Part shown: positions 1 through 64,000 of the stretch, piece by piece
Layout of the letters: every line of letters begins with the position of its first letter
How positions within the stretch are numbered: the first letter of the stretch is position 1
IMG/VR virus record: IMGVR_UViG_3300045533_000060
Length of the DNA: 64,000 nt
From: an uncultured virus (IMG/VR IMGVR_UViG_3300045533_000060)
Lineage: Duplodnaviria; Heunggongvirae; Uroviricota; Caudoviricetes
Reading direction: 5' to 3' (one strand)
Program-made: the position numbers and the translations under genes
The notes under the pieces: model-generated
Database searches by the model: none
The model's input: only the letters and a program-made list of their open reading frames with translations
Told to the model about the DNA's origin: nothing

Positions 1-183
1 GCATTAAATACAAACGTAGCTAGTGCATCATCTGCAGCCGCCAATATCAGCTTTAGTATTATGGGAGACGGTATTTTCAGAGTTACCGCAGCTGGTACTA
101 TAACGATACAAATAAGATCTGAGGTAAGTGGCACTGCCTCATCATTGTTGGCAAATTCTAACTTAGAGGTATGGTTAGCATGA
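1..183 (+). CDS. C-terminal fragment of a probable tail/fibre protein (5' end outside window)
   Basis: Frame 1 open from base 1 (ALNTNVASASSAAANISFS...LEVWLA) to TGA at 181-183; S/T/A-rich, beta-strand-like. Confidence 0.6.
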   Translation, partial: ALNTNVASASSAAANISFSIMGDGIFRVTAAGTITIQIRSEVSGTASSLLANSNLEVWLA

Positions 184-305
184 TTATAAATCAAGTAGAA
201 GTACAATCACCTGAGAACTTAGAGGAACTTATAGCTCACATGGACGAGGAATCTAAACAAGGACTTAGAGATCTTTACCAGTTGGAAACTAATGATTCTA
301 ACTAG
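180..305 (+). CDS. small acidic hypothetical protein (41 aa)
   Basis: ATGA overlap with upstream stop; MIINQVEVQSPENLEELIAH...; not in ORF track. Confidence 0.55.
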   Translation: MIINQVEVQSPENLEELIAHMDEESKQGLRDLYQLETNDSN

Positions 306-334
306 TTGTAATATAAAGAGAATCCTATACACAA

Positions 335-345
335 TAACAAATATA
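335..345 (+). promoter_or_regulatory. putative late promoter motif TAACAAATATA
   Basis: Same motif precedes other plus-strand units (7234, 42891, 51311, 56234, 58438, 62331, 63797). Confidence 0.7.
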
Positions 346-380
346 GATGGGGAATCTATCAAAACCATAGGGGAAACAGT

Positions 381-818
381 ATGATGGAAGAATTTGCGAA
401 ATTGCTTTCAAGAAAAGCAAAAGAACAAGGCGGTCAGAAAGATAGTAGTAAACTGAGGGCTAAGGCTTCAATGGCTAAAGAGCTTTCAGATATCTTAGGT
501 TCTGACTTAACAGACGACATGAAGCAAGGTATGAAGAAAGTAGTAGTTGCTTCTAATACCGAAGAAGGTCTAGAAAAGGGTCTTGAAAAAGCTTCTGATA
601 CGATTCGGAATAAAATGGAATCCGAAGAGGATATGGAAGAGTCGGAAGATGAGAAGTCTGAAGGCGAAGACATGGAAGAGTCAGAAGAAATGCCTATGAG
701 ACATAGAAGAGGCATGGGACATGAAATGGAAGAAGAAGACATGTCCGAAAACGAAATTGAAGATAAAATTGCAGAATTAGAACAAGAACTAGAAAAACTT
801 AAATCTAAAAAAGCATAA
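381..818 (+). CDS. acidic/coiled-coil hypothetical protein, likely virion-associated
   Basis: E/M-rich 145 aa ORF, RBS, downstream of late motif. Confidence 0.6.
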   Translation: MMEEFAKLLSRKAKEQGGQKDSSKLRAKASMAKELSDILGSDLTDDMKQGMKKVVVASNTEEGLEKGLEKASDTIRNKMESEEDMEESEDEKSEGEDMEESEEMPMRHRRGMGHEMEEEDMSENEIEDKIAELEQELEKLKSKKA

Positions 819-820
819 TA

Positions 821-1795
821 ATGAGCAGCACAGTAAAAGCAGGATTAACCACTAACGGATTGCTTAAGTCTATTAAGCGACGAGCTATGGTGCCTGATAA
901 TCAAAATACTTTTAGCGATCAAGATTTCATTGATTTTATGAATGAAGAAATGATGATTGGCTTAGTTCCTTCTATCATGCAGATGAAGGAAGAGTATTTT
1001 ATGTTCAAGCAATTGATCCCTCTTGTTACTGACAAGTCCAACTATCCTGTACCTGAAAGAGCCTTAGCTAATAAAATTAGAGAAATTTGCTATAGAGATA
1101 CAGCAAGTAAGACTGGTGGAAATGAGTATGAAATGACTCAGATAGCTATTGATGATCGGTATAGCAGTATTTCAAATGGAACAGGTTCTAGCGATTTTAG
1201 CGGCTTTAGAAGATTTTATATGATGGGTAGCGATATTGTTATTCATCCGGGCGTAGGTCCTTCCCCTTATGGTGCCCTATCCGTATATTTTTATCTAAGA
1301 CCAAATACGATCGTTAAAGAATCTCTGGTAGCTTCTGTTGTAAATATCAATAGAACTGATAATACTGTAACTATCTCTTCTCTACCTTCAGGTTATGCCT
1401 CAGATGCTAAGTATGATTTCATAAAAGCAAAGTCTCCTCATAACATCTTAGACATTGATATAACTCCTACCGCTTTAAATATCGGAAGTAAAGTTTTATC
1501 ATTTAGCTCAGAGAACCTCCCAAAAGATCTAGAAGTGGGGGATTATGTTGCTTTAGCAGGACAAACTTGTGTCCCTAATGTACCTACAGAACTTCACATG
1601 GTTTTAGCTCAAAGAGTTGCTCAGAGAGTTCTCGAAGCTTTGGGGGATACAGAGGGATTAACTAATGCTACCAATAAAATTATTGAGATGGAATCCAAGC
1701 TTACAAGCATGATGTCAAACAGAGTAGAAGGAGCACCTAGAAAGGTAGTCAATAGAGCATTGATGACTGGAGCTGCAAGAAATAGACGGGGGTAA
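821..1795 (+). CDS. probable head-tail adaptor (tail tubular protein A-like)
   Basis: Adaptor-type pattern (IKRRA..., D.DFIDFMNEEM, NYPVP, C-terminal P.ELH..LAQ) and position before nozzle-like gene. Confidence 0.55.
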   Translation: MSSTVKAGLTTNGLLKSIKRRAMVPDNQNTFSDQDFIDFMNEEMMIGLVPSIMQMKEEYFMFKQLIPLVTDKSNYPVPERALANKIREICYRDTASKTGGNEYEMTQIAIDDRYSSISNGTGSSDFSGFRRFYMMGSDIVIHPGVGPSPYGALSVYFYLRPNTIVKESLVASVVNINRTDNTVTISSLPSGYASDAKYDFIKAKSPHNILDIDITPTALNIGSKVLSFSSENLPKDLEVGDYVALAGQTCVPNVPTELHMVLAQRVAQRVLEALGDTEGLTNATNKIIEMESKLTSMMSNRVEGAPRKVVNRALMTGAARNRRG

Positions 1796-1797
1796 TC

Positions 1798-4700
1798 GTG
1801 GCAAATCAGTCGATGACATTAAAAGCAGCAGGTCTACAAACCTACTATCAATCTCTGATGGAAATTCCACCCGGAGCACTTTTAAAAGCAAATAATTCAA
1901 TTATAAATAGAGAAGGAGTTATCGAATCTAGAAGAGGCATCAAAGCCTATAATAGCGGAGATAACCTTCTACCTGCCCAAGCCAAGCAAATGTTTGAGTA
2001 TAAAGGCAGGATCTTAGCTCATCTTCAAAATAATACATTGGTATATGATAATGGCTTAGCCGTATTCTCTCCATTTTCTGGAAGTTATATTGAACCAGTA
2101 TCTGGCTACAGAATGCGATCTGCCGAATCAAAAGGTAACTTCTATTTTACAACCACTAATGGAGTTCAAAGAATCTCCGCAAAAACAGCAACAGATCTAT
2201 CATTATCAGATGCAATACAACAGTCAGGGGTCCCAAAAGGAATTGCAGGGGTCACAAGAGTAGACTATAGCACGAGTGGATTTTTAGCTAATGGTCAAAA
2301 AACAGGATATATAATTATCTGGACCTACACAGATAAACAAGGAACCTCGATGAGAGGGGCACCTTCTGCTACAATGACCGCAGAAAATAAATCTATTGTA
2401 ACAGATAGTTCTGCAGTTATTTTAGATTTTCAAATCCCAGAAGGGATAACTCAATCTAATTATTTAAGTTATAAGTTTACCATACTCAGAACAGACAATA
2501 CTACTTTAGTGGGAACTCTTGCAAACGAGTACAGGCAAATCTTCGAAAGAGTTCCAACCTTAGCTGAAGTGAATAGCAGTACAAGAAATATTGAGTACCT
2601 AGACACTATTTCAGAAGCTCTACGCATAGGGGGAGAACCTGCCTATACGAATACTGCAAATGGGTCTGGTTTACTTTCTGCAAATGAAAGACCTCCTGCA
2701 GCAAGGGATGTAGCTTTATTTAATGGTCACATGTTTTATGCCAATACTAGAACTCCACATGCCACTAATTTTAACCTGCTAACAAGCACGGGATTTTCTT
2801 CTGGCATAAGCAATTTAGTTATCAGTAATGGAACTACTACCAATGAGTATACTTTTCAAGGACAAAAACAAACAACTGAGATTTCTATAGGGCAAAGTAC
2901 TACTCTAGCAAATATTAAAGATGGAGATTATTTTACTCTAAGTTCAGCAGGTAACGAAAGAAAATATACAGTTTGGATGGATAAGACTGTAAATGGAGCA
3001 GCTAAGCAAGCGACGAATGTTACTGTCGCTGCTGTTCCGAATGGAGCAGCTAAAGAAGTAACCAGCGTTACTGTTGCAGCTATTCCAACTGGATCGTCTA
3101 GAGAAGTAACCAGCGTTACAGTTACTGCTGTTCCTACCGCAAGTTCCTATTTTGTAATAAACTCCGCCCTCGATCAGAGAAAATATGTAATTTGGTTTGA
3201 TAGAACCGGAATAGATCCACAACCTATAGTTTTAGGGACCTATGCCTACATTAGGATAGCTGCTTTAGGATCTCCTACGACTGCTACAGTCGCCTCACTT
3301 ATTAATACAGCAATCAACACTAATTTAAGCTTAGATTGTACATCAACTGTCAGTACGAATATTGTGACTATTACGAATGTTGGAGCTGGATCTACAACAG
3401 ATGCTTTTTCCTCAACCCTTCCAGCAGCAAATCTAACAGTATCAGTAACTGCGCAAGGAAGAGAGAGTTCTTACTTTGTATTAAACTCCTCCCTTAATCA
3501 AAAAAAATATGTAATTTGGTTTGATAGAACTGGAACAGACTTACAGCCGACAGTTTCTGGAACTTTTGCGTATCTTCGAATAGCTACCGGAGCAGCTCCA
3601 ACTACCGTATCAGTTGCGGGTCTTATAAATTCCGCAATAAATACGAATATAAGTACGGATTTTACTTCAACTAACACAGCTTTAACAGCAGTTGTAATTA
3701 TTACAAATACCACATTTGGAGCTACTACAGATTCTTTTCAGTCAACAATTCCCACTGCAAATTTAACAATAACTACGACAACTCAAGGAAATCCAAGTTC
3801 TTATTTTGTAATATACTCTGCCCTTAATCAAAGAAAGTATGTAGTTTGGTTCGATAAGTCAGGAATAGACTTACAACCTACAGTAGCTAATGTGTATGGG
3901 TATATTAGAGTAAACATCGGAGTAGCTCCTACGACTGCATCAGTAGCTTCTGCAGTATTTTTACAGCTATCAGTAAATGCTAGTTCAGATTTCACAGTTT
4001 CAGTGGCTTCGAATGTCGTAACAATTATAAACACTTCCTCTGGACCAGCAGATGATGCTACTCAGTCAACAATTCCCACTGCAAATTTAACAATAACTAC
4101 TACAGCTCAAGGGACAGGTCCTTTACCGGGAACAATACCTTTACGAGTATATCTAAATCCAGCAACAGTCACTACTCCAGCATTGATTACGAGTACTATA
4201 CAGTCAGCAATCCAATCTTCTCTGGGGTTTGATTTTATAACAACTTATACCACAGGTGCTACATCTTTCACGGTTAGTACCGAAAATAATGGGTTTGCGC
4301 AGACCTCCTCTACTTTTACCCCAGAAACGTCTTCAGCAGAGATTCGTACTATTACAGTAACAGCTACGCTTCCTGCCGCTAGTTCTTATTTTACTATATA
4401 CGCAGGAAATCATCGTCAATATGTTGTGTGGTTTGACAGATCAGGAGTTGATATTCAACCTCTCGTATCTGGTACTTATGCTTATATTAGAGTACTTGTA
4501 CCCATTTCGCCAGCTCCAACAAGTGCATCTATAGCTACTAATATATTTAACGCTCTAAATGTAGCACCTATAACTTCGGACTTTACTATTTCAGTTTTGG
4601 GAGCAGTGGTAACTATCACTAATACTCAATCTAATTTTGCTGCCGATTCTACTCAATCTACAAGTCCAGCGGCAAGTTTGACGATACTTACTACAGTTCA

Positions 4701-6822
4701 AGGATCTGGGTATTGGTTACTAGCAAATACCATCCAATCAGGAACAGGAGAGGATCTCCCCAATAAAAAAATTCTAATATCAGGAAAACTAGACTTAGTA
4801 GCAGCTATAGAAGACATGGCTAAATCAATTGTAAGAGCTATTAACTATAATGCTAATGAGATAGTTGTTGCATATTATGCATCCACAACCGGAACTACTC
4901 CGGGGAAAATACTTCTACAGTCTAAAAATCTACAAGATGTTAACTTTTTTGTCGGAACTTCTGATGTATTCGTCGCACCTAAGTTTTTGCCAGAATTAGG
5001 AACCATAGTACAAAATATAGCTGCAGTATCTGATTCTTTAACTTCAACCCCTGCTTTGTGTGTTATTGACACCGCTACGTCTTTCAGTTTTATTCTCGGA
5101 GATACTGTTCTAATTTATGGAGCAACTAGTACAATTACCCCCACTACCCCTTCCTTGAATGGGAAGAAGACAGTTTACCAAATACCACCTGTGTCTAATC
5201 AATATATGATACAACAAGATGTTAATACGGTAACAAATGCTGGATACACAATGACAGCAAAAATGATGAGTACAGCGGAAGCTATCGGCAATAGAGTATA
5301 CTATGCGAAGCATCAACAACCAGAAGCAGTACCTGTACTTAACTACGAAGATGTAGGTTCTAAAGATCAGGAAATTTTAAGAATTATCGCACTTCGAGAA
5401 AGTTTATATGTCTTTAAGAATGACGGAATATTTAAAATAAGCGGAGAAGGAGGACCTACTCCATTCTTCAAGGCTTCAGTTTATGATAATACAGCAATAT
5501 TAAAAGCTCCAGATACAGTAGTTACCTTAGGTAATCAGTGTTATTTTTACGGAAACCAAGGAATTGTTAGATTAGGGGATGCAAATATGGAAAGTATTTC
5601 TCGTCCTATAGAAGATAAAGTAATACCTTTTTTAAAATCAAACCCTAATTTATCTACAGCCGCTTTTGCAGTAGGATATGAATCAGATAGAGCACTGCTA
5701 CTATGGACTGTTAAGAGCAAATTAGACACAGTGGCTACCGTATGTTTACGTTATAATACTTATACTCAAACATGGACAGAATGGGAAATTCCAAAAAGAT
5801 GTGCTGTATTAAATTCCCACGAAGATACAATGTATTTTGGCTCAGCGGTAGATAATTATATCGAAGTTGAAAGAAAGAACTTTGATAGATTTGATTATGC
5901 TGATAGAGAGCTAACTGCTACAATGGGAGACGGAGCTTTAATTGGAAACTCCTTGTATTTACAAAGTACCACGTTTAGTCTACTTTCAGTGGGGGATGTG
6001 TTCTCTCAGACTCAATATGTCAGTATTCCTCAATTTAATTCCTTATTAAAAAAACTTGATTTAGATCCGGGTATACCTTCTACTGCATTTTACTCAGATG
6101 TGAAATTGGTAGTTGGAGGAGATCTTAACGCTAGAATGGTTGATCTGGTTGCAAAACTAAATACAGTAGATACTTGGAGCGGAACAGATACAAATGGTAA
6201 CACGAGTTACCAGTTCACTCCTGACTACAGTAGCTACATCAATGTTCAGACTCAATTTAATAAGATTATAGACAGACTTAACCAATCTCCTAATGCGCTA
6301 CATGATAACTATTTATATTCCACAGGAACTAAAATATACGAATGTTACATTACTGAACTAGAAACTAGTACGAAAAGAATAGGATTGAATATAGCTCCTG
6401 CATTTATGGTCGGACCTTTATCTATCTTTAAAGGTATTCCAGTTGAGATTCAGTATGCTCCGCAACATGGAGGAGATCCAGAATCGTTTAAACAATTTTC
6501 AGATGGATCTTTTCTATTTGAAAGAAGATCGTTCTATTCAGGACAAGTTGCGTATAATAGTGACATTAGCGATCACTTCGAAGAACTTTCTTTATTTCCA
6601 AATTCTTCTGGTATTTTCGGAGGAGCAACTTGGGGAGATGGTTCTACTTGGGGAGGATTAGGAGATCAAGCAAATATGCGATCTTATATCCCTCTGAAAA
6701 AACAAAGATGTAGATTTTTAGGATGTAAGTTTATACATGTTGTAGCTTTAGAAAACTTTCAACTATATGGAGTTTCACTTAGTTATAGAACTTATAGTAT
6801 CAATAACAGGGATTATAGATAA
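1798..6822 (+). CDS. tail nozzle / tubular protein B-like protein with internal repeated domains
   Basis: Propeller-like N- and C-terminal parts (RVYYAK..QPEAVP, I.ALRESLYVFK, YNT.T.TW) flanking 4-5 copies of a ~108-aa SSYF..RKYV.WFD repeat. Confidence 0.6.
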   Translation: MANQSMTLKAAGLQTYYQSLMEIPPGALLKANNSIINREGVIESRRGIKAYNSGDNLLPAQAKQMFEYKGRILAHLQNNTLVYDNGLAVFSPFSGSYIEPVSGYRMRSAESKGNFYFTTTNGVQRISAKTATDLSLSDAIQQSGVPKGIAGVTRVDYSTSGFLANGQKTGYIIIWTYTDKQGTSMRGAPSATMTAENKSIVTDSSAVILDFQIPEGITQSNYLSYKFTILRTDNTTLVGTLANEYRQIFERVPTLAEVNSSTRNIEYLDTISEALRIGGEPAYTNTANGSGLLSANERPPAARDVALFNGHMFYANTRTPHATNFNLLTSTGFSSGISNLVISNGTTTNEYTFQGQKQTTEISIGQSTTLANIKDGDYFTLSSAGNERKYTVWMDKTVNGAAKQATNVTVAAVPNGAAKEVTSVTVAAIPTGSSREVTSVTVTAVPTASSYFVINSALDQRKYVIWFDRTGIDPQPIVLGTYAYIRIAALGSPTTATVASLINTAINTNLSLDCTSTVSTNIVTITNVGAGSTTDAFSSTLPAANLTVSVTAQGRESSYFVLNSSLNQKKYVIWFDRTGTDLQPTVSGTFAYLRIATGAAPTTVSVAGLINSAINTNISTDFTSTNTALTAVVIITNTTFGATTDSFQSTIPTANLTITTTTQGNPSSYFVIYSALNQRKYVVWFDKSGIDLQPTVANVYGYIRVNIGVAPTTASVASAVFLQLSVNASSDFTVSVASNVVTIINTSSGPADDATQSTIPTANLTITTTAQGTGPLPGTIPLRVYLNPATVTTPALITSTIQSAIQSSLGFDFITTYTTGATSFTVSTENNGFAQTSSTFTPETSSAEIRTITVTATLPAASSYFTIYAGNHRQYVVWFDRSGVDIQPLVSGTYAYIRVLVPISPAPTSASIATNIFNALNVAPITSDFTISVLGAVVTITNTQSNFAADSTQSTSPAASLTILTTVQGSGYWLLANTIQSGTGEDLPNKKILISGKLDLVAAIEDMAKSIVRAINYNANEIVVAYYASTTGTTPGKILLQSKNLQDVNFFVGTSDVFVAPKFLPELGTIVQNIAAVSDSLTSTPALCVIDTATSFSFILGDTVLIYGATSTITPTTPSLNGKKTVYQIPPVSNQYMIQQDVNTVTNAGYTMTAKMMSTAEAIGNRVYYAKHQQPEAVPVLNYEDVGSKDQEILRIIALRESLYVFKNDGIFKISGEGGPTPFFKASVYDNTAILKAPDTVVTLGNQCYFYGNQGIVRLGDANMESISRPIEDKVIPFLKSNPNLSTAAFAVGYESDRALLLWTVKSKLDTVATVCLRYNTYTQTWTEWEIPKRCAVLNSHEDTMYFGSAVDNYIEVERKNFDRFDYADRELTATMGDGALIGNSLYLQSTTFSLLSVGDVFSQTQYVSIPQFNSLLKKLDLDPGIPSTAFYSDVKLVVGGDLNARMVDLVAKLNTVDTWSGTDTNGNTSYQFTPDYSSYINVQTQFNKIIDRLNQSPNALHDNYLYSTGTKIYECYITELETSTKRIGLNIAPAFMVGPLSIFKGIPVEIQYAPQHGGDPESFKQFSDGSFLFERRSFYSGQVAYNSDISDHFEELSLFPNSSGIFGGATWGDGSTWGGLGDQANMRSYIPLKKQRCRFLGCKFIHVVALENFQLYGVSLSYRTYSINNRDYR
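2992..4710 (+). repeat. intragenic repeats: 3 x 48-bp units, then ~324-bp domain repeats
   Basis: Exact DNA repeats: 18 bp at 3054/3102, 26 bp at 3181/3505, 39 bp at 3738/4062. Confidence 0.9.
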
Positions 6823-7226
6823 TGAGAGTAGACTTCGTAAGCATACGATCGACAGATTTTCCAAAAAATCAAAAAGAACTTGCTACAGCTTTTGGAGATG
6901 TTCTGAATCCTTTTATGAGTCAGGTGTCCATTGCTCTTGCTAAAAATTTAACAGTCGATGAGAACTTACCCTTTGAATTTAAAAGCATACAAGTTAAAGT
7001 AAATTCGTCCGGTATACCTGTAGGAAACTCTACAGTTAATACAGACCTTAAGAACTTTAAAGGATATGTATGCATTAATGCATCTAATGACGATGTTTCA
7101 GGTAGTTATGTAACGGCTGCTCCTTTTCTTACAACTCAAGTAGATTCTGGGATAGTTACCATAAAACATATAACTGGACTAGTCGCAGATACTACATATA
7201 CACTAGTTCTAATGGGTATTAGTTAG
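6822..7226 (+). CDS. hypothetical virion/tail protein
   Basis: TAATG coupling to nozzle-like gene; beta-rich C-terminus. Confidence 0.55.
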   Translation: MRVDFVSIRSTDFPKNQKELATAFGDVLNPFMSQVSIALAKNLTVDENLPFEFKSIQVKVNSSGIPVGNSTVNTDLKNFKGYVCINASNDDVSGSYVTAAPFLTTQVDSGIVTIKHITGLVADTTYTLVLMGIS

Positions 7227-7233
7227 TACATAA

Positions 7234-7244
7234 TAACAAATATT
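7234..7244 (+). promoter_or_regulatory. putative late promoter motif TAACAAATATT
   Basis: Recurrent motif in short intergenic gap. Confidence 0.65.
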
Positions 7245-7261
7245 TATTAGAGCGAGGATCT

Positions 7262-7585
7262 ATGAAACTATGGAAAATGTACATAAAGGAGAGAGAGGGG
7301 GCAGAAATGCTCTACGACGATCATTCCTTTGTGACTTATCAGAACATAGGAGAAGGAGAGATCCTAGTAGTAGATGTTTTCATAGAATCTGAATATAGAA
7401 AAAAGGGATTGGCAGAGAAACTGTGGAAAGAACTATTAGAGAAAGCTAAGCCTAAGATTGTATATGGGATGACAGATGTGGAAGCTCTGAACTGGGAGAC
7501 TTCTCATAAATTTATGTTGTCTTTTGGATTCACTCCGTATACTCAAGAAGGCAATACGATTTATTATTATCAGGAGATTAAATAA
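7262..7585 (+). CDS. GNAT family acetyltransferase
   Basis: Motif A-like DVFIESEYRKKGLA and C-terminal FMLSFGF; position before ejection genes. Confidence 0.75.
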   Translation: MKLWKMYIKEREGAEMLYDDHSFVTYQNIGEGEILVVDVFIESEYRKKGLAEKLWKELLEKAKPKIVYGMTDVEALNWETSHKFMLSFGFTPYTQEGNTIYYYQEIK

Positions 7586-10035
7586 TGGGTAAGGGCATAA
7601 AAATTAAAGCTCCTAGGATCACCGTAGGTAAGGACCTTGGTTTAAAAAATATAGGAAAAGCTGGTTCTGGTCTACTTAAAAATGCAGGTAAAGTTGGAAG
7701 CACTCTTGTAAAAACAATCGGCAAAGGAACTGAAGGGCTTGTAGCAAATACTGCCGATATAGGCGGAGCCATTGCGAAAGGGGACTTCAAAGGTATTGGA
7801 AAAGAAAGCTTAGAGCTGCTACAATCTGGAAAAGACATTGCTAAAGGTCTTGGAAGTGCAGCTGTTACCGCAAATACAGGACTTGTTGGAGCTGCTGGAG
7901 CTGCGACTGGAAGTAAAGATATCACCAGAGCTGCAGAGAATATTGATAGAGAAGGACAGAAGGGAATCAATAAATATGGAGATGCTGCGATAGACATCGG
8001 AGCAAATATTGCCACTGCTGGAACTTACGGACTAGCTAAGCAAGCCGCACAAGGACTATCCTCTGGAGGTCTTGGAGGTCTTGTAAGCGGTCAAGGGCTT
8101 CAGGATATGGCTCTAGGAGCAGCAGGATCGTACGCTGGTATAGATCCTAACATGCTTAAAATGGGATTGTCAGCCGCTCAAGGAGATCTCAAGGGAGCTG
8201 CTTTGCAAGGACTATCTTCGTATGGTGGAGTAGATCCTAACATGCTCAAAATGGGAGTTTCTGCGTTAACTGGAGATAAAGGTGGAATAGCTTCTGGCTT
8301 AGCCTCTCAATTTGGAGCTGGAGATTCTGCAGCCAGTATGCTAGGTGCAGTAGCTGGCGGTAAAAAGAACGATATGCTCAGTGCTCTAGGAGGTCAATTA
8401 GGCTTAGATCCTAAGATGGCTAGTATGCTAGGCGCAGTAGCTGGAGGCGACCTAAAAGGTGCCGCCCTGTCTCAATTAGCAGGTGCCACTGGACTCGATC
8501 CTAAAATGTTATCTAGTTTGTCCTCTGGTAAAATAGATCCAATGCAATTAGCCGGAGCTGCTGGATTTGACCCTAAACAGCTTTTAGGTGGAGCTGCAAG
8601 TAAACTAGGAATTAATGCAATGGCTCCTACTAATTGGGCGGACAAGTACGAAAAAGAAATTGAGCCTCAAGTAAAAAATCTACAAGAAAAAGAGCGGATT
8701 GCTATGCAGACGGTTAAGGCTGAGCAAGATAGAGTAATGGATAGAGCTAGAAGCACTACCACTGATAAATTTCTTAAAGATGCCAGTGGTAAGACTATTT
8801 ACGGAACTAATAATGCTCCAGTTTTAAATCCAAGATACGAGCAAGCAGAGGCTGATAAACTTGCCATGGATCAGCAGCAAGGTCCGGGATTTTTTGATAG
8901 TGCCCTAGAAAGTATTAAGAGTGGAGCCGGAAAAGCTTTTGATGCGATAAAAAGTGCTCCGGGAGCAATGACTGACTTTGCAAGAAATAACCCTAACTTA
9001 GTAGAAGGCGCAATCCAAGGCGCAGGTGCTTATGCAGGATATAAAGTTACAAGTGATTCGGCAAAAAAACAACAAGAAATTTTAAAAAGACAAGAAGACG
9101 AAGCTAGTCAAATTAGAGAAATGGAGAAATTTCAGTTTGATCCTAGAAGGGCGCAAGCCTACGATCAGTCTTATGGATTCCAACAAGATATTATTGGCGG
9201 AGGCGGGTATACAGGTGTAGAAAGAGCACAACAAAAAGCAGATGATTTACGAGCTGCTAAAATGCGGCAAGCTGCTAAAATGGCAGGAGAAAGAACATTA
9301 GCAGAGAAAGGACAGGGATCTACTGGATCAGGTCAAGCTTACGCCAGTATGTTAGCAGGACAACAAGAAGCTGCTGATGTAGGGACACAATTAGATTTAG
9401 CAAGAGAAAAACAAGCTGCTGAAAATTTAAGAGGGGCTTATAAAGAACTTCCACAAATGATGGAGACTAAATCTAAAGCTGAAATGGATCTAGCTCAAAG
9501 CAGGAGCACTGAAGATGTAAATAGAGCAACTCAATTAGAAGCAGTTAGAAAACAACAAACTGCAGCAGAGCAAGCTAGAGCACAAGCTATGGCAACACTA
9601 GCAGGTAAAGCCACAGATACAGTTAGTGGACTGGTTAAAACTGCTCTAAAGCCTTCAGAAGAGGCTAAGGCAGCAGTAGCTAAACAGACACAACAAACTC
9701 AACCTCCAAGTAAAACTCCTAGTACGAGTGTTAAAGCTGGAGCAGCTTCCCAAGTTGCCGGAAATAGACTTCCTGCAGAGATGGCTACGGGACAACAAGG
9801 ATCGGGTGCTGGGGTACTAGCTCCTCAATATCTACCTAATGCTGGTAACTTTAATCAACAATTATCTAAACCTAAAAGTGGAGTAGAACAGTTGCTTAGT
9901 GGAGACTTACTAAAACAAGGACAGCAGTTGATGTCTAAAGCTCCAGCTCCTGTTCAACAAACTGTAAATAAAGCGGTTGACAAAGGCAAGGAAGCTGCAA
10001 ATAAATTAGCAAGTCAGTTTGGATTTAAATTTTAA
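7585..10035 (+). CDS. probable internal virion / DNA ejection protein
   Basis: G/A-rich with repeated G.DP.ML units, then helical Q/A/E region; podovirus-like position. Confidence 0.55.
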   Translation: MGKGIKIKAPRITVGKDLGLKNIGKAGSGLLKNAGKVGSTLVKTIGKGTEGLVANTADIGGAIAKGDFKGIGKESLELLQSGKDIAKGLGSAAVTANTGLVGAAGAATGSKDITRAAENIDREGQKGINKYGDAAIDIGANIATAGTYGLAKQAAQGLSSGGLGGLVSGQGLQDMALGAAGSYAGIDPNMLKMGLSAAQGDLKGAALQGLSSYGGVDPNMLKMGVSALTGDKGGIASGLASQFGAGDSAASMLGAVAGGKKNDMLSALGGQLGLDPKMASMLGAVAGGDLKGAALSQLAGATGLDPKMLSSLSSGKIDPMQLAGAAGFDPKQLLGGAASKLGINAMAPTNWADKYEKEIEPQVKNLQEKERIAMQTVKAEQDRVMDRARSTTTDKFLKDASGKTIYGTNNAPVLNPRYEQAEADKLAMDQQQGPGFFDSALESIKSGAGKAFDAIKSAPGAMTDFARNNPNLVEGAIQGAGAYAGYKVTSDSAKKQQEILKRQEDEASQIREMEKFQFDPRRAQAYDQSYGFQQDIIGGGGYTGVERAQQKADDLRAAKMRQAAKMAGERTLAEKGQGSTGSGQAYASMLAGQQEAADVGTQLDLAREKQAAENLRGAYKELPQMMETKSKAEMDLAQSRSTEDVNRATQLEAVRKQQTAAEQARAQAMATLAGKATDTVSGLVKTALKPSEEAKAAVAKQTQQTQPPSKTPSTSVKAGAASQVAGNRLPAEMATGQQGSGAGVLAPQYLPNAGNFNQQLSKPKSGVEQLLSGDLLKQGQQLMSKAPAPVQQTVNKAVDKGKEAANKLASQFGFKF

Positions 10036-10037
10036 AA

Positions 10038-10046
10038 TGATATAAT
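10038..10046 (+). promoter_or_regulatory. possible extended -10 promoter TGATATAAT
   Basis: Consensus TGnTATAAT in the gap before 10064. Confidence 0.4.
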
Positions 10047-10063
10047 ATACAGGGAGAATAGTC

Positions 10064-10876
10064 ATGGCACTATGGGGAAAATTCAATAAAAAAAGAGCGG
10101 AAGAACGAGCAGCAAGAAGGGCGAAAGAAAAACAACGGCAATTTGCAGGCAGTGCTGAATCAAAACAGTATAATGAGCTAAAAGGAATGGCATCTCAATT
10201 TGGGGTAGACCCTGCTAAACTTGGCGATTTTAAATTGGGGAATAAGCAAAATAATGCCATTTTAGAGCAACTTCGTTCCCAAGTTAATTCCGCTTCTTTA
10301 GCTAAAGCTCCCCAAAGACCTACTATGACATTTGGAGATGCTGCTCCAGCAGCTTTAAGACAATCACAACCTCCAATGGGAGCTACGAATCCAGCACAGC
10401 CAAACCCTGCTACGTCTCCAGCTCAACCTCAACAGCCTCCAAAATACTATCTTCAACCATCTCAACCTCAACCGCAGAATCCTAATCAACCAATGACTAA
10501 AGGACCAGAGAGCATTTACAGGGCTACTGCACAAACTGGGCTTACCATGCCGGGACAACAGCAACCACAACAACAGCAACCACAACAGCAACCACAACAA
10601 CAGCAAAACTTGAATAAGCCACCTGCAAATACCGATCAAAGATTTCAGCAATTGAGGAATCAATTTACGCAGCAACCACAGCAACCACAGCAACCACAGC
10701 AGCAACCACAGCAGCAACCACAGCAGCAACCACAGCAACCACAACAGCAACCTCCGAAGCCAGCTCAACCTGCACAGCAGCAACAAGCTCCACAGCCAGC
10801 TTCACAACAAACTCAACAGCCAGCTCAACAACAGAATCCTACTGATGAAGAGAAAAAACGCTTAGGGCAAATGTAA
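10064..10876 (+). CDS. Q/P-rich low-complexity protein
   Basis: RBS GGGAG; CAGCAACCA-type repeats encode QQP/QQQP. Confidence 0.7.
   Translation: MALWGKFNKKRAEERAARRAKEKQRQFAGSAESKQYNELKGMASQFGVDPAKLGDFKLGNKQNNAILEQLRSQVNSASLAKAPQRPTMTFGDAAPAALRQSQPPMGATNPAQPNPATSPAQPQQPPKYYLQPSQPQPQNPNQPMTKGPESIYRATAQTGLTMPGQQQPQQQQPQQQPQQQQNLNKPPANTDQRFQQLRNQFTQQPQQPQQPQQQPQQQPQQQPQQPQQQPPKPAQPAQQQQAPQPASQQTQQPAQQQNPTDEEKKRLGQM
10555..10790 (+). repeat. microsatellite-like CA(A/G)CAACCA tandem repeats
   Basis: Runs of cagcaacca/cagcagcaacca at ~10555-10605 and ~10670-10750. Confidence 0.9.
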
Positions 10877-10885
10877 GGACTATAT

Positions 10886-12850
10886 ATGCAAGACTTAAAA
10901 GAACTTCAGAAAAAAGCACAAGAATCTTTGGCTAATCAACAAGGTCTTATTAGGTCTTCTATAAGAGGAGATGAGTTTTCTCCTGAAGAAATTGCTGCAG
11001 AAATGGAACGCTTACAAGCTCAAGAAGCTGACAAGCAAAAATTTGAACAGCAAAAACAAGCACAAATGCAGCAACAATCTGATGCTGAATTAGATAGTAG
11101 AATTGAAAAAAGCTCTAAGCTTGAACGTCTAGGGTTAACAGAAAAGTACGATCCTAAATTGGCAGCACATGCTCTTAAGATTTTTCCTAGTTTAGAACAA
11201 TTTGGAATGAAGCCTGAAGTTAGTCCTGTGAAACAACAGGAAGAAGAGGTTTCAAGAGAACCTGCAGCGACAGAGGAAGAGGAGCAAGTTCCAGATGATG
11301 CAATTAAATCTAGCATATTAGAAACAGAAGGCGGATACTCAGATATTGAAGAAGATAAAGGTGGAGCCACTAATAGAGGCATTACCTTAGAGACTTATAG
11401 CAATTTTCTAGGAAGACCTGCATCTAAAGAAGAGTTACAAAACATCTCAGATAAAGAAGTTAACTCGATTTTTGGAAGATACTATAATGAAGCAGGGGGC
11501 GAAAAAATAAAAGACCCTAGGGTTAGAGAAGTTCTAGTAGATCAAAATTATAACAAAGGTACTAATTTTTTAAACCGAGTGAACGATATGCTAGGGACTC
11601 CTAGAGGTACTTCACTTAGTCAGGAAGCTATTGATAAAATCAACAGTACTGATCCTGATGAATTTTTAAAACAAGTCCTTTCTTCCGAAAGAGATATCTA
11701 TAAGAAAATAGCAGAAAAAGATCCATCTCAGCAGAAGTTTTCAGCTGGCTGGGACAAGCGTATTTTAGATTTAGCAAAAAAGACAGGGGTAGAATTAGAA
11801 GAAGAAAGGATGTCTAAAGAGCCAGCTCCTCAAAATATAGAAGAACTCTTAAAGAAAGCCAGAGAAGAAGAAGATAGAGCCAGCACAGCAAAACAATTTG
11901 CTGAGCTTAGAGACGCTATTATAGGAGTTGGGGCTGGAAAAGTTATAGCAAGCGATACTTCTAGCTACGATGAAAGAAAAGCTAAAGCTATGCGTCCTAT
12001 TAACGACATACTTCTAAAGGACGAATTAGAATCCAAACAAGCCAAATCTGATCCTAATAGTCAACTTTCTAAGCTAATGAGAAAATCTTTAGAGGAGATG
12101 GGTATTAATATGAAGGGATTTGAAAAAGTTCCATACTCCCAATTAGAAAAACTATACCCAACCTTCAGTCAAGCACTTTATAATAAACTATCTATAGAAG
12201 CTAAAAAAGGCGAAGCTGTTAGAAAAGCAACCGAGAAAGCAGAAACTAAATTAGAAAAATTAGATCAGAAAAAGCAAAAAGATATGACAGATCATATAAA
12301 CTTTTCAATAAATAATCTAAAAAAATCATACGAAAATTATTCAAAATCCCAAACAGCTCTAGATTCGGTTAGTACCATGTTAGCAGCTGCAAAAAATAAA
12401 ATAACTCCGGGTACTTCTGACGTTACCTTACTATATAGTTTTATTAGCGGTCTAGATCCTGCTTCGACAGTAAGAGAAGGAGAGATTGCCTTATCTAAAT
12501 CCGCAATGTCTTTGTGGGGAAAAGTAAAACAAGGAACTCTACAATTAGCTGGAGGAGACTTACTAGACTCTAATACTAGAAAATCAATTGAAGAAATTAT
12601 GAAAGTAATACAATCTGCTAGAGAAAAACAATTTGCTAAACAAAAAGCTAATTTAATTGAGGCTGGAGTTGGTAAAGGTTTGGACAAAACTATTTTAAAT
12701 TCATATATCTATCCGGAAGTGGATGCAATCTCTGTGTTATCGAAGCAAAAAGAATTAACTCCAGAAGAAAGACTACAAAAATATGAACAGATGATTAATA
12801 GAACTTCAGAATTACAAAAAAGAGATACTCGAAATAAAAAAGGTAATTAG
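10886..12850 (+). CDS. ejection-type protein with internal glycoside hydrolase family 108 (lysozyme) domain
   Basis: ILETEGGYSD..EDKGGATNRGIT (EGGY motif) and SQQKFSAGWDKRI inside a coiled-coil protein. Confidence 0.75.
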   Translation: MQDLKELQKKAQESLANQQGLIRSSIRGDEFSPEEIAAEMERLQAQEADKQKFEQQKQAQMQQQSDAELDSRIEKSSKLERLGLTEKYDPKLAAHALKIFPSLEQFGMKPEVSPVKQQEEEVSREPAATEEEEQVPDDAIKSSILETEGGYSDIEEDKGGATNRGITLETYSNFLGRPASKEELQNISDKEVNSIFGRYYNEAGGEKIKDPRVREVLVDQNYNKGTNFLNRVNDMLGTPRGTSLSQEAIDKINSTDPDEFLKQVLSSERDIYKKIAEKDPSQQKFSAGWDKRILDLAKKTGVELEEERMSKEPAPQNIEELLKKAREEEDRASTAKQFAELRDAIIGVGAGKVIASDTSSYDERKAKAMRPINDILLKDELESKQAKSDPNSQLSKLMRKSLEEMGINMKGFEKVPYSQLEKLYPTFSQALYNKLSIEAKKGEAVRKATEKAETKLEKLDQKKQKDMTDHINFSINNLKKSYENYSKSQTALDSVSTMLAAAKNKITPGTSDVTLLYSFISGLDPASTVREGEIALSKSAMSLWGKVKQGTLQLAGGDLLDSNTRKSIEEIMKVIQSAREKQFAKQKANLIEAGVGKGLDKTILNSYIYPEVDAISVLSKQKELTPEERLQKYEQMINRTSELQKRDTRNKKGN

Positions 12851-12851
12851 T

Positions 12852-14939
12852 ATGAAATTAACTCCAGAAGAAGAATTGGAACTTGACGAGTTACAAAAAC
12901 AACTTCCGTCTATAATGAAAGACTATGAAGATCTTAAATCCCAATTAACTCCAAAAGAAGAGGAGCCTGAAACTTCTATGTTAGAAGCAGGTCTACGAGG
13001 AGCTGCTCAAGGTTTAACTTTTGAGAATGCTGATGAAATTGCAGCACTTCTTTCTGGAGCAGGGGGATTAGTAACTGGAGAGGGTTTTGGAGAAGCTTAT
13101 GAAAAAGGACTCGAAGAGTCTAGAGCTGAATATAAAAAATCAGAAAAGGAATATCCTATTACTTCTGGAGCTGGTCAGATTGCAGGAGGTCTTGCTCAAG
13201 GACTTGCTTTGTCTATGATTCCGGGTGCTCCTGCGGCTACTGCTGGAAAAACAGCGGCTAATATCAGTAAATTACGAAACCTGCTAATGCCTACTGCAGG
13301 AGCTTCTGCAATGCAGAATATAAAAACTGCTGCAAAGACAGGAGCTATTGCTGGAGGACTGACAAAATTAGGAGCCTCTGAGGATAAAGGATTAGGAGAT
13401 CTAGCTTCTGGAGCTGTAAGTGGAGCTGCAGTAGGTGGAGTTTTGGGAGCTGGAATAGAAGGTATAAAAGGAGCAGCAGGAGCTATAGGTAAGAAAATAT
13501 CCAAAGATATTGACTTAGGCGAAGCTCCTGATGTGTTAAAGCAATTAAGAACCGCTATTCGAGAAGGAAAAAAGGGACAAGGTTTTGTAACTCCGAAAGA
13601 TAAACAAGCCATCATAGAAGAAACCAAAACTGTCGCTAAGAGCATAGTTCCTAAGATTAGCGAAGAATTAAAAAATGTTGGAGAATTAAAACAGAAAATT
13701 TTAGATAACTCACAAGAAGTATTTATTCCCGTAGAGAAATCTTTGCAGGAACTGCTGGATCAACTAAAAGTAAATCCGTATAAAAAAGCAGGTACTATAA
13801 GAAAGCAAATTCAAAGAATATACCTAGAAAAAAGACAAGCCTTAAACGGTGGACCTTTTACTCCTTCCGCTGCTTTTTCTTTAGCAAGTGATATAAGTGA
13901 GTTAATGAAGGATAAAAAACTCAATAAGTCTATTAAAAGCTTAGGTTTCAATACCGCAGAGGCTATTGAGAATACTATAGAGCAAGAATTAAACCCTCAA
14001 GTAGCAATCGCAGCTTTAAAGAAAGATCCAGAAGCTTTAACGATGTACTCTAAATATATCCAAGAACTTTCTCCTGAGCAGCTACTAGGTAAGCCTTTAA
14101 AGAAAGGAAAAAAACTAGCACCTGAAGAGGCTAGACAGAAAGCCGACGAACTAATGAAACTTTTTAGAGATGTTACAGATATGGTAGGAGCGGAAGACCC
14201 TGCTATAATAAATGATATGCTAAGAAAAGCAGATCCTCTAGTTACAAGTAATCTCAACCCTATAAAAATTCTGAACTCAAAAATGAGAGATGCTCTATCC
14301 TCAAGAGAAATTTTAGGGATAAAAAAGGGAGCTTCTTTTGATGAGAAGAAATATAGGGATTTTGAAAAGATCTTCCAAAATATTCTAGATCAAAGTAAAG
14401 ATACTAAATCTTCTCTCATTAAAAAAGAAAGATATAATACAGCACTGGGGAATTTGAAGAGATCGTTTCCTGAGTTAGGGAAAGAAATAGAAGAAAAAGT
14501 ATCTCCTCTAGTAGATAAATTAGAATTAAAATCATACTTAGAGACAGGTTCTTTAGATGCGTCTGGCGAAAAATCTGGAATGATCAAATCATTCTTAGGA
14601 AACCTAGGTCAGCTTGGGGTGGGGGCAGCTAATATCGGTGCTCAAACTTTAGAGGCGGCTGAGAAAGGAGTTGCTGGTCCCCTAAAATTAGGTGTAACAG
14701 TTCCTACTTCCACCTTTATACGTCCGGGAGTTAGTACTCTTACTTCTTTAAAATCGGCAGTTGATGAAATCGTAGAGGTCAGAAAATTCAGAGGAAAAGA
14801 ACCCGGAGTTTTTAAAATGATCTCTGAGAAATTAAACACAGCTCTGACAGAAAAAGATCCTGCTAGGAGAGCGGCTATCATAAATACACTCATGCAGTAT
14901 TCAGTATTCAGAAATTTAATTGGAAATAAAAAAGAGTAG
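12852..14939 (+). CDS. probable internal virion / ejection protein
   Basis: AGLRGAAQGLTFENADEI-type N-terminal motif typical of phage DNA-transfer proteins; G/A-rich hydrophobic segments. Confidence 0.6.
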   Translation: MKLTPEEELELDELQKQLPSIMKDYEDLKSQLTPKEEEPETSMLEAGLRGAAQGLTFENADEIAALLSGAGGLVTGEGFGEAYEKGLEESRAEYKKSEKEYPITSGAGQIAGGLAQGLALSMIPGAPAATAGKTAANISKLRNLLMPTAGASAMQNIKTAAKTGAIAGGLTKLGASEDKGLGDLASGAVSGAAVGGVLGAGIEGIKGAAGAIGKKISKDIDLGEAPDVLKQLRTAIREGKKGQGFVTPKDKQAIIEETKTVAKSIVPKISEELKNVGELKQKILDNSQEVFIPVEKSLQELLDQLKVNPYKKAGTIRKQIQRIYLEKRQALNGGPFTPSAAFSLASDISELMKDKKLNKSIKSLGFNTAEAIENTIEQELNPQVAIAALKKDPEALTMYSKYIQELSPEQLLGKPLKKGKKLAPEEARQKADELMKLFRDVTDMVGAEDPAIINDMLRKADPLVTSNLNPIKILNSKMRDALSSREILGIKKGASFDEKKYRDFEKIFQNILDQSKDTKSSLIKKERYNTALGNLKRSFPELGKEIEEKVSPLVDKLELKSYLETGSLDASGEKSGMIKSFLGNLGQLGVGAANIGAQTLEAAEKGVAGPLKLGVTVPTSTFIRPGVSTLTSLKSAVDEIVEVRKFRGKEPGVFKMISEKLNTALTEKDPARRAAIINTLMQYSVFRNLIGNKKE

Positions 14940-14947
14940 AGGCTGGT

Positions 14948-15274
14948 ATGGATAAAGATAGACTTAATAGAATAGAAGACAAGTTAGATAAAATCTCGGA
15001 TAAAATAGAAGAGATTAATATAACTATGGCAGAAAATACCAAGTCTCTAGTTATTCATGAAAAGAGAACTGATCTTGCGGAGTCGAGAATAGCCCTCAGT
15101 GAACTTCAACTAAAAGAAATATCTACTAGGAATAAAATTGTACTGGATAATATCGAGGAAAAAGTAGGTCCTATTCATAAGCACGTAACTGTAGTAAATG
15201 TAGTAGTAACCTACGTATTGCCAGCTATAGCAGCTATATTAGTCTTTCTTTTTAAAATGGGAATTATTAAATAA
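14948..15274 (+). CDS. XhlA-like coiled-coil membrane protein (holin-like)
   Basis: RLNRIEDKLDKI coiled coil plus one C-terminal TM helix; last gene of late block. Confidence 0.5.
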   Translation: MDKDRLNRIEDKLDKISDKIEEINITMAENTKSLVIHEKRTDLAESRIALSELQLKEISTRNKIVLDNIEEKVGPIHKHVTVVNVVVTYVLPAIAAILVFLFKMGIIK

Positions 15275-15823
15275 GCTCATCAGGCGTTTACCGTAATTAG
15301 ATTCCGCCATCTTCCTATCTGCAGCTGTTTTAGGAGAAAGACAAATCTGATAGTCTTGGTACATTTCTTCCAACACGTCGTCTTCTAGATCTTCTAAGTT
15401 TCCAGAATACTGATCTACTATCATATCACTTACTATATTATAATTGCTAAATTCCGAACCTTCAGTATTAACTCCATCTAGAAATTCCAAAATATCATCG
15501 GCTCTATATGTTTGTCCCGTAGCGTTAGAAACTGTCAATCCGCACCTATTCCTTACATTATTTCTAGTATAGCACTCTCTTCTTTCTTCTTCTGTCTTAT
15601 GTAAATTGTCTTTACTATATTCTCCAGTATCATCTTTTTTGAAAGATCCACTAACATACTCTGCCATAAACTGATTCATGAACTTAAGTTCCTCATCGCT
15701 GAGCTTTCTTAAATAGTCCATATCCAAAACTTCAAATCGAGTTCTAGCATTTAGTCTAGGATTTAAAGCTGGATACTTATCTAAGTCCCGCTTCTTTCTT
15801 GTTTGCTTTTTTTTCTCTGACAT
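15239..15823 (-). CDS. hypothetical protein
   Basis: 194 aa ORF, RBS, convergent 3' overlap with XhlA-like gene. Confidence 0.65.
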   Translation of the reverse strand: MSEKKKQTRKKRDLDKYPALNPRLNARTRFEVLDMDYLRKLSDEELKFMNQFMAEYVSGSFKKDDTGEYSKDNLHKTEEERRECYTRNNVRNRCGLTVSNATGQTYRADDILEFLDGVNTEGSEFSNYNIVSDMIVDQYSGNLEDLEDDVLEEMYQDYQICLSPKTAADRKMAESNYGKRLMSLFNNSHFKKKD

Positions 15824-16109
15824 AATCTCCCAACAATTTATCTAAATCTACAGTACATAAAGCTTTGTCCACATAAAGACAAGTTTTAGTCTTCTTGGTT
15901 ATCTTTATTTTATCATGAAAATATTCTAAATTCATAGGATTATTAGAAAATCTACAGTAATCAAAATATAAATGATGCGTATATATCTTACTTTTACCGT
16001 CAACTATTTGTTTAGTATGTTGGTAATATGCAATATCATCCTCAGGAATACCTTCCTCTGGGTCTTTTAATGCTAGTTCTATTAATTCTTGATCGGATAA
16101 CTGTCGCAT
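15777..16109 (-). CDS. hypothetical protein
   Basis: Coupled ORF in minus-strand operon. Confidence 0.6.
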   Translation of the reverse strand: MRQLSDQELIELALKDPEEGIPEDDIAYYQHTKQIVDGKSKIYTHHLYFDYCRFSNNPMNLEYFHDKIKITKKTKTCLYVDKALCTVDLDKLLGDYVREKKANKKEAGLR

Positions 16110-16540
16110 TAAAACTCCAAGGCAATACCTGCCCCTATAGTTTTAGAAGTGGTCATTATAGCTTGGAAATTTAAACTGCCATAAATTGGAGCAGATACTG
16201 TAGCCCCATATTCTAAATCCCCAGATATATTATTAAGATCTTTTAAAGCCAATACCCCGACTAAGATTCCTCTTTTTGTCTCAGAACTTGAAGAGGTAGC
16301 CACTGAAGTTGAAGTTTCTGATGTAGTATCTTCCGTCTCAGTTGTCTGAGTGGTAGTACTTCCATCAGGAGTTTTAACCTCAGTGGATACTTTTTTCTTC
16401 TTTGTCTGCTTTCTTTCAACCTCTACTATTTTAACTACTTCCTTTGTGATCACTTTAGGCTTAGGAGCCAACACAAATCTTCCAATAAGAAGAAAAGAAA
16501 TAGCTATAATAATGTTAGTTTTAGTTAGCAGACTTTTCAT
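16109..16540 (-). CDS. membrane-anchored protein with C-terminal beta strands ending in Phe
   Basis: N-terminal TM, K/T/S-rich linker, alternating hydrophobic strands ending ...GAGIALEF. Confidence 0.6.
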   Translation of the reverse strand: MKSLLTKTNIIIAISFLLIGRFVLAPKPKVITKEVVKIVEVERKQTKKKKVSTEVKTPDGSTTTQTTETEDTTSETSTSVATSSSSETKRGILVGVLALKDLNNISGDLEYGATVSAPIYGSLNFQAIMTTSKTIGAGIALEF

Positions 16541-17286
16541 TATAGCTCCAATCTACGAACAGTATTGATAATTTTAAAAAGCTCTTTAGAGTCATCTTCG
16601 CTGTCTGTAATAGGAGCAGTTAGAAGAGGACACTTAGCTACCTTGGCTTTAATTGCAAAAAATCCCATAGCAAAGACTTTCTCTGTAGTGCCATTTAAAC
16701 TTTCGTCACACTTAAGAGTAGCGTCTTCGTCAGCAAACCCATCTTTGATAGTATTATTACCAACAACCCAATACTCATCTCTAATAAGCTCTAGATAAGT
16801 TTTCTTATCCATTTTACCCTTTGTACGAGATACTGCCTGTTCATCCATCTTATCTACTAGTTGAATAACGTGATTCAATCTAGAGTTAACTTGCTGTGGA
16901 ATATCCCCTTGGAATCCTCCAGAGGCTCTATGAGACATAACAGTAGCGTATTTTGTAACATATCGCACAGGACTATTTTGTAGAATATGAAACCCCATAC
17001 TAGCAGCAAAAATAGCAACAGAGTGAACTGGTCTTCGGAGAGTATTCATAAAATCAATTAACTCTAGTCCAGATGCTACACTCCCACCCGGAGTATTCAA
17101 AATTAAATAAATGGGATCGTTAGCACTGCCAGTTTGAGCTAGTCTATTCAATTCGTGCATCACACTACCAATTGAAGATCTATCTACTGGACCAAATAAA
17201 CTCACAGTGTTGTCGCTAGTAAGCGTGATTTCTTTTGCAAAAGCTGAAGACAACATCAACAAAAATAAAAAAACAAACCTCATCAA
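16540..17286 (-). CDS. ClpP-like serine protease with signal peptide
   Basis: ILNTPGGSV, AASMG, MSHRASGG motifs; N-terminal MRFVFLFLLMLSSAFA. Confidence 0.8.
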   Translation of the reverse strand: MMRFVFLFLLMLSSAFAKEITLTSDNTVSLFGPVDRSSIGSVMHELNRLAQTGSANDPIYLILNTPGGSVASGLELIDFMNTLRRPVHSVAIFAASMGFHILQNSPVRYVTKYATVMSHRASGGFQGDIPQQVNSRLNHVIQLVDKMDEQAVSRTKGKMDKKTYLELIRDEYWVVGNNTIKDGFADEDATLKCDESLNGTTEKVFAMGFFAIKAKVAKCPLLTAPITDSEDDSKELFKIINTVRRLEL

Positions 17287-17801
17287 ATCCCCCTTGAGAA
17301 TTTCTCGTAGTTATAAGGATTTGTAAATAGTTCTTCTATATACTCCTCCTCCAGTTCATTAAAACATCTTTCAACGCTATCAACATACGGATACATTATA
17401 CTTTTTGGACAGAAATTAAATGGCACTCGTAGATCAGTGGTATGATCTCTACGTAAAGTACAATGTCCCCATTCATGGTATACTAGAGCTTTTCTACCTT
17501 CGAGGGATAATCTACTCCATACTTCAGAAGAAACAATTACGGTATTTGTAACTGGTCTACAAAACGCTGCAACTCCAGTAGGAAGTTTTTTTGCAAAGGT
17601 AGTAGTGAGCTTATAGAAAGAAGCTCCAGCTTTATACTTTTCATTATCTTTTTTGAATTGATTAAAAAGAGGTATAAATTTTTTGTCAATATAGATTGGT
17701 ACATTTAGAAACTTGCTAATAGAAAAAGGAACTAGTAGAATAGCTAGTACTAAAAAAACAAATACTGTAGTTTTGTGTGTAATATCATGGATCAGTTTCA
17801 C
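17283..17801 (-). CDS. membrane-anchored zinc metallopeptidase (metzincin-like)
   Basis: HEWGHCTLRRDH plus SIMYP Met-turn; N-terminal TM. Confidence 0.75.
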   Translation of the reverse strand: MKLIHDITHKTTVFVFLVLAILLVPFSISKFLNVPIYIDKKFIPLFNQFKKDNEKYKAGASFYKLTTTFAKKLPTGVAAFCRPVTNTVIVSSEVWSRLSLEGRKALVYHEWGHCTLRRDHTTDLRVPFNFCPKSIMYPYVDSVERCFNELEEEYIEELFTNPYNYEKFSRGI

Positions 17802-18186
17802 TGGTCTTCCTTTTCCGCCTCTTTGGATATTCTATCACAGGATCTTTCTTCTTGCAAATCCTTCTTTGGTCGTTCTCTGAAGAAGTCTTAGCATCGTGGC
17901 AAGTCTTACATATAGCTTGATAGCCTTCAAATTCACAGAACAGTCTATCAACTACTTCATCCCAAGACTTAAAACCTTCAATAGGTATTACTGGATTAAT
18001 ATGATCTATCTTTATTTCTTTAGGACCTACTTCCTTACTACAAGAGGCGCATTTATAAATACCTCTGTGAAGTCTAGCATTTACTAAACATTGTCTCGCA
18101 GGTGCCCAAAACCTAGATGCCTTCCTAAGAACTGACATTAAGTATGAGCGGAATCTTTTATCCTTGTTGGACTTCATCTTTTCCAT
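17785..18186 (-). CDS. HNH endonuclease
   Basis: CASC...IDHINPV...ICKTCHDAKT. Confidence 0.85.
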   Translation of the reverse strand: MEKMKSNKDKRFRSYLMSVLRKASRFWAPARQCLVNARLHRGIYKCASCSKEVGPKEIKIDHINPVIPIEGFKSWDEVVDRLFCEFEGYQAICKTCHDAKTSSENDQRRICKKKDPVIEYPKRRKRKTSETDP

Positions 18187-18526
18187 TTTTTAAAACCTTT
18201 CTATGGCTACAAGCTGTACAAAGTAAAATTCTACCGACATTAGGAACACTTAGTTCTTTTATAGAACCTGACGTACATTTTTCACAATTTTGAGTTTTCT
18301 TTATTTCCTTTAAAGACGAACCCTTCTTCACACCTTCAATGATTTTTTCAACTGAGATATTGTCTGTATTGCCTTTTAAATATTTAGAAGTCTGAGAAAA
18401 AGCTTCCTGTAAAGTAGCTAGTTCTTTTTTTAATCTTTCGTTATCACTCTTTAATCGTCTATTTGCTGCTTTTAGTTCCTTGATTGCTTCTTCGTTCTCT
18501 ACCGCTTCCTTATTTCTACGTCCCAT
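18158..18526 (-). CDS. coiled-coil plus zinc-ribbon protein
   Basis: CEKC...CTAC at C-terminus. Confidence 0.6.
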   Translation of the reverse strand: MGRRNKEAVENEEAIKELKAANRRLKSDNERLKKELATLQEAFSQTSKYLKGNTDNISVEKIIEGVKKGSSLKEIKKTQNCEKCTSGSIKELSVPNVGRILLCTACSHRKVLKNGKDEVQQG

Positions 18527-18550
18527 TAGGTGCCTTTTGTAATTAGAATA

Positions 18551-18913
18551 CTAGTCCCCGAACCGATATACAATATTTTCTGGACTGACTAAATTACCTT
18601 CTACCATTATATCATAAAAAAATCGAATCTCCACTCTAGGTTTTATACTAGTTACTATGGGGGTGAGTTTTTTACTAATGGGAATAATATCCCATAATTC
18701 TGGGTACTTAAAACCTTTTTCTGTTTTTATTCTGAATCTACTATGTAGGCTGAAAGACACGCCATTTGACATCCGAACATATTCCCCATTCATAGACACA
18801 ACCGCAATACTTTTTACTGGACAGAACTTTCCATCTTCACATAAGACTAATTCGCCTACCTGCAAATCTTTTAGTTCTTTAATTCCATCTTTAGAAATTA
18901 TCTTTAGTTGCAT
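18551..18913 (-). CDS. stand-alone degenerate Hint-domain protein
   Basis: KDGIKELKDLQVGELVL..DG (block A-like) and FYDIMVEG (block F-like); no N-terminal Cys or terminal HN. Confidence 0.6.
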   Translation of the reverse strand: MQLKIISKDGIKELKDLQVGELVLCEDGKFCPVKSIAVVSMNGEYVRMSNGVSFSLHSRFRIKTEKGFKYPELWDIIPISKKLTPIVTSIKPRVEIRFFYDIMVEGNLVSPENIVYRFGD

Positions 18914-19553
18914 ATTTAATAGTATACCACATGGAAAGATCTGATTGCATAGCGGAAACAGTAGTTGAGTTATTTACTATAACATCGTAATCACTATCTT
19001 CTCCTAGTTGATTCTCACTAATATGAGAACTAACATTGGAAAGTCCAGATCTTTTTACCAACACTAGCACAGCTCCTAAACTTTTCAAGTAGTCTCGCTC
19101 ATTTTTAAATCTAGCATCTGTTATTACGATAGGAACCTCTCGGATTTTTACTGCAGTTTTTACATAAGACAACCAAATATCATCCTGTATAAAAGTTCTG
19201 CAAATATCAGTGCCTACAGTTTGCAACATGTCTCGAATACTTGTAAGGATTTTACCCATAAAATTCTCACAAAGTATTTCGTAAGTGCTATAAAACTCAA
19301 AAGCATAACCGTCCCTTGCTAATGTTCTCAAAAGAGTGTCCACATGTATTGAACTTATAGATACAGGTATGGTAAAGGGTGCTTCCTTCATAGTAGGGTC
19401 ATCCATGTGTTGCCGAGGAACATTGAAAACATCCGAACAAATATCCTTAAGTTTATCAGCAAGACCAATTCTTTTAAATCCATAAGATCGAATTAGAACT
19501 TCAGCTGCTGTATCCTTACCTGCAAATTTAACTCCTGAGAAAGCAATGATCAT
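18891..19553 (-). CDS. deoxynucleoside monophosphate kinase
   Basis: IIAFSGVKFAGKDT, LADKLKD, RDMLQTVGTD, ITDARF.NE, H.SE motifs. Confidence 0.9.
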   Translation of the reverse strand: MIIAFSGVKFAGKDTAAEVLIRSYGFKRIGLADKLKDICSDVFNVPRQHMDDPTMKEAPFTIPVSISSIHVDTLLRTLARDGYAFEFYSTYEILCENFMGKILTSIRDMLQTVGTDICRTFIQDDIWLSYVKTAVKIREVPIVITDARFKNERDYLKSLGAVLVLVKRSGLSNVSSHISENQLGEDSDYDVIVNNSTTVSAMQSDLSMWYTIKYATKDNF

Positions 19554-19562
19554 TAGTTCTCC

Positions 19563-19961
19563 TTAATAAAATTTTCCATTCTTGGCTTCGGCTTCTTCAG
19601 AGATATAACCAGCTTCTGTAAGCTTAGTCATAAAAATACTCATTATTATACATTCTAGTTGTTTATGTTGGGGGGTATGGTCCCAATGCTCTAGATGAGC
19701 TAACTCATGAGCTAAGTATTGCAGTACGTCTAAAGTGGAGTAGTTCTTTATCTTATCAGCAAGAGTGTCATGATAAGTTATATATAAGGTTATTCGAAAG
19801 GACTTTTTATCAAAATAGGTAATAAGACCATGAAAGTGCTGCCAATACTCTTTACTACCTCTACGAGAGGATATTTTTTTTAGTTGTTTAATTTTAGGAA
19901 GAAGATGGGTTACAGATTCAATATAGGAACGCATCCACTCCAATTCTTTCACTACTACCAT
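19563..19961 (-). CDS. HEXXH metallopeptidase-like protein
   Basis: LAHELAHLEHWDH. Confidence 0.65.
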   Translation of the reverse strand: MVVVKELEWMRSYIESVTHLLPKIKQLKKISSRRGSKEYWQHFHGLITYFDKKSFRITLYITYHDTLADKIKNYSTLDVLQYLAHELAHLEHWDHTPQHKQLECIIMSIFMTKLTEAGYISEEAEAKNGKFY

Positions 19962-19967
19962 AAGTAC

Positions 19968-20783
19968 CTATTTTTTTATTTTAGCATGATAAGCTCTCAT
20001 AGCAGCAGCTACTTTAGCATTTCCTTTTGCAAACTTAGCTAGAGTATCAACAAATAATTCTTCCATACTCAATACGTCAAACTGATTATATTTTTTCATA
20101 CATTCCCAAGCTTTTTTATTACCTTTCATAACTTGGTCCCATAATGAAAAGCCGGGAAATTCTTCGTGGGACTGCTTCTTATATTTTTTATTAAAACGAT
20201 CTGTCATATAAGCCAAGCTATACCAAGGTATTCTTAAATGTCTCTTAGCTATCTTCTTAGTATCTATAGTTTTATATAAGTCTGGCACAGGAAGATTGTG
20301 TTCAGCAATTCGGTTGTTTATTTCCCCGTAATCAAAACCATCTCCGTTCTGCCATATAATCAAATCAGCTTCACTCAATAGCTTAACCAAAGGCTTAAGC
20401 AATTCCTTATCGTTCATTAGATTTTTTTCTTTCCCTCTTTGATCTTTATAGAACATCTTATCTGGAGAATCTCCAATCCATTTAGCCGACCAAGAAAGAA
20501 TAGCCCCCTCTTCAATCATCATATTGTGACTAAGATTCTGCTCCCATACTCCCCAATGCCAAGACTTCTTAGGCTTAGTTTCAATATCTACCAATAGTAC
20601 TTTAGGTAAGTCTTTCTCTATGTGAGATCCATGAGTTTCAATACAGTGCTTGATTGAATCTTGAGATCTGGGATTTAAGAATCTAGCATTATACGCCTTA
20701 GAGATTTCTCCTCTAGAAAATCCATTCTTATATAGGTTTAGTACAAAGGTAATTTGAGACTTTAACCAATTACTTTTTTTCAT
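19968..20783 (-). CDS. RNase H-like / DnaQ-like 3'-5' exonuclease
   Basis: VDIET, QNGDGFD, IDT, YSLAY, YNQFDV motifs; HTH-like N-terminus. Confidence 0.8.
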   Translation of the reverse strand: MKKSNWLKSQITFVLNLYKNGFSRGEISKAYNARFLNPRSQDSIKHCIETHGSHIEKDLPKVLLVDIETKPKKSWHWGVWEQNLSHNMMIEEGAILSWSAKWIGDSPDKMFYKDQRGKEKNLMNDKELLKPLVKLLSEADLIIWQNGDGFDYGEINNRIAEHNLPVPDLYKTIDTKKIAKRHLRIPWYSLAYMTDRFNKKYKKQSHEEFPGFSLWDQVMKGNKKAWECMKKYNQFDVLSMEELFVDTLAKFAKGNAKVAAAMRAYHAKIKK

Positions 20784-20995
20784 GATTCCTCACTGAGTTA
20801 AACGAGTAGTCTTATTCATAGACTCTCTGGCACACATAAAATACATTGCTATAGATAACATTACGACACGTTCTAAAGATTCTCTCTGTTCTAGGTCAAG
20901 AGAAGGAACTTGTAACTCCTCTTGCACAATATCAACAACCCTATCTATCCACTCATCGTCTAAAGCTATTGTCGCTAGAGATTTTTTTTCTTTGC

Positions 20996-21601
20996 TCATC
21001 TATTATCCTTTAAGTATACAGCTTTTTTATTTCCGCCAAACTTAGCAAGCTTAGTCTCCCCAAAAGTTAAAGACCTAAAAGGTTTTTCTAGCAAAATCTC
21101 TACAAAGGCTCCAAGTTCAAAATCATCAATTCCAACTCTACACCCTACTACTATATCATACTCATTTGAAAAATCAAACAAGGGATCTTTAGCTTGGAAA
21201 ATCCAGCTGTCCCCATACCTGTCTGCTGATTCAAAGTTCTGAGATTTTATGTGTAAATTAAAAAGACCCCAACGTAAGTCAGGGTCGAAAGATTTATTTT
21301 CTTTGGAGTAGATGTTCATATCTGGAACCGACACATTCTTTCTACCTCTTTGTAGATAGATAAAATATATCCCCCATTCTGCTAATTTGCCTACGAATAT
21401 GTCTTGTTTTATTTTCTGCAAGTTTGACTGCTTTCGTTTTGCATATTCGTCCTTGTTTGTATAAACAACTCTATCGGCAAAATTTTCACATAGCCTGTAG
21501 ATGTCAGTTCCTAAATAATACTCTTTATCGGAATGTTCCAGTTTCATAAGTACGGTGCTCCCTTTCTTCCTTTTCCTCATCTCCTCCGAAATTTTTTTCA
21601 T
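20996..21601 (-). CDS. putative PD-(D/E)XK-type nuclease
   Basis: GKLAEW...DPDL...LHIKS pattern. Confidence 0.5.
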   Translation of the reverse strand: MKKISEEMRKRKKGSTVLMKLEHSDKEYYLGTDIYRLCENFADRVVYTNKDEYAKRKQSNLQKIKQDIFVGKLAEWGIYFIYLQRGRKNVSVPDMNIYSKENKSFDPDLRWGLFNLHIKSQNFESADRYGDSWIFQAKDPLFDFSNEYDIVVGCRVGIDDFELGAFVEILLEKPFRSLTFGETKLAKFGGNKKAVYLKDNR

Positions 21602-21652
21602 AGGTGATTGAGCAGGATTGTAAAATTAAAAGAGCCATAATAATAAATAGTT

Positions 21653-21928
21653 TCATACGTCCTCCGGTACAAACTCTCGTTTGTGTTCGTAATCTAGATT
21701 TGATACATACTCCTTAACTTCGTCTTTCATATCTTTTGGAGCTTGCTTTACTAAGACATGTTCGTTAACTTCTTTAGAGGTCAATGGTCTAAGTTTAGGC
21801 TCCATAAAAAGCTCAACCATTTGCAGAATGTCTTTGGCAGTTTGCTCAATTAAGACATTGCTGTAAGGCTCTCCTTTTTTTAGAACGGATTCAATATTCT
21901 TAAGCATCTGACTTCGTTTAGCAAACAT
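21653..21928 (-). CDS. small protein, MKRSE-type paralogue
   Basis: AKRSQML start, acidic end. Confidence 0.6.
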   Translation of the reverse strand: MFAKRSQMLKNIESVLKKGEPYSNVLIEQTAKDILQMVELFMEPKLRPLTSKEVNEHVLVKQAPKDMKDEVKEYVSNLDYEHKREFVPEDV

Positions 21929-22154
21929 ATTATCTCCCTATGTAGTCTAACAAAATTATTGCAACAATCAAAATAAAAATATTCTTAATCATTCGCTCCA
22001 TATCCTTCGTATTTCTAAAGTTAATTCGTCAACTTTATCTTTTCCTAATATATTAATTGCCTGATGTAGTAAGTAACTACTTGTAAACCCATCTTCTTTA
22101 TGCCACATCATCTTATATTCTAGAAACTTTCTAAATAGTTCTTCGGCTTCTTCT

Positions 22155-22376
22155 TTACTCATTTTCCCACCCATCTACTATAATTGTATCTTCATAAGGC
22201 ATTAACTCCAAATCTCTACGAATAACAATTTTCTTGTGAGTAGGTTTGATTATATCTAAATCTTCTAATTCTTTTAACACTAGATTGGCGTGTTCAGTTT
22301 CATTATAGGAGTAATGTCCTGTATTTCTTTTAGTTAGAGCATTGGCGATTACTTTAAGCACAGCATTTCTTTTCAT
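22155..22376 (-). CDS. small protein, MKRSE-type paralogue
   Basis: MKRNAVLKVI...GWENE. Confidence 0.65.
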   Translation of the reverse strand: MKRNAVLKVIANALTKRNTGHYSYNETEHANLVLKELEDLDIIKPTHKKIVIRRDLELMPYEDTIIVDGWENE

Positions 22377-22574
22377 TGAACTATCCTTTCTGAGGGTGTC
22401 GGTTCGTTTTCTTCTTGAGATTGCCTAGTTCTTTCCAAATCCAGCTGCATTTTAATTGAAAAAAGCTCAAAATTAACTTTGTTCAGTTTGATGGCTTGCT
22501 CCCCCAGCAGTTTAACGCTAAAGTAGTTGAAGACCAGAGACAAGACCAGTAGAATTACTAGTACATATACCATT

Positions 22575-24869
22575 TTAGTGACCCTCCCTTAGGTTCTTAG
22601 CGGTTTCAGGCTTAGCTACAAGAGGCATTGCTAACTTATTAGTATCCTCCATGCAGTATTGTACGATAGGCTTAGCCTCTTCACAAATACTTTCTTTACA
22701 AGTCGCAACTAACTGATCGTGAATCTGTAAACTCACCCATGCGTCGATCTTATTCTCTATAAATTTCTTAGTCATAGCTATTGCCGCTCTATTCACGATA
22801 GATGTAGCAGTAGATTGAATAGGAAAGTTTAAAGCATTGTTTAAAAGGTTATTATATTCTTTCCTAGTAAGCCTAAGTTCATCCATGGGTACTCCAGTTT
22901 TCATGGAAATCCTTTTCAGATTCCTAAAATCTAGGATGCCATCTCCGAATCTTTGATAGATCTCTTTGGCTCTGGGAAGATGGCGAACTCTACCAAACTT
23001 ACTAGTAACTTTACCAGTAGTCTTTACTTCATGTAAGTACTTATCCATCTTAGCCTTCAGTCCGGGAAATGCTTTGAAGTAGTTCTTGATAATCTCTGCC
23101 GCTTTCTCTTCTGAGATATCTAAACTCTTAGCAAGCTTGAACTCCTTCATTCCGTACCTAATACCCAGAGCGTAAGCTTTAGCGTTCTGTCTTACATTGG
23201 GATATTTCTTCTTCAAGAAGTTAGGAGCTTTCTTGTCAGCAGAAGCATCCTTGATATCTTCTGCCATGATAGCTACTACTGAATACATATCTAGATTGTC
23301 AGTAAAGATTCTGATTAAAGCCTCATCTCCAGCATCGTCAGCGAAACATCTTGGCTCCAGAGATTCATAGTCGTCGTCTATGAAAATATACCCCGGAGGA
23401 GCAACCACTAGCTCACGAATAGAATCGCTATACTTCTTTACTAACTCATGCTCTACGCTATCTTCGTCCTTCGGACGGGGAAGTTGTTGGAAGTCACTAG
23501 AGTATCTTCCAGACGTAGTGCCATGTTGTTTGAAGGTAGGATAGTAAACTCCGTTCTCATGGTTCTCAAGGAACCTATCGTAATAGCTACTCTTGATCTT
23601 ATTAAGCTTGTTGTACACTCTGAGCTTCTCAGCCCAAGGGTGATCCCTAGAAATGCTCTCCACAAAGTCTTCGTTGAATTGAGGAGATCCTTTCGCTGTC
23701 TTCGTGAGTGGTTCGATACCCATGTAATTAAATACTAAATCACCGATCTGAGTTTTAGATTGAATGTTAATTAGATAGTCAGTTCCATTTTCTTTCTTTA
23801 AAAGACAACCACGAATACTGTAGATAGTATTAGAGGAGAGATATCCAGCATCATTAGTAAGTAAGAACTGTTTCCAGTTACTTTCGGGCAAAGCCTCTAC
23901 TGTCTTTCTATTAATTAAAAACTTTCCAGTTGCACCTACTGGAAGACTCAGATCTGCCCATCGACATAGTTCTTGAGCAAAAGAACCCTTTGAAGATACT
24001 GAATATTCTTCTAGTTTGGCATCTCTATAATTCTCCCAAGCTGGAGTGGAATACAAAGCCTCTACTACTTCCTTCTCATACTCTACAATATCATTAGTAA
24101 TCCCATGATAAAGCTCCTCTAATCGAGGCAAGTCAATATGAACCCCACGATGCTCCATGCGGATAGTAACATACTTCTGTAGAGGCATTACTTCCTGATT
24201 ATAAAAGAAGTCGTGAAGGTTTTCTTTGATAAGCCGTTGTTCATTATATTGAAACAGTCGTAGGGTTAAGTCTACATCGGCACAAGCATATTTACTTAGG
24301 ATAGAAAGATCAGCCTTATACATTTCTTTATTAGCAGCGATCCACTTTCCACCATTAGCCGTTACAGAATCCTTAAGATCAAGTTGCTCTTGGTTAGCTG
24401 CGTCTTGAGAGTCTAGTCCTAGTTCTATAGTTTTACGAATACAAATTTCTTTAAGAGCGAATGGACCTTCTTCATTCAAAGTATGTTCCATAAGTTGAGT
24501 ATCGGCATGAAGATTACCTAGGAAGTTAACTTTAAGATAGTTCAGAGTTACTCTCACATCGAAGGAGGCATTGTGCATTAGAAGCTTCTTATACTTCAAT
24601 ACATTAAGAATATTCTTGTAGTGTTCTGTAGATGAGAAGGGGTGAGGTAATAGCATAGCAGTAGTCGTATCCCAATAGAACAGTGGGAAGTAGTAACCTT
24701 CGTTGATCTTTCCAGTGAAAGAAAACCCAATAACCTTTTCTTTGCGTACATTCAATCCTGTAGTTTCCGTATCATAAGCTACGTACTCAACATTATCTAA
24801 ATGAGTCAACGCTTCCCAGTATTTCTCATCATTGTCAATTAGGATATATTTCTTATTGATTACGCTCAT
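22575..24869 (-). CDS. polA: family A DNA polymerase with 3'-5' exonuclease
   Basis: DTETTG and HNASFD exo motifs; GTTSGRYSS; motif A DYESLEPR, motif B RQNAKAYALGIRYG, motif C IHDQ. Confidence 0.95.
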   Translation of the reverse strand: MSVINKKYILIDNDEKYWEALTHLDNVEYVAYDTETTGLNVRKEKVIGFSFTGKINEGYYFPLFYWDTTTAMLLPHPFSSTEHYKNILNVLKYKKLLMHNASFDVRVTLNYLKVNFLGNLHADTQLMEHTLNEEGPFALKEICIRKTIELGLDSQDAANQEQLDLKDSVTANGGKWIAANKEMYKADLSILSKYACADVDLTLRLFQYNEQRLIKENLHDFFYNQEVMPLQKYVTIRMEHRGVHIDLPRLEELYHGITNDIVEYEKEVVEALYSTPAWENYRDAKLEEYSVSSKGSFAQELCRWADLSLPVGATGKFLINRKTVEALPESNWKQFLLTNDAGYLSSNTIYSIRGCLLKKENGTDYLINIQSKTQIGDLVFNYMGIEPLTKTAKGSPQFNEDFVESISRDHPWAEKLRVYNKLNKIKSSYYDRFLENHENGVYYPTFKQHGTTSGRYSSDFQQLPRPKDEDSVEHELVKKYSDSIRELVVAPPGYIFIDDDYESLEPRCFADDAGDEALIRIFTDNLDMYSVVAIMAEDIKDASADKKAPNFLKKKYPNVRQNAKAYALGIRYGMKEFKLAKSLDISEEKAAEIIKNYFKAFPGLKAKMDKYLHEVKTTGKVTSKFGRVRHLPRAKEIYQRFGDGILDFRNLKRISMKTGVPMDELRLTRKEYNNLLNNALNFPIQSTATSIVNRAAIAMTKKFIENKIDAWVSLQIHDQLVATCKESICEEAKPIVQYCMEDTNKLAMPLVAKPETAKNLREGH

Positions 24870-25210
24870 AGTGCTCCATTAGTAACTCTTGTAGTCTATC
24901 ATAAGCTTTTACATATCTCTTAAATAATTCGGTATTAGTCTGAGCATCTTGGTCCATACATAACTCTTCTGCCAAGTTATCATGCAGTATTTGTAGTTTA
25001 TCCAGAGACACAGTTTCTTCATTTAAAGTTTCAACTTCGAGCAATCTTTTCATAACCATCCTATATGCGTAAGCTGACTTGCATCTACTATCTTAACACG
25101 CTTACATATTGTTTGTAAATAGAGGAGCATTGTATTTGTTTGTGTGTTTATCTCATAGCATCCGGTGAATAGGAATAACTCGTTATTGATAGGGCAATAT
25201 AGTATCTCAG

Positions 25211-25714
25211 TCATCCTTTCATCTCTCCACAATGAGGACATTTATAATTATCTACTGTAGACATTTTTCCGCAATGGTCACAGCTATTGCTCCACATTTT
25301 AGCACAGGCTACAGCAAGTTCGCAAGGAAGTAATTCTCTTGGAGCATCGTTAATAAGTTCGTCACGTATATGTGGATACTTAGCGCATACTACAGTGAAG
25401 GCATATTGTATGACAAGCTTCTGCCAGAATCTAACTACGGGGGCAATATATTTTAATGGCTCATTCATAACATCAAAAGACCAAAGCCATTTAGGATATC
25501 GACTATACATGTATCCGGGATGTGTGAGTGAGTGTAGAGTTCCACTACATAAGTAAAGATTCCATCTAGCCGTACCAAACTTTTCTTTACTATGGACACC
25601 AATACGTCCATACTTTCTCATTATAGTATGAGCTTCGTTTATAGCTTTATGTAGCGAATCCCAATCAAAGTCCTCATCTCCCCAATAGTGGCATGGCATT
25701 ATTTCCTCTCCCAA
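25211..25714 (-). CDS. hypothetical protein with KEKFG motif and C-terminal zinc ribbon
   Basis: SKEKFGTAR; CDHC...CPHC; true start probably MPCHYWG. Confidence 0.6.
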   Translation of the reverse strand: MGEEIMPCHYWGDEDFDWDSLHKAINEAHTIMRKYGRIGVHSKEKFGTARWNLYLCSGTLHSLTHPGYMYSRYPKWLWSFDVMNEPLKYIAPVVRFWQKLVIQYAFTVVCAKYPHIRDELINDAPRELLPCELAVACAKMWSNSCDHCGKMSTVDNYKCPHCGEMKG

Positions 25715-26070
25715 GTTTTACTACAGTCAGGACACTTGTACCCTATTGTACAATCTTTGAGCTGACTATACAATCCAATTGCTCTACCCCAACGATTATC
25801 TTTACCGTATTCATCCCAACCTGCATACATAGCAGCATAGTTCAAAGCTTCATCCATAGACTTGCCTTGGCTAAGCGGATAGTCGATAACTAAGTCACCA
25901 TCTAAGTTAGCGTTACAGTGAGGACAGTATCCGTTGATGTTCATTCTAGCTCCAGCTAAGAATCCAGCAATATATGAGATTCCATCCGGGACTCCACCTT
26001 CAGTATCTTGTAACTGTTGATCTTTGAAAGCTTGTCTGGCTGCGTCTTTGATTCTTTTGAGATTACTCAC
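25699..26070 (-). CDS. zinc-ribbon hypothetical protein
   Basis: CPHC...CPDC. Confidence 0.6.
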   Translation of the reverse strand: MSNLKRIKDAARQAFKDQQLQDTEGGVPDGISYIAGFLAGARMNINGYCPHCNANLDGDLVIDYPLSQGKSMDEALNYAAMYAGWDEYGKDNRWGRAIGLYSQLKDCTIGYKCPDCSKTWERK

Positions 26071-26380
26071 TCTCTACCTCCAAATTCAATAGTGTAAAAT
26101 CTGACTCTGGCAATACTTCTAGTCTGTCATCATCTGGAATAACTGAGGACATTAGAACTGTCATACCATATCCATCTTTATGACAAACATACACGCTTCC
26201 ACTATTCCCATGGAACTTGTAAGTATTATCTACTAGTTCAATCTTAGAAATTCCGCTATTAATACGCCAACTATCGGAGCCTAAGTAACCTCCGTACCAT
26301 CCTCCCATAACTTTGTATACAGCTTTATCACCATTAGTTATCTTTAATATAACCCATCTATCAGGCGCATACTCTTTCAT
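26063..26380 (-). CDS. conserved phage hypothetical protein
   Basis: PDRWVILKI...GWYGGYLGSDSWRINSGI motif common in phages. Confidence 0.65.
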   Translation of the reverse strand: MKEYAPDRWVILKITNGDKAVYKVMGGWYGGYLGSDSWRINSGISKIELVDNTYKFHGNSGSVYVCHKDGYGMTVLMSSVIPDDDRLEVLPESDFTLLNLEVESE

Positions 26381-26562
26381 TTGTCTTCCTTGTTATACTC
26401 TGGGGTAAGCTCATGAAGTATTTCTATACCTACAAGCTCATCGTCTTTATTGTAGTCTAGGTATATGCCGTTAGTCAATGTCTTCGTTTTAAGAGGACGA
26501 AAGGAATCATCCCATTCTTTGACGTAGATATAACTGGCATGTTTTGATATGGTAGTTTTCAT
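26377..26562 (-). CDS. DUF2283-like protein
   Basis: SYIY...GIYLDYNKDDELVGIEIL. Confidence 0.65.
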   Translation of the reverse strand: MKTTISKHASYIYVKEWDDSFRPLKTKTLTNGIYLDYNKDDELVGIEILHELTPEYNKEDK

Positions 26563-26803
26563 TCTTCTGTCCTCTTAAGTTCTTCAGCTAACTCTCCATT
26601 CCTAAGCATCTCATTAGTATAGGCTTGCTGTAAATATTCGTGAGCTTGTTGTAGAATTTTGTAATCTTTTAATAACTTACGAACAGTAGCATTTCTATTA
26701 TATAGCTCCTGCGTAAGAGCAGTACAATGATCTTCATACCACTCCCTCATTTGAGCGTCAGTCCACTCTTCCTCCTTACCGTTTACATGCATTGTATTAC
26801 TTT

Positions 26804-27025
26804 TCATTTTTCATCCTCCCAGAAGTTAGGACTATACCCTCCCGGCTCATCCCCAGAATAGTAAGTCTCTGTATAGTCTGGAGGAGGGAGCATTCCAGCT
26901 TCTTCCTGTATATATAATATAGTCTCAGCCATATCCATAGCCTTGTAACGATCAATAATACAGTGAGCTTCGTTGTAATTTATAATTGCAGAAATCATCT
27001 TGCCTAACATCTCACTTCTTTTCAT
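26804..27025 (-). CDS. small protein, MKRSE-type paralogue
   Basis: MKRSEML...EEAGMLPP...WEDEK. Confidence 0.7.
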   Translation of the reverse strand: MKRSEMLGKMISAIINYNEAHCIIDRYKAMDMAETILYIQEEAGMLPPPDYTETYYSGDEPGGYSPNFWEDEK

Positions 27026-27394
27026 TATCTACCACCGTATCATTAAATAGATTAAGTCCCAAGTCTGATGTATGAACTAGTATATCACGAAGGTAGCATA
27101 GGTCTAGGAAGGACATAGATACCCTACTCCCATCTTGTAGCTTGATTGTAATCTCTGGTTTACCTAAAGTATTACTAGGATCGTACATCGTAAATGATAT
27201 CTTAGTTTCATAAGGGTGAACCCAAAGACCACCATTGTTCTTTAATGTAAACTTACGGTGGAAGTTAAGACCCTCTCCTTTACTCTTGAGTATAATCTTA
27301 CATGGTAACTCTGTATCTTGACCAGATACAGAGTCTACTTCTTTTATCTTTAGCTTCCTCTTCATACCATCTCCTTATAGTTATAAAGAATTTA

Positions 27395-27497
27395 AAGGCT
27401 GTTTCCTGTTCCAGAACACTTAGCGTGAGGAATACGTCAAACACGCACCTACCGTTTATCTAGAATTACCCCGCCATACAGCAGGGTAAACGGCTCC
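27395..27497 (-). ncRNA. candidate structured intergenic RNA
   Basis: GC-rich gap with stems GCCGUUUA/UAAACGGU, UUACCCUGC/GCGGGGUAA, GCGUG/CACGC. Confidence 0.4.
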
Positions 27498-27503
27498 TAA
27501 TAA

Positions 27504-28301
27504 TCAATTGAACTTTATAACTCGAATACCACCTGTAGTTAGTTTAACAGCTAATATGTTAGTATCCAAGAAAAGCGAAGTGCCATTTGCGATATCATAT
27601 AGTTTACTAGAACCTGAACAGTTATCTGTTGAGTACACAGCCGAATTACTTGCATTAGGTTTTACAAAAAGACTTGTTCCCGAAACTGCGGTACAGTTTG
27701 CAGATACGTATGATGAGATAATAGCTCCACTACTCCCATCTCTACCATCCACTCCATTACTGCCAGCAGCCCCTTGTTCCCCCTGCAATCCTCTTAGACC
27801 AATTTCCCCACGTTCGCCTACTGCACCTTGGATACCGTCAATTCCTCTCGGACCTTCCATACCTGCTAAACCTTGAGGTCCAACCTTACCTTCTAATCCG
27901 GGCGGTCCTTGCTCTCCTCGTTCTCCTTGAAGTCCAATAGCTCCATCTCTACCATCAACTCCGTTACTACCATCTGCTCCATTAACCCCATCTACTCCGT
28001 CAGCTCCATCTTTCCCATCTTCTCCAGCAATACCATCTTCTCCATTAGTCCCATTGCAAGCAACTAGACTGTTTAGATATACATCGTACTCGTCTGTAGA
28101 GAAGTTATCATTCATATCCAGATAGATATCAAGTCTTTGTCCACCAGTAGAACATTCTATAATAGACGCAGCATTGATCTGCGATACTAATGAGTGCCCG
28201 TTTTCTCCATCCTTACCGTTCTTTCCATCAACTCCATTGGTCCCATTCTTACCATTTCTACCACATGAAACTAATAATAAACCTACGAGCAAATAACGCA
28301 T
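27504..28301 (-). CDS. collagen-like (G-X-Y) lipoprotein
   Basis: Start reassigned to MRYLLVGLLLVSC (RBS GGAGG, lipobox-like); two G-X-Y tracts. Confidence 0.8.
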   Translation of the reverse strand: MRYLLVGLLLVSCGRNGKNGTNGVDGKNGKDGENGHSLVSQINAASIIECSTGGQRLDIYLDMNDNFSTDEYDVYLNSLVACNGTNGEDGIAGEDGKDGADGVDGVNGADGSNGVDGRDGAIGLQGERGEQGPPGLEGKVGPQGLAGMEGPRGIDGIQGAVGERGEIGLRGLQGEQGAAGSNGVDGRDGSSGAIISSYVSANCTAVSGTSLFVKPNASNSAVYSTDNCSGSSKLYDIANGTSLFLDTNILAVKLTTGGIRVIKFN

Positions 28302-28311
28302 AGAACCTCCA

Positions 28312-30276
28312 TTAAAATAAATCAATATCTCCACCATCTTTAGAAGCTTTCTTAGCATCTCGAACTTCTCTAAGTTCCATGCGTTCGATATCCTCTAACT
28401 CTCTTATGTTACCAGTGAGTCCGTCCCAATGCAAATCTGCTGAGAATAATCTACCAGATCTATTCTTGACACAATCAATTGAGAAGAACTTATCTGTCTC
28501 AGGAGTGCGTGAACTGTACCCCGGACGATGAATCGTAAGGATAGCGGTACAAGCCTGAGCAATAGAAGAAGAACCTTTAGCCGAGTTATAGGATAGTAAC
28601 GGCTCATCAATCGTACTAGACATCTTATTAGGTTGCAAGAATACAACTACAGCTTTATTCATATTAATTGCAATCTCCCTTAGTCCTTGAATAACTTCTG
28701 CACTACTTTGAGTAGGATCAGAATATTTAGACTGGACCAGTTCAAGATAGTCCACTACAATTAATCGGAACTCAATGCCTAGCTTCTTTTCAGTATTGAT
28801 AATCGTTTGTTTCATTTCCTCAATACTCTGCCCTGTTTTGAAAACAAAACGTACATTCTTGTATTCCTCTGCTACAGTATCAGCAATCTTATTCTGCTCC
28901 ACAGAGGAACCAGTCTTGTATACTTCATATAGCTTATCTCTATCCATTCGAGTATGTCTCTGAATAAGCTTCTGAAATACATCATACTTGGACATATCAA
29001 AACTAAAGAACATCGAAGCGATATCAAGCTTGGAAGTATTGTTGTGTATAGTGACACCAAGAGATGTCTTACCTGAACCCGGAGGTCCAATGATACCGTA
29101 CAATCTTCCTACTTGAATATGCAAGTTCTTATCTAGGCAAGGGATTCCAAACTGCAGAGTATTCTTTTCAATCTCTCTAGCATAGCTTACGAATAAACTA
29201 GCTGTCTCTTTAATGTCATGAACATCTGCTTCATCATTAAGCACAGCATGAGAAGGAACCATGCCATGTAGCTTCATGAGCAGGTCATCGTTAGTAATAG
29301 AATACACTCCACCTTTCCAAGTAGGAGAGTAGAGCTGAGATATAATGTTCTTATATATCTCTTTCTTTGGAAACTTATCTTCGCCTAATCGTTCAGCTTG
29401 TAACTCTGCCGCAGACTTTAGAAAGTGGTAGGTTTGAGTTTCATTAAAGCCTAGAGACTTTAGCGTTGAGCCGAGAATCATGAGAGCATGACTACGCTCT
29501 CCCATCTCAAAGAATCCAAGAGAAAGAAGATACTTCTCAGGAGTAAGAAACTTAGGCTTACCAGTCCACTCTACATCTGACAAGTCATACGCCACTTTCA
29601 TCTTAGCTTCAATTGAAGGAGCTGCTGGAGTTTTCCTACGGAGAGTTTCCACGAACACGCTACCATCTGCAGGTTTGAAAATGGATGCTAGTTCAGTTGG
29701 CTCCATAGTATTCGTAGCCGCTTCTTTAATCTCTTCGATAGTAGCATCGGGCAATGCAGAAAAATCCAAAGGGATCTTATACAATCCTGTATCCATGTGT
29801 CTACTCAGAGGCAAACGAAGGATACGATTTGAATTGTATATCTGCTTGTCCAAAGTGTTAAGCCCATCCCCAAGATTAAGGCAGATGTTCTTAACTTCAG
29901 TAGGAGTGAAGCTACTTCCTTTAAGTATCACTTCAACTTGGAATCCTTTCTTTCCGGAAAAGAATAAAGCAATGTTATCTGGTTCGAATTTTGCGTTGTC
30001 GATAAGTCTACTGCAAAGTTCGTAAGCATCTTCCTTCGCTCTATCTAGATTATCTAAGCTATCAAAATCCCAGTACAGCTTATTAGTAACAGTGTCAGTT
30101 ATTCCCGCAACACTTCCGGTTTTTTTAAAGGTATTAAATTGTTCGTCGTTGTAGAGGAAAGCAGATGTATAGTAGTCCTTTGTCAAGTCAGTATCTTTGT
30201 ATAGATCACTACTGACTGGAACAAGGATACCTTTATCTTGTACACCTTTACAAATGCGAATATAGTTCATTTGCAC
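28312..30276 (-). CDS. primase (AEP-type)-helicase (DnaB/RecA-like) fusion
   Basis: YWDFD, FSGKKGFQ, RILRLP; GPPGSGKT Walker A, IVVDYL, KNRSG. Confidence 0.9.
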   Translation of the reverse strand: MQMNYIRICKGVQDKGILVPVSSDLYKDTDLTKDYYTSAFLYNDEQFNTFKKTGSVAGITDTVTNKLYWDFDSLDNLDRAKEDAYELCSRLIDNAKFEPDNIALFFSGKKGFQVEVILKGSSFTPTEVKNICLNLGDGLNTLDKQIYNSNRILRLPLSRHMDTGLYKIPLDFSALPDATIEEIKEAATNTMEPTELASIFKPADGSVFVETLRRKTPAAPSIEAKMKVAYDLSDVEWTGKPKFLTPEKYLLSLGFFEMGERSHALMILGSTLKSLGFNETQTYHFLKSAAELQAERLGEDKFPKKEIYKNIISQLYSPTWKGGVYSITNDDLLMKLHGMVPSHAVLNDEADVHDIKETASLFVSYAREIEKNTLQFGIPCLDKNLHIQVGRLYGIIGPPGSGKTSLGVTIHNNTSKLDIASMFFSFDMSKYDVFQKLIQRHTRMDRDKLYEVYKTGSSVEQNKIADTVAEEYKNVRFVFKTGQSIEEMKQTIINTEKKLGIEFRLIVVDYLELVQSKYSDPTQSSAEVIQGLREIAINMNKAVVVFLQPNKMSSTIDEPLLSYNSAKGSSSIAQACTAILTIHRPGYSSRTPETDKFFSIDCVKNRSGRLFSADLHWDGLTGNIRELEDIERMELREVRDAKKASKDGGDIDLF

Positions 30277-30288
30277 AGTTCCTCCTAT

Positions 30289-30579
30289 CTAGTCTTTAAT
30301 CTTAGCTACTACTCTCTTTACAAAAAACTTGGGAATCTTTGACATACTTTTTGTAGCACTCTCAACTCCTTCGGCATCTAGTTTTCCAGAGTTGATCATT
30401 CGTTTATACTTCTCATCAGGAGCTTCTAGCTCTAGAATAGTTCCTTGTTTAATCAAGTCCAGCACTTCATCTTTAGCTGTGATCTTGATGTAGTACCTTG
30501 TCTTCTCAGATGGGTCTTTCTTTGGAGCTTCCAAGAACTCTCCAAAATCTCTACGCAATACTTTCTTTTGATCAGCCAT
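30289..30579 (-). CDS. hypothetical protein in replication/recombination module
   Basis: RBS AGGAG; lies between ERF and primase-helicase. Confidence 0.6.
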   Translation of the reverse strand: MADQKKVLRRDFGEFLEAPKKDPSEKTRYYIKITAKDEVLDLIKQGTILELEAPDEKYKRMINSGKLDAEGVESATKSMSKIPKFFVKRVVAKIKD

Positions 30580-30594
30580 AGTTTACTCCTTGTG

Positions 30595-31203
30595 TTATAG
30601 ATCAATTTCACCAGCTACATCTTTAGTAGCTGCTTCTGTTGATGGGGTTGGCTTAGGTTTATTAAATCCTACAGTTTTCTTTGGGGCAGTATTAGCAACA
30701 CCTATATTGTTCGTTGCTCCTTGTGCTTGTGTAGCTTGAGGAAACGCTGGTCCCTTAGCCTTAGCTTGCACTTCCTCTACGATATTCTTTTTAGGAGGAG
30801 CTGAGTTAATTCTTCCCATAGCTCCTTCTCCATCGTCATCAGTTGATCCGAGATTGACCAGACTTTGTAAGCCGTAGCGACGAGCATAAGAAATCCCAGA
30901 GCCGTGTGCCTGTGGGTCATTTTGCTTAGCACATAGTACTTCCGTGAGAGAAGAGATGAACTCTCCTGACTCATGGAGCAGTACAGTTTCGACATAAGCT
31001 CTGCCATCAACATGAACTGTTGGTTGAAGTACGCTAACTCCGTTGGCATTAAGAGCAGGTAGACATGCCTCTCGTACTGCATTAAGATCTGCATACGAAC
31101 TCTTAAAGAAAGGATTCTTAGAATCTTTTAAAGCATTTCCCATAGCACCTTGAGCTTTAACTAAAGCTGACGCAATCTTTGTAATTGACTCTGACCTATT
31201 CAA
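30595..31203 (-). CDS. erf: ERF family single-strand annealing protein
   Basis: KNPFFKSSYADL, LLHESGE, GSGISYARRYGL, DDDG. Confidence 0.92.
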   Translation of the reverse strand: MNRSESITKIASALVKAQGAMGNALKDSKNPFFKSSYADLNAVREACLPALNANGVSVLQPTVHVDGRAYVETVLLHESGEFISSLTEVLCAKQNDPQAHGSGISYARRYGLQSLVNLGSTDDDGEGAMGRINSAPPKKNIVEEVQAKAKGPAFPQATQAQGATNNIGVANTAPKKTVGFNKPKPTPSTEAATKDVAGEIDL

Positions 31204-31271
31204 GTGTTACCTCCTTGATCTTTGGTTTTGGTGTTGTTCCTGTATTCTTTCCTTTACTTCTACTAGCCATA

Positions 31272-31670
31272 CTAATTTATTCCTACTTTCATTCCTAACT
31301 GTTTTCTAAACTCCAACAAAGCTTCACCTAAACTAGTCTCAGTGGACTTCTCAACTACTCTAATACTAACTTGTCCATCTTTGTCTAGAGTCGCATCGAC
31401 AAACATGATAACCTTATTCCCCTTAGCATCTGTAGTCATTAGTACATTTGGATTAGATACTTTTATCTCAGGCTTAACTTCTTTTACCTTAACTTCTTTT
31501 GGCTTATTGGGATCAAGCAGAAGGCTGATCTTATCTAGGTCTTCCTGAGTTAATTTCTTAGCATGAGATCCAACTTCAAATCCTAGATCATTTATCTTTC
31601 TTATAAACTCTGCGGCAGGTTCTCCTCTTTTTTTAGCTAGTTCACCAACTGTCATTAAATAGTAAGACAT
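31272..31670 (-). CDS. protein with IF2 N-terminal-like domain
   Basis: MTVGELAKKRG...FIRKINDLGFEVGSHAKKLTQED fits IF2_N pattern. Confidence 0.6.
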   Translation of the reverse strand: MSYYLMTVGELAKKRGEPAAEFIRKINDLGFEVGSHAKKLTQEDLDKISLLLDPNKPKEVKVKEVKPEIKVSNPNVLMTTDAKGNKVIMFVDATLDKDGQVSIRVVEKSTETSLGEALLEFRKQLGMKVGIN

Positions 31671-32513
31671 TCATTTCCCCTTTGTTTCTTCGTATATGTC
31701 GGGGCTAAAGTACCCCTGATAACAATGCGTCCAAAATTCACACCGTCTACCAAAAGAATAGCACGACTTTTTGTTTTTTTCAAAACTATTATTTTTTATC
31801 TTGTCTAAAGTAGTTACAAACTTAGTTAGTACTTCTTGTTTTTTTTCTTCTGGAATTTTATCTACTATCACTTGAGTCTTATAATTCTTTTTATTTAAAG
31901 TTAGATAGCCAAACCATTCTATATCAGAAAACCCTGTGGCATATAAAGCCAACTGATCTTTAATTTGAACTGAGTTCTTTGAGTAAGCTTCGCTTGTAGT
32001 CTTATTATCTAGTAAGGCATTTACAATCTCACCGCTATCCAGTTCAATCATAGCAATTAAATCTAGCTTACCATATATACTATCTTCTGTTTCATTTCCG
32101 TCATCATCGTAACCTAGGATAGTTATCTCGTCTTGAATGGAAATCACTTTCTTAATTCTAGGAAGTATCTCCCTACAATAAGCCTCTAATAACTTATGCC
32201 CCTTGTACTTTAAAGATAAGAAGTTCTGCTGTGCCAAGGGAAGTTCTCTCTCCTCTTCAGTTAGAAGATCAACATCCAAGTCAGACTTGTAGTAGTCTAT
32301 TGTTACTGTGGAATATTTACTCCATTCGGAATCAAATATCTCATGGTACAATTGACTTCCTGCAAGCATGTCATTCAATGCCAAATCCAAGGCATTGCCA
32401 AAGCACAAGGCAGAACTCTGCGACGATGAACGATAGCGGAGTACATAGTGCAGATAATATTTATACCCGCATTGTTCATATTTCTCTCTAGCTGAGTGGC
32501 TTAGTCTAGTCAT
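31671..32513 (-). CDS. PD-(D/E)XK Cas4/RecB-like exonuclease
   Basis: LSHS..EKYEQC, GKLDL...LDNKT, QLALY, three C-terminal Cys. Confidence 0.85.
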   Translation of the reverse strand: MTRLSHSAREKYEQCGYKYYLHYVLRYRSSSQSSALCFGNALDLALNDMLAGSQLYHEIFDSEWSKYSTVTIDYYKSDLDVDLLTEEERELPLAQQNFLSLKYKGHKLLEAYCREILPRIKKVISIQDEITILGYDDDGNETEDSIYGKLDLIAMIELDSGEIVNALLDNKTTSEAYSKNSVQIKDQLALYATGFSDIEWFGYLTLNKKNYKTQVIVDKIPEEKKQEVLTKFVTTLDKIKNNSFEKNKKSCYSFGRRCEFWTHCYQGYFSPDIYEETKGK

Positions 32514-32953
32514 GCATCACCCAGATCCTCTTTACAATCAGGACATACCCAGAACTTAGAAGCTCCAGCAGAATTAATATATTTTTTAAGATGTCTACAT
32601 TTAGTGGAGGAAGTTTTAGGAGCAGGAGTCATGCCAGAAGGGAGAAGGTTCTTTGCCTTGATGGTTAACTTTCCTTTCCATACAGTCGTTCCCAAGTCCC
32701 AATCAAATTCATAATCATTGCCAGTAACATTAAGCCCACTGTTGAGTCTTCTGATTATGTCCTCAAAAGAATCAGTTATATCATGTTGATTAAAAATATA
32801 AAACTCATATAGTTCCTGAGTCGTAACATCAGCTTCGCTTCCAGAAGAATCTGTAATAATATATTTGTCAGTATTGTTCTCGTATGAATTAAACATATCT
32901 AAGTTCCCTAACTCATCAAAATGAAAATACCCAAAGTCATCTTGGTCATCCAT
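32510..32953 (-). CDS. hypothetical protein with C-terminal zinc finger
   Basis: CRH...CPDC. Confidence 0.55.
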   Translation of the reverse strand: MDDQDDFGYFHFDELGNLDMFNSYENNTDKYIITDSSGSEADVTTQELYEFYIFNQHDITDSFEDIIRRLNSGLNVTGNDYEFDWDLGTTVWKGKLTIKAKNLLPSGMTPAPKTSSTKCRHLKKYINSAGASKFWVCPDCKEDLGDA

Positions 32954-33881
32954 AACCCTCCCTATGAAATAAGAAAGCCTAGCAAAGCTAGAACTAAAGA
33001 ACTCCCTGTCAAAAAGAATATCTTGTTCTTAGCCTCCGGCTTCCTAATCTTGTCCGTTTCTCTAATCAGTCTAGTAGCGTAGAGTGCTATTCCAAAACCA
33101 ATTACTGCAATTATTTTACCTATCATAGTCTAGCTCCAATGGATCTTAAATGTTCTTTTACAAGTTCAGCCTTCTGCTCGATAGCCTGTTCGTCCAACGC
33201 AGGGAATAGACCTTCTAGAATTGTTTGCAGAGTGTCTTCTGTAAGTCGGAACTCTTCAGGAATACTGAAGGTAATATCAAGTGGAACTGTTCCGACATGA
33301 CTGGTAGAATATATAGTATAAGTATCTTTTGCAAGAATGTTTTGAATAATCAGTGACATGCTATCTCTAGGAATATAGATAGTCTTAGTTACTTTTAACA
33401 TAGCTCCTCCTTATACAGATACAAACATATAAACTAATAATATATCTAAAGCGATTCCAACAGGAAGTGCTACCTTTAAAGGAACACCAACTGCATGTAG
33501 TAATGTTATCATACAAACCTCCCATTTTCAATAAGAGCAACTATAGTACAGTATGGCATAGCTCTTTGAAGAACTGATCGCTGAGCTTCCACTTTTTCCC
33601 CCAACATTAAGTCGTCCATCAAGATAATGTAACTAGAAGTTACCATATTTTTATTTGATCTGTCGAGAGCAAAGAATTTAATTCGTATCATCATTTCCTC
33701 CCAATAAAAAAGTTATCTATAAAAAGAAATACTGAAGTTATAAAGTCGCCTAGTAAATTCATGATAGTAGACAAGATAGTTCCAACGATTGTGCCAAGTA
33801 CAATAGATACTTTAAATAAAAAAGCTAGAAGAGTTATCATAGTTTGCTCCCGTTTAGTTTAAGACCAGAGTTTTGCCCATG

Positions 33882-34217
33882 TTACATGAGCTTAATCATA
33901 TTAACTAGTTCCGTTACATACCGCATACCATTCTTTGTACACAGTTTGAGATGTTCCTTCATGGGTTGGAACACTACCCCATGAGGAGTGACGATAGCTA
34001 CAGTGTTAGATACCACAGCTTGCTTTTTTGACACAGCATCTACCTGCCATGCCCTATTGTGCAAGGTAGCTTTCTTTACTTCGACGAGCAGTACCTCTCC
34101 ACCTTTCATGGCTACAATATCTACCCCTTCATGAGTCTGTTCTTTCTGCTTACTGAGGGTAAAGCCGTTGTCCTTGAGAACCTTCCGTACTTTACTCTCT
34201 GACTTATTCTTTCTCAT
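33882..34217 (-). CDS. Hjc-like / PD-(D/E)XK endonuclease
   Basis: E..V...L...GF...GVDIVAMK...LVEVK. Confidence 0.7.
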   Translation of the reverse strand: MRKNKSESKVRKVLKDNGFTLSKQKEQTHEGVDIVAMKGGEVLLVEVKKATLHNRAWQVDAVSKKQAVVSNTVAIVTPHGVVFQPMKEHLKLCTKNGMRYVTELVNMIKLM

Positions 34218-34447
34218 GTTGCCCTCTTCACAAGCTTAATCAATATGTCTTGAGATACTGAGAACTTACACAGCATCTCTTTAAGACAATGCTCAGTCAC
34301 ATCTTCCCCTGTCTTGTGTGCTACGAATCTAACATTATATCCTGCATCAATTAATTCCTTGCACTCTCTTAGATTAACATACCTCGACGCATTATGCGAA
34401 TACAATTTTCTATTCTTATAATATGTGATCACAAAATCCTTATTCAT
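34214..34447 (-). CDS. PhaR-like (PHB/PHA regulator) DNA-binding domain protein
   Basis: I..YKNRKLYS...SRYVNL......I..G..V......TGEDVT matches PhaR N-terminus. Confidence 0.8.
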   Translation of the reverse strand: MNKDFVITYYKNRKLYSHNASRYVNLRECKELIDAGYNVRFVAHKTGEDVTEHCLKEMLCKFSVSQDILIKLVKRAT

Positions 34448-34873
34448 TTTATATTCTCCCCTATCTTTTTAGTACCTTCTCTTACTATATCACTCTTGTC
34501 AGTTTTAAAAATTGTATATTCCATATTATAGGGTTGCTTGTTCAACCAATATACCAATCCACTAAGAGTATCAAACTTAGGAGAAGTCTTTCTTCTACCA
34601 TTAAGAAGTAATCTTCTTGGAATTTGGTACACTATAAAAGCCACATACTTAGAGCTATCTGTTTTACTATCAGGTATTGGAAAGCTTGCCATTAGACTAC
34701 TCATACTCTAAACTCCTTATAGTCTTCAATCATTCCCTTTGCTAAGAGAACAGTGCCCTCGGTTATTCTAAAGGAAGTCCCGATATCTTGCAGCCTTGCG
34801 AAGATAAGGGCATCAGATAGAAGATTGAATTGGTGAGTTGTAATATTTCTATACTCCATTAATGTTACTGTAA

Positions 34874-35698
34874 TCATAGTGTCTCTCCACAGTTAGGACA
34901 GTAGTTAAGTCCCTCAATATCATGTAGCCCACAAGAGGGACAACTACCATCCCACTCATCTTCAATCTCAATATCTACAAGCTCATAAGCTGAAGGCACA
35001 AGCGGCTTACTGATGATCCCCTGTGATTCAGCAACCACCTTGAACTTACATACCCGCATCTTAGTACCATTGTAATCAGTAGGTACTGCAACAACATCGG
35101 AAGGATCGACCTCGACATCAAGTAGCTTGTCATCCCCAGATCCAAATGTACTGGCATAACACATTGTAGCAACGTGCAATCCATGTGAGCATACATTGTT
35201 AGGGTTGTCATCGACCTTAGACCTGTCAATCTGTACGACATTACCTACTGAGTTATCCATCTTACCTGTATGCTTATCAGAGAAGTCATTACGTACTGCA
35301 CGATAGGCAATGAAGTTACCTTCAGTTGTAATAGGATGACCGTTATGCTCAAGGAACTTGAACAACATCTGCCTACTGTTAAAGCTTGGGTTGTTCTTAA
35401 GCTTAGCCCAGAACTTTAGTAGTGGTTCGAATGGTAAGTTGTTGTTAAAGAAGTCAAGCACTCTAGCCGATAGTGATTCGGGTAGAGCGTCACCATCAAC
35501 ATGAACTATTCCATCAACAATTTGGAAACCTCGTTCACTAAGAGTATCAGCAACAGACAACAAAGGAATAATCTCGTCAAGTTTCCCCTCCTTAATCTTC
35601 TCGATGACCTTATCATAACGACCATCGGCTTTGTTAATTGTAGTTGTCTTACCTCCATGATTGAGGACAAGACTTTGTGGTAAAATAATGTAGTTCAT
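34874..35698 (-). CDS. rIIB: rIIB-like protein
   Basis: PITTEGNFIAYRAV, D.HTG, CSHGLH, V.P.DVVAVPTDY...KMRVCK; start reassigned to MNYIILP. Confidence 0.85.
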   Translation of the reverse strand: MNYIILPQSLVLNHGGKTTTINKADGRYDKVIEKIKEGKLDEIIPLLSVADTLSERGFQIVDGIVHVDGDALPESLSARVLDFFNNNLPFEPLLKFWAKLKNNPSFNSRQMLFKFLEHNGHPITTEGNFIAYRAVRNDFSDKHTGKMDNSVGNVVQIDRSKVDDNPNNVCSHGLHVATMCYASTFGSGDDKLLDVEVDPSDVVAVPTDYNGTKMRVCKFKVVAESQGIISKPLVPSAYELVDIEIEDEWDGSCPSCGLHDIEGLNYCPNCGETL

Positions 35699-35699
35699 A

Positions 35700-37571
35700 C
35701 TATACTCCTTTCGATTGTTTGTTAATCTCATCTGCGACAATTTGCATACTGCTAGTCGAGTAGTGACCCAAGCTACCAAGCACAGTAATCAACGGATACT
35801 TCTTAACTAGTTCCTCATATTCTTTTTTCATAAGATCATGCTCGGCTTTAAGCATCGGGAAGTTATTAAGCAAATACTTTTGTAGGTTATCCGCAGACTT
35901 TCTACGTTTAAACTTCTTAAGAACATTGATCTTCTCCCACCCATGCGGAAGGTTATCTAATCCTACCACATCCTGTTTGTTCTTGGATAGTAGGTAATTC
36001 TTGCCTTGTTCAATGGTCATACCTTTCTTTAATACCAAGTCCTTATTACACTTAGGAACATTAATAATCGTTAGGAAGTTAGCAAGTTCCTTAGCCTCGG
36101 TATATGTAATCTCATCAACAAATACGATAGGTGCAGATTCCTTATTTAATGTTTCAATAGACCACTGAGATCGTGTTCCATCTGTACTGATCTGCCAACA
36201 GATCGCATCTCTTGTACTCTTTTGTGTACGTTGTGCTGTCTTCTTCGGAGGCAATGGCAAACTATCCGCATCTAGTCGATTCGTGAAGATGATATCTTGA
36301 AATGGGATACCAGCAATAGCATCTGCACTTACCAATACCTTGTCTCTGTTAGACTCCAGATAATGATTAAGCTTACGAGCAAGTGTATTACTATTGTCGC
36401 TACTAGTGTAGACCAGTACAGTAAAATCAATTCTCGATGAGGAATTTAATTCATAATGAACCGATGCCCTTCTTCCTCGTCTTACATATCTATACGTGAT
36501 AGCTTGAGGACAAGATACAGAATCTTTGTTCATCTTGTAATTAGACCCCAAGTCAAGATCAAGTCTGGCAATCTGGTCGAAGCATGAGTAAGTTTTTTTA
36601 TGCTCAAGTCGGAACTTCAATGGAAGTGAAGTAGTATTAATTTTAGTGTTGCTTACATGTGCGATATCATTAAGACAATCAAACAACATCTTGCCTTGGT
36701 ATGTTTTGTTTTGATCATTAGTCTCAAGACGCTCTCTTGATGAGGCAATCTTGAAGTGACCATTAGGTACGTTGATAGTTACTATAGAATTACCAGAGTT
36801 TAATTGGTTTTGTTTTTGTTTCCAATAACTAGAGGCATAGTTATCTTCTTGCATCAAATCATATTCAATTCCATCAATCAGGTAAATTGTGCGAGCATCG
36901 TTGCCATGACAGTCGTAGGTATTCATATTGCCGAGCGTCAAAGTCGGCTTTAGTTGGTGAATGTCCTTGCTTCCAATAAACTTAATAGGCTCTTGCCAGA
37001 ATCGAACACATCGTTGTACTGCATTGCGGAACTCTGCAATATCTTTTGACTTAACTCCAATTGAAATCTCTACTCCATTGCGTTCTGTTGTGGGTTCTGC
37101 ATTGATTAAGTTTACTCCGCCATTGTCTCCAAGATGTGCAACATAAAGGTATTTAGTTCCTGCAACGAATGATGTGATAGTGAAGCTATCAGTATAACTG
37201 AAGGCAGACTTAGCACCAATACCAAAGCCACCAGTCTGAGCATTTGTATTCCTTTTAGTTGATGATCCATAGTTTACAAAGATGTGTTCCATTCTATCAG
37301 CAGAGATACCAATACCATAGTCACGCACTTTGAATACTGGTTCAAGTGTATTAGGTACAGTGATCTCAATTGGAAGCTTGCCCCATGTATAAGCTTCTCG
37401 CATAGCATCACGACCATTACAAATATACTCTTGTACTAGTGTACGAATCGGGTAAGCATATAGCTTACTCAGGATGTCAACCACTAGGCGAACATCAGAG
37501 ATGCCAAAGTTCAGAGCCTTGCTTGGCTCGACATTTGAATCAATCTTTACTGCGGTGTTGTTTATAATCAT
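35700..37571 (-). CDS. rIIA: rIIA-like protein (GHKL ATPase N-terminus)
   Basis: QEYICNGRDA, VRDYGIG, YGSSTK, GGFGIGAKSAFSY; adjacent to rIIB. Confidence 0.88.
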   Translation of the reverse strand: MIINNTAVKIDSNVEPSKALNFGISDVRLVVDILSKLYAYPIRTLVQEYICNGRDAMREAYTWGKLPIEITVPNTLEPVFKVRDYGIGISADRMEHIFVNYGSSTKRNTNAQTGGFGIGAKSAFSYTDSFTITSFVAGTKYLYVAHLGDNGGVNLINAEPTTERNGVEISIGVKSKDIAEFRNAVQRCVRFWQEPIKFIGSKDIHQLKPTLTLGNMNTYDCHGNDARTIYLIDGIEYDLMQEDNYASSYWKQKQNQLNSGNSIVTINVPNGHFKIASSRERLETNDQNKTYQGKMLFDCLNDIAHVSNTKINTTSLPLKFRLEHKKTYSCFDQIARLDLDLGSNYKMNKDSVSCPQAITYRYVRRGRRASVHYELNSSSRIDFTVLVYTSSDNSNTLARKLNHYLESNRDKVLVSADAIAGIPFQDIIFTNRLDADSLPLPPKKTAQRTQKSTRDAICWQISTDGTRSQWSIETLNKESAPIVFVDEITYTEAKELANFLTIINVPKCNKDLVLKKGMTIEQGKNYLLSKNKQDVVGLDNLPHGWEKINVLKKFKRRKSADNLQKYLLNNFPMLKAEHDLMKKEYEELVKKYPLITVLGSLGHYSTSSMQIVADEINKQSKGV

Positions 37572-37755
37572 AGTTCCTCCTCGTTAATTAGCTTCCATGC
37601 TATTTCGTTTTCATCAAATTGTTCTAACTGTACCCATGCTAGTTTCTCACTAGCTTGAAGCTCCTCGATCTCCTCAATCAGAGATGGAATATCTTCGTTG
37701 TTGATTGTGCCATATCGTTTCATGTGCGTCAATAGCTGGGCAAGTTTTTCCTTAT

Positions 37756-38268
37756 TCATGCCTCATCCTCAACGCTATAATAATCATGTATCCCAAACTC
37801 ATCTTTTATTTCATTCGGAATACTCTCAAAATCTTCGTAGTAAGATTCTCCATCTTCATTATTTAAAGTTCCTGCGAAGCACATGCCCCCTTCAAAATAC
37901 ATGGCACTTACTTCGAAGCCATCCTCTATTAACCTATGGTAGATTCCTAATGGTGGACACCATGCTGTTAAGAATGATGCTGTGATTGTAAACTCTCCAT
38001 CATCATCGTGCAGACTTACATTTGAGTCAATGATATCCCACTTCGTACCCCATTGAGACACACAAAAATCATACCAGTTATCAGTACCAAACTCAGCAAT
38101 CAATGCCTCATTAGGTTCTCTACTCGGAGATGTTGTATCTCTTAAAACTTCGGGTAAAGGGATTACTGCATTACACAGAGAGTTACTTAAGATTGCTTGA
38201 TATAACTTCTCAACTTTATCCTTATCTTTATGAGATAAGGTTAAAGAATTGTCACAGTAGTTGGGCAT
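37756..38268 (-). CDS. DUF1281/YubB ferredoxin-like protein
   Basis: MPNYCDN, WYDF...WGTKW, F.TAWCPP, YFEGG..FAG. Confidence 0.8.
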   Translation of the reverse strand: MPNYCDNSLTLSHKDKDKVEKLYQAILSNSLCNAVIPLPEVLRDTTSPSREPNEALIAEFGTDNWYDFCVSQWGTKWDIIDSNVSLHDDDGEFTITASFLTAWCPPLGIYHRLIEDGFEVSAMYFEGGMCFAGTLNNEDGESYYEDFESIPNEIKDEFGIHDYYSVEDEA

Positions 38269-38493
38269 ATAAACTCCTATTGTTGTTTCTCTTGTTCTTG
38301 ATATAGTTTACTTTCTACCAAAGCTAAGTCCTTCTCATACTGAAGCCACATAGAAACCTCATCAAGCTGCCAGTCAGATTGATTAAATAATTCAATCGCC
38401 TCAGTGATAGTGTTGATTCTTTTTATCAACCTCTCCATAGCTTGAGTGTCATTGTCAACACTCAAGCCACCATTTAATAATCTAAACTTCATG

Positions 38494-39237
38494 CTATGCT
38501 ACCTTCTGGGAAGCCAAGTCCCAGAGCATAGTGTTAATCTCTGTCTGAGATACTAGACTATTCACTCTACGGATAGCTTTATCTTTACGCTTACCATCTT
38601 GCTCAAGAATAACTCTCGCACCGCCTCGAATAAGATTCTCTTGAATCACATTCATCACAGTAAATAAGTCAGTTGCCTTATCTTCATCACGATAAACAGG
38701 CATCGAGAATGATTCAATCTTAGCATCTCCTAAGCGTTTAGTCAAAGCCTCACGTTGGAAGGCAATAATTTCCGATGGACTAAGGAGAGTTGACTTCATC
38801 TTGTCGATTGATTCAGTCAGCTTATGAGCTTGAGCAACGATGTGATTGATTGCTACAATCAGACGCTCATCGAAGCCATTACCTGAGTGACGAACTCTTA
38901 CAGGCTCAATGATGTTGTCGCCCACTACTAAACCATTAGAGCAAACGAATCGGAAGAAACCTAACTGTAATACTACACTACTTGTACCATCATGCGAGTT
39001 GGTGAGTAGTAGTTGAGGAACTCCGTCTGCTGTTGCCTTTAGATCGGGACTAGTAAAGATTGCCCGATGTTTCTGGAAACCTTGACGTTCTTTCTTACGT
39101 GTCTTAAGTGCTACAAACTTATCCATCGTGAAGCCTAGTCCTTCGATACGTTTCACCATCTCACTTGTCTTAGCAAGTTTATACTTGTCGCTAAGTGTTG
39201 GAAGTTTCTGGTCAAGTGTGTTGATTTCTGTTGTCAT
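38494..39237 (-). CDS. DUF932/DUF945 family protein
   Basis: FQKH, LLTNSHDG, G.FRFVCSNGLV, NVIQENL; start reassigned to MTTEIN. Confidence 0.85.
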   Translation of the reverse strand: MTTEINTLDQKLPTLSDKYKLAKTSEMVKRIEGLGFTMDKFVALKTRKKERQGFQKHRAIFTSPDLKATADGVPQLLLTNSHDGTSSVVLQLGFFRFVCSNGLVVGDNIIEPVRVRHSGNGFDERLIVAINHIVAQAHKLTESIDKMKSTLLSPSEIIAFQREALTKRLGDAKIESFSMPVYRDEDKATDLFTVMNVIQENLIRGGARVILEQDGKRKDKAIRRVNSLVSQTEINTMLWDLASQKVA

Positions 39238-39450
39238 GTGTCGTCCTTTTGTGTGAAGCGTCATGCTTCGATTGTTTTAATTATTACATATCGTAATATG
39301 GAATACTAGGTAGGTAATACTTGCCTCACCCGTAGATACTCTTCAACTATGTGGCTCAATATACCATAACGATCTTTACCAGAATTAACTAGTTCCTTTA
39401 TGTAGTTAATTTCCTCTTCGCTGAAAGTAATTCGCAATTGGATTTCAGTT

Positions 39451-39711
39451 TTATTCAATGTCATAACTTACCCCATCAAGCTTAATCTTTTTAAGCGTGT
39501 TGATATTAATAGTCCGGTATCCTTCGGATTGCATATCGAATACCACTAGATAATTCTTTTCTTCAGGGTCATAAGATAGCTCGCCACCTTTGAGATGTTT
39601 CTTCACACCTAATCGACAAGTCATCTCTCGAAGTGTACCATCTTTTTTCTCAAAGACCACCGAGAAAATTTTGCTACCCACTAAAGCTCTGATTTGTTTT
39701 GTTTCTGTCAT
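39451..39711 (-). CDS. SH3-fold (WYL-like) small protein
   Basis: F.V.FEKKDGTLREM...VVFD....YRTI. Confidence 0.7.
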   Translation of the reverse strand: MTETKQIRALVGSKIFSVVFEKKDGTLREMTCRLGVKKHLKGGELSYDPEEKNYLVVFDMQSEGYRTININTLKKIKLDGVSYDIE

Positions 39712-39712
39712 A

Positions 39713-40357
39713 CTATTCTCCTATGGTTTTATTAAAGACTCGTTGCCACCCGTCTTTTTTGCGGGACTTTTTAGCGACAAGTCCGACTAGTTTGATGTCG
39801 GGATTGTAAGCATTGTCATCAAAGGCAGAAGTATCCTGATAACCGAAGGCAAGTAATTGCTCAAGCGATTGGAATACTAGAGCGTGTTTGTCAGTCTCAC
39901 GATTGATAAGATCGTCACGTTTACCACCGAAGGAAAATGTTATCACCATATTACTAGGCAAAGTTTTCTTCCAAGTATTAACGTCAGACTTGAAGAAGTC
40001 AATCGACTTAGTGTAACTATAGAAGATAACAGATGGATTTCGTCGGGCAATTTCTATCCACTTATCAAGATAGTCCTCGGAATAATAATCACCTGCATCA
40101 TGTACTCTGACCGCACCGACTCGAAGCGTGACTAGTTCTTGACACATTACGTCAATGAAGTCATCTTGCTTAGACGCTTGAAGCCTACGTTCTTGAGCAT
40201 CTTTGACCGACTTGAATAAATAATTTCCACCTAAAGCAAAGCAACCGATGGCACATGCCCCAGCGTTCGGGCATGTTTTTAATGCCTCTAATCCGAAGCT
40301 TGCCGATCGAATTAAATTCTTTCCAATCTTAGTGTTACCCATTGATAATAAACCCAT
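39713..40357 (-). CDS. GP88-like (radical-SAM-related) protein
   Basis: TCPNAGACAIGCFA, RVHDAGDYYS, W..IA..P...FYSYTKS. Confidence 0.75.
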   Translation of the reverse strand: MGLLSMGNTKIGKNLIRSASFGLEALKTCPNAGACAIGCFALGGNYLFKSVKDAQERRLQASKQDDFIDVMCQELVTLRVGAVRVHDAGDYYSEDYLDKWIEIARRNPSVIFYSYTKSIDFFKSDVNTWKKTLPSNMVITFSFGGKRDDLINRETDKHALVFQSLEQLLAFGYQDTSAFDDNAYNPDIKLVGLVAKKSRKKDGWQRVFNKTIGE

Positions 40358-40365
40358 AATACCTC

Positions 40366-40665
40366 CTATTCATAGTCAACTTCATATTCAAAGACAATTA
40401 CAATCGAGTATTTTTCAAGTGTACCCCTAGCAATTGCCGACTTTAATAATGTCTTTTGATTCGGGGAAATATGCCCACCGAATTGAGTAGAACCACACAC
40501 TTCTACTACATGCCCTTTCCAATTGGGAAGATGGATATTCTCCACCGCCTCTTCATCAAAGTAGAATACTCGGTCGGGCATTTCATACCTGTAATTCAAG
40601 GTATAGGTTGACCGATATTCTGCACTATATCTACCCGTTGTTCTTAAAAACTCTTTTGTTCGCAT
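40366..40665 (-). CDS. hypothetical early protein
   Basis: RBS AGGAG; downstream of a TTGACG-N18-TAGAAT promoter. Confidence 0.6.
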   Translation of the reverse strand: MRTKEFLRTTGRYSAEYRSTYTLNYRYEMPDRVFYFDEEAVENIHLPNWKGHVVEVCGSTQFGGHISPNQKTLLKSAIARGTLEKYSIVIVFEYEVDYE

Positions 40666-40679
40666 CTTGTCTCCTGTTA

Positions 40680-41018
40680 TTATTCTATCGCTACAATACC
40701 CGATGCGTCAATCGTGGCAATCTTTGCCGACTTGATATCGGACTCGTCATCTTTCCTGACAAAACTAGTCCACTTGTAAGGATTGTATGTCACTTTAGTT
40801 GACTGACCTAGTAGGCTTACATCACCTACCCAGATACCTGAGCATCCTGCATGGACATTCTTAGACTTCTCTTGTCGGACTTTAGCATTACCTGCCTGAC
40901 CGACTAGGAATCTCACATCAGTCAAAGTAATACTGTCAACGTGAGCAATCACCTTGCCCTTATGCCTGACAGAATACCCGCCTCTATGCAAATTTCTATA
41001 AACATATACTCGCATCAT
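40680..41018 (-). CDS. conserved phage hypothetical protein
   Basis: VYRNLH...SVR...KVR.EK.KNVHA motif. Confidence 0.7.
   Translation of the reverse strand: MMRVYVYRNLHRGGYSVRHKGKVIAHVDSITLTDVRFLVGQAGNAKVRQEKSKNVHAGCSGIWVGDVSLLGQSTKVTYNPYKWTSFVRKDDESDIKSAKIATIDASGIVAIE
40682..40728 (-). promoter_or_regulatory. leftward sigma70-like promoter with upstream GGCAA-N3-TTGCC box
   Basis: Minus strand GGCAAAGATTGCC-ACGA-TTGACG-N18-TAGAAT. Confidence 0.65.
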
Positions 41019-41226
41019 TCACCTTTTCACACTCCGCATTATAGAGCGTGGCAAATTGTTCCAATACTCGTTCTTTATTACCCTTAAGAGAATACTCAGA
41101 TTTAATAATTGAGTATGCCGATCTACCCCTAGTCAATTGCATACCCGTTGCTATCTCGGTTCGCAATCCTAGCAATAGGACTTTCATCCTAAATAAATTC
41201 GTTTGAGCTTTACCTACTAATATCAT
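40996..41226 (-). CDS. hypothetical early protein
   Basis: RBS GGAGG; 76 aa. Confidence 0.6.
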   Translation of the reverse strand: MILVGKAQTNLFRMKVLLLGLRTEIATGMQLTRGRSAYSIIKSEYSLKGNKERVLEQFATLYNAECEKVNDASICL

Positions 41227-41464
41227 AAATCCTCCTATAATCCTACTAATACTCTTTCTACTCTAGGATCGCAGTACAATGACTGGACGTATCCCTTGAG
41301 CCATGTCGTATCAATAATTTTTCTCACCTCTCTAAAGGTAGCACCGCCCTGATGCTTTACGTAAATAGTTACTAGCATATTACTTATCTCCTGAGTTATG
41401 TACTCTGACTAATCTAAAGTAGTTTGATCGTTTAGTATAGCAGTACGCTTTACATTGTAGCATA

Positions 41465-41695
41465 TTACTCCCCTTTAATAATTGAGTTGATTAGACTCGT
41501 ATGACTTGCCAACCTTGCACCCACTTGTCTATCCTCTTCGATCTTGTACCCAAGGTCTAGGATATGACTTAATTGATTATCGCTGAAAGACTTAACCCCA
41601 AGCAAGCGGGCAAATTTTTCCGATATCATACATGATGGATAGACTAGTTCCCTACCATAAACATTTTTCGTTTTGACATACATTGTAGAACCCAT
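41465..41695 (-). CDS. first leftward early gene, hypothetical
   Basis: RBS GGAGG; KNVYG....YP....S..FA.L.G.K motif. Confidence 0.65.
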   Translation of the reverse strand: MGSTMYVKTKNVYGRELVYPSCMISEKFARLLGVKSFSDNQLSHILDLGYKIEEDRQVGARLASHTSLINSIIKGE

Positions 41696-41923
41696 TGATA
41701 CCTCCTATGCATTTCGGGCATTGTACCCAAAATGTAACCCATTAACTTTATGGGAAATCTTAATTTTCTTTTTAAAACATCTCAAAAAATTAACCAGTAT
41801 AAGTAAAAGAATACTGTAGAGTGATTGATAGTTTACTGCTTTCATACTGAAAATGAAAGCTAGGTAATAAATACCATCTTGCGATAACTTAAAGCTATGG
41901 CAGAAAATAGTCATTCCCTATAC

Positions 41924-42205
41924 TAAACCACTCCACAATATCCCTTTAATCTGTTCAGTTTACTGTTTATCCCCTTATCACACAATGGTACTTTCCAGAC
42001 GAGGATGCATCTTGTCATGACACACCGCTACACTCCACCATTGTACTTCGGGCTTTGGAACGAGAGTTCGTACTTTTCGGTACTTAGAGGATATACCTAT
42101 CCTCACTCGCTATACCACCATGCGTCAAAGCGTTCAGGCTCGCACCCATTACACTCTTCATGATGTCGTACCTATATGGTACTTCAGTAGATATTGCAGG
42201 TTACT
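41924..42205 (-). ncRNA. candidate large structured RNA (~280 nt)
   Basis: 11-bp enclosing stem (42189-42199 with 41933-41943) whose G-U pairs favour the minus strand; several internal hairpins; five AAGUAC copies; no credible ORF. Confidence 0.55.
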
Positions 42206-42284
42206 ACTTACCCCGATCTATCATAGTGATACTATGCGTCAATCGTTCTTTTGGTTATCGTGACTCGTTGCCTTGTCACTCTTA

Positions 42285-42709
42285 AATCTTATCTTAGTTT
42301 TTCTAAACAAACAAGCTAGGTAACTTTTTCCTATCGTCTTGTTGTTCGTTGTGTCCTTCGTTCTTCGTTGGCTTGATTGCCTTCGATGAAATAAGATTAT
42401 CACAATGAAATTAAAAAACAAGCTAGGCAATCTTTGCCGTTATCCTGAAACATCGCATATTAATAAGGACAAAGGGAACTATCAGAAAATAGGAAACTGT
42501 CAAGTAGGCAATCTTTGCCGTTTAGCTATACATAAAAAGAACACCTAGTCAACTAGGCAAATCTTTCCCCTAGAGTATATCAGTCAAGTATTAAAAGAGT
42601 ATCACCTTATAGAATACCATCATGCCCCTCGTCTAGTCAAGTAGGTAAATTCTGCCGATCCCTTTCCCTAGCATATAAATTCTGTTTAGTCAAGTGGGCA
42701 AAACTTTCC
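42285..42709 (-). promoter_or_regulatory. array of leftward early promoters with GGYAA-N3-TTKCC boxes
   Basis: Six boxes (42319, 42426, 42507, 42556, 42644, 42697), each 3-4 bp upstream of TTGAC(A/T) or TTGTTT; e.g. TTGTTT-N17-TAAGAT, TTGACT-N18-TATTCT. Confidence 0.7.
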
Positions 42710-42890
42710 CTCTTGACAGAGTGATCTAGTCAGCTTCTCTTATTCCTGAGTAGATTAGTTTGCTTCGTATATTATAGAATGACGCTAAGCCCCACCATAC
42801 CCCCCCCCCAGTGGGGTGCCGCTCCTAGCCAGTTTGGGACTGTCTGTACACAAGAATTGTAGTATATATATCTATGCACTCACTTTATGT

Positions 42891-42901
42891 AAACAAATGT
42901 A
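42891..42901 (+). promoter_or_regulatory. putative late promoter motif AAACAAATGTA
   Basis: Recurrent motif, 27 bp before the GTG at 42928. Confidence 0.6.
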
Positions 42902-42927
42902 CTTAGCACTTTACATAGGAGATATCT

Positions 42928-44136
42928 GTGGCTAAGAAAGTATATGAACTCGCTAGAGAACTTAAAATGGATGATAAGGATCTAGTAAGAAAACTAAAAG
43001 TAATGGGTATTAAGATAAATACAGCCCTATCGGAACTTTCAGATGAGGACTATCAGCGTGGGTTGCAAGAAGGAAAGGCTCCTGTAGGTAGAATAGAATT
43101 AGATAGCGCAGTAGCTAAAGCAAAAAAAGAAGCTTTGAATAGGAGAAAATATGAGGAGCAGTTTAAGGTTCCTCCTCAATTTAAAAATCCGCAACAATTC
43201 AGCGGAGCGCAAGGTGAAAGGATGCAAGCCTATATAAAGGAGCTAAAGTCAAACTTAAGAAATGGCAAGTATGCCCCCGAAGAAGCTGATAGAGTTATAA
43301 ATCTAATAACTAAAATGGAAGATTTAAAAATAGAAAATGATCTTAAAGTGGGAAGGTTAGCTGGAAGGAAAGGGGAGCTTGCGGAAAATCCAGAGCTAAC
43401 CAAGAAGCCTGAACAGACCTACAGAAATGATCCTAAAAAATTAGAGGAGCTACGACTAGAAAAGGAAGCTCGGATAGCGGCAGAGAGAAATAAAAAGCCC
43501 AACCTTCAAAATCCAGATCCCGAAATGAGGTACACTCCAGCTACTAAAAGTGAATATATGCCTAGAAGTTCAGCCCAACAAGCTGCGATTGATAAGCAAA
43601 AAAATCCTACAAAAGGAACTATTGGTAGGCTTTTAACTGACTATAATGATGAGTATGCACGAGTCATGTCAAAACAGGTTGCCAAAGAAACTGGCGAAAA
43701 AGCAATAAAAGAAGTGGCATCCGAGGTTGGAGAAGAAGCTGGAAAAGAGATTGCTCAAAAGCTATTTAAAAAATATGCAGGAAAACTTGCTATAGGAGCT
43801 TTAACTGGAGGATTGTCCCTAGGAGCAGAGGCTGCTTCAGAAGGTCTAGATTCTCAAGATTCTGGAGCAAGAAAGAATATGCCCGATTATTGGTTAGAGC
43901 GTGGAGTTAGAGATAGAGATGAACAGATTCAAAGAGCACGATTATCTTCATTTAAAGAAGATTTACCGTCCTACAATAAGATACCGGGTGCATACGAAAA
44001 ACCAGAGCTTCGTAAGTATAAAGAAGATGTTCTTCGAGCAGAGAAAGAAGGTACTCTACGGGATAACTATGTAGAGGATACTCAAGAAGAAGACGACTAT
44101 AAAAAGTTTAAGTCTTTGATGGGGAAGTTGAGATAG
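42928..44136 (+). CDS. IF2 N-terminal domain fused to a charged helical protein
   Basis: KKVYELARELKMDDKDLVRKLKVMGIKINTALSELSDED closely follows IF2_N consensus; GTG start with GGAG RBS. Confidence 0.75.
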   Translation: MAKKVYELARELKMDDKDLVRKLKVMGIKINTALSELSDEDYQRGLQEGKAPVGRIELDSAVAKAKKEALNRRKYEEQFKVPPQFKNPQQFSGAQGERMQAYIKELKSNLRNGKYAPEEADRVINLITKMEDLKIENDLKVGRLAGRKGELAENPELTKKPEQTYRNDPKKLEELRLEKEARIAAERNKKPNLQNPDPEMRYTPATKSEYMPRSSAQQAAIDKQKNPTKGTIGRLLTDYNDEYARVMSKQVAKETGEKAIKEVASEVGEEAGKEIAQKLFKKYAGKLAIGALTGGLSLGAEAASEGLDSQDSGARKNMPDYWLERGVRDRDEQIQRARLSSFKEDLPSYNKIPGAYEKPELRKYKEDVLRAEKEGTLRDNYVEDTQEEDDYKKFKSLMGKLR

Positions 44137-44196
44137 TGATATCTATGCACGGGCTATTTCCGTAGCATAGGGACTACTAGAAGATAAAGGAAATGT

Positions 44197-44490
44197 ATGG
44201 ACGACTTACTAAATAAACTTAAACGCAAAATTATTCCTAAAGATGAGGTGGTAATTAGCCCTGCTGAAAGAGAGCAGCGTCTTCGTCAAATGTTGGGATA
44301 TGAGATGCCAAAGGATATTGATCCGGAGTTTGCTATAGATGTTCCAGATGATAGTGGGGACGAGGAGTTTGGTATTAAAAGTCCTCTTGAGTTAGAACCT
44401 CAAAGACCTATGTACGATGCTGATGGGAACCCTACTGGTAAGGTTGATCAGATGGCTAGGTATAAAAAGAAGAAAGCCCCGAATGGATGA
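44197..44490 (+). CDS. hypothetical protein
   Basis: RBS AAGGA; 97 aa. Confidence 0.6.
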   Translation: MDDLLNKLKRKIIPKDEVVISPAEREQRLRQMLGYEMPKDIDPEFAIDVPDDSGDEEFGIKSPLELEPQRPMYDADGNPTGKVDQMARYKKKKAPNG

Positions 44491-44905
44491 GATCACCAGA
44501 GTATTGAGAAAACTTAAAGACCTTGCACCAGATGCCTTACAGGAAGCTCATGATGAGATGATTGACGGATTTGATGAGCAGGGTAGACCTATGGCGGAAG
44601 GACATGCTACTTTTGAGCTAGATGAAAAAATGCACAAAGTTCCATTCCAGAAGCTACGAGATGTACTCCAAGGAAAAGATCCTAGCAGCGTAGTAACTTC
44701 GAAAGAAGTATTTAGAGGTCGTATCCCAAAGCTATCAGAGACTGGTATGCTCGAAACAGCTTTAAGAGGAGCTTCTGCTGCTTCAGAGGATAATTTTAAT
44801 GAGGATAGTCCTGATGGAGACTATTACTGGGATAAAAATTACAATTACGAATATATGCACCCAGATGCTGAGAAGCAGAGGGTACTAGGAAAGGTTAGGA
44901 AATAG
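44483..44905 (+). CDS. hypothetical acidic protein
   Basis: Likely start MDEITRV overlapping upstream stop. Confidence 0.55.
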   Translation: MDEITRVLRKLKDLAPDALQEAHDEMIDGFDEQGRPMAEGHATFELDEKMHKVPFQKLRDVLQGKDPSSVVTSKEVFRGRIPKLSETGMLETALRGASAASEDNFNEDSPDGDYYWDKNYNYEYMHPDAEKQRVLGKVRK

Positions 44906-44906
44906 T

Positions 44907-45125
44907 ATGAGCAATTTTCTAAAATTGATGACGCTTCTAGGTGGATACCAAATGCTCAAGCCTGAGGATAAGGAAGTAGATAGTTCTGAAGATATTAAGG
45001 CTATGCAGATGGCAGAGGCTGCTCAAGAGAAAAAGTACCTATCTTCTCCTGCTCGATTAGATAAGAACATGTCCCCTGAGGATAGAGAGCTACGAAGACG
45101 TATTATGGAGAAGTACGGCAAGTAG
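44907..45125 (+). CDS. hypothetical protein
   Basis: 72 aa; last gene of plus-strand island. Confidence 0.55.
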   Translation: MSNFLKLMTLLGGYQMLKPEDKEVDSSEDIKAMQMAEAAQEKKYLSSPARLDKNMSPEDRELRRRIMEKYGK

Positions 45126-45497
45126 CTTCAATTCAGTTTCCAATTCTTCCAGATTCCACGCCAGATGTTTAGCAACCACTAGCATCCTATATTCGTCAGG
45201 TACTGCGCTCATCTCGCTTTCTAGGCGATTCTGGAGCGTCTGGAGATGTGGGTATTTTTGTAGAAATAGGTTTAGTTCTTCCATACTCTATGCACTCACT
45301 GCACTTCGTAGTGCTTCCGTTATCAACCGTATCACATATTTCTTAACTATTCGTGAACGCTTAGTTTTAATCTTGTAGTGCTTTCTAGCCAGTATTCCTA
45401 ATACATGCATGTCTTTACGGGTAAAGCCCATTAGTCCCCATTTATGACCAAACTTAGTTACTACAATTTGTCCTTCTAGTTTAAACATTATGCACTC

Positions 45498-45827
45498 CTA
45501 TAGATACTTACCTAGAAGTATCTCATCTTCCATAATATCTACAATTTCTAGTCCGTAATGTAGTATGAATTTTAAAGAATCTGTTACCTTTAAATTATTC
45601 AACTCAACATCCCCAGTCATAGTAATGCAGCCAGCTTCTTTAGCCAAAGCCACCAGCTTATCCGCCATCATTGTCCCTGCCTTCATAGCTCTAGCCTCTG
45701 GCTTTATGTACATGTGCTGTATATGCAAATTAGTATCTTGTATCTTATAAAATATAAATCCATAGTCATCTTCGAAGTAATCTAGATTTTGAGTTTCTTT
45801 AAAGTATTCTTGTATCATAAATCTCAT
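45498..45827 (-). CDS. GNAT family acetyltransferase
   Basis: HMYIKPEARAMKAG; resembles 7262..7585. Confidence 0.75.
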   Translation of the reverse strand: MRFMIQEYFKETQNLDYFEDDYGFIFYKIQDTNLHIQHMYIKPEARAMKAGTMMADKLVALAKEAGCITMTGDVELNNLKVTDSLKFILHYGLEIVDIMEDEILLGKYL

Positions 45828-46063
45828 TTATATATTAAGTGAGTATGCTTTCTACTTGCACAATTTTTTCCACAATTCTCTCCCCAACTAACTGAAGGTT
45901 GCTGATTAGGACACTTAATCACATGCAGTATAGTTGGAGAGGGTCCTCCATCATCAAGCTTGAACACTCTACAACCCTCTAGTTCCGGAGGCATTTTATA
46001 GTCTCTCTCTTCTGTATAGGAAGCAGAGCAGGATATGATAAATAGCAGAAACAGATACTTCAT
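45824..46063 (-). CDS. small putative lipoprotein
   Basis: MKYLFLLFIISC lipobox-like start. Confidence 0.55.
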   Translation of the reverse strand: MKYLFLLFIISCSASYTEERDYKMPPELEGCRVFKLDDGGPSPTILHVIKCPNQQPSVSWGENCGKNCASRKHTHLIYK

Positions 46064-46383
46064 CTGTATACCTCTGTAGATGTTACTTCACTGGCTTCCA
46101 TGAGTAAACAGAACTCACGAATTACAGTGTGGGGTTGAATATTTCCGCATGTGAAGCAGTCCACATAAGCAATGCCTTCTTCTGGATAGGTATGCACTGT
46201 AATGTGACTCTCCGCTAATAGTATAGCTGCAGTTAGACCTTGAGGATAGAACTCGTGCTTAGTTGCTTGGAGTATAGTCATACCTGCATTATGAGCTGCC
46301 AAAAGTAAATAGTTGTAAGTTTTGTTGTTATCTACAAAGTCCCCTTGGACTTTTGAAAAGTGAGTATATCTCATTCTATGCAC
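46060..46383 (-). CDS. speD: S-adenosylmethionine decarboxylase proenzyme (pyruvoyl type)
   Basis: F.PQG.T...LLAESHIT.HTYPE.....DCFTCG; start probably MRYTHF. Confidence 0.9.
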   Translation of the reverse strand: MHRMRYTHFSKVQGDFVDNNKTYNYLLLAAHNAGMTILQATKHEFYPQGLTAAILLAESHITVHTYPEEGIAYVDCFTCGNIQPHTVIREFCLLMEASEVTSTEVYR

Positions 46384-46744
46384 TCCTCACTTATTAGGAT
46401 TTTCCGAACGGCTTCCAATATTCAAAATCTTTAGATTGTATCTCAATCTTATCTACTCCGTCAAATCGTTGCCCCGGAAAGGTAACTACTTTTCCTGTAA
46501 TCATGTTGATCCATCGTATAAGGAGCTTTACTCTTTTGCTATCCTGATATCTAACTTTCACAACTTCAATATCTAAATCTTTTGCTGTGTCGTGCCGATA
46601 TCGAACTCCTGCATAAAACTTATTCATCGTCGTCCTTAATTTTTAGTACTGACTCTAGCAAGCTATGCACAACGAACCCTATGATAGCTAGGAGCAACAC
46701 ATTGTATAATGCTACAAAAAAAATACCGACTGCTAGTTCTACGT

Positions 46745-46909
46745 TCATTTTTCTTCTTCGAAATCAATGGATACGATTCCCTCTTCCTCTAGTTTAGAAA
46801 GAATGAAGGAGAGTCCTTCGATCATTGCTGCCCCATTTTCAGATGCGTTTGCTTCATAGTACTCTTTTAGAGAGTTCATCATGAAGTTAACTACTTCGCT
46901 TCGTTTCAT
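46745..46909 (-). CDS. small protein, MKRSE-type paralogue
   Basis: Start reassigned to MKRSEVV with AAGGA RBS. Confidence 0.65.
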   Translation of the reverse strand: MKRSEVVNFMMNSLKEYYEANASENGAAMIEGLSFILSKLEEEGIVSIDFEEEK

Positions 46910-46921
46910 AGATGTCCTTTT

Positions 46922-47005
46922 AAAAAAGAGGCAGGGATTTCTCCCCGCCTCCCAAACTTCGGAGAAAGTTATGAAAATTGCCATGTCGTAACAATCTTCA
47001 TTCGT
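46922..47005 (-). ncRNA. candidate ~80-nt small RNA (three hairpins, intrinsic terminator)
   Basis: Follows TTGTCT-N17-TATAAT; ends in GAGGCGGGGA-GAAA-UCCCUGCCUC-U6. Confidence 0.6.
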
Positions 47006-47011
47006 GTATTT

Positions 47012-47040
47012 ATTATATAGTATAAAAACGCAAAAGACAA
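47012..47040 (-). promoter_or_regulatory. sigma70-like promoter
   Basis: TTGTCT-N17-TATAAT on minus strand. Confidence 0.75.
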
Positions 47041-47128
47041 TTTTTATTTTAGGCAAGCTTGCCGAATTAGCGTAATCTTGAGATGGTAAGTTTCCGAAAA
47101 GCTAATTAGAAAATTGTCTTTTGATAAA

Positions 47129-47308
47129 CTAGTCTACCATCGAAGATTTTATGCTCTCGATAGTTTCAGCTACATAAAAATGAATTACAGATTCTTTGGT
47201 CATTCTTACTTTTAAAATTCTATAGGCTCCAATATCCTCAACAAAAACTATAGAGTCCTTACTTACCAGTATTTTTTTATTGTTATCAAAATTAGTCAGT
47301 TCTATCAT
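47129..47308 (-). CDS. FlbD/SwrD-like small protein (59 aa)
   Basis: MIELTNFDNNKKILVSKDSIVFVED...FYVAETIESI; not in ORF track. Confidence 0.5.
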   Translation of the reverse strand: MIELTNFDNNKKILVSKDSIVFVEDIGAYRILKVRMTKESVIHFYVAETIESIKSSMVD

Positions 47309-47455
47309 ACTATTTCTTTATACTTAGAGCTTTAATAAAAGCGACTACCGCCCCAACCCCAAAAAAAATTCCTACGATATTAAATCTTGTTTCAATCAGT
47401 AAGATGTTTATCATACTTAAAGAATACCCGATTGTAATGTAATAAAATTTTTGAC

Positions 47456-47623
47456 TCATAAAGTTTCCTGTACACAAACAGCTCTTACTGTAAAATGTTT
47501 TTCTAAACCTACAACTTTTTGCATTGCCTGAAGACAAGCATTGTTGGTTAGGAACTTAACACTATGAGTCCCTATTGAAGATCCTGAACTATTTAGAACT
47601 ATCATGATTAAAATGTAACTCAT
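47456..47623 (-). CDS. small membrane or secreted protein (55 aa)
   Basis: MSYILIMIVL...ACLQA...RAVCVQ; coupled to both neighbours. Confidence 0.55.
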   Translation of the reverse strand: MSYILIMIVLNSSGSSIGTHSVKFLTNNACLQAMQKVVGLEKHFTVRAVCVQETL

Positions 47624-48085
47624 CTATCCTCGCAAAATTTTATCATTCTTCCGTTTATGTACAATTTCTTTAATTTAAAAACGTCCCGGCTTATAAAAAA
47701 TTTGTCTACAATTACAGATCCTACGGCTAAGGTAAGCATAAAACCTACAAGCAATCCATTCCAAAATGTTAGTTCCAATTTTTGTTTAGCCATACAGCAA
47801 TAAATGGTACTCCTAAAGTTATTATAACCTGTACTATTTGAAATAGCAAACGCCATCTTTCATAAGGCGACATTCTAGCTAACTCGGACTTTAAAAAGTC
47901 TACAATTTTCTTTCTTTCACACATCTAGATAAGTCCCCATAGGAAACTACATAGCTAGTTAAACATTTGATATAGTACTGCTGACAGCTTAACTGTTTCT
48001 TTTCTGCTAATTCAATAAGAGAAACTGAATCAGCTCCGGCTCCGTTTAGTTGACATAGTAATGCAATAGTTTGTAAAATCTCCAT

Positions 48086-48292
48086 TCAATCCTCCTCAGG
48101 TTCCCAAGCCGTATCACGAATTTCTACTTTTCTTATATATGGTGGTAGCATACCTGCATTTTCTAATGCGACCAAGATTCTTTCGTTTAAAGGAGTAAAT
48201 CCTCTTAAATTATCTATGTCAGCTTTAAGCCAATCCTCCACAAACTTCCCATACTCTTCATCAATAATTTTTAAAGCCTCACTTCTTTTCAT
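48086..48292 (-). CDS. small protein, MKRSE-type paralogue
   Basis: MKRSEAL...LENAGMLPP...WEPEED. Confidence 0.7.
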   Translation of the reverse strand: MKRSEALKIIDEEYGKFVEDWLKADIDNLRGFTPLNERILVALENAGMLPPYIRKVEIRDTAWEPEED

Positions 48293-48850
48293 TTAACTCC
48301 CCACTATCCACTGATGAGTATTTGCTTTATATTTAGGAAGCTCTGGTTTATTTGAGTTCAGAGCTTTATCTAGAAATATTATACGATATTGAGGGTACAA
48401 TAGCAAATCTCCTGATAAAGTTTGTACCGCATGAAGTTGCTTCCAGTGAGTAGGGTGTCTGCTATATCCTTCCCCTACAAAATCAACAGTAAAAAGATAC
48501 ATGCCAGAAGCGGCTATCTGACTACCAAAAACTTCACATTCTGCATAACGCAAACTCTCTATAGTAAAAACTTCAACATCGTCACTTACGCAATCCCACA
48601 TTTGAGAGTCTTGTAAGTTTAGAATAGGATTGGGGCAATCTTCCCTGAAAGTAATAGCATTAGATGGAAGTCCTGTAAATAATGCTCCATTTTCTAACAG
48701 TACTGTAAATTGTAAAGCTTGGTTCTGCCTAGCTCTTACCGCCATTAAATGACCTGAAGTTTTTCCATCGTAGTTAGAATCATTATCATATAAAAATCTG
48801 TTCCAAATATAAACCTCAATGGGAGGTAAGTTTGCATTTTTCATTTCCAC
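48293..48850 (-). CDS. conserved phage hypothetical protein
   Basis: ANLPP...FLYD...ENGALF..LP...QMWDC pattern. Confidence 0.65.
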   Translation of the reverse strand: MEMKNANLPPIEVYIWNRFLYDNDSNYDGKTSGHLMAVRARQNQALQFTVLLENGALFTGLPSNAITFREDCPNPILNLQDSQMWDCVSDDVEVFTIESLRYAECEVFGSQIAASGMYLFTVDFVGEGYSRHPTHWKQLHAVQTLSGDLLLYPQYRIIFLDKALNSNKPELPKYKANTHQWIVGS

Positions 48851-49494
48851 TCCAATGCTTCCGATATTGCTGGAAACTGATCTATAAAAATATTTTGAAT
48901 AGCGGTAGCTATATCTGCATGTTCTTTTTGAGTTCCGTTTTCAGATCGCAAAGAAATGTAGTGAATCCAGTTTCTAACATTACCCGTCATATATAAGGTA
49001 GTTTCTGTAGATAATGGAAGTAGGAACCTAGCTTGTTCTTTTGCAATACCTCTCCGCAAAGCTTCATCATACATGGCTCTAGCATCTTCGGTGATTAATT
49101 GCTGTGCCATAGCGAACCAGTCTCTTGTATCATTATCTAGATCGTCGATTGAGTTTTGTCTATTTTTTACATCTTGTCTTCTTGCTGAGTAGATTTCGAA
49201 ATTTGTAGCCTCCGCATACCTCTGGCTAAATTCTTGGAAAACAAAACTTCGATGCCTTAGAATTTGCGCAGCTATAGCTCGACTTGTTGTGATCTCTATT
49301 GTCATATTGACATGTTCAAATACAGACCAGTGAGAGTTTTTAATACAGTAGCCTAAAAGTTTGCTAGAAGTTTTTGTATTCATTTGGTTGGAAGGATTAG
49401 AAACTCTAGCTACATACGCCATCATTTCTTCGGAAGTAAATTCTTCAATTTCTTTTTTAACAGGCTTTGTAACTGCTACAAGCTCTACTCTCAT
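48841..49494 (-). CDS. thyX: FAD-dependent thymidylate synthase
   Basis: HWSVFEH, QILRHRSFVFQEFSQRY, EQARFLLP, TQKEH. Confidence 0.95.
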   Translation of the reverse strand: MRVELVAVTKPVKKEIEEFTSEEMMAYVARVSNPSNQMNTKTSSKLLGYCIKNSHWSVFEHVNMTIEITTSRAIAAQILRHRSFVFQEFSQRYAEATNFEIYSARRQDVKNRQNSIDDLDNDTRDWFAMAQQLITEDARAMYDEALRRGIAKEQARFLLPLSTETTLYMTGNVRNWIHYISLRSENGTQKEHADIATAIQNIFIDQFPAISEALEWK

Positions 49495-50552
49495 TCCTTT
49501 TCCTTTAGGAGCTTTAGCTCCACCATTTTATATGTATACGCTACATAATTATCGACGGTGTTTACTTGAATAGTTTCATAGTTCTTATTAAAATTTGGAA
49601 TTGGTGTACACATTGAATGATCAAAAAATTCTTGATTTAAAGTTTCGTATTTATTTTTCAGAACTACTTTTGGAGCTTTACCTACTTGTCCTATATTAAA
49701 AACAGATGGACCTAGAGGGCTTGCCGTATAGTAGCTTAGAGTGCTAATTCCCGCAGCTTCCAGAGTTTTTCTGATGCATAAAAAACATTTACTATTATAA
49801 GCCAAAGGTCCACTTTGAACACTTATAACCCCACCTTCCTCTAGTAAACCTTTCACTGCTCTATAAAATTCCACACTGTATAGTTTATTAAAAATTTCTT
49901 GATCGGGATCTGGAAAATCGCAAATTATAACATCGTACTTTCTTTCTAGCTTTGTCTCTCCCCAATCTCTAGATGTCACGTATCTCCAAGCATCTTCGTT
50001 TATAACTGTACATTTTGACATAGAACTTTCATTTAACTTACTTAGTAAAGGTTCATTAGTAAATAGACTCGTAATGGTTTCGTCAAAATCCACTAAGGTC
50101 ACTTCACAAGCTGGTGCTTCTTTAAAAATTTGTTTTGCCGCCAGCCCATCCCCACCTCCTAGAATTAAAATTCTTTGAGGAGCTTCTTTTAGACCTCCGA
50201 TAGCGGGACTTACTAGTGCCTCGTGATATGTTCTCTCGCAGTTAGTAGTAAATTGAACTTGGTTATTTATTAGCAGTGCATGGTCGTCATTTGAATCTTT
50301 TAGTAAGTGTATATCTTGGAATCCTTCGTTTGAATGGAATACAACTTGATAATCTTCTATTGGAGCAACTATTTCTTTTGCTTTTTGAGAAAATACGTCC
50401 ATCAATTCAAAATGCTCTTTTCTAATTTCTGTAGTAAGGGTGTATATCTGCCCCTCAATCATTTTTCCAATTGTTAAACTGTTAGGTTTTACTGAAAAAA
50501 ATAAATCTCCTATTTGAATTGTAAAATCTTTTCTAATAAATAAATGCTGCAT
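49491..50552 (-). CDS. speE: polyamine aminopropyltransferase (spermidine synthase family)
   Basis: QF...E..YHEALV.P, ILGGGDG, LVDFD, EDA, DVIICDFPDP, LYSVEFY. Confidence 0.9.
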   Translation of the reverse strand: MQHLFIRKDFTIQIGDLFFSVKPNSLTIGKMIEGQIYTLTTEIRKEHFELMDVFSQKAKEIVAPIEDYQVVFHSNEGFQDIHLLKDSNDDHALLINNQVQFTTNCERTYHEALVSPAIGGLKEAPQRILILGGGDGLAAKQIFKEAPACEVTLVDFDETITSLFTNEPLLSKLNESSMSKCTVINEDAWRYVTSRDWGETKLERKYDVIICDFPDPDQEIFNKLYSVEFYRAVKGLLEEGGVISVQSGPLAYNSKCFLCIRKTLEAAGISTLSYYTASPLGPSVFNIGQVGKAPKVVLKNKYETLNQEFFDHSMCTPIPNFNKNYETIQVNTVDNYVAYTYKMVELKLLKEKE

Positions 50553-50960
50553 ATTATCTCCTCAAGTATATTTTTCATCATCTACATCGTCTAGATTAAC
50601 CTCAACTATACTAGAATAAACTCCTAGATCTTCATTCTTTTCTTGTAGTTCATCCATAGCCTCCTCAATCTTAGACATCGCTACATCAACACTACTGTAA
50701 GCTCCTACGATAATAGTTTGGTCGTCAATTTCCGTAAGAGTTGCAATGAATACTTTCATAGGTTTCTCCTCACTTTTTTCTGTATAAGGACAGTGTGGTT
50801 GATAGCATGGAACTTTACAGAATGGGCAATTGCTCATATTAAAAAAAAGCTACCATCCAACAGTTTTTACCAAAATGAAAATCTAAAAATCTTTGGTTAT
50901 CTCTTTTCCAAAATACTATACCATATCTTGTTTGCTTTGGCGATTTCACTTTTAAAACTC

Positions 50961-51290
50961 TCATTTGTTCCTCACATATAAATTTTTTAAATCTATTAAA
51001 ACCGACCCCTCTGGAACGGCTTCTCTTTCACATGGTCCAAATTGAAGCAAAAACATTGAAATTTCTATATTCACCCTCTTATTAGTGATCCCTGTGTAGG
51101 TATGTCTTATATTTTTAGATAAAAACTGCGATAATTTTTTATAATCCTTTGGATTTACCGTAAATTTTGTAACGTCTAAGTTTTTTAAATCGTCAGATTT
51201 TCCTAAGGATTTCAAGCATTTACGATAAAAATCAATAACAGGGTTGCCTGTTTTTATCTTTAGTCTAGTAGGGAATTTTATAATTTTCAT
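50961..51290 (-). CDS. hypothetical protein
   Basis: Start reassigned to MKIIKF after GGAG RBS. Confidence 0.55.
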   Translation of the reverse strand: MKIIKFPTRLKIKTGNPVIDFYRKCLKSLGKSDDLKNLDVTKFTVNPKDYKKLSQFLSKNIRHTYTGITNKRVNIEISMFLLQFGPCEREAVPEGSVLIDLKNLYVRNK

Positions 51291-51329
51291 AAATGTCTCC
51301 TGTTTTATTATAACAAATGTACATAGGAG

Positions 51330-51542
51330 ATGCAAATGGTTTGTAAAACCTGCAAAGAAGATAAAGTTAAAGAGCCAATTGTTCGTAAGGATGTGACCCG
51401 ATTCATAGATCAATCGGGTCGTTTATGGAATGGTAAAGTTTGTCCCGATTGTTATAAAGCATACAACCGGGAACGTATGCGTCTTAAGAGGTTAGAACTA
51501 CTCCAGAAAGATGAAAATTCGCAGACTCTGAAGATCGAGTAA
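51330..51542 (+). CDS. lone plus-strand zinc-finger protein
   Basis: CKTC...CPDC; own TAACAAATGTA motif (51311) and AGGAG RBS. Confidence 0.7.
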   Translation: MQMVCKTCKEDKVKEPIVRKDVTRFIDQSGRLWNGKVCPDCYKAYNRERMRLKRLELLQKDENSQTLKIE

Positions 51543-51870
51543 AGCTGATATAAAACCCCGTAGCTTCTAAAATTATTTTCGTACTAATTTTTCCATTATC
51601 AAGTATAGATTTGCTTACTCTAGTCACTCGGAATGCTGTAGTTTTTAGTCTAGAAATTGCCAGCTCCCTTCCAATTTTTTTATTAAATGAATCTTTTGTA
51701 GAGCAAACCGACATTCCAAGTTTAATATCGCCTATCACTGTATTTATTTCCACCTTAGAAAGATCTGCTGATTCGATATTAACCGCTATAGTTGCTCCAC
51801 CTTTTGTTGAATCTCTAAGATGTTTAAACTGAATTGACATACTATCTCCTTTTAAAAATTTGAAATCCAA
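51484..51870 (-). CDS. conserved phage hypothetical protein
   Basis: GGATIA...CSTKDSFNKKIGRELA..R motif; start probably MSIQF. Confidence 0.65.
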   Translation of the reverse strand: MDFKFLKGDSMSIQFKHLRDSTKGGATIAVNIESADLSKVEINTVIGDIKLGMSVCSTKDSFNKKIGRELAISRLKTTAFRVTRVSKSILDNGKISTKIILEATGFYISFTRSSESANFHLSGVVLTS

Positions 51871-52124
51871 GAAACATATAGCCTACATTCGTGTTCTAAA
51901 GCTTTAAATTCAAAAACTCTACAATAAAATCCTTTTTTCCTAAGACTTTGTGCGAACCTTTCACCTTTCTTTTTTTCTACAAAAATTTCCATTTCGTACA
52001 TTCCAAGCTGAGCATGTAATTCTATTAATTGCAGTACATCTACTAAATTTAAGTAGACTAAATTTTCAGACATTCTAGAAATATTAGCCGCTTTCTTTTT
52101 TGTAAGCATAGAATCCTTATAAAC

Positions 52125-53978
52125 TTAGAAGGTCAGTTCGCATACTCCCCCGCTACACGCAAGCTGTTCTGCTCTATTAGTATTATCTTCTAACTCAAGT
52201 ACCTTTGTCAAATCTATTTCTCTAACCATTTTATCATACTTTTCAAATACTTCTTTAGTACAGTCTTCAAATGGAGCTTGTTGGTAAATAGCGTCTGAAA
52301 ATGGAAGCAAGCTTACAGCAGCATATTCGAATCTATCTTCCCATAGCTTATTAAAAAGAAAAGGCACTTCTTCTGGTTTATAGTTAATAGTACAGCTGAT
52401 GTTGTGAGTATTAGCTCCTGTACGATGTCCCGGAACTACCCAATTATTATAATAGTGTTTTACTCTATCAAACAACACAGCAGCACTTTCTTGATGTCTT
52501 GTAATTGCTCCAGAAGGCGATTCTTGAGGTATTGTAACCACGACTCCGCTAGGAGAGAAAATATCATCCTCTACTAACTCTGGTACAACTCTCATGAGAT
52601 ATCTGGCTAGTTCATCGTCTTTGTTCATTCGCACTCTTCGTAAGTAATAGTCATTGTGGCGAGCGTGGATTCCCGAGCTAGACCCAAGAACGCAGGAAGC
52701 CGTACCCTCAGGCTTGATAGCAGTAGTCCTAGAAGCGACATTAATTCCAATTTTTTTTGCGTAGGTTTCGTTGACTTCGAGCACCGTTTTAGCTGCACTT
52801 CTAAGCTGCTCTCCGGTGAGGTTAGATGAGTCTGCAATTCCGGTAAAAGAACATCCAATAAGAGCTTCTCTATCAGTGACATCTTTCCACTTTTGAGAAA
52901 GATAAGGGAAGTCAGTGAAGCCAGCTTGCAAAGTTCCAAGCAATGCGGCTGCATATACACGATTGTTAAAGTCCTTTTCATTTTTTATTCCAGTAAGATT
53001 AGTTGTCGTGAGGTTGCAAAACTGGTTTGATTGAAGACCAATTTCAGCACATGGATTAGTTCCCCATTCAATATCATTTGTCCAAAAAAATCCGGGTTCT
53101 CCAGCATTAGATGCAATGCACATGTCGTATACATTTTTAAATTCCTCAAATGTTGTTTGATGTCTCGGTAGTACAGCTGAATTATTAGCTCTTGCTCTAT
53201 GCGGATTCTTTTCCCACCAAGCCCCATGCTTAGAAGTTAACATTTCTGTGTCATCTCTATCAAAAAGAGATATTAATGCAGCTCTACGGATACCTCCGGA
53301 CAGTACACAATCTGCGATTAAACAGATAATGTCATGAACCTCTAAAGAAGTAAGATTTCTATCTATAGATTTAACAAGCATAGCCTCCACTTTCTCTAGC
53401 ATTTTTTTCAAAGGTTCCGGACCGGGGGCTTTAGCACCTGTGGTAACTAAATATGAACCTTTTTGTCTAACCTTACTAAAATCAAACTGAGGTCTGATCG
53501 CTCCAAAAAAATAAGAAGACATGAGTTGATTTAACGCCTCTGCCCATCCCTCAATAGAATCATGTACAACGTAAATTCCTTCCTCTTTTGGTTTTCGTAG
53601 TCTAGGAAGCTGTACTACATGATGCTTTTGAACAGAATATCCAAATCCTGTTCCTGAAAGTAACAAGAACAATGCTTCTGCAAAGATTCTAGGATATGTT
53701 ATGTTTGCAAAAGAGCAATTGAATAATCGTACGTTGTTTCTAGAGATGGCTTCTCCTCCAAATTGCAAAGATCGCATAGATGGCATAACATTAAAATCAT
53801 GGACTTGTTTGAATGCTTTGATAATATCTCTACTTAGCTTAGGATATTTATCAAGGTACATTGTCAAATTTCTATTGAGCGTTTCTTCCAGTGTTTCACG
53901 ACGATTAAAAGCATTTAAGTGTTTCGCATACGTACGATAAGCTACGATCTCGCTCAGAAGACGATTCGACTTGTTCAT
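52125..53978 (-). CDS. nrdJ: class II (B12-dependent) ribonucleotide reductase, monomeric-type
   Basis: PSMR, FNC, GGIRRAALI, TNPCAEI, CNL, KPEGT, C-terminal CSGGVCE; no nrdB-like gene seen. Confidence 0.92.
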   Translation of the reverse strand: MNKSNRLLSEIVAYRTYAKHLNAFNRRETLEETLNRNLTMYLDKYPKLSRDIIKAFKQVHDFNVMPSMRSLQFGGEAISRNNVRLFNCSFANITYPRIFAEALFLLLSGTGFGYSVQKHHVVQLPRLRKPKEEGIYVVHDSIEGWAEALNQLMSSYFFGAIRPQFDFSKVRQKGSYLVTTGAKAPGPEPLKKMLEKVEAMLVKSIDRNLTSLEVHDIICLIADCVLSGGIRRAALISLFDRDDTEMLTSKHGAWWEKNPHRARANNSAVLPRHQTTFEEFKNVYDMCIASNAGEPGFFWTNDIEWGTNPCAEIGLQSNQFCNLTTTNLTGIKNEKDFNNRVYAAALLGTLQAGFTDFPYLSQKWKDVTDREALIGCSFTGIADSSNLTGEQLRSAAKTVLEVNETYAKKIGINVASRTTAIKPEGTASCVLGSSSGIHARHNDYYLRRVRMNKDDELARYLMRVVPELVEDDIFSPSGVVVTIPQESPSGAITRHQESAAVLFDRVKHYYNNWVVPGHRTGANTHNISCTINYKPEEVPFLFNKLWEDRFEYAAVSLLPFSDAIYQQAPFEDCTKEVFEKYDKMVREIDLTKVLELEDNTNRAEQLACSGGVCELTF

Positions 53979-53992
53979 CCACTCTCCCTGTA

Positions 53993-54949
53993 TTAAGTTA
54001 ATTTTATTTCGATAGGTTTTCCAAAATGTTTTTTTATCATTTTGGTTTTCTCTACAACTATTTTAGCACATTCTTCAAATGATTTTCCAGTTTTTTTATG
54101 AAGAAAGCATAGCTCTCGGATATCTACAATTGGCATATTATTACTGACTTCTAATTCATTATCTGTGGCATCTCTTTTTAAATAAAGATTAATTAGTCTA
54201 TTTCTTGCAACTATATCTGGAAACTCTACTCTTACGAAAACATCAATTCTTCCATTTCTAATTACGTTTTCTGGAATTTCTTGTGGGTAGTTTGTAGATA
54301 AAAAATAAATAGCATTTGATAAAGATTTAGCTCCATCTAAAAAATCTAGCATGGTTCTAATATCTTCGGAACCTTCTAACATGGAGACTACTTCTTCAAA
54401 TACGAATATTTTAAGTTTATTCTTGGAAGATTGTTCGAGTTTTTCTAAAAATCTTCTAGTGGGGACTCCATCTAAAAATATAACAATTGAATCTTTTTGA
54501 TTCCTAATAAATTCTCGCAAATAAGAAGTCTTTCCTGTGCCCGGAGGTCCAAAAAGTAAGATTCCTAGTTTGTACAGAGACTTAGAGTCATCATACATGG
54601 ATTTATTTTCGATAAACTGCCTTATAGTTTCGTTCAAGTCATTCAAAGATCCTAGAAGCTCTACGTAGTTATCTTCTCTTATCTCCATTGGAGTCAATCT
54701 TTCAGGACTCGCACTTGATTGATATTCATGAGAATATATACCATGGGGTAAATCTATAGGATCTGTAGATGGAGTTGCTTTCTCATATACTTCAACTAGG
54801 TTTTCATTTATTAAATCAAATCCGCTAGAGCAATTATTTAAGTCCTTGACCATTTCACGAGTATCTTCGTAAAATTTTACAGTTGTTTTAGATTGCGCAA
54901 AGGGACTATAATAAGCTCCAGTAGGAGTCGTATATTTGTACCAATTCAT
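53993..54949 (-). CDS. AAA+ ATPase
   Basis: GILLFGPPGTGKT, FVFEEV, LDG, STN, R.GRID. Confidence 0.85.
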   Translation of the reverse strand: MNWYKYTTPTGAYYSPFAQSKTTVKFYEDTREMVKDLNNCSSGFDLINENLVEVYEKATPSTDPIDLPHGIYSHEYQSSASPERLTPMEIREDNYVELLGSLNDLNETIRQFIENKSMYDDSKSLYKLGILLFGPPGTGKTSYLREFIRNQKDSIVIFLDGVPTRRFLEKLEQSSKNKLKIFVFEEVVSMLEGSEDIRTMLDFLDGAKSLSNAIYFLSTNYPQEIPENVIRNGRIDVFVRVEFPDIVARNRLINLYLKRDATDNELEVSNNMPIVDIRELCFLHKKTGKSFEECAKIVVEKTKMIKKHFGKPIEIKLT

Positions 54950-55299
54950 ACATCTCCTATACTGGATTTTGTTTTATTTTTTCTTCTAGTTGCGTAATTA
55001 CAGCATCTATCTCTTCTCTTGCAGCTAAAGCTTCAACTTTCAAATCTTCTCGTTCTTCCTCTGATCTACTCGTGTCAGAGTCAATAAATTTTATAGTTTT
55101 GTCTAATGACATTTTTACAAATTCAGAAAACTCAACTATAGTTTCAGCATCAGATCTTTTTAAGTTTACATAAGCTGCATTTGTAGGCTGAATTGCTTTA
55201 TACAGTTCTGAAAATGCTTCTGCTAGTTCGGAATCATTTCCCCCAATAGCATTGTTTTCGGAAGCTCTCAGAATTTCTAGAAGAAGACTCCTTTGACTG

Positions 55300-55572
55300 T
55301 TATTCAAGTATAATTTCATCTTTTCTTTCCCCTTTATATGGTTCATTAAGTTTAGTAACAAGTTCCCTAGATGGCGTAAGTATTATAGTCCCCTTAGCTT
55401 CAGAATGAGTTCTGAAGAGTGTGCCTAATCCTTCGATTGTAATAAAACCATCATCTACTAAACTTTGCATTATCTCAAAGCAGATAACTTTAACCAACGC
55501 ATCACAGTCTTGTTTTGGAAGACCTGTTTTCTTAGACATTTTAGCTGCTAAATCAATCATGTGTAGATCCAA
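55300..55572 (-). CDS. HU/IHF-like DNA-binding protein
   Basis: DL...MSKKTGLPK......V...I...L......I.GLGT...TPS.EL. Confidence 0.75.
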   Translation of the reverse strand: MDLHMIDLAAKMSKKTGLPKQDCDALVKVICFEIMQSLVDDGFITIEGLGTLFRTHSEAKGTIILTPSRELVTKLNEPYKGERKDEIILE

Positions 55573-55967
55573 TGTCTCTTTCCAGATGGCTTGGCAGGTC
55601 TAACATCTACATGAATAAATTTTTTATCTCTACCGTCACCAATATTACTAAAAGTATTATAGCATATCTCATATAAAATATCCAAATCATCTAGTGTAAT
55701 TAATTTTGGAGAGATATCTGCAGCTAATCCGGCTAAATGAGAGCTACTTTTAGCCCCTCCTATTTTAACATTATGAGCTGGGCAGCGATAACCAGAGGTT
55801 ATTACAATAGGATTCCCATACTCTTCTCTAACTTTCTCTAAAAGCTCTAGTAATTCTAAGGATATATACTGATTAGCGTTCTTGCAGTCCTTACAAGGAC
55901 ATTCAAATTCTGAGCTGTTAAAATGCTTAGTCAGCTGCTTGTTTTCTTTCTTTTTAAAGGTTATCAT
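55557..55967 (-). CDS. peptidase M15A (candidate endolysin)
   Basis: HF..SEF.C, ITSGYRCPAHN, SSH..G.AADI, FIHVD. Confidence 0.88.
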   Translation of the reverse strand: MITFKKKENKQLTKHFNSSEFECPCKDCKNANQYISLELLELLEKVREEYGNPIVITSGYRCPAHNVKIGGAKSSSHLAGLAADISPKLITLDDLDILYEICYNTFSNIGDGRDKKFIHVDVRPAKPSGKRHWIYT

Positions 55968-56182
55968 AATTGTGCTCCCTATGCATAGTTGTTATAAGTT
56001 ATAGAAAAAATGCATTGCGTCACATGTGTTTTCAATTACTTGTATAAAGTTTACTTATTTTTAATCTAAATTAAATAAGGTAATCTATTTTATATTGAAT
56101 TTAGTGTAATATGTAGTATACTAATATTCGTATAGCAGCTCGCTTATGCTCGCTGCGTAAATTGCGTATTCTGTATAGATTT

Positions 56183-56212
56183 ATTATACATGGATATTTT
56201 TACTGTTGTCAA
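56183..56212 (-). promoter_or_regulatory. consensus sigma70-like promoter for the 45-56 kb leftward block
   Basis: TTGACA-N18-TATAAT on minus strand. Confidence 0.75.
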
Positions 56213-56233
56213 ATATATTTTTTATGTACAGAA

Positions 56234-56244
56234 TAACAAATATA
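56234..56244 (+). promoter_or_regulatory. putative late promoter motif TAACAAATATA
   Basis: Recurrent motif before the packaging operon. Confidence 0.7.
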
Positions 56245-56332
56245 GTTTGAGAGGATGTAAGTTCGACTGTTCCATTTGGAATAAATTTTTAAACAAGCGA
56301 TTAACACGGAATCTCATTTTAACATAGGAATT

Positions 56333-56620
56333 TTGATGCGAAATTATGATTATATATTCATATTAATGTGTCTCTTTGTGCTTAGAGTTACCTTGCTATC
56401 TGGATCTTTTGCAGATGTATTATGTCTAATAGGGATACTTGCCTATCACTTAGGAAGTAAGATTGTAGAGAATAATAAAGTCACAAATGAAGCTTTGGTT
56501 AGAATAGAAAGTAATCATAATCTTACGCAAGAACAAATTAAAGTAATCGCTGAAGAAGTTAATAAAGCTAAAGCAACTGCAGAAGGCGTTAAAGCAGCTA
56601 TTAATTTTAACAAGAGATAA
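56333..56620 (+). CDS. two-TM membrane protein with coiled coil (holin candidate)
   Basis: Two N-terminal hydrophobic segments. Confidence 0.45.
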   Translation: MMRNYDYIFILMCLFVLRVTLLSGSFADVLCLIGILAYHLGSKIVENNKVTNEALVRIESNHNLTQEQIKVIAEEVNKAKATAEGVKAAINFNKR

Positions 56621-56623
56621 AAA

Positions 56624-57025
56624 ATGAAGTATCCAGAGTTAAAAAAATATGATTCTCTAGAGGGACTTCAAAAGTTTACCGAAAAGCTTATTGATACCAC
56701 TACTGCTTTAAAAATGGAACTAGAGCAAGCTAAGGATAAACTTCGACACTTAGAAGAGATTGCTAAATTTTCAAACAATATAGCTGTGGGATCAAACGAA
56801 GAAGAATTGTGTAAGTTGGAGATAAGTAGACTTTACCAAGCTGCTAAAAACTCCCCTCTTGAATTTACTGAAGTAAAAGCCTTTGAGATATATGTGAAAT
56901 CTCTAATGCTAATTAGAGGAAAGAGTGCAGTTGAGGATAAAAAATCTAAAAAAGAGCCAGCCTTAAATCACGATCAACTGCTACAGCTCGCACTGCAGGT
57001 TGTAGATGACTCAAACGAACAATAA
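56624..57025 (+). CDS. hypothetical protein, terminase small subunit candidate
   Basis: Helical 133 aa protein overlapping the terL start; call from position only. Confidence 0.4.
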   Translation: MKYPELKKYDSLEGLQKFTEKLIDTTTALKMELEQAKDKLRHLEEIAKFSNNIAVGSNEEELCKLEISRLYQAAKNSPLEFTEVKAFEIYVKSLMLIRGKSAVEDKKSKKEPALNHDQLLQLALQVVDDSNEQ

Positions 57026-58439
57026 CCCCTTACAAATAAGTCCTCAACAAGCAAGAGAAATCCTTTGGCGAAAGGGTAAGATAACTGATTTTTTACTAGA
57101 CTCTAACCAAAAAGTATTGCGGGATCAAGTAAAATCTATAAAAAGAAAAACTCACGTTGCTGTTTTCTCACGGCAATCTGGAAAAAGCTATGGAGCGTTA
57201 GGATTAGCTGTAGAGGAACTTTTATCTAGAAACAATATAACGATATGTTATGTAGCTCCTAGGTTGAAACAAGGTAAGAAAATTGTAAAGGCTACTTTTG
57301 ATGAAATATTCAAATCTTGTCCCATAGAATTAAAACCAAAATTTGACAGAGACTCTTCTTCTTACGTGTTCCCTTCTACAAAAAGTAAACTAGAATTATA
57401 TGGATTTAATGCGGAAGAGATAGAATCTGCACGAGGTCCTAAAGCTCACATGATAATTGTAGATGAGTGCGGGTTTATGACAGATCTCAAGTACGGTCTT
57501 AGATCAGTTCTCTATCCTAAACTAAATACTACAAGAGGACCCATGATCCTCATTTCAACTTTACCGAAGTCCCAAGGACATGAATTTTGGGATCTTGTTA
57601 AAAAAGCTGAATTTGATGAAGTATTAATAAAAAGAAATATTTATGACTGTCCTCGATACACAAAAGAAGACATTGATGGATTTGCCGAGGAAGTAGGAGG
57701 TTACGACTCTGTAGACTTTCAGCGTGAATATCTGAATATTATGATAACAGACGAAGACCATGCTGTTATTCCAGAAGCTAACGATGCGACTTTGGCAAAA
57801 ATAGTAAAAGAATACCTAAGACCAGCATACTTTGATCCTTATGTTTCCATGGATATTGGAGTCAAGGATTTAACTGGTATACTATATGCATACTACGACT
57901 TTATTACTGGTAAGGTTGTAATTGAAGATGAGGCTACTTTTAGAGGTAGAAGTTTTACAACTGCTAATTTAGCTGTCTCAGTAAAGAAAACTGAAGAAAA
58001 TTTATGGGGATTAAAAAAGCCATTCCTAAGAGTTTCAGATAATAACAACTTGATTTTATTAAATGACTTAGGTATTGATTATGGAATAACTTTCATACCA
58101 ACTGCAAAAGATAATAAACATGCATGGATAAATCAGATAAGAATTTTAATTTCAGAAGAAAGGCTAATAATAAATCCAAAATGTAAACAGTTGATTTTTC
58201 ATTTAAAAAATGCAACATGGAATAAAAACAAAACTGAATATGAGCGATCTCTTGATGGAGGTCACTACGATTTAATAGATGCTCTAGCCTACTTGATTCG
58301 TAACATAGCGTATTCACGTAATCCATACCCTAAAGGGTATGGAATGATGCAGGGCGATTCTTACATAAGAGTACGAAATGAAGATAAATCATCTTTTGAG
58401 CAACATTTGATAAATATATTCTCTTATAAGAAGAATTAA
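57006..58439 (+). CDS. terL: terminase large subunit
   Basis: SRQSGKS Walker A, IIVDECG Walker B, ISTL, FQREY, MDIG..D, H.DLIDAL.Y. Confidence 0.95.
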   Translation: MTQTNNNPLQISPQQAREILWRKGKITDFLLDSNQKVLRDQVKSIKRKTHVAVFSRQSGKSYGALGLAVEELLSRNNITICYVAPRLKQGKKIVKATFDEIFKSCPIELKPKFDRDSSSYVFPSTKSKLELYGFNAEEIESARGPKAHMIIVDECGFMTDLKYGLRSVLYPKLNTTRGPMILISTLPKSQGHEFWDLVKKAEFDEVLIKRNIYDCPRYTKEDIDGFAEEVGGYDSVDFQREYLNIMITDEDHAVIPEANDATLAKIVKEYLRPAYFDPYVSMDIGVKDLTGILYAYYDFITGKVVIEDEATFRGRSFTTANLAVSVKKTEENLWGLKKPFLRVSDNNNLILLNDLGIDYGITFIPTAKDNKHAWINQIRILISEERLIINPKCKQLIFHLKNATWNKNKTEYERSLDGGHYDLIDALAYLIRNIAYSRNPYPKGYGMMQGDSYIRVRNEDKSSFEQHLINIFSYKKN

Positions 58440-58461
58440 ACAAATAATACTAGAGGTTACA

Positions 58462-60486
58462 ATGGCTAGACTTAAATATTTTGCGGCTAGAGAAGGGAAG
58501 GAATCCGCTTCAATTCTTTTAGAAAAGGCTTCTGATTGGAGTCATACATTGACTACCAACGGATATTTAGAAAAGTTAAGAACCTGCTGGGCAGCATATC
58601 ACGGAGCATACTTTACCGATACTGGAAATGGACATACTATCGTATTTGGAGGAGAGCAAGGAGAATTAGCTCAACTGCCAGTTAACCATATCAGGAACTT
58701 AGCCCAACACATGTATGTTATGACTACATCCAGTAGACCTTCAATGGAAGCAAGGGCTGCAAATACAGATTACAAATCTACAGCCCAAGTTACACTGGCA
58801 AATGGACTACTAGATTACTACATGAGAGAAAAAAGATTAGAGAGATACATTAATAAAGCTGTGGAGATGAGTGTAGTCCTCGGAGCTGGGTATGTCAAAG
58901 TTGAATGGGATTCTACAACTGGAAAAGTAATTGAGGAAGATGAAGAACTAGGAGAAAAGATATATGAAGGTGATATAAAATTCACAAACTTATCTCCTTT
59001 CGATGTAATATTTGACGTAAATAGAGAAGATAATCAGCATGACTGGCTTTTAGTCAGAACTTACAAGAATAAATTTGATTTAGCGGCAAAGTACCCAGAA
59101 TTTGAAGATAAGATTCTACAACTGGATACTAAAGATATGAAAGATAAAACCACAGCGCAGATTTTTAGAAAATCTGATTCTGATCAAGTAGAAGTCTGGA
59201 CAATGTATCACAAAAGATCGGATGCTATGCCTGATGGTAGAGAGTTAGTTTTTCTAGCTGACGATATTGTACTTCACGATCAACCATTACCTTATAGAAG
59301 AATACCGATTTTCAAAATGACTCCTAATGAAATCTTAGGGACTGCTTTTGGGTATTCGAATCTATTCGATCTCCTACCACTACAAGAAGGGATTAATCAT
59401 CTATATTCAGCAGTAATGTCAAATAACATTGCATTTGCCACCCAAAATTTATTCGTAAGATCGGGTTCAAACATCGACATTACAAATCTAGGAGGAGGGC
59501 TTAATATCATCCAAGGAACTGAAAAACCAGAACCTTTAAACCTTTTAGGAACTTCTCAAGAAACCTTTAATTTTCTCAGTATTCTAGAAGGAAAGATGGA
59601 GCAGTTATCAGGGATTAACTCAGTAACAAGAGGAACCCCAGATCCAGCTGCCAACTTGAGATCAGGTAACTCTTTAGCTCTTGTACAGTCAATGGCTATT
59701 CAATTTCAGTCAGGACTACAAAACCAGTATGTGCAGTTAATTGAAGATTTAGGAGTATGTATTCTTGAGATACTTCAAGATTACGCTACTGCGCCTAGAG
59801 TTGCTTCCATTATCGGAGTTAACAGTAAACAATATTTAGTAGAGTTTAAAGGTGCAGATATTGCAGATATTAATCGAGTTATTGTAGACGTAGGAAATCC
59901 TCTTGCGAGAACTACTGCTGGTCGAGTCCAAATGGCAGAACAATTAATGCAAATGAAACCGGAAGAATTTTCTATTCAACAATATGCTCAAGTAATTAAT
60001 ACGGGTAGAATTGATGGCATGTTAGAGAGTCCAGTAGATCAGATGAATTTAATTCAAATGGAAAACGAAAGATTGATGACAGGGAAACCAGTCAAGGCAT
60101 TAATTATAGATGACCATAAAGAGCATGTATTAAGACATAGAACTATTCTCAACGATATTGAAATGAGAATGGATGATGAGAAAGCAAAAGCAATCTATGA
60201 TCATATTCTTGAACATGTGGAGTTTGCGAGAAGTGCCGATCCTGCCGTACTAACAATGACAAATCAGCAACAATTGCCTCCTGCCCCAGCTCCACAACCT
60301 CCAGTAGATCAAGGAGTAAATCAGCCAGAGCAAAATGCGGCAGAGCAATCTCCTATTGGACAAGTAATGGAAGCATCACAACAATCTATGAGTCAAGAAC
60401 AGCCGGGAGTACCTCAACCAGCTACTCCTCCGGCACCTTTTGAAGAATTACCAACAACAACAGTGCCCGTTGTTCCGGAGAAGTAA
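58462..60486 (+). CDS. portal protein (P22-like podovirus type)
   Basis: Follows terL; G.G.VKVEWD, SPFDV.FD, LLPLQ..IN, SGINSV.RG; Q/P-rich tail. Confidence 0.88.
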   Translation: MARLKYFAAREGKESASILLEKASDWSHTLTTNGYLEKLRTCWAAYHGAYFTDTGNGHTIVFGGEQGELAQLPVNHIRNLAQHMYVMTTSSRPSMEARAANTDYKSTAQVTLANGLLDYYMREKRLERYINKAVEMSVVLGAGYVKVEWDSTTGKVIEEDEELGEKIYEGDIKFTNLSPFDVIFDVNREDNQHDWLLVRTYKNKFDLAAKYPEFEDKILQLDTKDMKDKTTAQIFRKSDSDQVEVWTMYHKRSDAMPDGRELVFLADDIVLHDQPLPYRRIPIFKMTPNEILGTAFGYSNLFDLLPLQEGINHLYSAVMSNNIAFATQNLFVRSGSNIDITNLGGGLNIIQGTEKPEPLNLLGTSQETFNFLSILEGKMEQLSGINSVTRGTPDPAANLRSGNSLALVQSMAIQFQSGLQNQYVQLIEDLGVCILEILQDYATAPRVASIIGVNSKQYLVEFKGADIADINRVIVDVGNPLARTTAGRVQMAEQLMQMKPEEFSIQQYAQVINTGRIDGMLESPVDQMNLIQMENERLMTGKPVKALIIDDHKEHVLRHRTILNDIEMRMDDEKAKAIYDHILEHVEFARSADPAVLTMTNQQQLPPAPAPQPPVDQGVNQPEQNAAEQSPIGQVMEASQQSMSQEQPGVPQPATPPAPFEELPTTTVPVVPEK

Positions 60487-60488
60487 GT

Positions 60489-61331
60489 ATGAGTGATAAT
60501 AATAAACCAAAACCAGCAAAAAGTTTAAGTGATTTTTGGGCACAGTTTAAAAAAAACTATCCAGATTCTTATAAAGAAAAATATCCTTATACTCCAAAAA
60601 AAAGATTATCTGGAGCTGATAGTTTAATTCCGGAAAATATAAAAGAAAAAATTCTTGAAAATAAAATGAATGATCAATTTATAACAAAAGATGATAAATG
60701 GAGAGCAGAGCAGAACGAAATTATAAGAAGAGAAAATGCTGCAGAGAAAGCAGCCAAAGAAGCTGCTGAGAAAGCAGAAAAAGAAGCTGCGGAAAAAGCG
60801 GCTAAGAAAGTTGGAAAAGAAGTTATTTATGACAATAAAGGAAATTTGCTAGATATAACAGGTAAAATTGTAAAAAAAGCTGGAGATGTTAAGAAACCTC
60901 CTTTTGGAAGTGGAAAATTAGGTATGCTTCTTGGCTTAGGAGCAGCAGCACTGGGAACAGTAATCCCTAAGGATAGCATGGCTGGCACAGCTATGAGAAT
61001 TTTAGATGAGGGAGATCCTGCTTCTTTATTTTTTCCAGAAGGTGCTGGAGAAGGAGAGGATGAGGAGGTTATGAAAATGAAAGAGGAGCAAAGACAGAAA
61101 TACCTTGATAACCTAGTAAAGAATGTTCCAAAAAATAAAAAACTAAGAAGCGAGGAACAAGATAATATTAAAAAACAAGTTGAGCCTATAGTTAAAATTT
61201 TAGGTGGAGATCCTGATTTAAAAGAAAAAGATGCTTTGAAGATGATAGGGGAAACTCCATCTGGAGATGAAAATCTGTTAAGCGTAGAGGATAGCGAAAG
61301 AAAATTAAAGAAAAAATTCGGATACGAATAA
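60489..61331 (+). CDS. hypothetical head-associated protein
   Basis: EKAA repeats and a G/A hydrophobic segment; between portal and scaffold. Confidence 0.6.
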   Translation: MSDNNKPKPAKSLSDFWAQFKKNYPDSYKEKYPYTPKKRLSGADSLIPENIKEKILENKMNDQFITKDDKWRAEQNEIIRRENAAEKAAKEAAEKAEKEAAEKAAKKVGKEVIYDNKGNLLDITGKIVKKAGDVKKPPFGSGKLGMLLGLGAAALGTVIPKDSMAGTAMRILDEGDPASLFFPEGAGEGEDEEVMKMKEEQRQKYLDNLVKNVPKNKKLRSEEQDNIKKQVEPIVKILGGDPDLKEKDALKMIGETPSGDENLLSVEDSERKLKKKFGYE

Positions 61332-61409
61332 AAAACAAAAAGACACTACCACAATAACGTGATGTGTTATCTTTAAACTACCCATAATAGGGCGTAAAAA
61401 GGAAAATGT

Positions 61410-62333
61410 ATGTCAGATGAATCAAACAGTGTAGACAGTGTAGAAGTAGATGCTCCAATTTCAGGGGATAATGAAAGTTCCGAGAAAGGATCTGCGCAAG
61501 AAATGACGCAGGAAGAATGGGAGGAGTATGATCTAAAGGTTAATGGAAAAGAGATTAAAGAGAAAGTAAATCTCAAAGACAAAGATCGTATTACAAAAGC
61601 TCTACAAATGGAAAAAGCAGCACAACAAGCTTTCCAAGAAAGAGCAATTACCCTCAAACAATTAGAAGAAATTCAAGAAGATGTGGAAGACTTCCTAAGT
61701 CAGTTCACAGAAGATCCTCTTTCTATTATCATGAATAGAGAGTTTAACTTTACAAAAGAACAAAAAAGACAATTAGCAGAAGCTATTCTCAGAGAAGATT
61801 TGGAAGAGAGTCAGAAAACTCCAGAACAAATCGAATATGAAGAAACTAAAAGAAGATATGAGGAGCTACTAGCTGAGAAAGCAAACTTAGAAGAACAGAG
61901 GAGACAAGAAGAACAATTTTTCTTAGAGCAGCAAGCTGCGGTAGAACTTGAAAGTGAGATTAATTCCGCAATTGAATCGGGATCTCTACCAAAATCAAAA
62001 TATCTTACTAAGAAACTAGCAGACCTTGCCTATATTGCTTATTCTAATGGGGTAGATCTATCTATGCAAGATCTAATTCCTTTTTTAAAAGATCAGTATA
62101 AGAAAGATATGTCTGAAATGATTGGGGTTTTATCGGATGATGAAGTAGAGTTTTTAGTGTCAAAAGATAGAATTAGAAGTATACGAAATAAACAAATTCA
62201 ATCAGTTAAGCCAAAAGATAATGCTCCAAAGTCCCCTTTAAAAACCCAAGACACTGGAACTTCTAATTCAAAAAAGGAAGATGCGTCTTCAAAACTTAAA
62301 GCAAAGGACTTCTTTAATTCTTTAAGAGGTTAA
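61410..62333 (+). CDS. capsid scaffolding protein
   Basis: Acidic N-terminus, LKVNGKE motif, coiled coil; precedes major capsid gene. Confidence 0.75.
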   Translation: MSDESNSVDSVEVDAPISGDNESSEKGSAQEMTQEEWEEYDLKVNGKEIKEKVNLKDKDRITKALQMEKAAQQAFQERAITLKQLEEIQEDVEDFLSQFTEDPLSIIMNREFNFTKEQKRQLAEAILREDLEESQKTPEQIEYEETKRRYEELLAEKANLEEQRRQEEQFFLEQQAAVELESEINSAIESGSLPKSKYLTKKLADLAYIAYSNGVDLSMQDLIPFLKDQYKKDMSEMIGVLSDDEVEFLVSKDRIRSIRNKQIQSVKPKDNAPKSPLKTQDTGTSNSKKEDASSKLKAKDFFNSLRG

Positions 62334-62341
62334 CAAATATA
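62331..62341 (+). promoter_or_regulatory. putative late promoter motif TAACAAATATA
   Basis: Recurrent motif upstream of capsid leader. Confidence 0.7.
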
Positions 62342-62468
62342 ACTGAGTAATTGTCTTTAATGACAGACTTCTAAGCAAGCTAATGCCCTTAGAATATCTG
62401 CAAGCAAGATTGTGACTTATTATAAAAACAAAAAACAACAATGTATTACTATTATTTAGGAGTTTAAA

Positions 62469-63725
62469 ATGAGTGCTGAAGGAGCAAACACAATTGCAAC
62501 CCTCAACGGTTTGTACAAAAAAGTTTACGATGGTAAACTAGAAAATCTTATCCCAGATGGAGTTAAGTTACTTAACGCTATCAAATTCGTACGCAAAGAA
62601 AAGCGTCCGGGTGCTGATTATAACCAATCAGTTATTCTAGGTATGGAGCATGGCGTTAGCTTTGCTGCTCCCGATGAAGGTGCATTTGCACTTAACAATC
62701 CAATTGCTGGCGTAATTAAGCAAGCTAATATTCGTGGTTATCAAATGGTTCTTCGCTCTGCGATGGCTTTTGACACTATGTTTGCTGCAGATTCTGCTGG
62801 TGAAAGAGCTTTCGAAGAAGCTACAAAGTATATCTTCCAAGCTATGATGGATTCAATTTCTAAAAAACTTGAAATTCGTCTTTTCTACGGTCAGTCTGGT
62901 TTGGCTAAAATCGAATCAGTTTCTGGTAACGTAGTTAGCATCCAAGATTCAGAATGGGCACCGGGAGTTTGGGGTGGATCTGAAAACATGAAACTTGCTT
63001 TTACTAACGCTTCTACTGGTGTAGCTCTAGTTGGTGACTGTAAAGTTACTGCTGTTGATTTTGATAGCAAATCAATCACAGTTGATTCTCTACCTGCTGC
63101 TGTAGCCACTGCTATTGCCGCAAGTACTCCAGTTGCGATCCATGAGTACGGCTCAATTGGAAAAGAAATGGCAGGATTGCACAGAATTATTTCTAATGCT
63201 GGAGAACTATTTGGAATTGATGCAGCTGCCTATTCTTTATGGAAAGGTAATTCGCATTCTTGTCAAGAGTCTGGCGATGATAAGCCTCTTACATTCAAGA
63301 AGCTTGCAATCGGGCTTGCCAAGCCAGTAGCTAAAGGGCTTCAGTCAGATGTGACTGTTTACGTAAGTCCTGCTTCTTGGGCTGATCTTATGACTGAGCA
63401 AGCTGGTTCTAGACGTTTCGACGTTTCTTACAAATCAGGAACAGCTCAGAATGGATCTGAAGCTCTTGAGTTCTTCTCTCAGAACGGTAAAATGACAATT
63501 GTATCTTCTATCTTTGTAAAACAAGGATATGCGTATGCAATTAATCATGAGCAATTCTTGAGAGTTGGTTCTACAGATCTTACTTTCAAAAACCCTCTCA
63601 GCAAAGATGATTTCTTCCACTTGTTAGAGAATAATGCTGGTGTAGGTATCAGATGTTATACTAACCAAGCTTTGTTCTGTACAAAGATCGGTCATCAGTT
63701 AATGTTCACAGGTATTTCAGCTTAA
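62469..63725 (+). CDS. major capsid protein
   Basis: 418 aa after scaffold; strong RBS; followed by terminator; K..Y...EN and GL..I features. Confidence 0.85.
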   Translation: MSAEGANTIATLNGLYKKVYDGKLENLIPDGVKLLNAIKFVRKEKRPGADYNQSVILGMEHGVSFAAPDEGAFALNNPIAGVIKQANIRGYQMVLRSAMAFDTMFAADSAGERAFEEATKYIFQAMMDSISKKLEIRLFYGQSGLAKIESVSGNVVSIQDSEWAPGVWGGSENMKLAFTNASTGVALVGDCKVTAVDFDSKSITVDSLPAAVATAIAASTPVAIHEYGSIGKEMAGLHRIISNAGELFGIDAAAYSLWKGNSHSCQESGDDKPLTFKKLAIGLAKPVAKGLQSDVTVYVSPASWADLMTEQAGSRRFDVSYKSGTAQNGSEALEFFSQNGKMTIVSSIFVKQGYAYAINHEQFLRVGSTDLTFKNPLSKDDFFHLLENNAGVGIRCYTNQALFCTKIGHQLMFTGISA

Positions 63726-63753
63726 TTATCAATGAGTTATGCAACGTAACACC

Positions 63754-63786
63754 AAAAGGGGAGCTTCGGCTCCCTTTTTGTTTTTT
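63754..63786 (+). terminator. intrinsic terminator
   Basis: AAAAGGGGAGC-TTCG-GCTCCCTTTTT followed by T tract. Confidence 0.9.
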
Positions 63787-63796
63787 GCATTGAAAG

Positions 63797-63807
63797 TAAC
63801 AAATGTA
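63797..63807 (+). promoter_or_regulatory. putative late promoter motif TAACAAATGTA
   Basis: Immediately after capsid terminator, before next gene. Confidence 0.7.
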
Positions 63808-63823
63808 AGTGGGAGATTTTCAC

Positions 63824-64000
63824 ATGTCAATAACACTTGTCGTAAATAATATACCATTCGAATATCCAGAGCAAGGAGAGCAACAGCCTTGGGGGGAATC
63901 TGCAACTGCATGGGCAGAGGAAGTAACTAGAGTATTAAACTCAGTTAGAGGTCCTGCAGATCTCTTAGAGACTAGAGCTGACGTAGCCAATAATGTCACC
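63824..64000 (+). CDS. N-terminal fragment of a virion protein (runs off window)
   Basis: GGGAG RBS; MSITLVVNNIPFEYPEQGEQQPWGE... open to window end. Confidence 0.7.
   Translation, partial: MSITLVVNNIPFEYPEQGEQQPWGESATAWAEEVTRVLNSVRGPADLLETRADVANNVT

Follow-up and report, generated by a model that had tools for sequence, protein, structure and literature searches.

A conserved multi-helix RNA behind predicted early promoters of an uncultured tailed phage

Results and discussion

The minus strand of an uncultured tailed phage sequence (IMG/VR record IMGVR_UViG_3300045533_000060; 64,000 nucleotides, referred to here as the window) encodes a conserved multi-helix RNA fold that matches no catalogued RNA and represents a new structured family. 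The RNA is predicted to be about 350-380 nt in length, with its 5' end at ~42280 and its 3' end between 41931 and 41903. An initial annotation had placed at this locus a structured RNA of ~280 nt, closed over its length by an 11-bp stem. The element is real, but it is longer than this and its fold had been only partly recognized: a multi-domain, structured, non-coding RNA of no known family, on the minus strand behind early-type promoters, is upheld by the analysis, while the long-range closed fold is not. Among large RNAs, few combine many covarying helices with invariant loops, and those that do tend to have a sophisticated function.

Genomic context

Genes of the window include those for RIIA, RIIB, a primase-helicase, DNA polymerase A, ribonucleotide reductase, ThyX, ERF, a ClpP-like protease, terminase, portal and major head protein, along with other phage genes. 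Among the matches listed from freshwater metagenome runs, 20 rows from 15 studies carry all or part of positions 41400-42900; nine further runs, with shares of ~0.3, were left aside. A blastn search of GenBank phages with positions 41400-42800 gave no match, and tblastn searches with RIIA and with the 76-aa protein encoded nearest to the RNA gave no close cultured phage. TANNNT-type -10 boxes and L5-family genes hint that the host is possibly actinobacterial. The RNA is located in a divergent intergenic stretch of ~1 kb containing repeats, palindromes and a G10 tract, in the following setting:

42928 (start), plus strand: rightward gene of 402 aa, the other flank of the divergent intergenic region
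41701-41728, minus strand: translation-initiation leader GGGUACAAUGCCCGAAAUGCAUAGGAGG, preceding the 76-aa gene and conserved in relatives
41465-41695, minus strand: first early gene (translation, 76 aa; 28 homologues)
41465-41695, followed by ORFs of 100 aa or more between 41018 and 15239, minus strand: leftward block, a ~26-kb early and middle operon
40680-41018, minus strand, downstream of the RNA: L5-gp82 family gene
39713-40357, minus strand, downstream of the RNA: GP88 family gene (28% identity to gp88, E-value: 2e-9)

Pfam analysis identified an IF2_N-type domain at the start of two proteins, the 402-aa protein (42928-44136, plus strand; E-value: 9e-9) and a 132-aa protein (31272-31670, minus strand; E-value: 2e-8). 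The former, as the divergent neighbour of the promoter array described below, could be the regulator of that array. The phage also carries a polyamine-synthesis pair adjoining ThyX and ribonucleotide reductase, consisting of an S-adenosylmethionine decarboxylase (46060-46383; Pfam E-value: 2e-23) and a spermidine-synthase-like protein (49491-50552; Pfam E-value: 2e-22), both on the minus strand. A collagen-triple-helix-repeat protein (27504-28358, minus strand; Pfam E-value: 5e-22) is encoded within the replication module.

Relatives and distribution of the RNA

The 28 homologues of the 76-aa protein were aligned and 80 metagenome loci were retrieved. Based on blastn and an nhmmer profile, the non-coding region is present in five of these (L002, L003, L004, L005 and L021), in all of which the RNA homologue is found upstream of the 76-aa gene; the remaining 75 loci bearing this gene family have no counterpart of the RNA. 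In the window, the profile matches once, at 42281-41905. A conserved-motif pattern added an 82-kb IMG/VR contig (L084), which scores identically to L002 with our two covariance models, R1 and R2. This contig is the one true homologue among six IMG/VR loci matched by the pattern, the other five matches and all seven genome loci being coding DNA. When 84 sources were searched with R1 and R2, the same seven loci were recovered with no further member, and the additional matches of R2 had E-values of 0.21-6.8. Exact or gapped DNA patterns from the window were not found in IMG/VR or the JGI metagenomes, nor were IMG/VR relatives of the 402-aa and 214-aa neighbour genes; a RIIA relative (L001) ends at window position 39564, short of the RNA. 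The comparative set used below consists of six distinct sequences (the window and the five loci), all from one phage clade.

In L021, the RNA has 68% identity over 366 nt by blastn, and the adjoining gene is detectable at the protein level only (44%). Because L021 keeps the RNA within reach of blastn and does not keep the neighbouring gene there, selection appears to act on the RNA.

In L002 (~820-845), the GGGUACAAUGCCCGAAAUGCAUAGGAGG leader precedes a different small inserted gene, and in this locus at least it looks like a portable expression cassette. In L004 (~1075-1105), where an extra small gene comes ahead of the 76-aa gene, the leader of that gene is different and shorter. The distant relatives L003, L004 and L021 have in common with the window (42800-42905; 75-83% identity by blastn) both a G10 tract (42800-42809, minus strand) and a conserved block that contains GTGCATAGATATATA near the start of the divergent 402-aa gene. 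In L004 a CA/CG-rich insertion adjoins the G10 tract. Possible roles for this region are those of an origin, a regulatory site or a genome end.

Structure of the RNA

The fold comprises the following elements, given from 5' to 3'. Percentages are those of cells paired over the six sequences.

42260-42279, minus strand: H0, 5'-terminal hairpin GUGAC/GUCAC; relatives have a hairpin with other arms at the same place
42186-42208, minus strand: H1, hairpin AGUAG/CUACU with a 13-nt loop containing CUGCAAUAU
42168-42182, minus strand: H2, hairpin GUACC-AUAUA-GGUAC; 4 pairs, 100% paired, 2 altered on both sides
42116-42165, minus strand: H3, long hairpin of three stacked helices (P3a, P3b and P3c); 18 pairs, 97-100% paired, 8 altered on both sides
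42059-42111, minus strand: three-way junction, in which PJ encloses H4 and H5
42106-42111 with 42059-42064, minus strand: PJ, AGCGAG with CUCGUU; 6 pairs, 100% paired, 4 altered on both sides
42087-42104, minus strand: H4, inside PJ, with the conserved loop AGGUAU
42070-42083, minus strand: H5, inside PJ, with the frame UAA-stem-GAAC; 4 pairs, 100% paired, 2 altered on both sides
41972-42052, minus strand: 3' domain, in which P6 encloses P7 and P7 encloses H8
42050-42052 with 41972-41974, minus strand: P6; 3 pairs, 100% paired, 1 altered on both sides
42037-42044 with 41982-41989, minus strand: P7; 8 pairs, 100% paired, 4 altered on both sides
42004-42026, minus strand: H8, with the loop AUGACAA; 86.5% paired, one-sided changes only
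41966-41979, minus strand: conserved single-stranded GAUAAGGGGAUAAA, present in six of six sequences and overlapping the 3' arm of P6
41935-41966, minus strand: H9, local hairpin using the GGAUAUUGUGG arm; 5 pairs, 93.3% paired
41903-41934, minus strand: 3' flank with a possible last hairpin, AGGGAA/UUUUCU; the nhmmer match reaches 41905

Several of these helices are built from different sequences in different relatives. The arms of H0 are GAGAC/GUCUC in L002, AGAGC/GCUCU in L004, AUCUCC/GGAGAU in L005 and CCCU/AGGG in L003, and the hairpin is absent in L021. H1 reads AGUGA/UCACU in L021, and the other four loci have a different hairpin at this position (CGUGG/CCACG or UUGUGG/CCACAA). The arms of H4 are wholly different between sequences and 75-100% paired in the MAFFT register, in which the window, L002 and L003 are one column off. 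H8 has insertions or a shorter, out-of-register hairpin in L002, L004 and L021. H9 shows no both-sided change in the tested register, and L021 pairs in another register. Hairpins are found in the single-sequence folds of the relatives at the same place as that of the 3' flank. The unpaired segments that are invariant are GCUUUGACGCA, the AGGUAU loop, GGAGUGUAG, AAUGACAA, CGUCUGGAA and GAUAAGRGGAUAAA; the first of these, an 11-mer (42121-42131) identical in six of six sequences, spans P3b, a 5-nt internal loop and P3a.

Covariation and strand

RNAalifold analysis of the six sequences returned 38 pairs, with compensated double changes in 19, and missed PJ, the helix closing the three-way junction. 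For the 5' half, the structure was written onto a MAFFT alignment and compared with two types of control: the same structure with its partners slid by 1-3 columns, and 500 shuffles. Pairing was observed in 96.3% of the 219 cells (38 pairs), as compared with 32.3-42.5% when slid. Twenty-one pairs are altered on both sides, the covariation score is 0.658 (0.221 in shuffles), and none of the 500 shuffles reached the observed values, so that covariation among homologues, which the initial annotation had named as a check, is present. In the 3' half (24 pairs), 94.6% of cells are paired, as compared with 21.1-54.2% when slid. Five pairs of P6 and P7 are altered on both sides; these two helices covary. 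H8 and H9 are weaker because they show only one-sided changes or register shifts, and H4, H8 and H9 are imperfectly aligned. Relatives from four sequencing runs carry a further compensation in H1, in which AG>GA at 42208-42207 goes with CU>UC at 42187-42186, preserving its two outer pairs. A tertiary pairing of UUCCA with UGGAA, tried by eye, fits the window, L004 and L005 and was rejected as it does not fit L002, L003 and L021.

G-U pairs occupy 52 of the 348 cells (15%), many of them invariantly, and would be A-C on the opposite strand, where pairing falls from 95.7% to 80.7%. The minus strand is therefore the RNA sense, in agreement with the initial annotation, in which G-U pairs had been taken to mark this strand. 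Folding of the element as a single sequence is less telling. The minus strand folds at -80.4 kcal/mol (shuffled: -70.1 ± 4.6; z = -2.23; 4 of 200 shuffles fold as well) and the plus strand has a z of -2.37, and such single-sequence folding is by itself weak evidence, being modest and not strand-specific.

These measurements bear on two readings in which no RNA of this kind is needed. According to the first, the hairpins would form in DNA and serve as a replication origin, a packaging site or a site for single-strand initiation. The setting, 1 kb of divergent intergenic DNA with repeats, palindromes and a G10 tract, would suit such an element, as would the near-equal folding of both strands in the single-sequence tests. 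It is nevertheless made highly improbable by the G-U pairs just described, by an orientation that agrees with that of the promoters, and by the absence of iterons from a region whose AAGTAC repeats are not conserved. According to the second, the locus has no function as a unit and is a set of unrelated small hairpins or a chance fold of untranslated spacer. The modest single-sequence z of -2.2, similar on the other strand, and the lack of both-sided changes in H8 and H9 speak for this reading; the covariation of the long-range helices PJ, P6 and P7, the invariant unpaired blocks, and an L021 RNA better conserved than the adjacent gene all speak against it, and we consider its probability to be next to negligible.

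Comparison of the relatives also revises the fold first proposed from the window. The local stems GUACC/GGUAC, GAGGAUA/UAUCCUC, GUAC/GUAC and ACAAUGGU/ACCAUUGU are real and covary in relatives. In contrast, the 11-bp closing stem is complete in the window (11 of 11 pairs) and is included in the minimum-energy fold of that single sequence, but over the six sequences only 63.3% of its cells are paired; the shuffled value is 61.7%, and 189 of 500 shuffles score as high. Its arms are used elsewhere, the 5' arm as the loop of the covarying hairpin H1 and the 3' arm as part of H9. Two of the short pairings are replaced as well: UGGGU pairs with GCCUG (in P3c) rather than with GCCCG, and the CGCA that had been matched to UGCG sits in the invariant internal loop and P3a, within GCUUUGACGCA. 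The hexamer AAGUAC does occur five times on the minus strand between 41988 and 42184. This excess is only local, since the window as a whole contains 40 copies on both strands (37.2 expected). Neither the hexamer nor the AA-stem-GA frame is conserved as a shared motif; the corresponding stems of L004, L005 and L021 read GUAAG/CUUAC and AUAG/CUAU. AAGUAC is a stem sequence that covaries away in relatives, and, as the repeated hexamer is not kept, the idea of a multivalent AAGUAC sponge is not supported.

Non-coding status and comparison with RNA families

As had been noted from the window, the element contains no credible ORF: there are 9-12 stops per sense-strand frame in the window and 6-17 in each frame when all six sequences are considered, with no open frame conserved among them on the sense strand. 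The homologues differ by indels of 2, 4, 32 and ~58 nt, including lengths not divisible by three. On the 3' side, a 69-aa ORF (41705-41914, minus strand) is probably not a gene; its product would be of low complexity, it lacks a properly spaced ribosome-binding site, and it overlaps promoter P3 and conserved non-coding hairpins.

A search of the 64 kb with Rfam 15 at the gathering threshold gave no matches. With the E-value relaxed to 10, positions 41000-43000 gave three matches (11.8-17.2 bits, against gathering thresholds of 44-90), none of them inside 41924-42280. A possible resemblance to 5S rRNA was discarded as it had no Rfam match. ARAGORN found no tRNA or tmRNA genes in the window, and no published description of the RNA was found in full-text searches of the openly accessible literature. 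No antisense target was found, because the complements of nine conserved unpaired motifs occur nowhere else in the window, chance 9-10-mers apart.

A fold with a conserved junction and conserved loop nucleotides around covarying stems, located in a 5' non-coding position, raises the question of a riboswitch-like sensor, in which a small molecule or ion, bound by the three-way junction or by the 3' domain, would govern read-through into the early genes. This is improbable for four reasons. First, no Rfam riboswitch is matched even at E-values up to 10. Second, no conserved terminator/antiterminator or Shine-Dalgarno-sequestering platform was found, and no terminator-like site follows the fold. 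Third, over 200 nt separate the fold from the ribosome-binding site of the first gene, with another promoter (P3) in between. Fourth, the RNA is well above the size of usual aptamers.

Predicted promoters and ends of the RNA

Three promoters, read by eye from the sequence and therefore to be taken as predictions, are associated with the RNA:

42286-42331, minus strand: P1, with the imperfect palindrome GGAAAAAGTTACC (42319-42331), TTGTTT (42309-42314) and the -10 block GATAAGAT (42286-42293)
42215-42242, minus strand: P2 insert, with TTGACG (42237-42242), a 16-nt palindromic spacer and TAGATC (42215-42220)
41830-41875, minus strand: P3, between the RNA and the first gene, with GGTATTTATTACC, the spacer hairpin GCUUUCAU/AUGAAAGC and the -10 TAAACT

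A generic consensus scan returned five promoter-like sites (7.1 expected) and called none of P1, P2 and P3. The predicted start of P1, at ~42280, is where H0 begins. The architecture of P1 and its -10 block (GATAAGAT, GGTAAGAT or GGTAATAT) are found at the same place in L002, L003, L005 and L021, and the relatives from sequencing runs lose similarity at 42277, beside the predicted start. The TTGACG of P2, which the initial annotation had correctly pointed out, belongs to an insert found in the window and L021 only, the other four relatives lacking it; in L021, P2 consists of TTGACG, 18 nt and a TAAGAT lying inside GATAAGAT, the -10 block of P1. In relatives, P3 takes the form GGTATTTTTTACCTACGCTTTAC ... 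G(G/A)TACGAT, which mirrors the -10 block of P1. Considering the window and relatives together, P1 and P3 have in common the -10 G(G/A)TA(A/C)GAT and an upstream GGnAnnnTTnCC-TA motif. P3 is followed by a hairpin, then by the conserved ribosome-binding leader and then by the first gene. As no terminator-like site was called by the scan between H9 and P3, transcripts from P1 may run on as a leader.

Upstream of P1 there is an array of like units, each containing the palindrome GGCAAAGATTGCC or a variant, TA, a TTGAC/TTGTT hexamer and a -10 that is either TG-extended or of the G(G/A)TAAGAT type. Every promoter of the array has a hairpin at its predicted 5' end. Within the array (42319-42720, minus strand), the 13-nt palindrome GGCAAAGATTGCC is exact at 42426-42438 and 42507-42519, with variants elsewhere, and one palindrome copy was also called as terminator-like. 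A GGCAAAGATTGCC-type 15-mer with up to three mismatches occurs seven times in the window (1.8 expected), and four such sites are inside the leftward operon (40714, 39311, 35991 and 30329). Judged by sequence, the palindromes bring to mind the operators or "stoperators" to which a dimeric regulator binds. A reading of the GGCAAAGATTGCC palindromes as N4-type hairpin promoters was dropped following a Pfam scan of 47 other ORFs, in which no RNA-polymerase family was identified.

In one metatranscriptome run (X15), a contig of 356 nt matches 41950-42277 with 23 differences and two gaps. Because such a library may include DNA and the predicted start lies ~26 nt downstream of where the contig begins, the contig is a record of presence and not of a discrete transcript. 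The same run has one contig on the RNA and none on the 76-aa gene, and a missing contig is no evidence of differential expression.

Proposed role

We propose the following model. Transcription would start at the conserved early-type promoter P1, and the RNA would begin at that start site. The tandem array of like promoters upstream would feed the same RNA, with P2 adding a second promoter before the core in the window and L021. As same-class promoters bracket the RNA and P3 with its own leader lies ahead of the first gene, the RNA would be a transcription unit of its own. It would be synthesized at a high level at the very start of infection and then remain as a stable non-coding RNA that works in trans, its invariant unpaired segments serving as a decoy or scaffold to which a host or phage protein binds. 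Since promoter bracketing and a tandem array coincide with invariant unpaired blocks on covarying stems, we tentatively favour this reading of a stable early non-coding RNA, made massively at the start of infection and working in trans by protein binding, and regard it as the most likely of the readings, at slightly less than even odds. It is possible, if on the unlikely side, that the tandem array yields chiefly this RNA, as a self-contained, highly abundant and ornate molecule taking over or disarming a host function in trans. Such takeover might work by tying up a host protein, for instance an RNA-binding protein, a nuclease or a defence sensor, or by assembly of the RNA into a higher-order particle.

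The main alternative, and a distinct possibility, is that the RNA instead acts in cis, as the 5' leader of the leftward early and middle operon of ~26 kb. Remaining attached to the transcript or to the polymerase, the folded RNA would make RNA polymerase terminator-resistant (put-like processive antitermination), protect the 5' end of the mRNA or provide processing sites. The RNA is directly behind the early promoters and ahead of both the 76-aa gene and the long run of minus-strand ORFs (41018 to 15239); no terminator was called at its 3' end, a hairpin marks the predicted 5' end of every array promoter, and the put RNAs of HK022 hold the same kind of position. However, P3, with its own leader, sits between the RNA and the first gene, and its transcripts would lack the RNA for this reason. 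In addition, known antitermination or stabilizer elements need far less than the ten or so helices and several invariant loops found here, and the 76-aa gene family does without the RNA in 75 of 80 loci.

The favoured trans-acting reading would make the RNA a candidate RNA-based factor for host takeover or anti-defence in abundant freshwater phages; the cis-acting one would make it an unusually elaborate element for the control of early phage transcription. On either account, it appears to sit at the site of the earliest and strongest phage transcription, and at least one relative conserves it better than the gene next to it.

Comparison with known systems

GOLLD and ROOL are longer than the ~350 nt found here. 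They resemble the window RNA as large, many-helix, non-coding RNAs in uncultured lake or phage DNA (PMC12286853). The window RNA has no Rfam match to either and differs in its context, an early promoter region. The putL and putR elements of HK022, just downstream of phage early promoters, are two stem-loops of ~70 nt that act in cis on RNA polymerase. The window RNA is likewise a folded RNA encoded just downstream of early promoters, but it has about ten helices over ~350 nt, arranged in two multi-helix domains, and a further promoter precedes the genes. T4-type phages reportedly carry promoter-early stem-loop (PeSL) cassettes, an observation attributed to Arbiol et al. in 2010. As in these cassettes, repeated early promoters, each with a hairpin, bracket short units of a plastic early region, and similarity to the relatives of the window stops at the unit borders; the bracketed unit in the window is, however, a long structured RNA and not a small ORF. 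In T7, the tandem early promoters A1-A3 precede a processed leader that is not known to be a conserved multi-junction fold. The likeness here consists of a closely spaced array of strong early promoters with one leader ahead of the first early gene. GOLLD/ROOL, HK022 put, the T4-type cassettes and the T7 leader thus have only single features in common with the window RNA.

The closest parallel is found in the cluster-A mycobacteriophages L5, D29 and StarStuff, in which Pleft, located upstream of genes 89 and 88, gives rise to a stable non-coding RNA of ~500 nt; this RNA is toxic and is the most abundant transcript of those phages (PMC5712189). Both RNAs are non-coding stretches of several hundred nucleotides directly downstream of an early lytic promoter and upstream of small early genes, and neither has a canonical 3' terminator. 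The window operon contains GP88 (39713-40357) and L5-gp82 (40680-41018) family genes on the same strand as the RNA at 42280-41931. The first genes of the window and L5 are unrelated, and the L5 region 51,140-51,672 gave no nhmmer match with filters off and E-values up to 100, and none with R1 or R2. Abundance, stability and toxicity are L5 data, whereas the window RNA is known from its sequence; conversely, the passages on the Pleft RNA give no secondary structure (PMC5712189), in contrast to the covarying fold in the window. Because there is no similarity between the RNAs or the first genes, the window RNA is a positional analogue of the Pleft RNA and not a member of its family. A non-coding RNA produced from the early promoter, a phenomenon known mainly as an unexplained mycobacteriophage RNA-seq peak, is here given a defined fold, coordinates and two covariance models. 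If the host-takeover reading is true, this would be the first structurally defined early "host-takeover RNA", with the toxic Pleft RNA as its functional counterpart. In our best reading, the window RNA would be a self-standing and probably abundant early non-coding RNA that binds protein, and its role would parallel that of the Pleft RNA.

Follow-up and report, generated by a model that had tools for sequence, protein, structure and literature searches.

A phage protein joining an IF2 N1-type domain to a conserved C-terminal module behind a putative late promoter

Introduction

Why does an uncultured tailed phage encode the first domain of bacterial IF2, cut off from the rest of the factor and placed behind a putative late promoter? 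The N1 domain of IF2 is almost universal in bacteria and is not known to have had a firm function before 2025. The initial annotation of the locus, which was made from the letters of the DNA, proposed that the protein is produced late, loaded into phage heads, and delivered to dock on ribosomes or to compete with host IF2, or alternatively that it biases late translation. I followed up this proposal by computational analysis.

The first question is what N1 can be expected to bind. In E. coli, Domain I of IF2 co-purifies with NusA and crosslinks to NusA in cells at positions 13, 50, and 88 (PMC12297416). The nucleoid-associated binding of Domain I was lost when the C-terminus of NusA was deleted (NusA-deltaC), and an AlphaFold model by the same authors places N1 together with residues 57-90 on the KH2/AR1 region of NusA (PMC12297416). 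In that report, the behaviour of Domain I in E. coli cells is judged incompatible with ribosome binding, and NusA is offered as the explanation. NusA, shown as a partner of N1 by this 2025 source, is the only one known for it, and this binding is known for E. coli only (PMC12297416). A 2026 preprint repeats the IF2-NusA link and describes the lengths of the IF2 and NusA extensions as only weakly correlated. Full-length IF2 has also been linked with replication restart and with phage Mu (PMC3334882). As for the ribosome, the title of structure 7uiu indicates N2 as the copy of IF2_N that is found on the 30S subunit.

Results

The analysed stretch, called the window here, comprises 64 kb of a 78,087-base contig; the counts given below for this phage cover the window, and the other 14 kb lie outside them. 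The phage was found in freshwater metagenomes. Its genes include a portal of the P22/SU10 type, a large terminase of the T4 type, a major head protein, a family A DNA polymerase, a DnaB-like helicase, a Clp protease, a class II ribonucleotide reductase, and polyamine genes. There was no DNA-level match to the region among 50,697 phage records, and the closest portal of a cultured phage belongs to a Silvanigrella phage (28.5% identity, E 3e-64). The structural genes lie on the plus strand, from position 56333 to the end of the window and from position 1 to 15274. The rest of the window consists of two minus-strand blocks, which are interrupted by a plus-strand island at 42928-45125, 13 kb and 27 kb away from the ends of the structural block. 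Four further runs, which stem from two or more studies, yielded contigs with fragments of the first island gene (gene 1) that show 0-1 differences. None of the contigs of these four DNA runs spans gene 1, and the parts of the gene left uncovered are uninformative because the contigs are short.

The initial annotation had listed four plus-strand genes in the island, and the list of open reading frames agrees, with the start of gene 3 set at 44483. A conserved upstream block (42792..42891, plus strand), common to the window and the related locus L094, contains a poly-C hairpin followed by TATATATCTATGCACT..TTATGTAAAC. It is directly followed by the putative late-type promoter motif AACAAATGTA (42892..42901). 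A Shine-Dalgarno sequence, AGGAG, can be read at 42917..42921, 6 nt upstream of the GTG start codon of gene 1. Gene 1 (42928..44136) encodes a 402-aa protein, predicted to be all helical, which is composed of an IF2 N1 domain, a linker, and a family module. Gene 2 (44197..44490) encodes an acidic protein of 97 aa. Gene 3 (44483..44905) encodes a 140-aa protein with a YYWDKNYNYEYM motif; its start is at 44483 and not at 44417. It belongs to a small conserved family of 25 proteins of 127-144 aa (E<=0.001, gene 3 itself included), no member of which was found in the four relatives searched (G002-G005). Gene 4 (44907..45125) encodes a 72-aa protein without a family match, and its 3' end overlaps a convergent gene at 45090-45284. 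When the four island proteins were compared with PHROGs, NCBIfam, and PADLOC, the sole result was one weak PHROG match for gene 3 (E 0.0053).

Is the motif in front of gene 1 a late promoter, as had been suggested? AACAAATRTA has six exact matches in the window, all of them on the plus strand, while 0.77 would be expected, and the largest count in 100 shuffles was 4. The presence of the late motif upstream of the island was thus borne out. Five of the copies lie 16-127 nt upstream of plus-strand starts: those of the gene at 381, of gene 1 at 42928, of the packaging operon at 56333, of the capsid gene at 62469, and, at about 63824, of the ORF past the capsid terminator. The remaining copy precedes a small ORF that starts at 51330. 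A related record (G001) has 11 matches, nine of which are on the strand of the structural genes; the reversed control gave 1. Judging from the genes that follow the copies, AACAAATRTA probably is a promoter that acts late. The sixth copy (51312) lies within a minus-strand block, immediately upstream of a Shine-Dalgarno sequence and a 70-aa zinc-ribbon ORF. Since this ORF is not necessarily structural, late expression does not imply packaging. The 51312 motif and its zinc-ribbon ORF make up a second small island of the same kind as that of gene 1.

The claim that gene 1 opens with an IF2_N domain held up: the Pfam family IF2_N (PF04760) matches residues 4-41 with 35.4 bits against a gathering cut-off of 25.3 (E 9.3e-9). 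The domain covers residues 1-54 (42928..43089, plus strand), as judged from the Pfam match, the fold, and the alignment. Residues 1-95 were modelled from an alignment of IF2 fronts (A7); residues 1-50 have a pLDDT of 83-89, and the predicted fold is strand-helix-helix-strand-helix, as in solved IF2 N domains. Which of the IF2_N types is it? Residues 1-41 are 49% identical to residues 1-41 of a two-copy Peredibacter IF2 (E 2e-10), and no significant alignment was obtained with the region before the G domain (N2) of the same protein. By sequence, the front of gene 1 is an N1-type IF2 domain. In alignment A7, it begins at residue 1 as it does in IF2, and the window copy lacks a His that more than 90% of the aligned IF2 fronts keep. 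Past residue 54, the sequence is unrelated to IF2. In E. coli, residues 57-90 of IF2, beyond N1, also contribute to NusA binding.

The protein was also said to lack a GTPase domain, with which the searches agree: IF2_N is the sole Pfam family on gene 1 at E<=0.1, NCBIfam gives nothing, and the G domain and the C-terminal tRNA-binding domains of IF2 (InfB) are absent from the 402 residues. The gene 1 N-domain had four weak matches among the 50,697 phage records (best E 8e-3), all in short unannotated records, and a word-based search with residues 1-60 returned the query only. IF2_N was found in none of five related phage records; as a control, the same search was positive in 11 of 14 genomes. 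When bacterial genomes were scanned with single proteins, the gene 1 N-domain and the terminase, nothing was found.

What follows the N-domain? A public protein (P0001, 402 aa) is identical to the gene 1 product, and a relative (P0002) is 62% identical. The model of the full protein is all helical, with a mean pLDDT of 69; confidence is very high for a hairpin at residues 94-153 and low for the Gly/Ala-rich part at 285-310. Residues 94-190 (43207..43497, plus strand) form a confidently predicted helical hairpin (pLDDT 79-96; 68% identical to P0002) that had generic helical matches only. It is followed by a Gly/Ala-rich segment at residues 280-310 (43765..43857, plus strand; pLDDT <50) and a conserved C-terminal module, MPDYWLERG ... 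YEKPE ... GTLRDNYVE (43858..44082, plus strand). The identity between the window protein and P0002 is 87% in the Gly/Ala segment, 60% in the module, and 48% in IF2_N, which is the lowest part. Searches of the PDB by sequence and by family profile gave nothing below E 0.04, and the best score for residues 270-402 in the Protein Atlas was 0.88, below the lead level of 0.9.

The Gly/Ala segment was considered as a membrane or SAR helix, and this was rejected on its maximum Kyte-Doolittle 19-residue mean of only 0.94; the tail-anchored control (P0030; the real anchor of window 14948-15274) reached 2.48. The maximum is below 1.6 in 24 of the 26 family members, and also in the fragment P0023, which is outside that alignment. 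Gene 1 has no hydrophobic membrane-spanning segment of the kind that marks holins, SAR proteins, and membrane-anchored lysis proteins. The segment had been likened to one in the gene at 60489-61331. A resemblance exists, but it is weak and compositional (BLAST E 0.005; family profile E 0.047), and no closer kinship accompanies it; comparisons came out against gene 1 being a paralogue of 60489-61331 or of 12852-14939.

I found that the C-terminal part has relatives of its own. Among 1.84 billion proteins, the family comprises only 22 representatives at E<=0.001; a word-indexed search for gene 1 homologues found 9. Twenty of the 22, that is, all but the query and P0028, match only through gene 1 residues ~216-402, and over no more than its last ~120-190 residues. 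P0028 is a 90-aa protein composed of IF2_N only and matches the gene 1 N-terminus. What makes a protein a member of this family is the C-terminal ~120 residues and not IF2_N. Across 26 aligned sequences, four residues (E324, G326, Y381, and V382) never vary. Carriers of the module differ in their other parts: IF2_N occurs only in P0001 and P0002 (44.3 bits in P0002, above the Pfam cut-off), a weak GNAT-like N-terminal motif in P0006, P0012, and P0016 (best Pfam E 0.0086, below the cut-off), and HExxH strings in P0017 and P0022, while the long forms have 675-759 aa. There were no PHROG matches for gene 1 or for the 24 family members scanned, and no protein in the 50,697 phage records matched gene 1, whole or as its C-terminal part. 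PHROG, NCBIfam, PADLOC, PDB, and Atlas searches gave no match that explains the module.

Where do other phages keep this family? Thirteen related loci were collected, and the gene order was read without L089 (1.2 kb) and L091 (as long as L006). In 10 of the 13 (L002-L006, L087, L088, L090, L092, and L093, of which L002-L004 are near-identical), the order is a protein of ~620-650 aa, a 118-aa GNAT, proteins of ~290-320 aa and ~416-462 aa, a family member of 675-742 aa, and an 89-aa homologue of window 14948-15274, after which the plus-strand late block ends. Only one gene of the structural block comes after the family member in these ten loci. L001 has a 358-aa member, which is preceded by a holin-like gene (Pfam E 3.1e-9) and a homologue of window 12852-14939. 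The family member thus lies inside the structural block in 11 of the 13 related loci, whereas it lies outside in the window. There, the slot is filled by the gene at 12852-14939, which matches phrog_5880 (E 6.9e-18) and, weakly, phrog_342, 'internal virion protein with endolysin domain' (E 7.5e-7). The gene preceding it (10886-12850, 654 aa) has a GH108 lysozyme domain. A 25-residue match between the C-terminal tails of the long forms and 12852-14939 (E 0.0046, probability 7.6%) is a lead only. A search of the 64-kb window with the family profile found no second copy of the module. The island gene would thus be the family member of this phage, relocated from the block.

The locus L094 gives a view of the island without gene 1. 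It comes from a 63.8-kb relative, which also carries a homologue of 12852-14939. Window 42770-42935 and L094 95-295 have a mean column identity of 74%. In L094, the upstream block and the late motif are directly followed by a homologue of gene 2 (62% identical), then by two other small genes, a homologue of gene 3, and the same convergent gene. This island lacks gene 1, and no family member was found in the searched 76% of that genome. Thus, gene 1 was either inserted between the promoter and gene 2 in the window lineage or lost in the other.

Discussion

What the initial annotation saw in the sequence is borne out, and its interpretation is so in part. I favour the reading that gene 1 encodes a late, probably virion-associated modular protein whose swappable cargo is a mimic of IF2 N1, with NusA a likelier target than the ribosome. 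I would give this reading a probability of roughly 40%, since packaging, timing, and binding are all inferred. The product, made late, would be soluble, elongated, and helical, and would combine two unrelated pieces. Its C-terminal ~120 residues, the Gly/Ala segment and the module, which are constant in this rare phage family, may tie it to a conserved phage structure, most likely the virion interior; related phages appear to keep their family member where the structural block ends, in an internal-virion or ejection-protein slot. The N-terminal part would be the cargo, of which varying N-termini are to be expected. In this phage and one relative, it is a copy of N1, probably derived from the front of an infB gene. 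Such a cargo could mimic N1 and engage the host partner of N1, which in E. coli would be NusA (KH2/AR1 region). The mimic might then bring the phage protein onto RNA polymerase during transcription, or it might compete IF2 away from NusA. A sharper version, in which the module is a virion ticket for interchangeable cargo and the stolen N1 is a NusA decoy that recruits the protein to transcribing RNA polymerase or breaks the coupling of transcription and translation through NusA and IF2 in the host, is a long shot at present.

How do other explanations fare against the same evidence? The one closest to the initial annotation holds that the protein is packaged and injected, and that it docks on ribosomes or competes with host IF2, thereby biasing translation. 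I consider it improbable. The domain is of the N1 type by sequence and not N2, N1 has NusA as its partner in E. coli, and the copy on the 30S subunit is N2, so the ribosome is the less likely of the two host targets; the in-cell behaviour of E. coli Domain I points the same way (PMC12297416). Without the G and C1/C2 domains, the product cannot replace any known activity of IF2, and this explanation, too, presupposes packaging. More weight is due to a late factor that stays out of the virion, either assembly- or scaffold-like or associated with lysis, whose winged-helix-like N-domain binds phage DNA or its own mRNA, although I still regard it as doubtful. The gene order is as compatible with a part in lysis as with one in the virion, because the family gene adjoins holin-like genes. 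However, no MerR or HTH family was found on gene 1 at E<=1 in Pfam, where IF2_N passes its cut-off. Moreover, variable N-termini would be odd for a core function in assembly or lysis, and the island persists in L094 without gene 1 in a genome whose searched part has no family member.

It is also conceivable that IF2_N is an evolutionary passenger that does nothing by itself: when the module relocated to the island, a 5' fragment of host infB may have provided it with a start codon and a folded cap. That the domain, just like that of IF2, starts at residue 1 is consistent with this, as are its absence from the five related phage records, its rank as the fastest-changing part of the protein, and the loss of a nearly invariant His from the window copy. 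The junction of promoter and gene 2 in L094 likewise suggests that gene 1 arrived or left as a unit. Nevertheless, a useless domain of 54 residues should decay or vanish, and yet both carriers, at 62% overall identity, keep an IF2_N that passes the Pfam cut-off, and the N-domain is modelled with confidence. I judge the passenger origin unlikely, about as much so as docking on ribosomes.

The favoured reading, that of a virion-associated protein with an N1 mimic as cargo, can be set beside known systems. Compared with IF2 N1 itself (IF2N; PF04760; Thermus IF2 4b3x/4b47), the gene 1 domain is encoded by a phage, is fused to a phage-specific module instead of being followed by the IF2 linker, N2, G, and C domains, and has lost the conserved His. 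Compared with N2, the 30S copy (7uiu, 7unv), its structural score is lower and, in Peredibacter IF2, no significant sequence alignment exists. It differs from winged-helix DNA-binding domains (pSK1 Par 8csh, RacA 5i44, and MerR regulators) in having no match to their sequence families and in being specifically IF2-like.

Short-tailed phages have internal virion or ejection proteins, such as T7 gp14-16 and P22 gp7/16/20. Like these (PHROG 342, 511), the family members of related phages are encoded among the last genes of the structural block, next to a protein of virion type with a lysozyme domain, and the family has Gly/Ala-rich segments and a presumed late promoter. Unlike these, gene 1 lies outside the structural block, homology is not detectable, and the family members are only candidate virion proteins. 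Other phages package effectors, including T4 Alt and the internal proteins of T4, the virion RNA polymerase of N4, and 'polyvalent proteins'. The combination of a targeting piece with variable cargo has a counterpart in the one constant part of the family and its interchangeable others, some of which are weakly enzyme-like; here, however, the constant part is C-terminal and of no recognised fold, and packaging and delivery are presumed. Lambda N and its kin act through host NusA as early antitermination factors. The gene 1 product might likewise target NusA if the N1 mimic binds as E. coli N1 does, but its gene is behind a late-type motif and there is no likeness to lambda N in sequence or structure.

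An N1 domain that was captured, kept folded, and fused to a module otherwise found among virion genes would be a natural probe of N1 function and would reveal whether the surface of N1 is worth targeting. If the decoy reading is true, the IF2-NusA link would be a target of phage attack. A small family with a constant C-terminal part and varied N-terminal parts is what one would expect of a module that serves for delivery or anchoring. If IF2_N is a passenger and the protein is not packaged, gene 1 would be another orphan late gene.

The IF2_N domain had also been suggested as an indicator of the host. A pattern taken from the phage domains was used to retrieve bacterial IF2 fronts; of the best 80, 37 are of Bacteriovoracia, and four labelled 'Proteobacteria' nest among them. 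In the IF2_N tree, the two phage domains pair with each other (support 80/79) and join Bacteriovoracia weakly (88/71). With 50 columns and a sample that is biased by its selection with a sequence pattern, the tree gives a hint only: the grouping with Bacteriovoracia did emerge, but its support is too weak for the domain to serve as more than that. Together with the portal match to the Silvanigrella phage, it points loosely to a host in Bdellovibrionota. In Bacteriovoracia loci, the nusA gene lies directly before infB.

Small palindromes and putative late-type promoter motifs

Upstream of the island, which consists of four plus-strand genes at 42928-45125 behind a putative late-type promoter motif, divergent gene blocks are separated by about 1 kb (41915-42927) with no convincing ORF. 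An Rfam search of the whole window gave no family that reached its gathering score. In the 1.2-kb gap before the island, a short palindromic unit, TAGGCAA-N3/4-TTGCC, with a 5-bp stem and a loop of 3-4 nt, is repeated six times in tandem (42317-42710). Five further copies are scattered outside this array, at 29134, 35991, 37737, 39311, and 47050. All 11 copies share one orientation: on the minus strand they read in the same direction as its genes. They may form an array of leftward promoters or operators. The tandem array is polymorphic between metagenome runs, with one unit replaced at 42511-42636. In L094, a related phage locus that has the promoter block of the island and lacks its first gene, the contig terminates in a GC-rich stretch of GT/GC repeats (1-120) immediately before that conserved block; the repeats may mark the end of the genome or have arisen as an artefact of assembly.

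A second island with the late motif was found on the plus strand at 51312-51542, where AACAAATGTA is followed by AGGAG and a 70-aa ORF having two CxxC pairs, a zinc ribbon. This island sits within a minus-strand block and overlaps with the annotated start of the minus-strand ORF at 50961-51413.

Proteins of the late block and other genes

The C-terminal half of a 1674-aa protein (1798-6822), whose gene carries tandem repeats of about 330 nt at 3142-4112, is kept across all related loci, and the protein is therefore a probable tail fibre. The replication block on the minus strand includes a gene, at 27504-28358, for a protein with collagen triple-helix repeats (Pfam E 5.2e-22). Toward the end of the late block, a 654-aa structural-block protein (10886-12850) combines a GH108 lysozyme domain with one for peptidoglycan binding, and is likely to be a virion-borne wall-degrading protein. 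The next gene, 12852-14939, encodes the 695-aa phrog_5880 protein of the window. In an alignment of the long members (675-759 aa) of the family sharing the C-terminal module of the first island protein, their C-terminal tail, ..REKEAILFGLNQQPAFRELVRK, resembles that of this 695-aa protein (E 0.0046 and a probability of 7.6% in hhalign). The common tail may be a shared docking peptide. The product of the final gene of the late block (14948-15274) is 108 aa long, coiled in its N-terminal part, and has one C-terminal membrane helix (Kyte-Doolittle 2.48). In ten related loci its homologue is kept behind the family member. This protein may be a holin-like lysis protein.

The phage also has a polyamine pathway pair, S-adenosylmethionine decarboxylase and spermidine synthase (46060-46383 and 49491-50552), adjoined by a GNAT acetyltransferase gene at 45498-45827. 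Related phages pair a ClpX/ClpB-like AAA protein with a nearby ClpP-like protease (11336-12262 and 13346-14137 in locus L005), and the protease counterpart in the window lies at 16540-17286.
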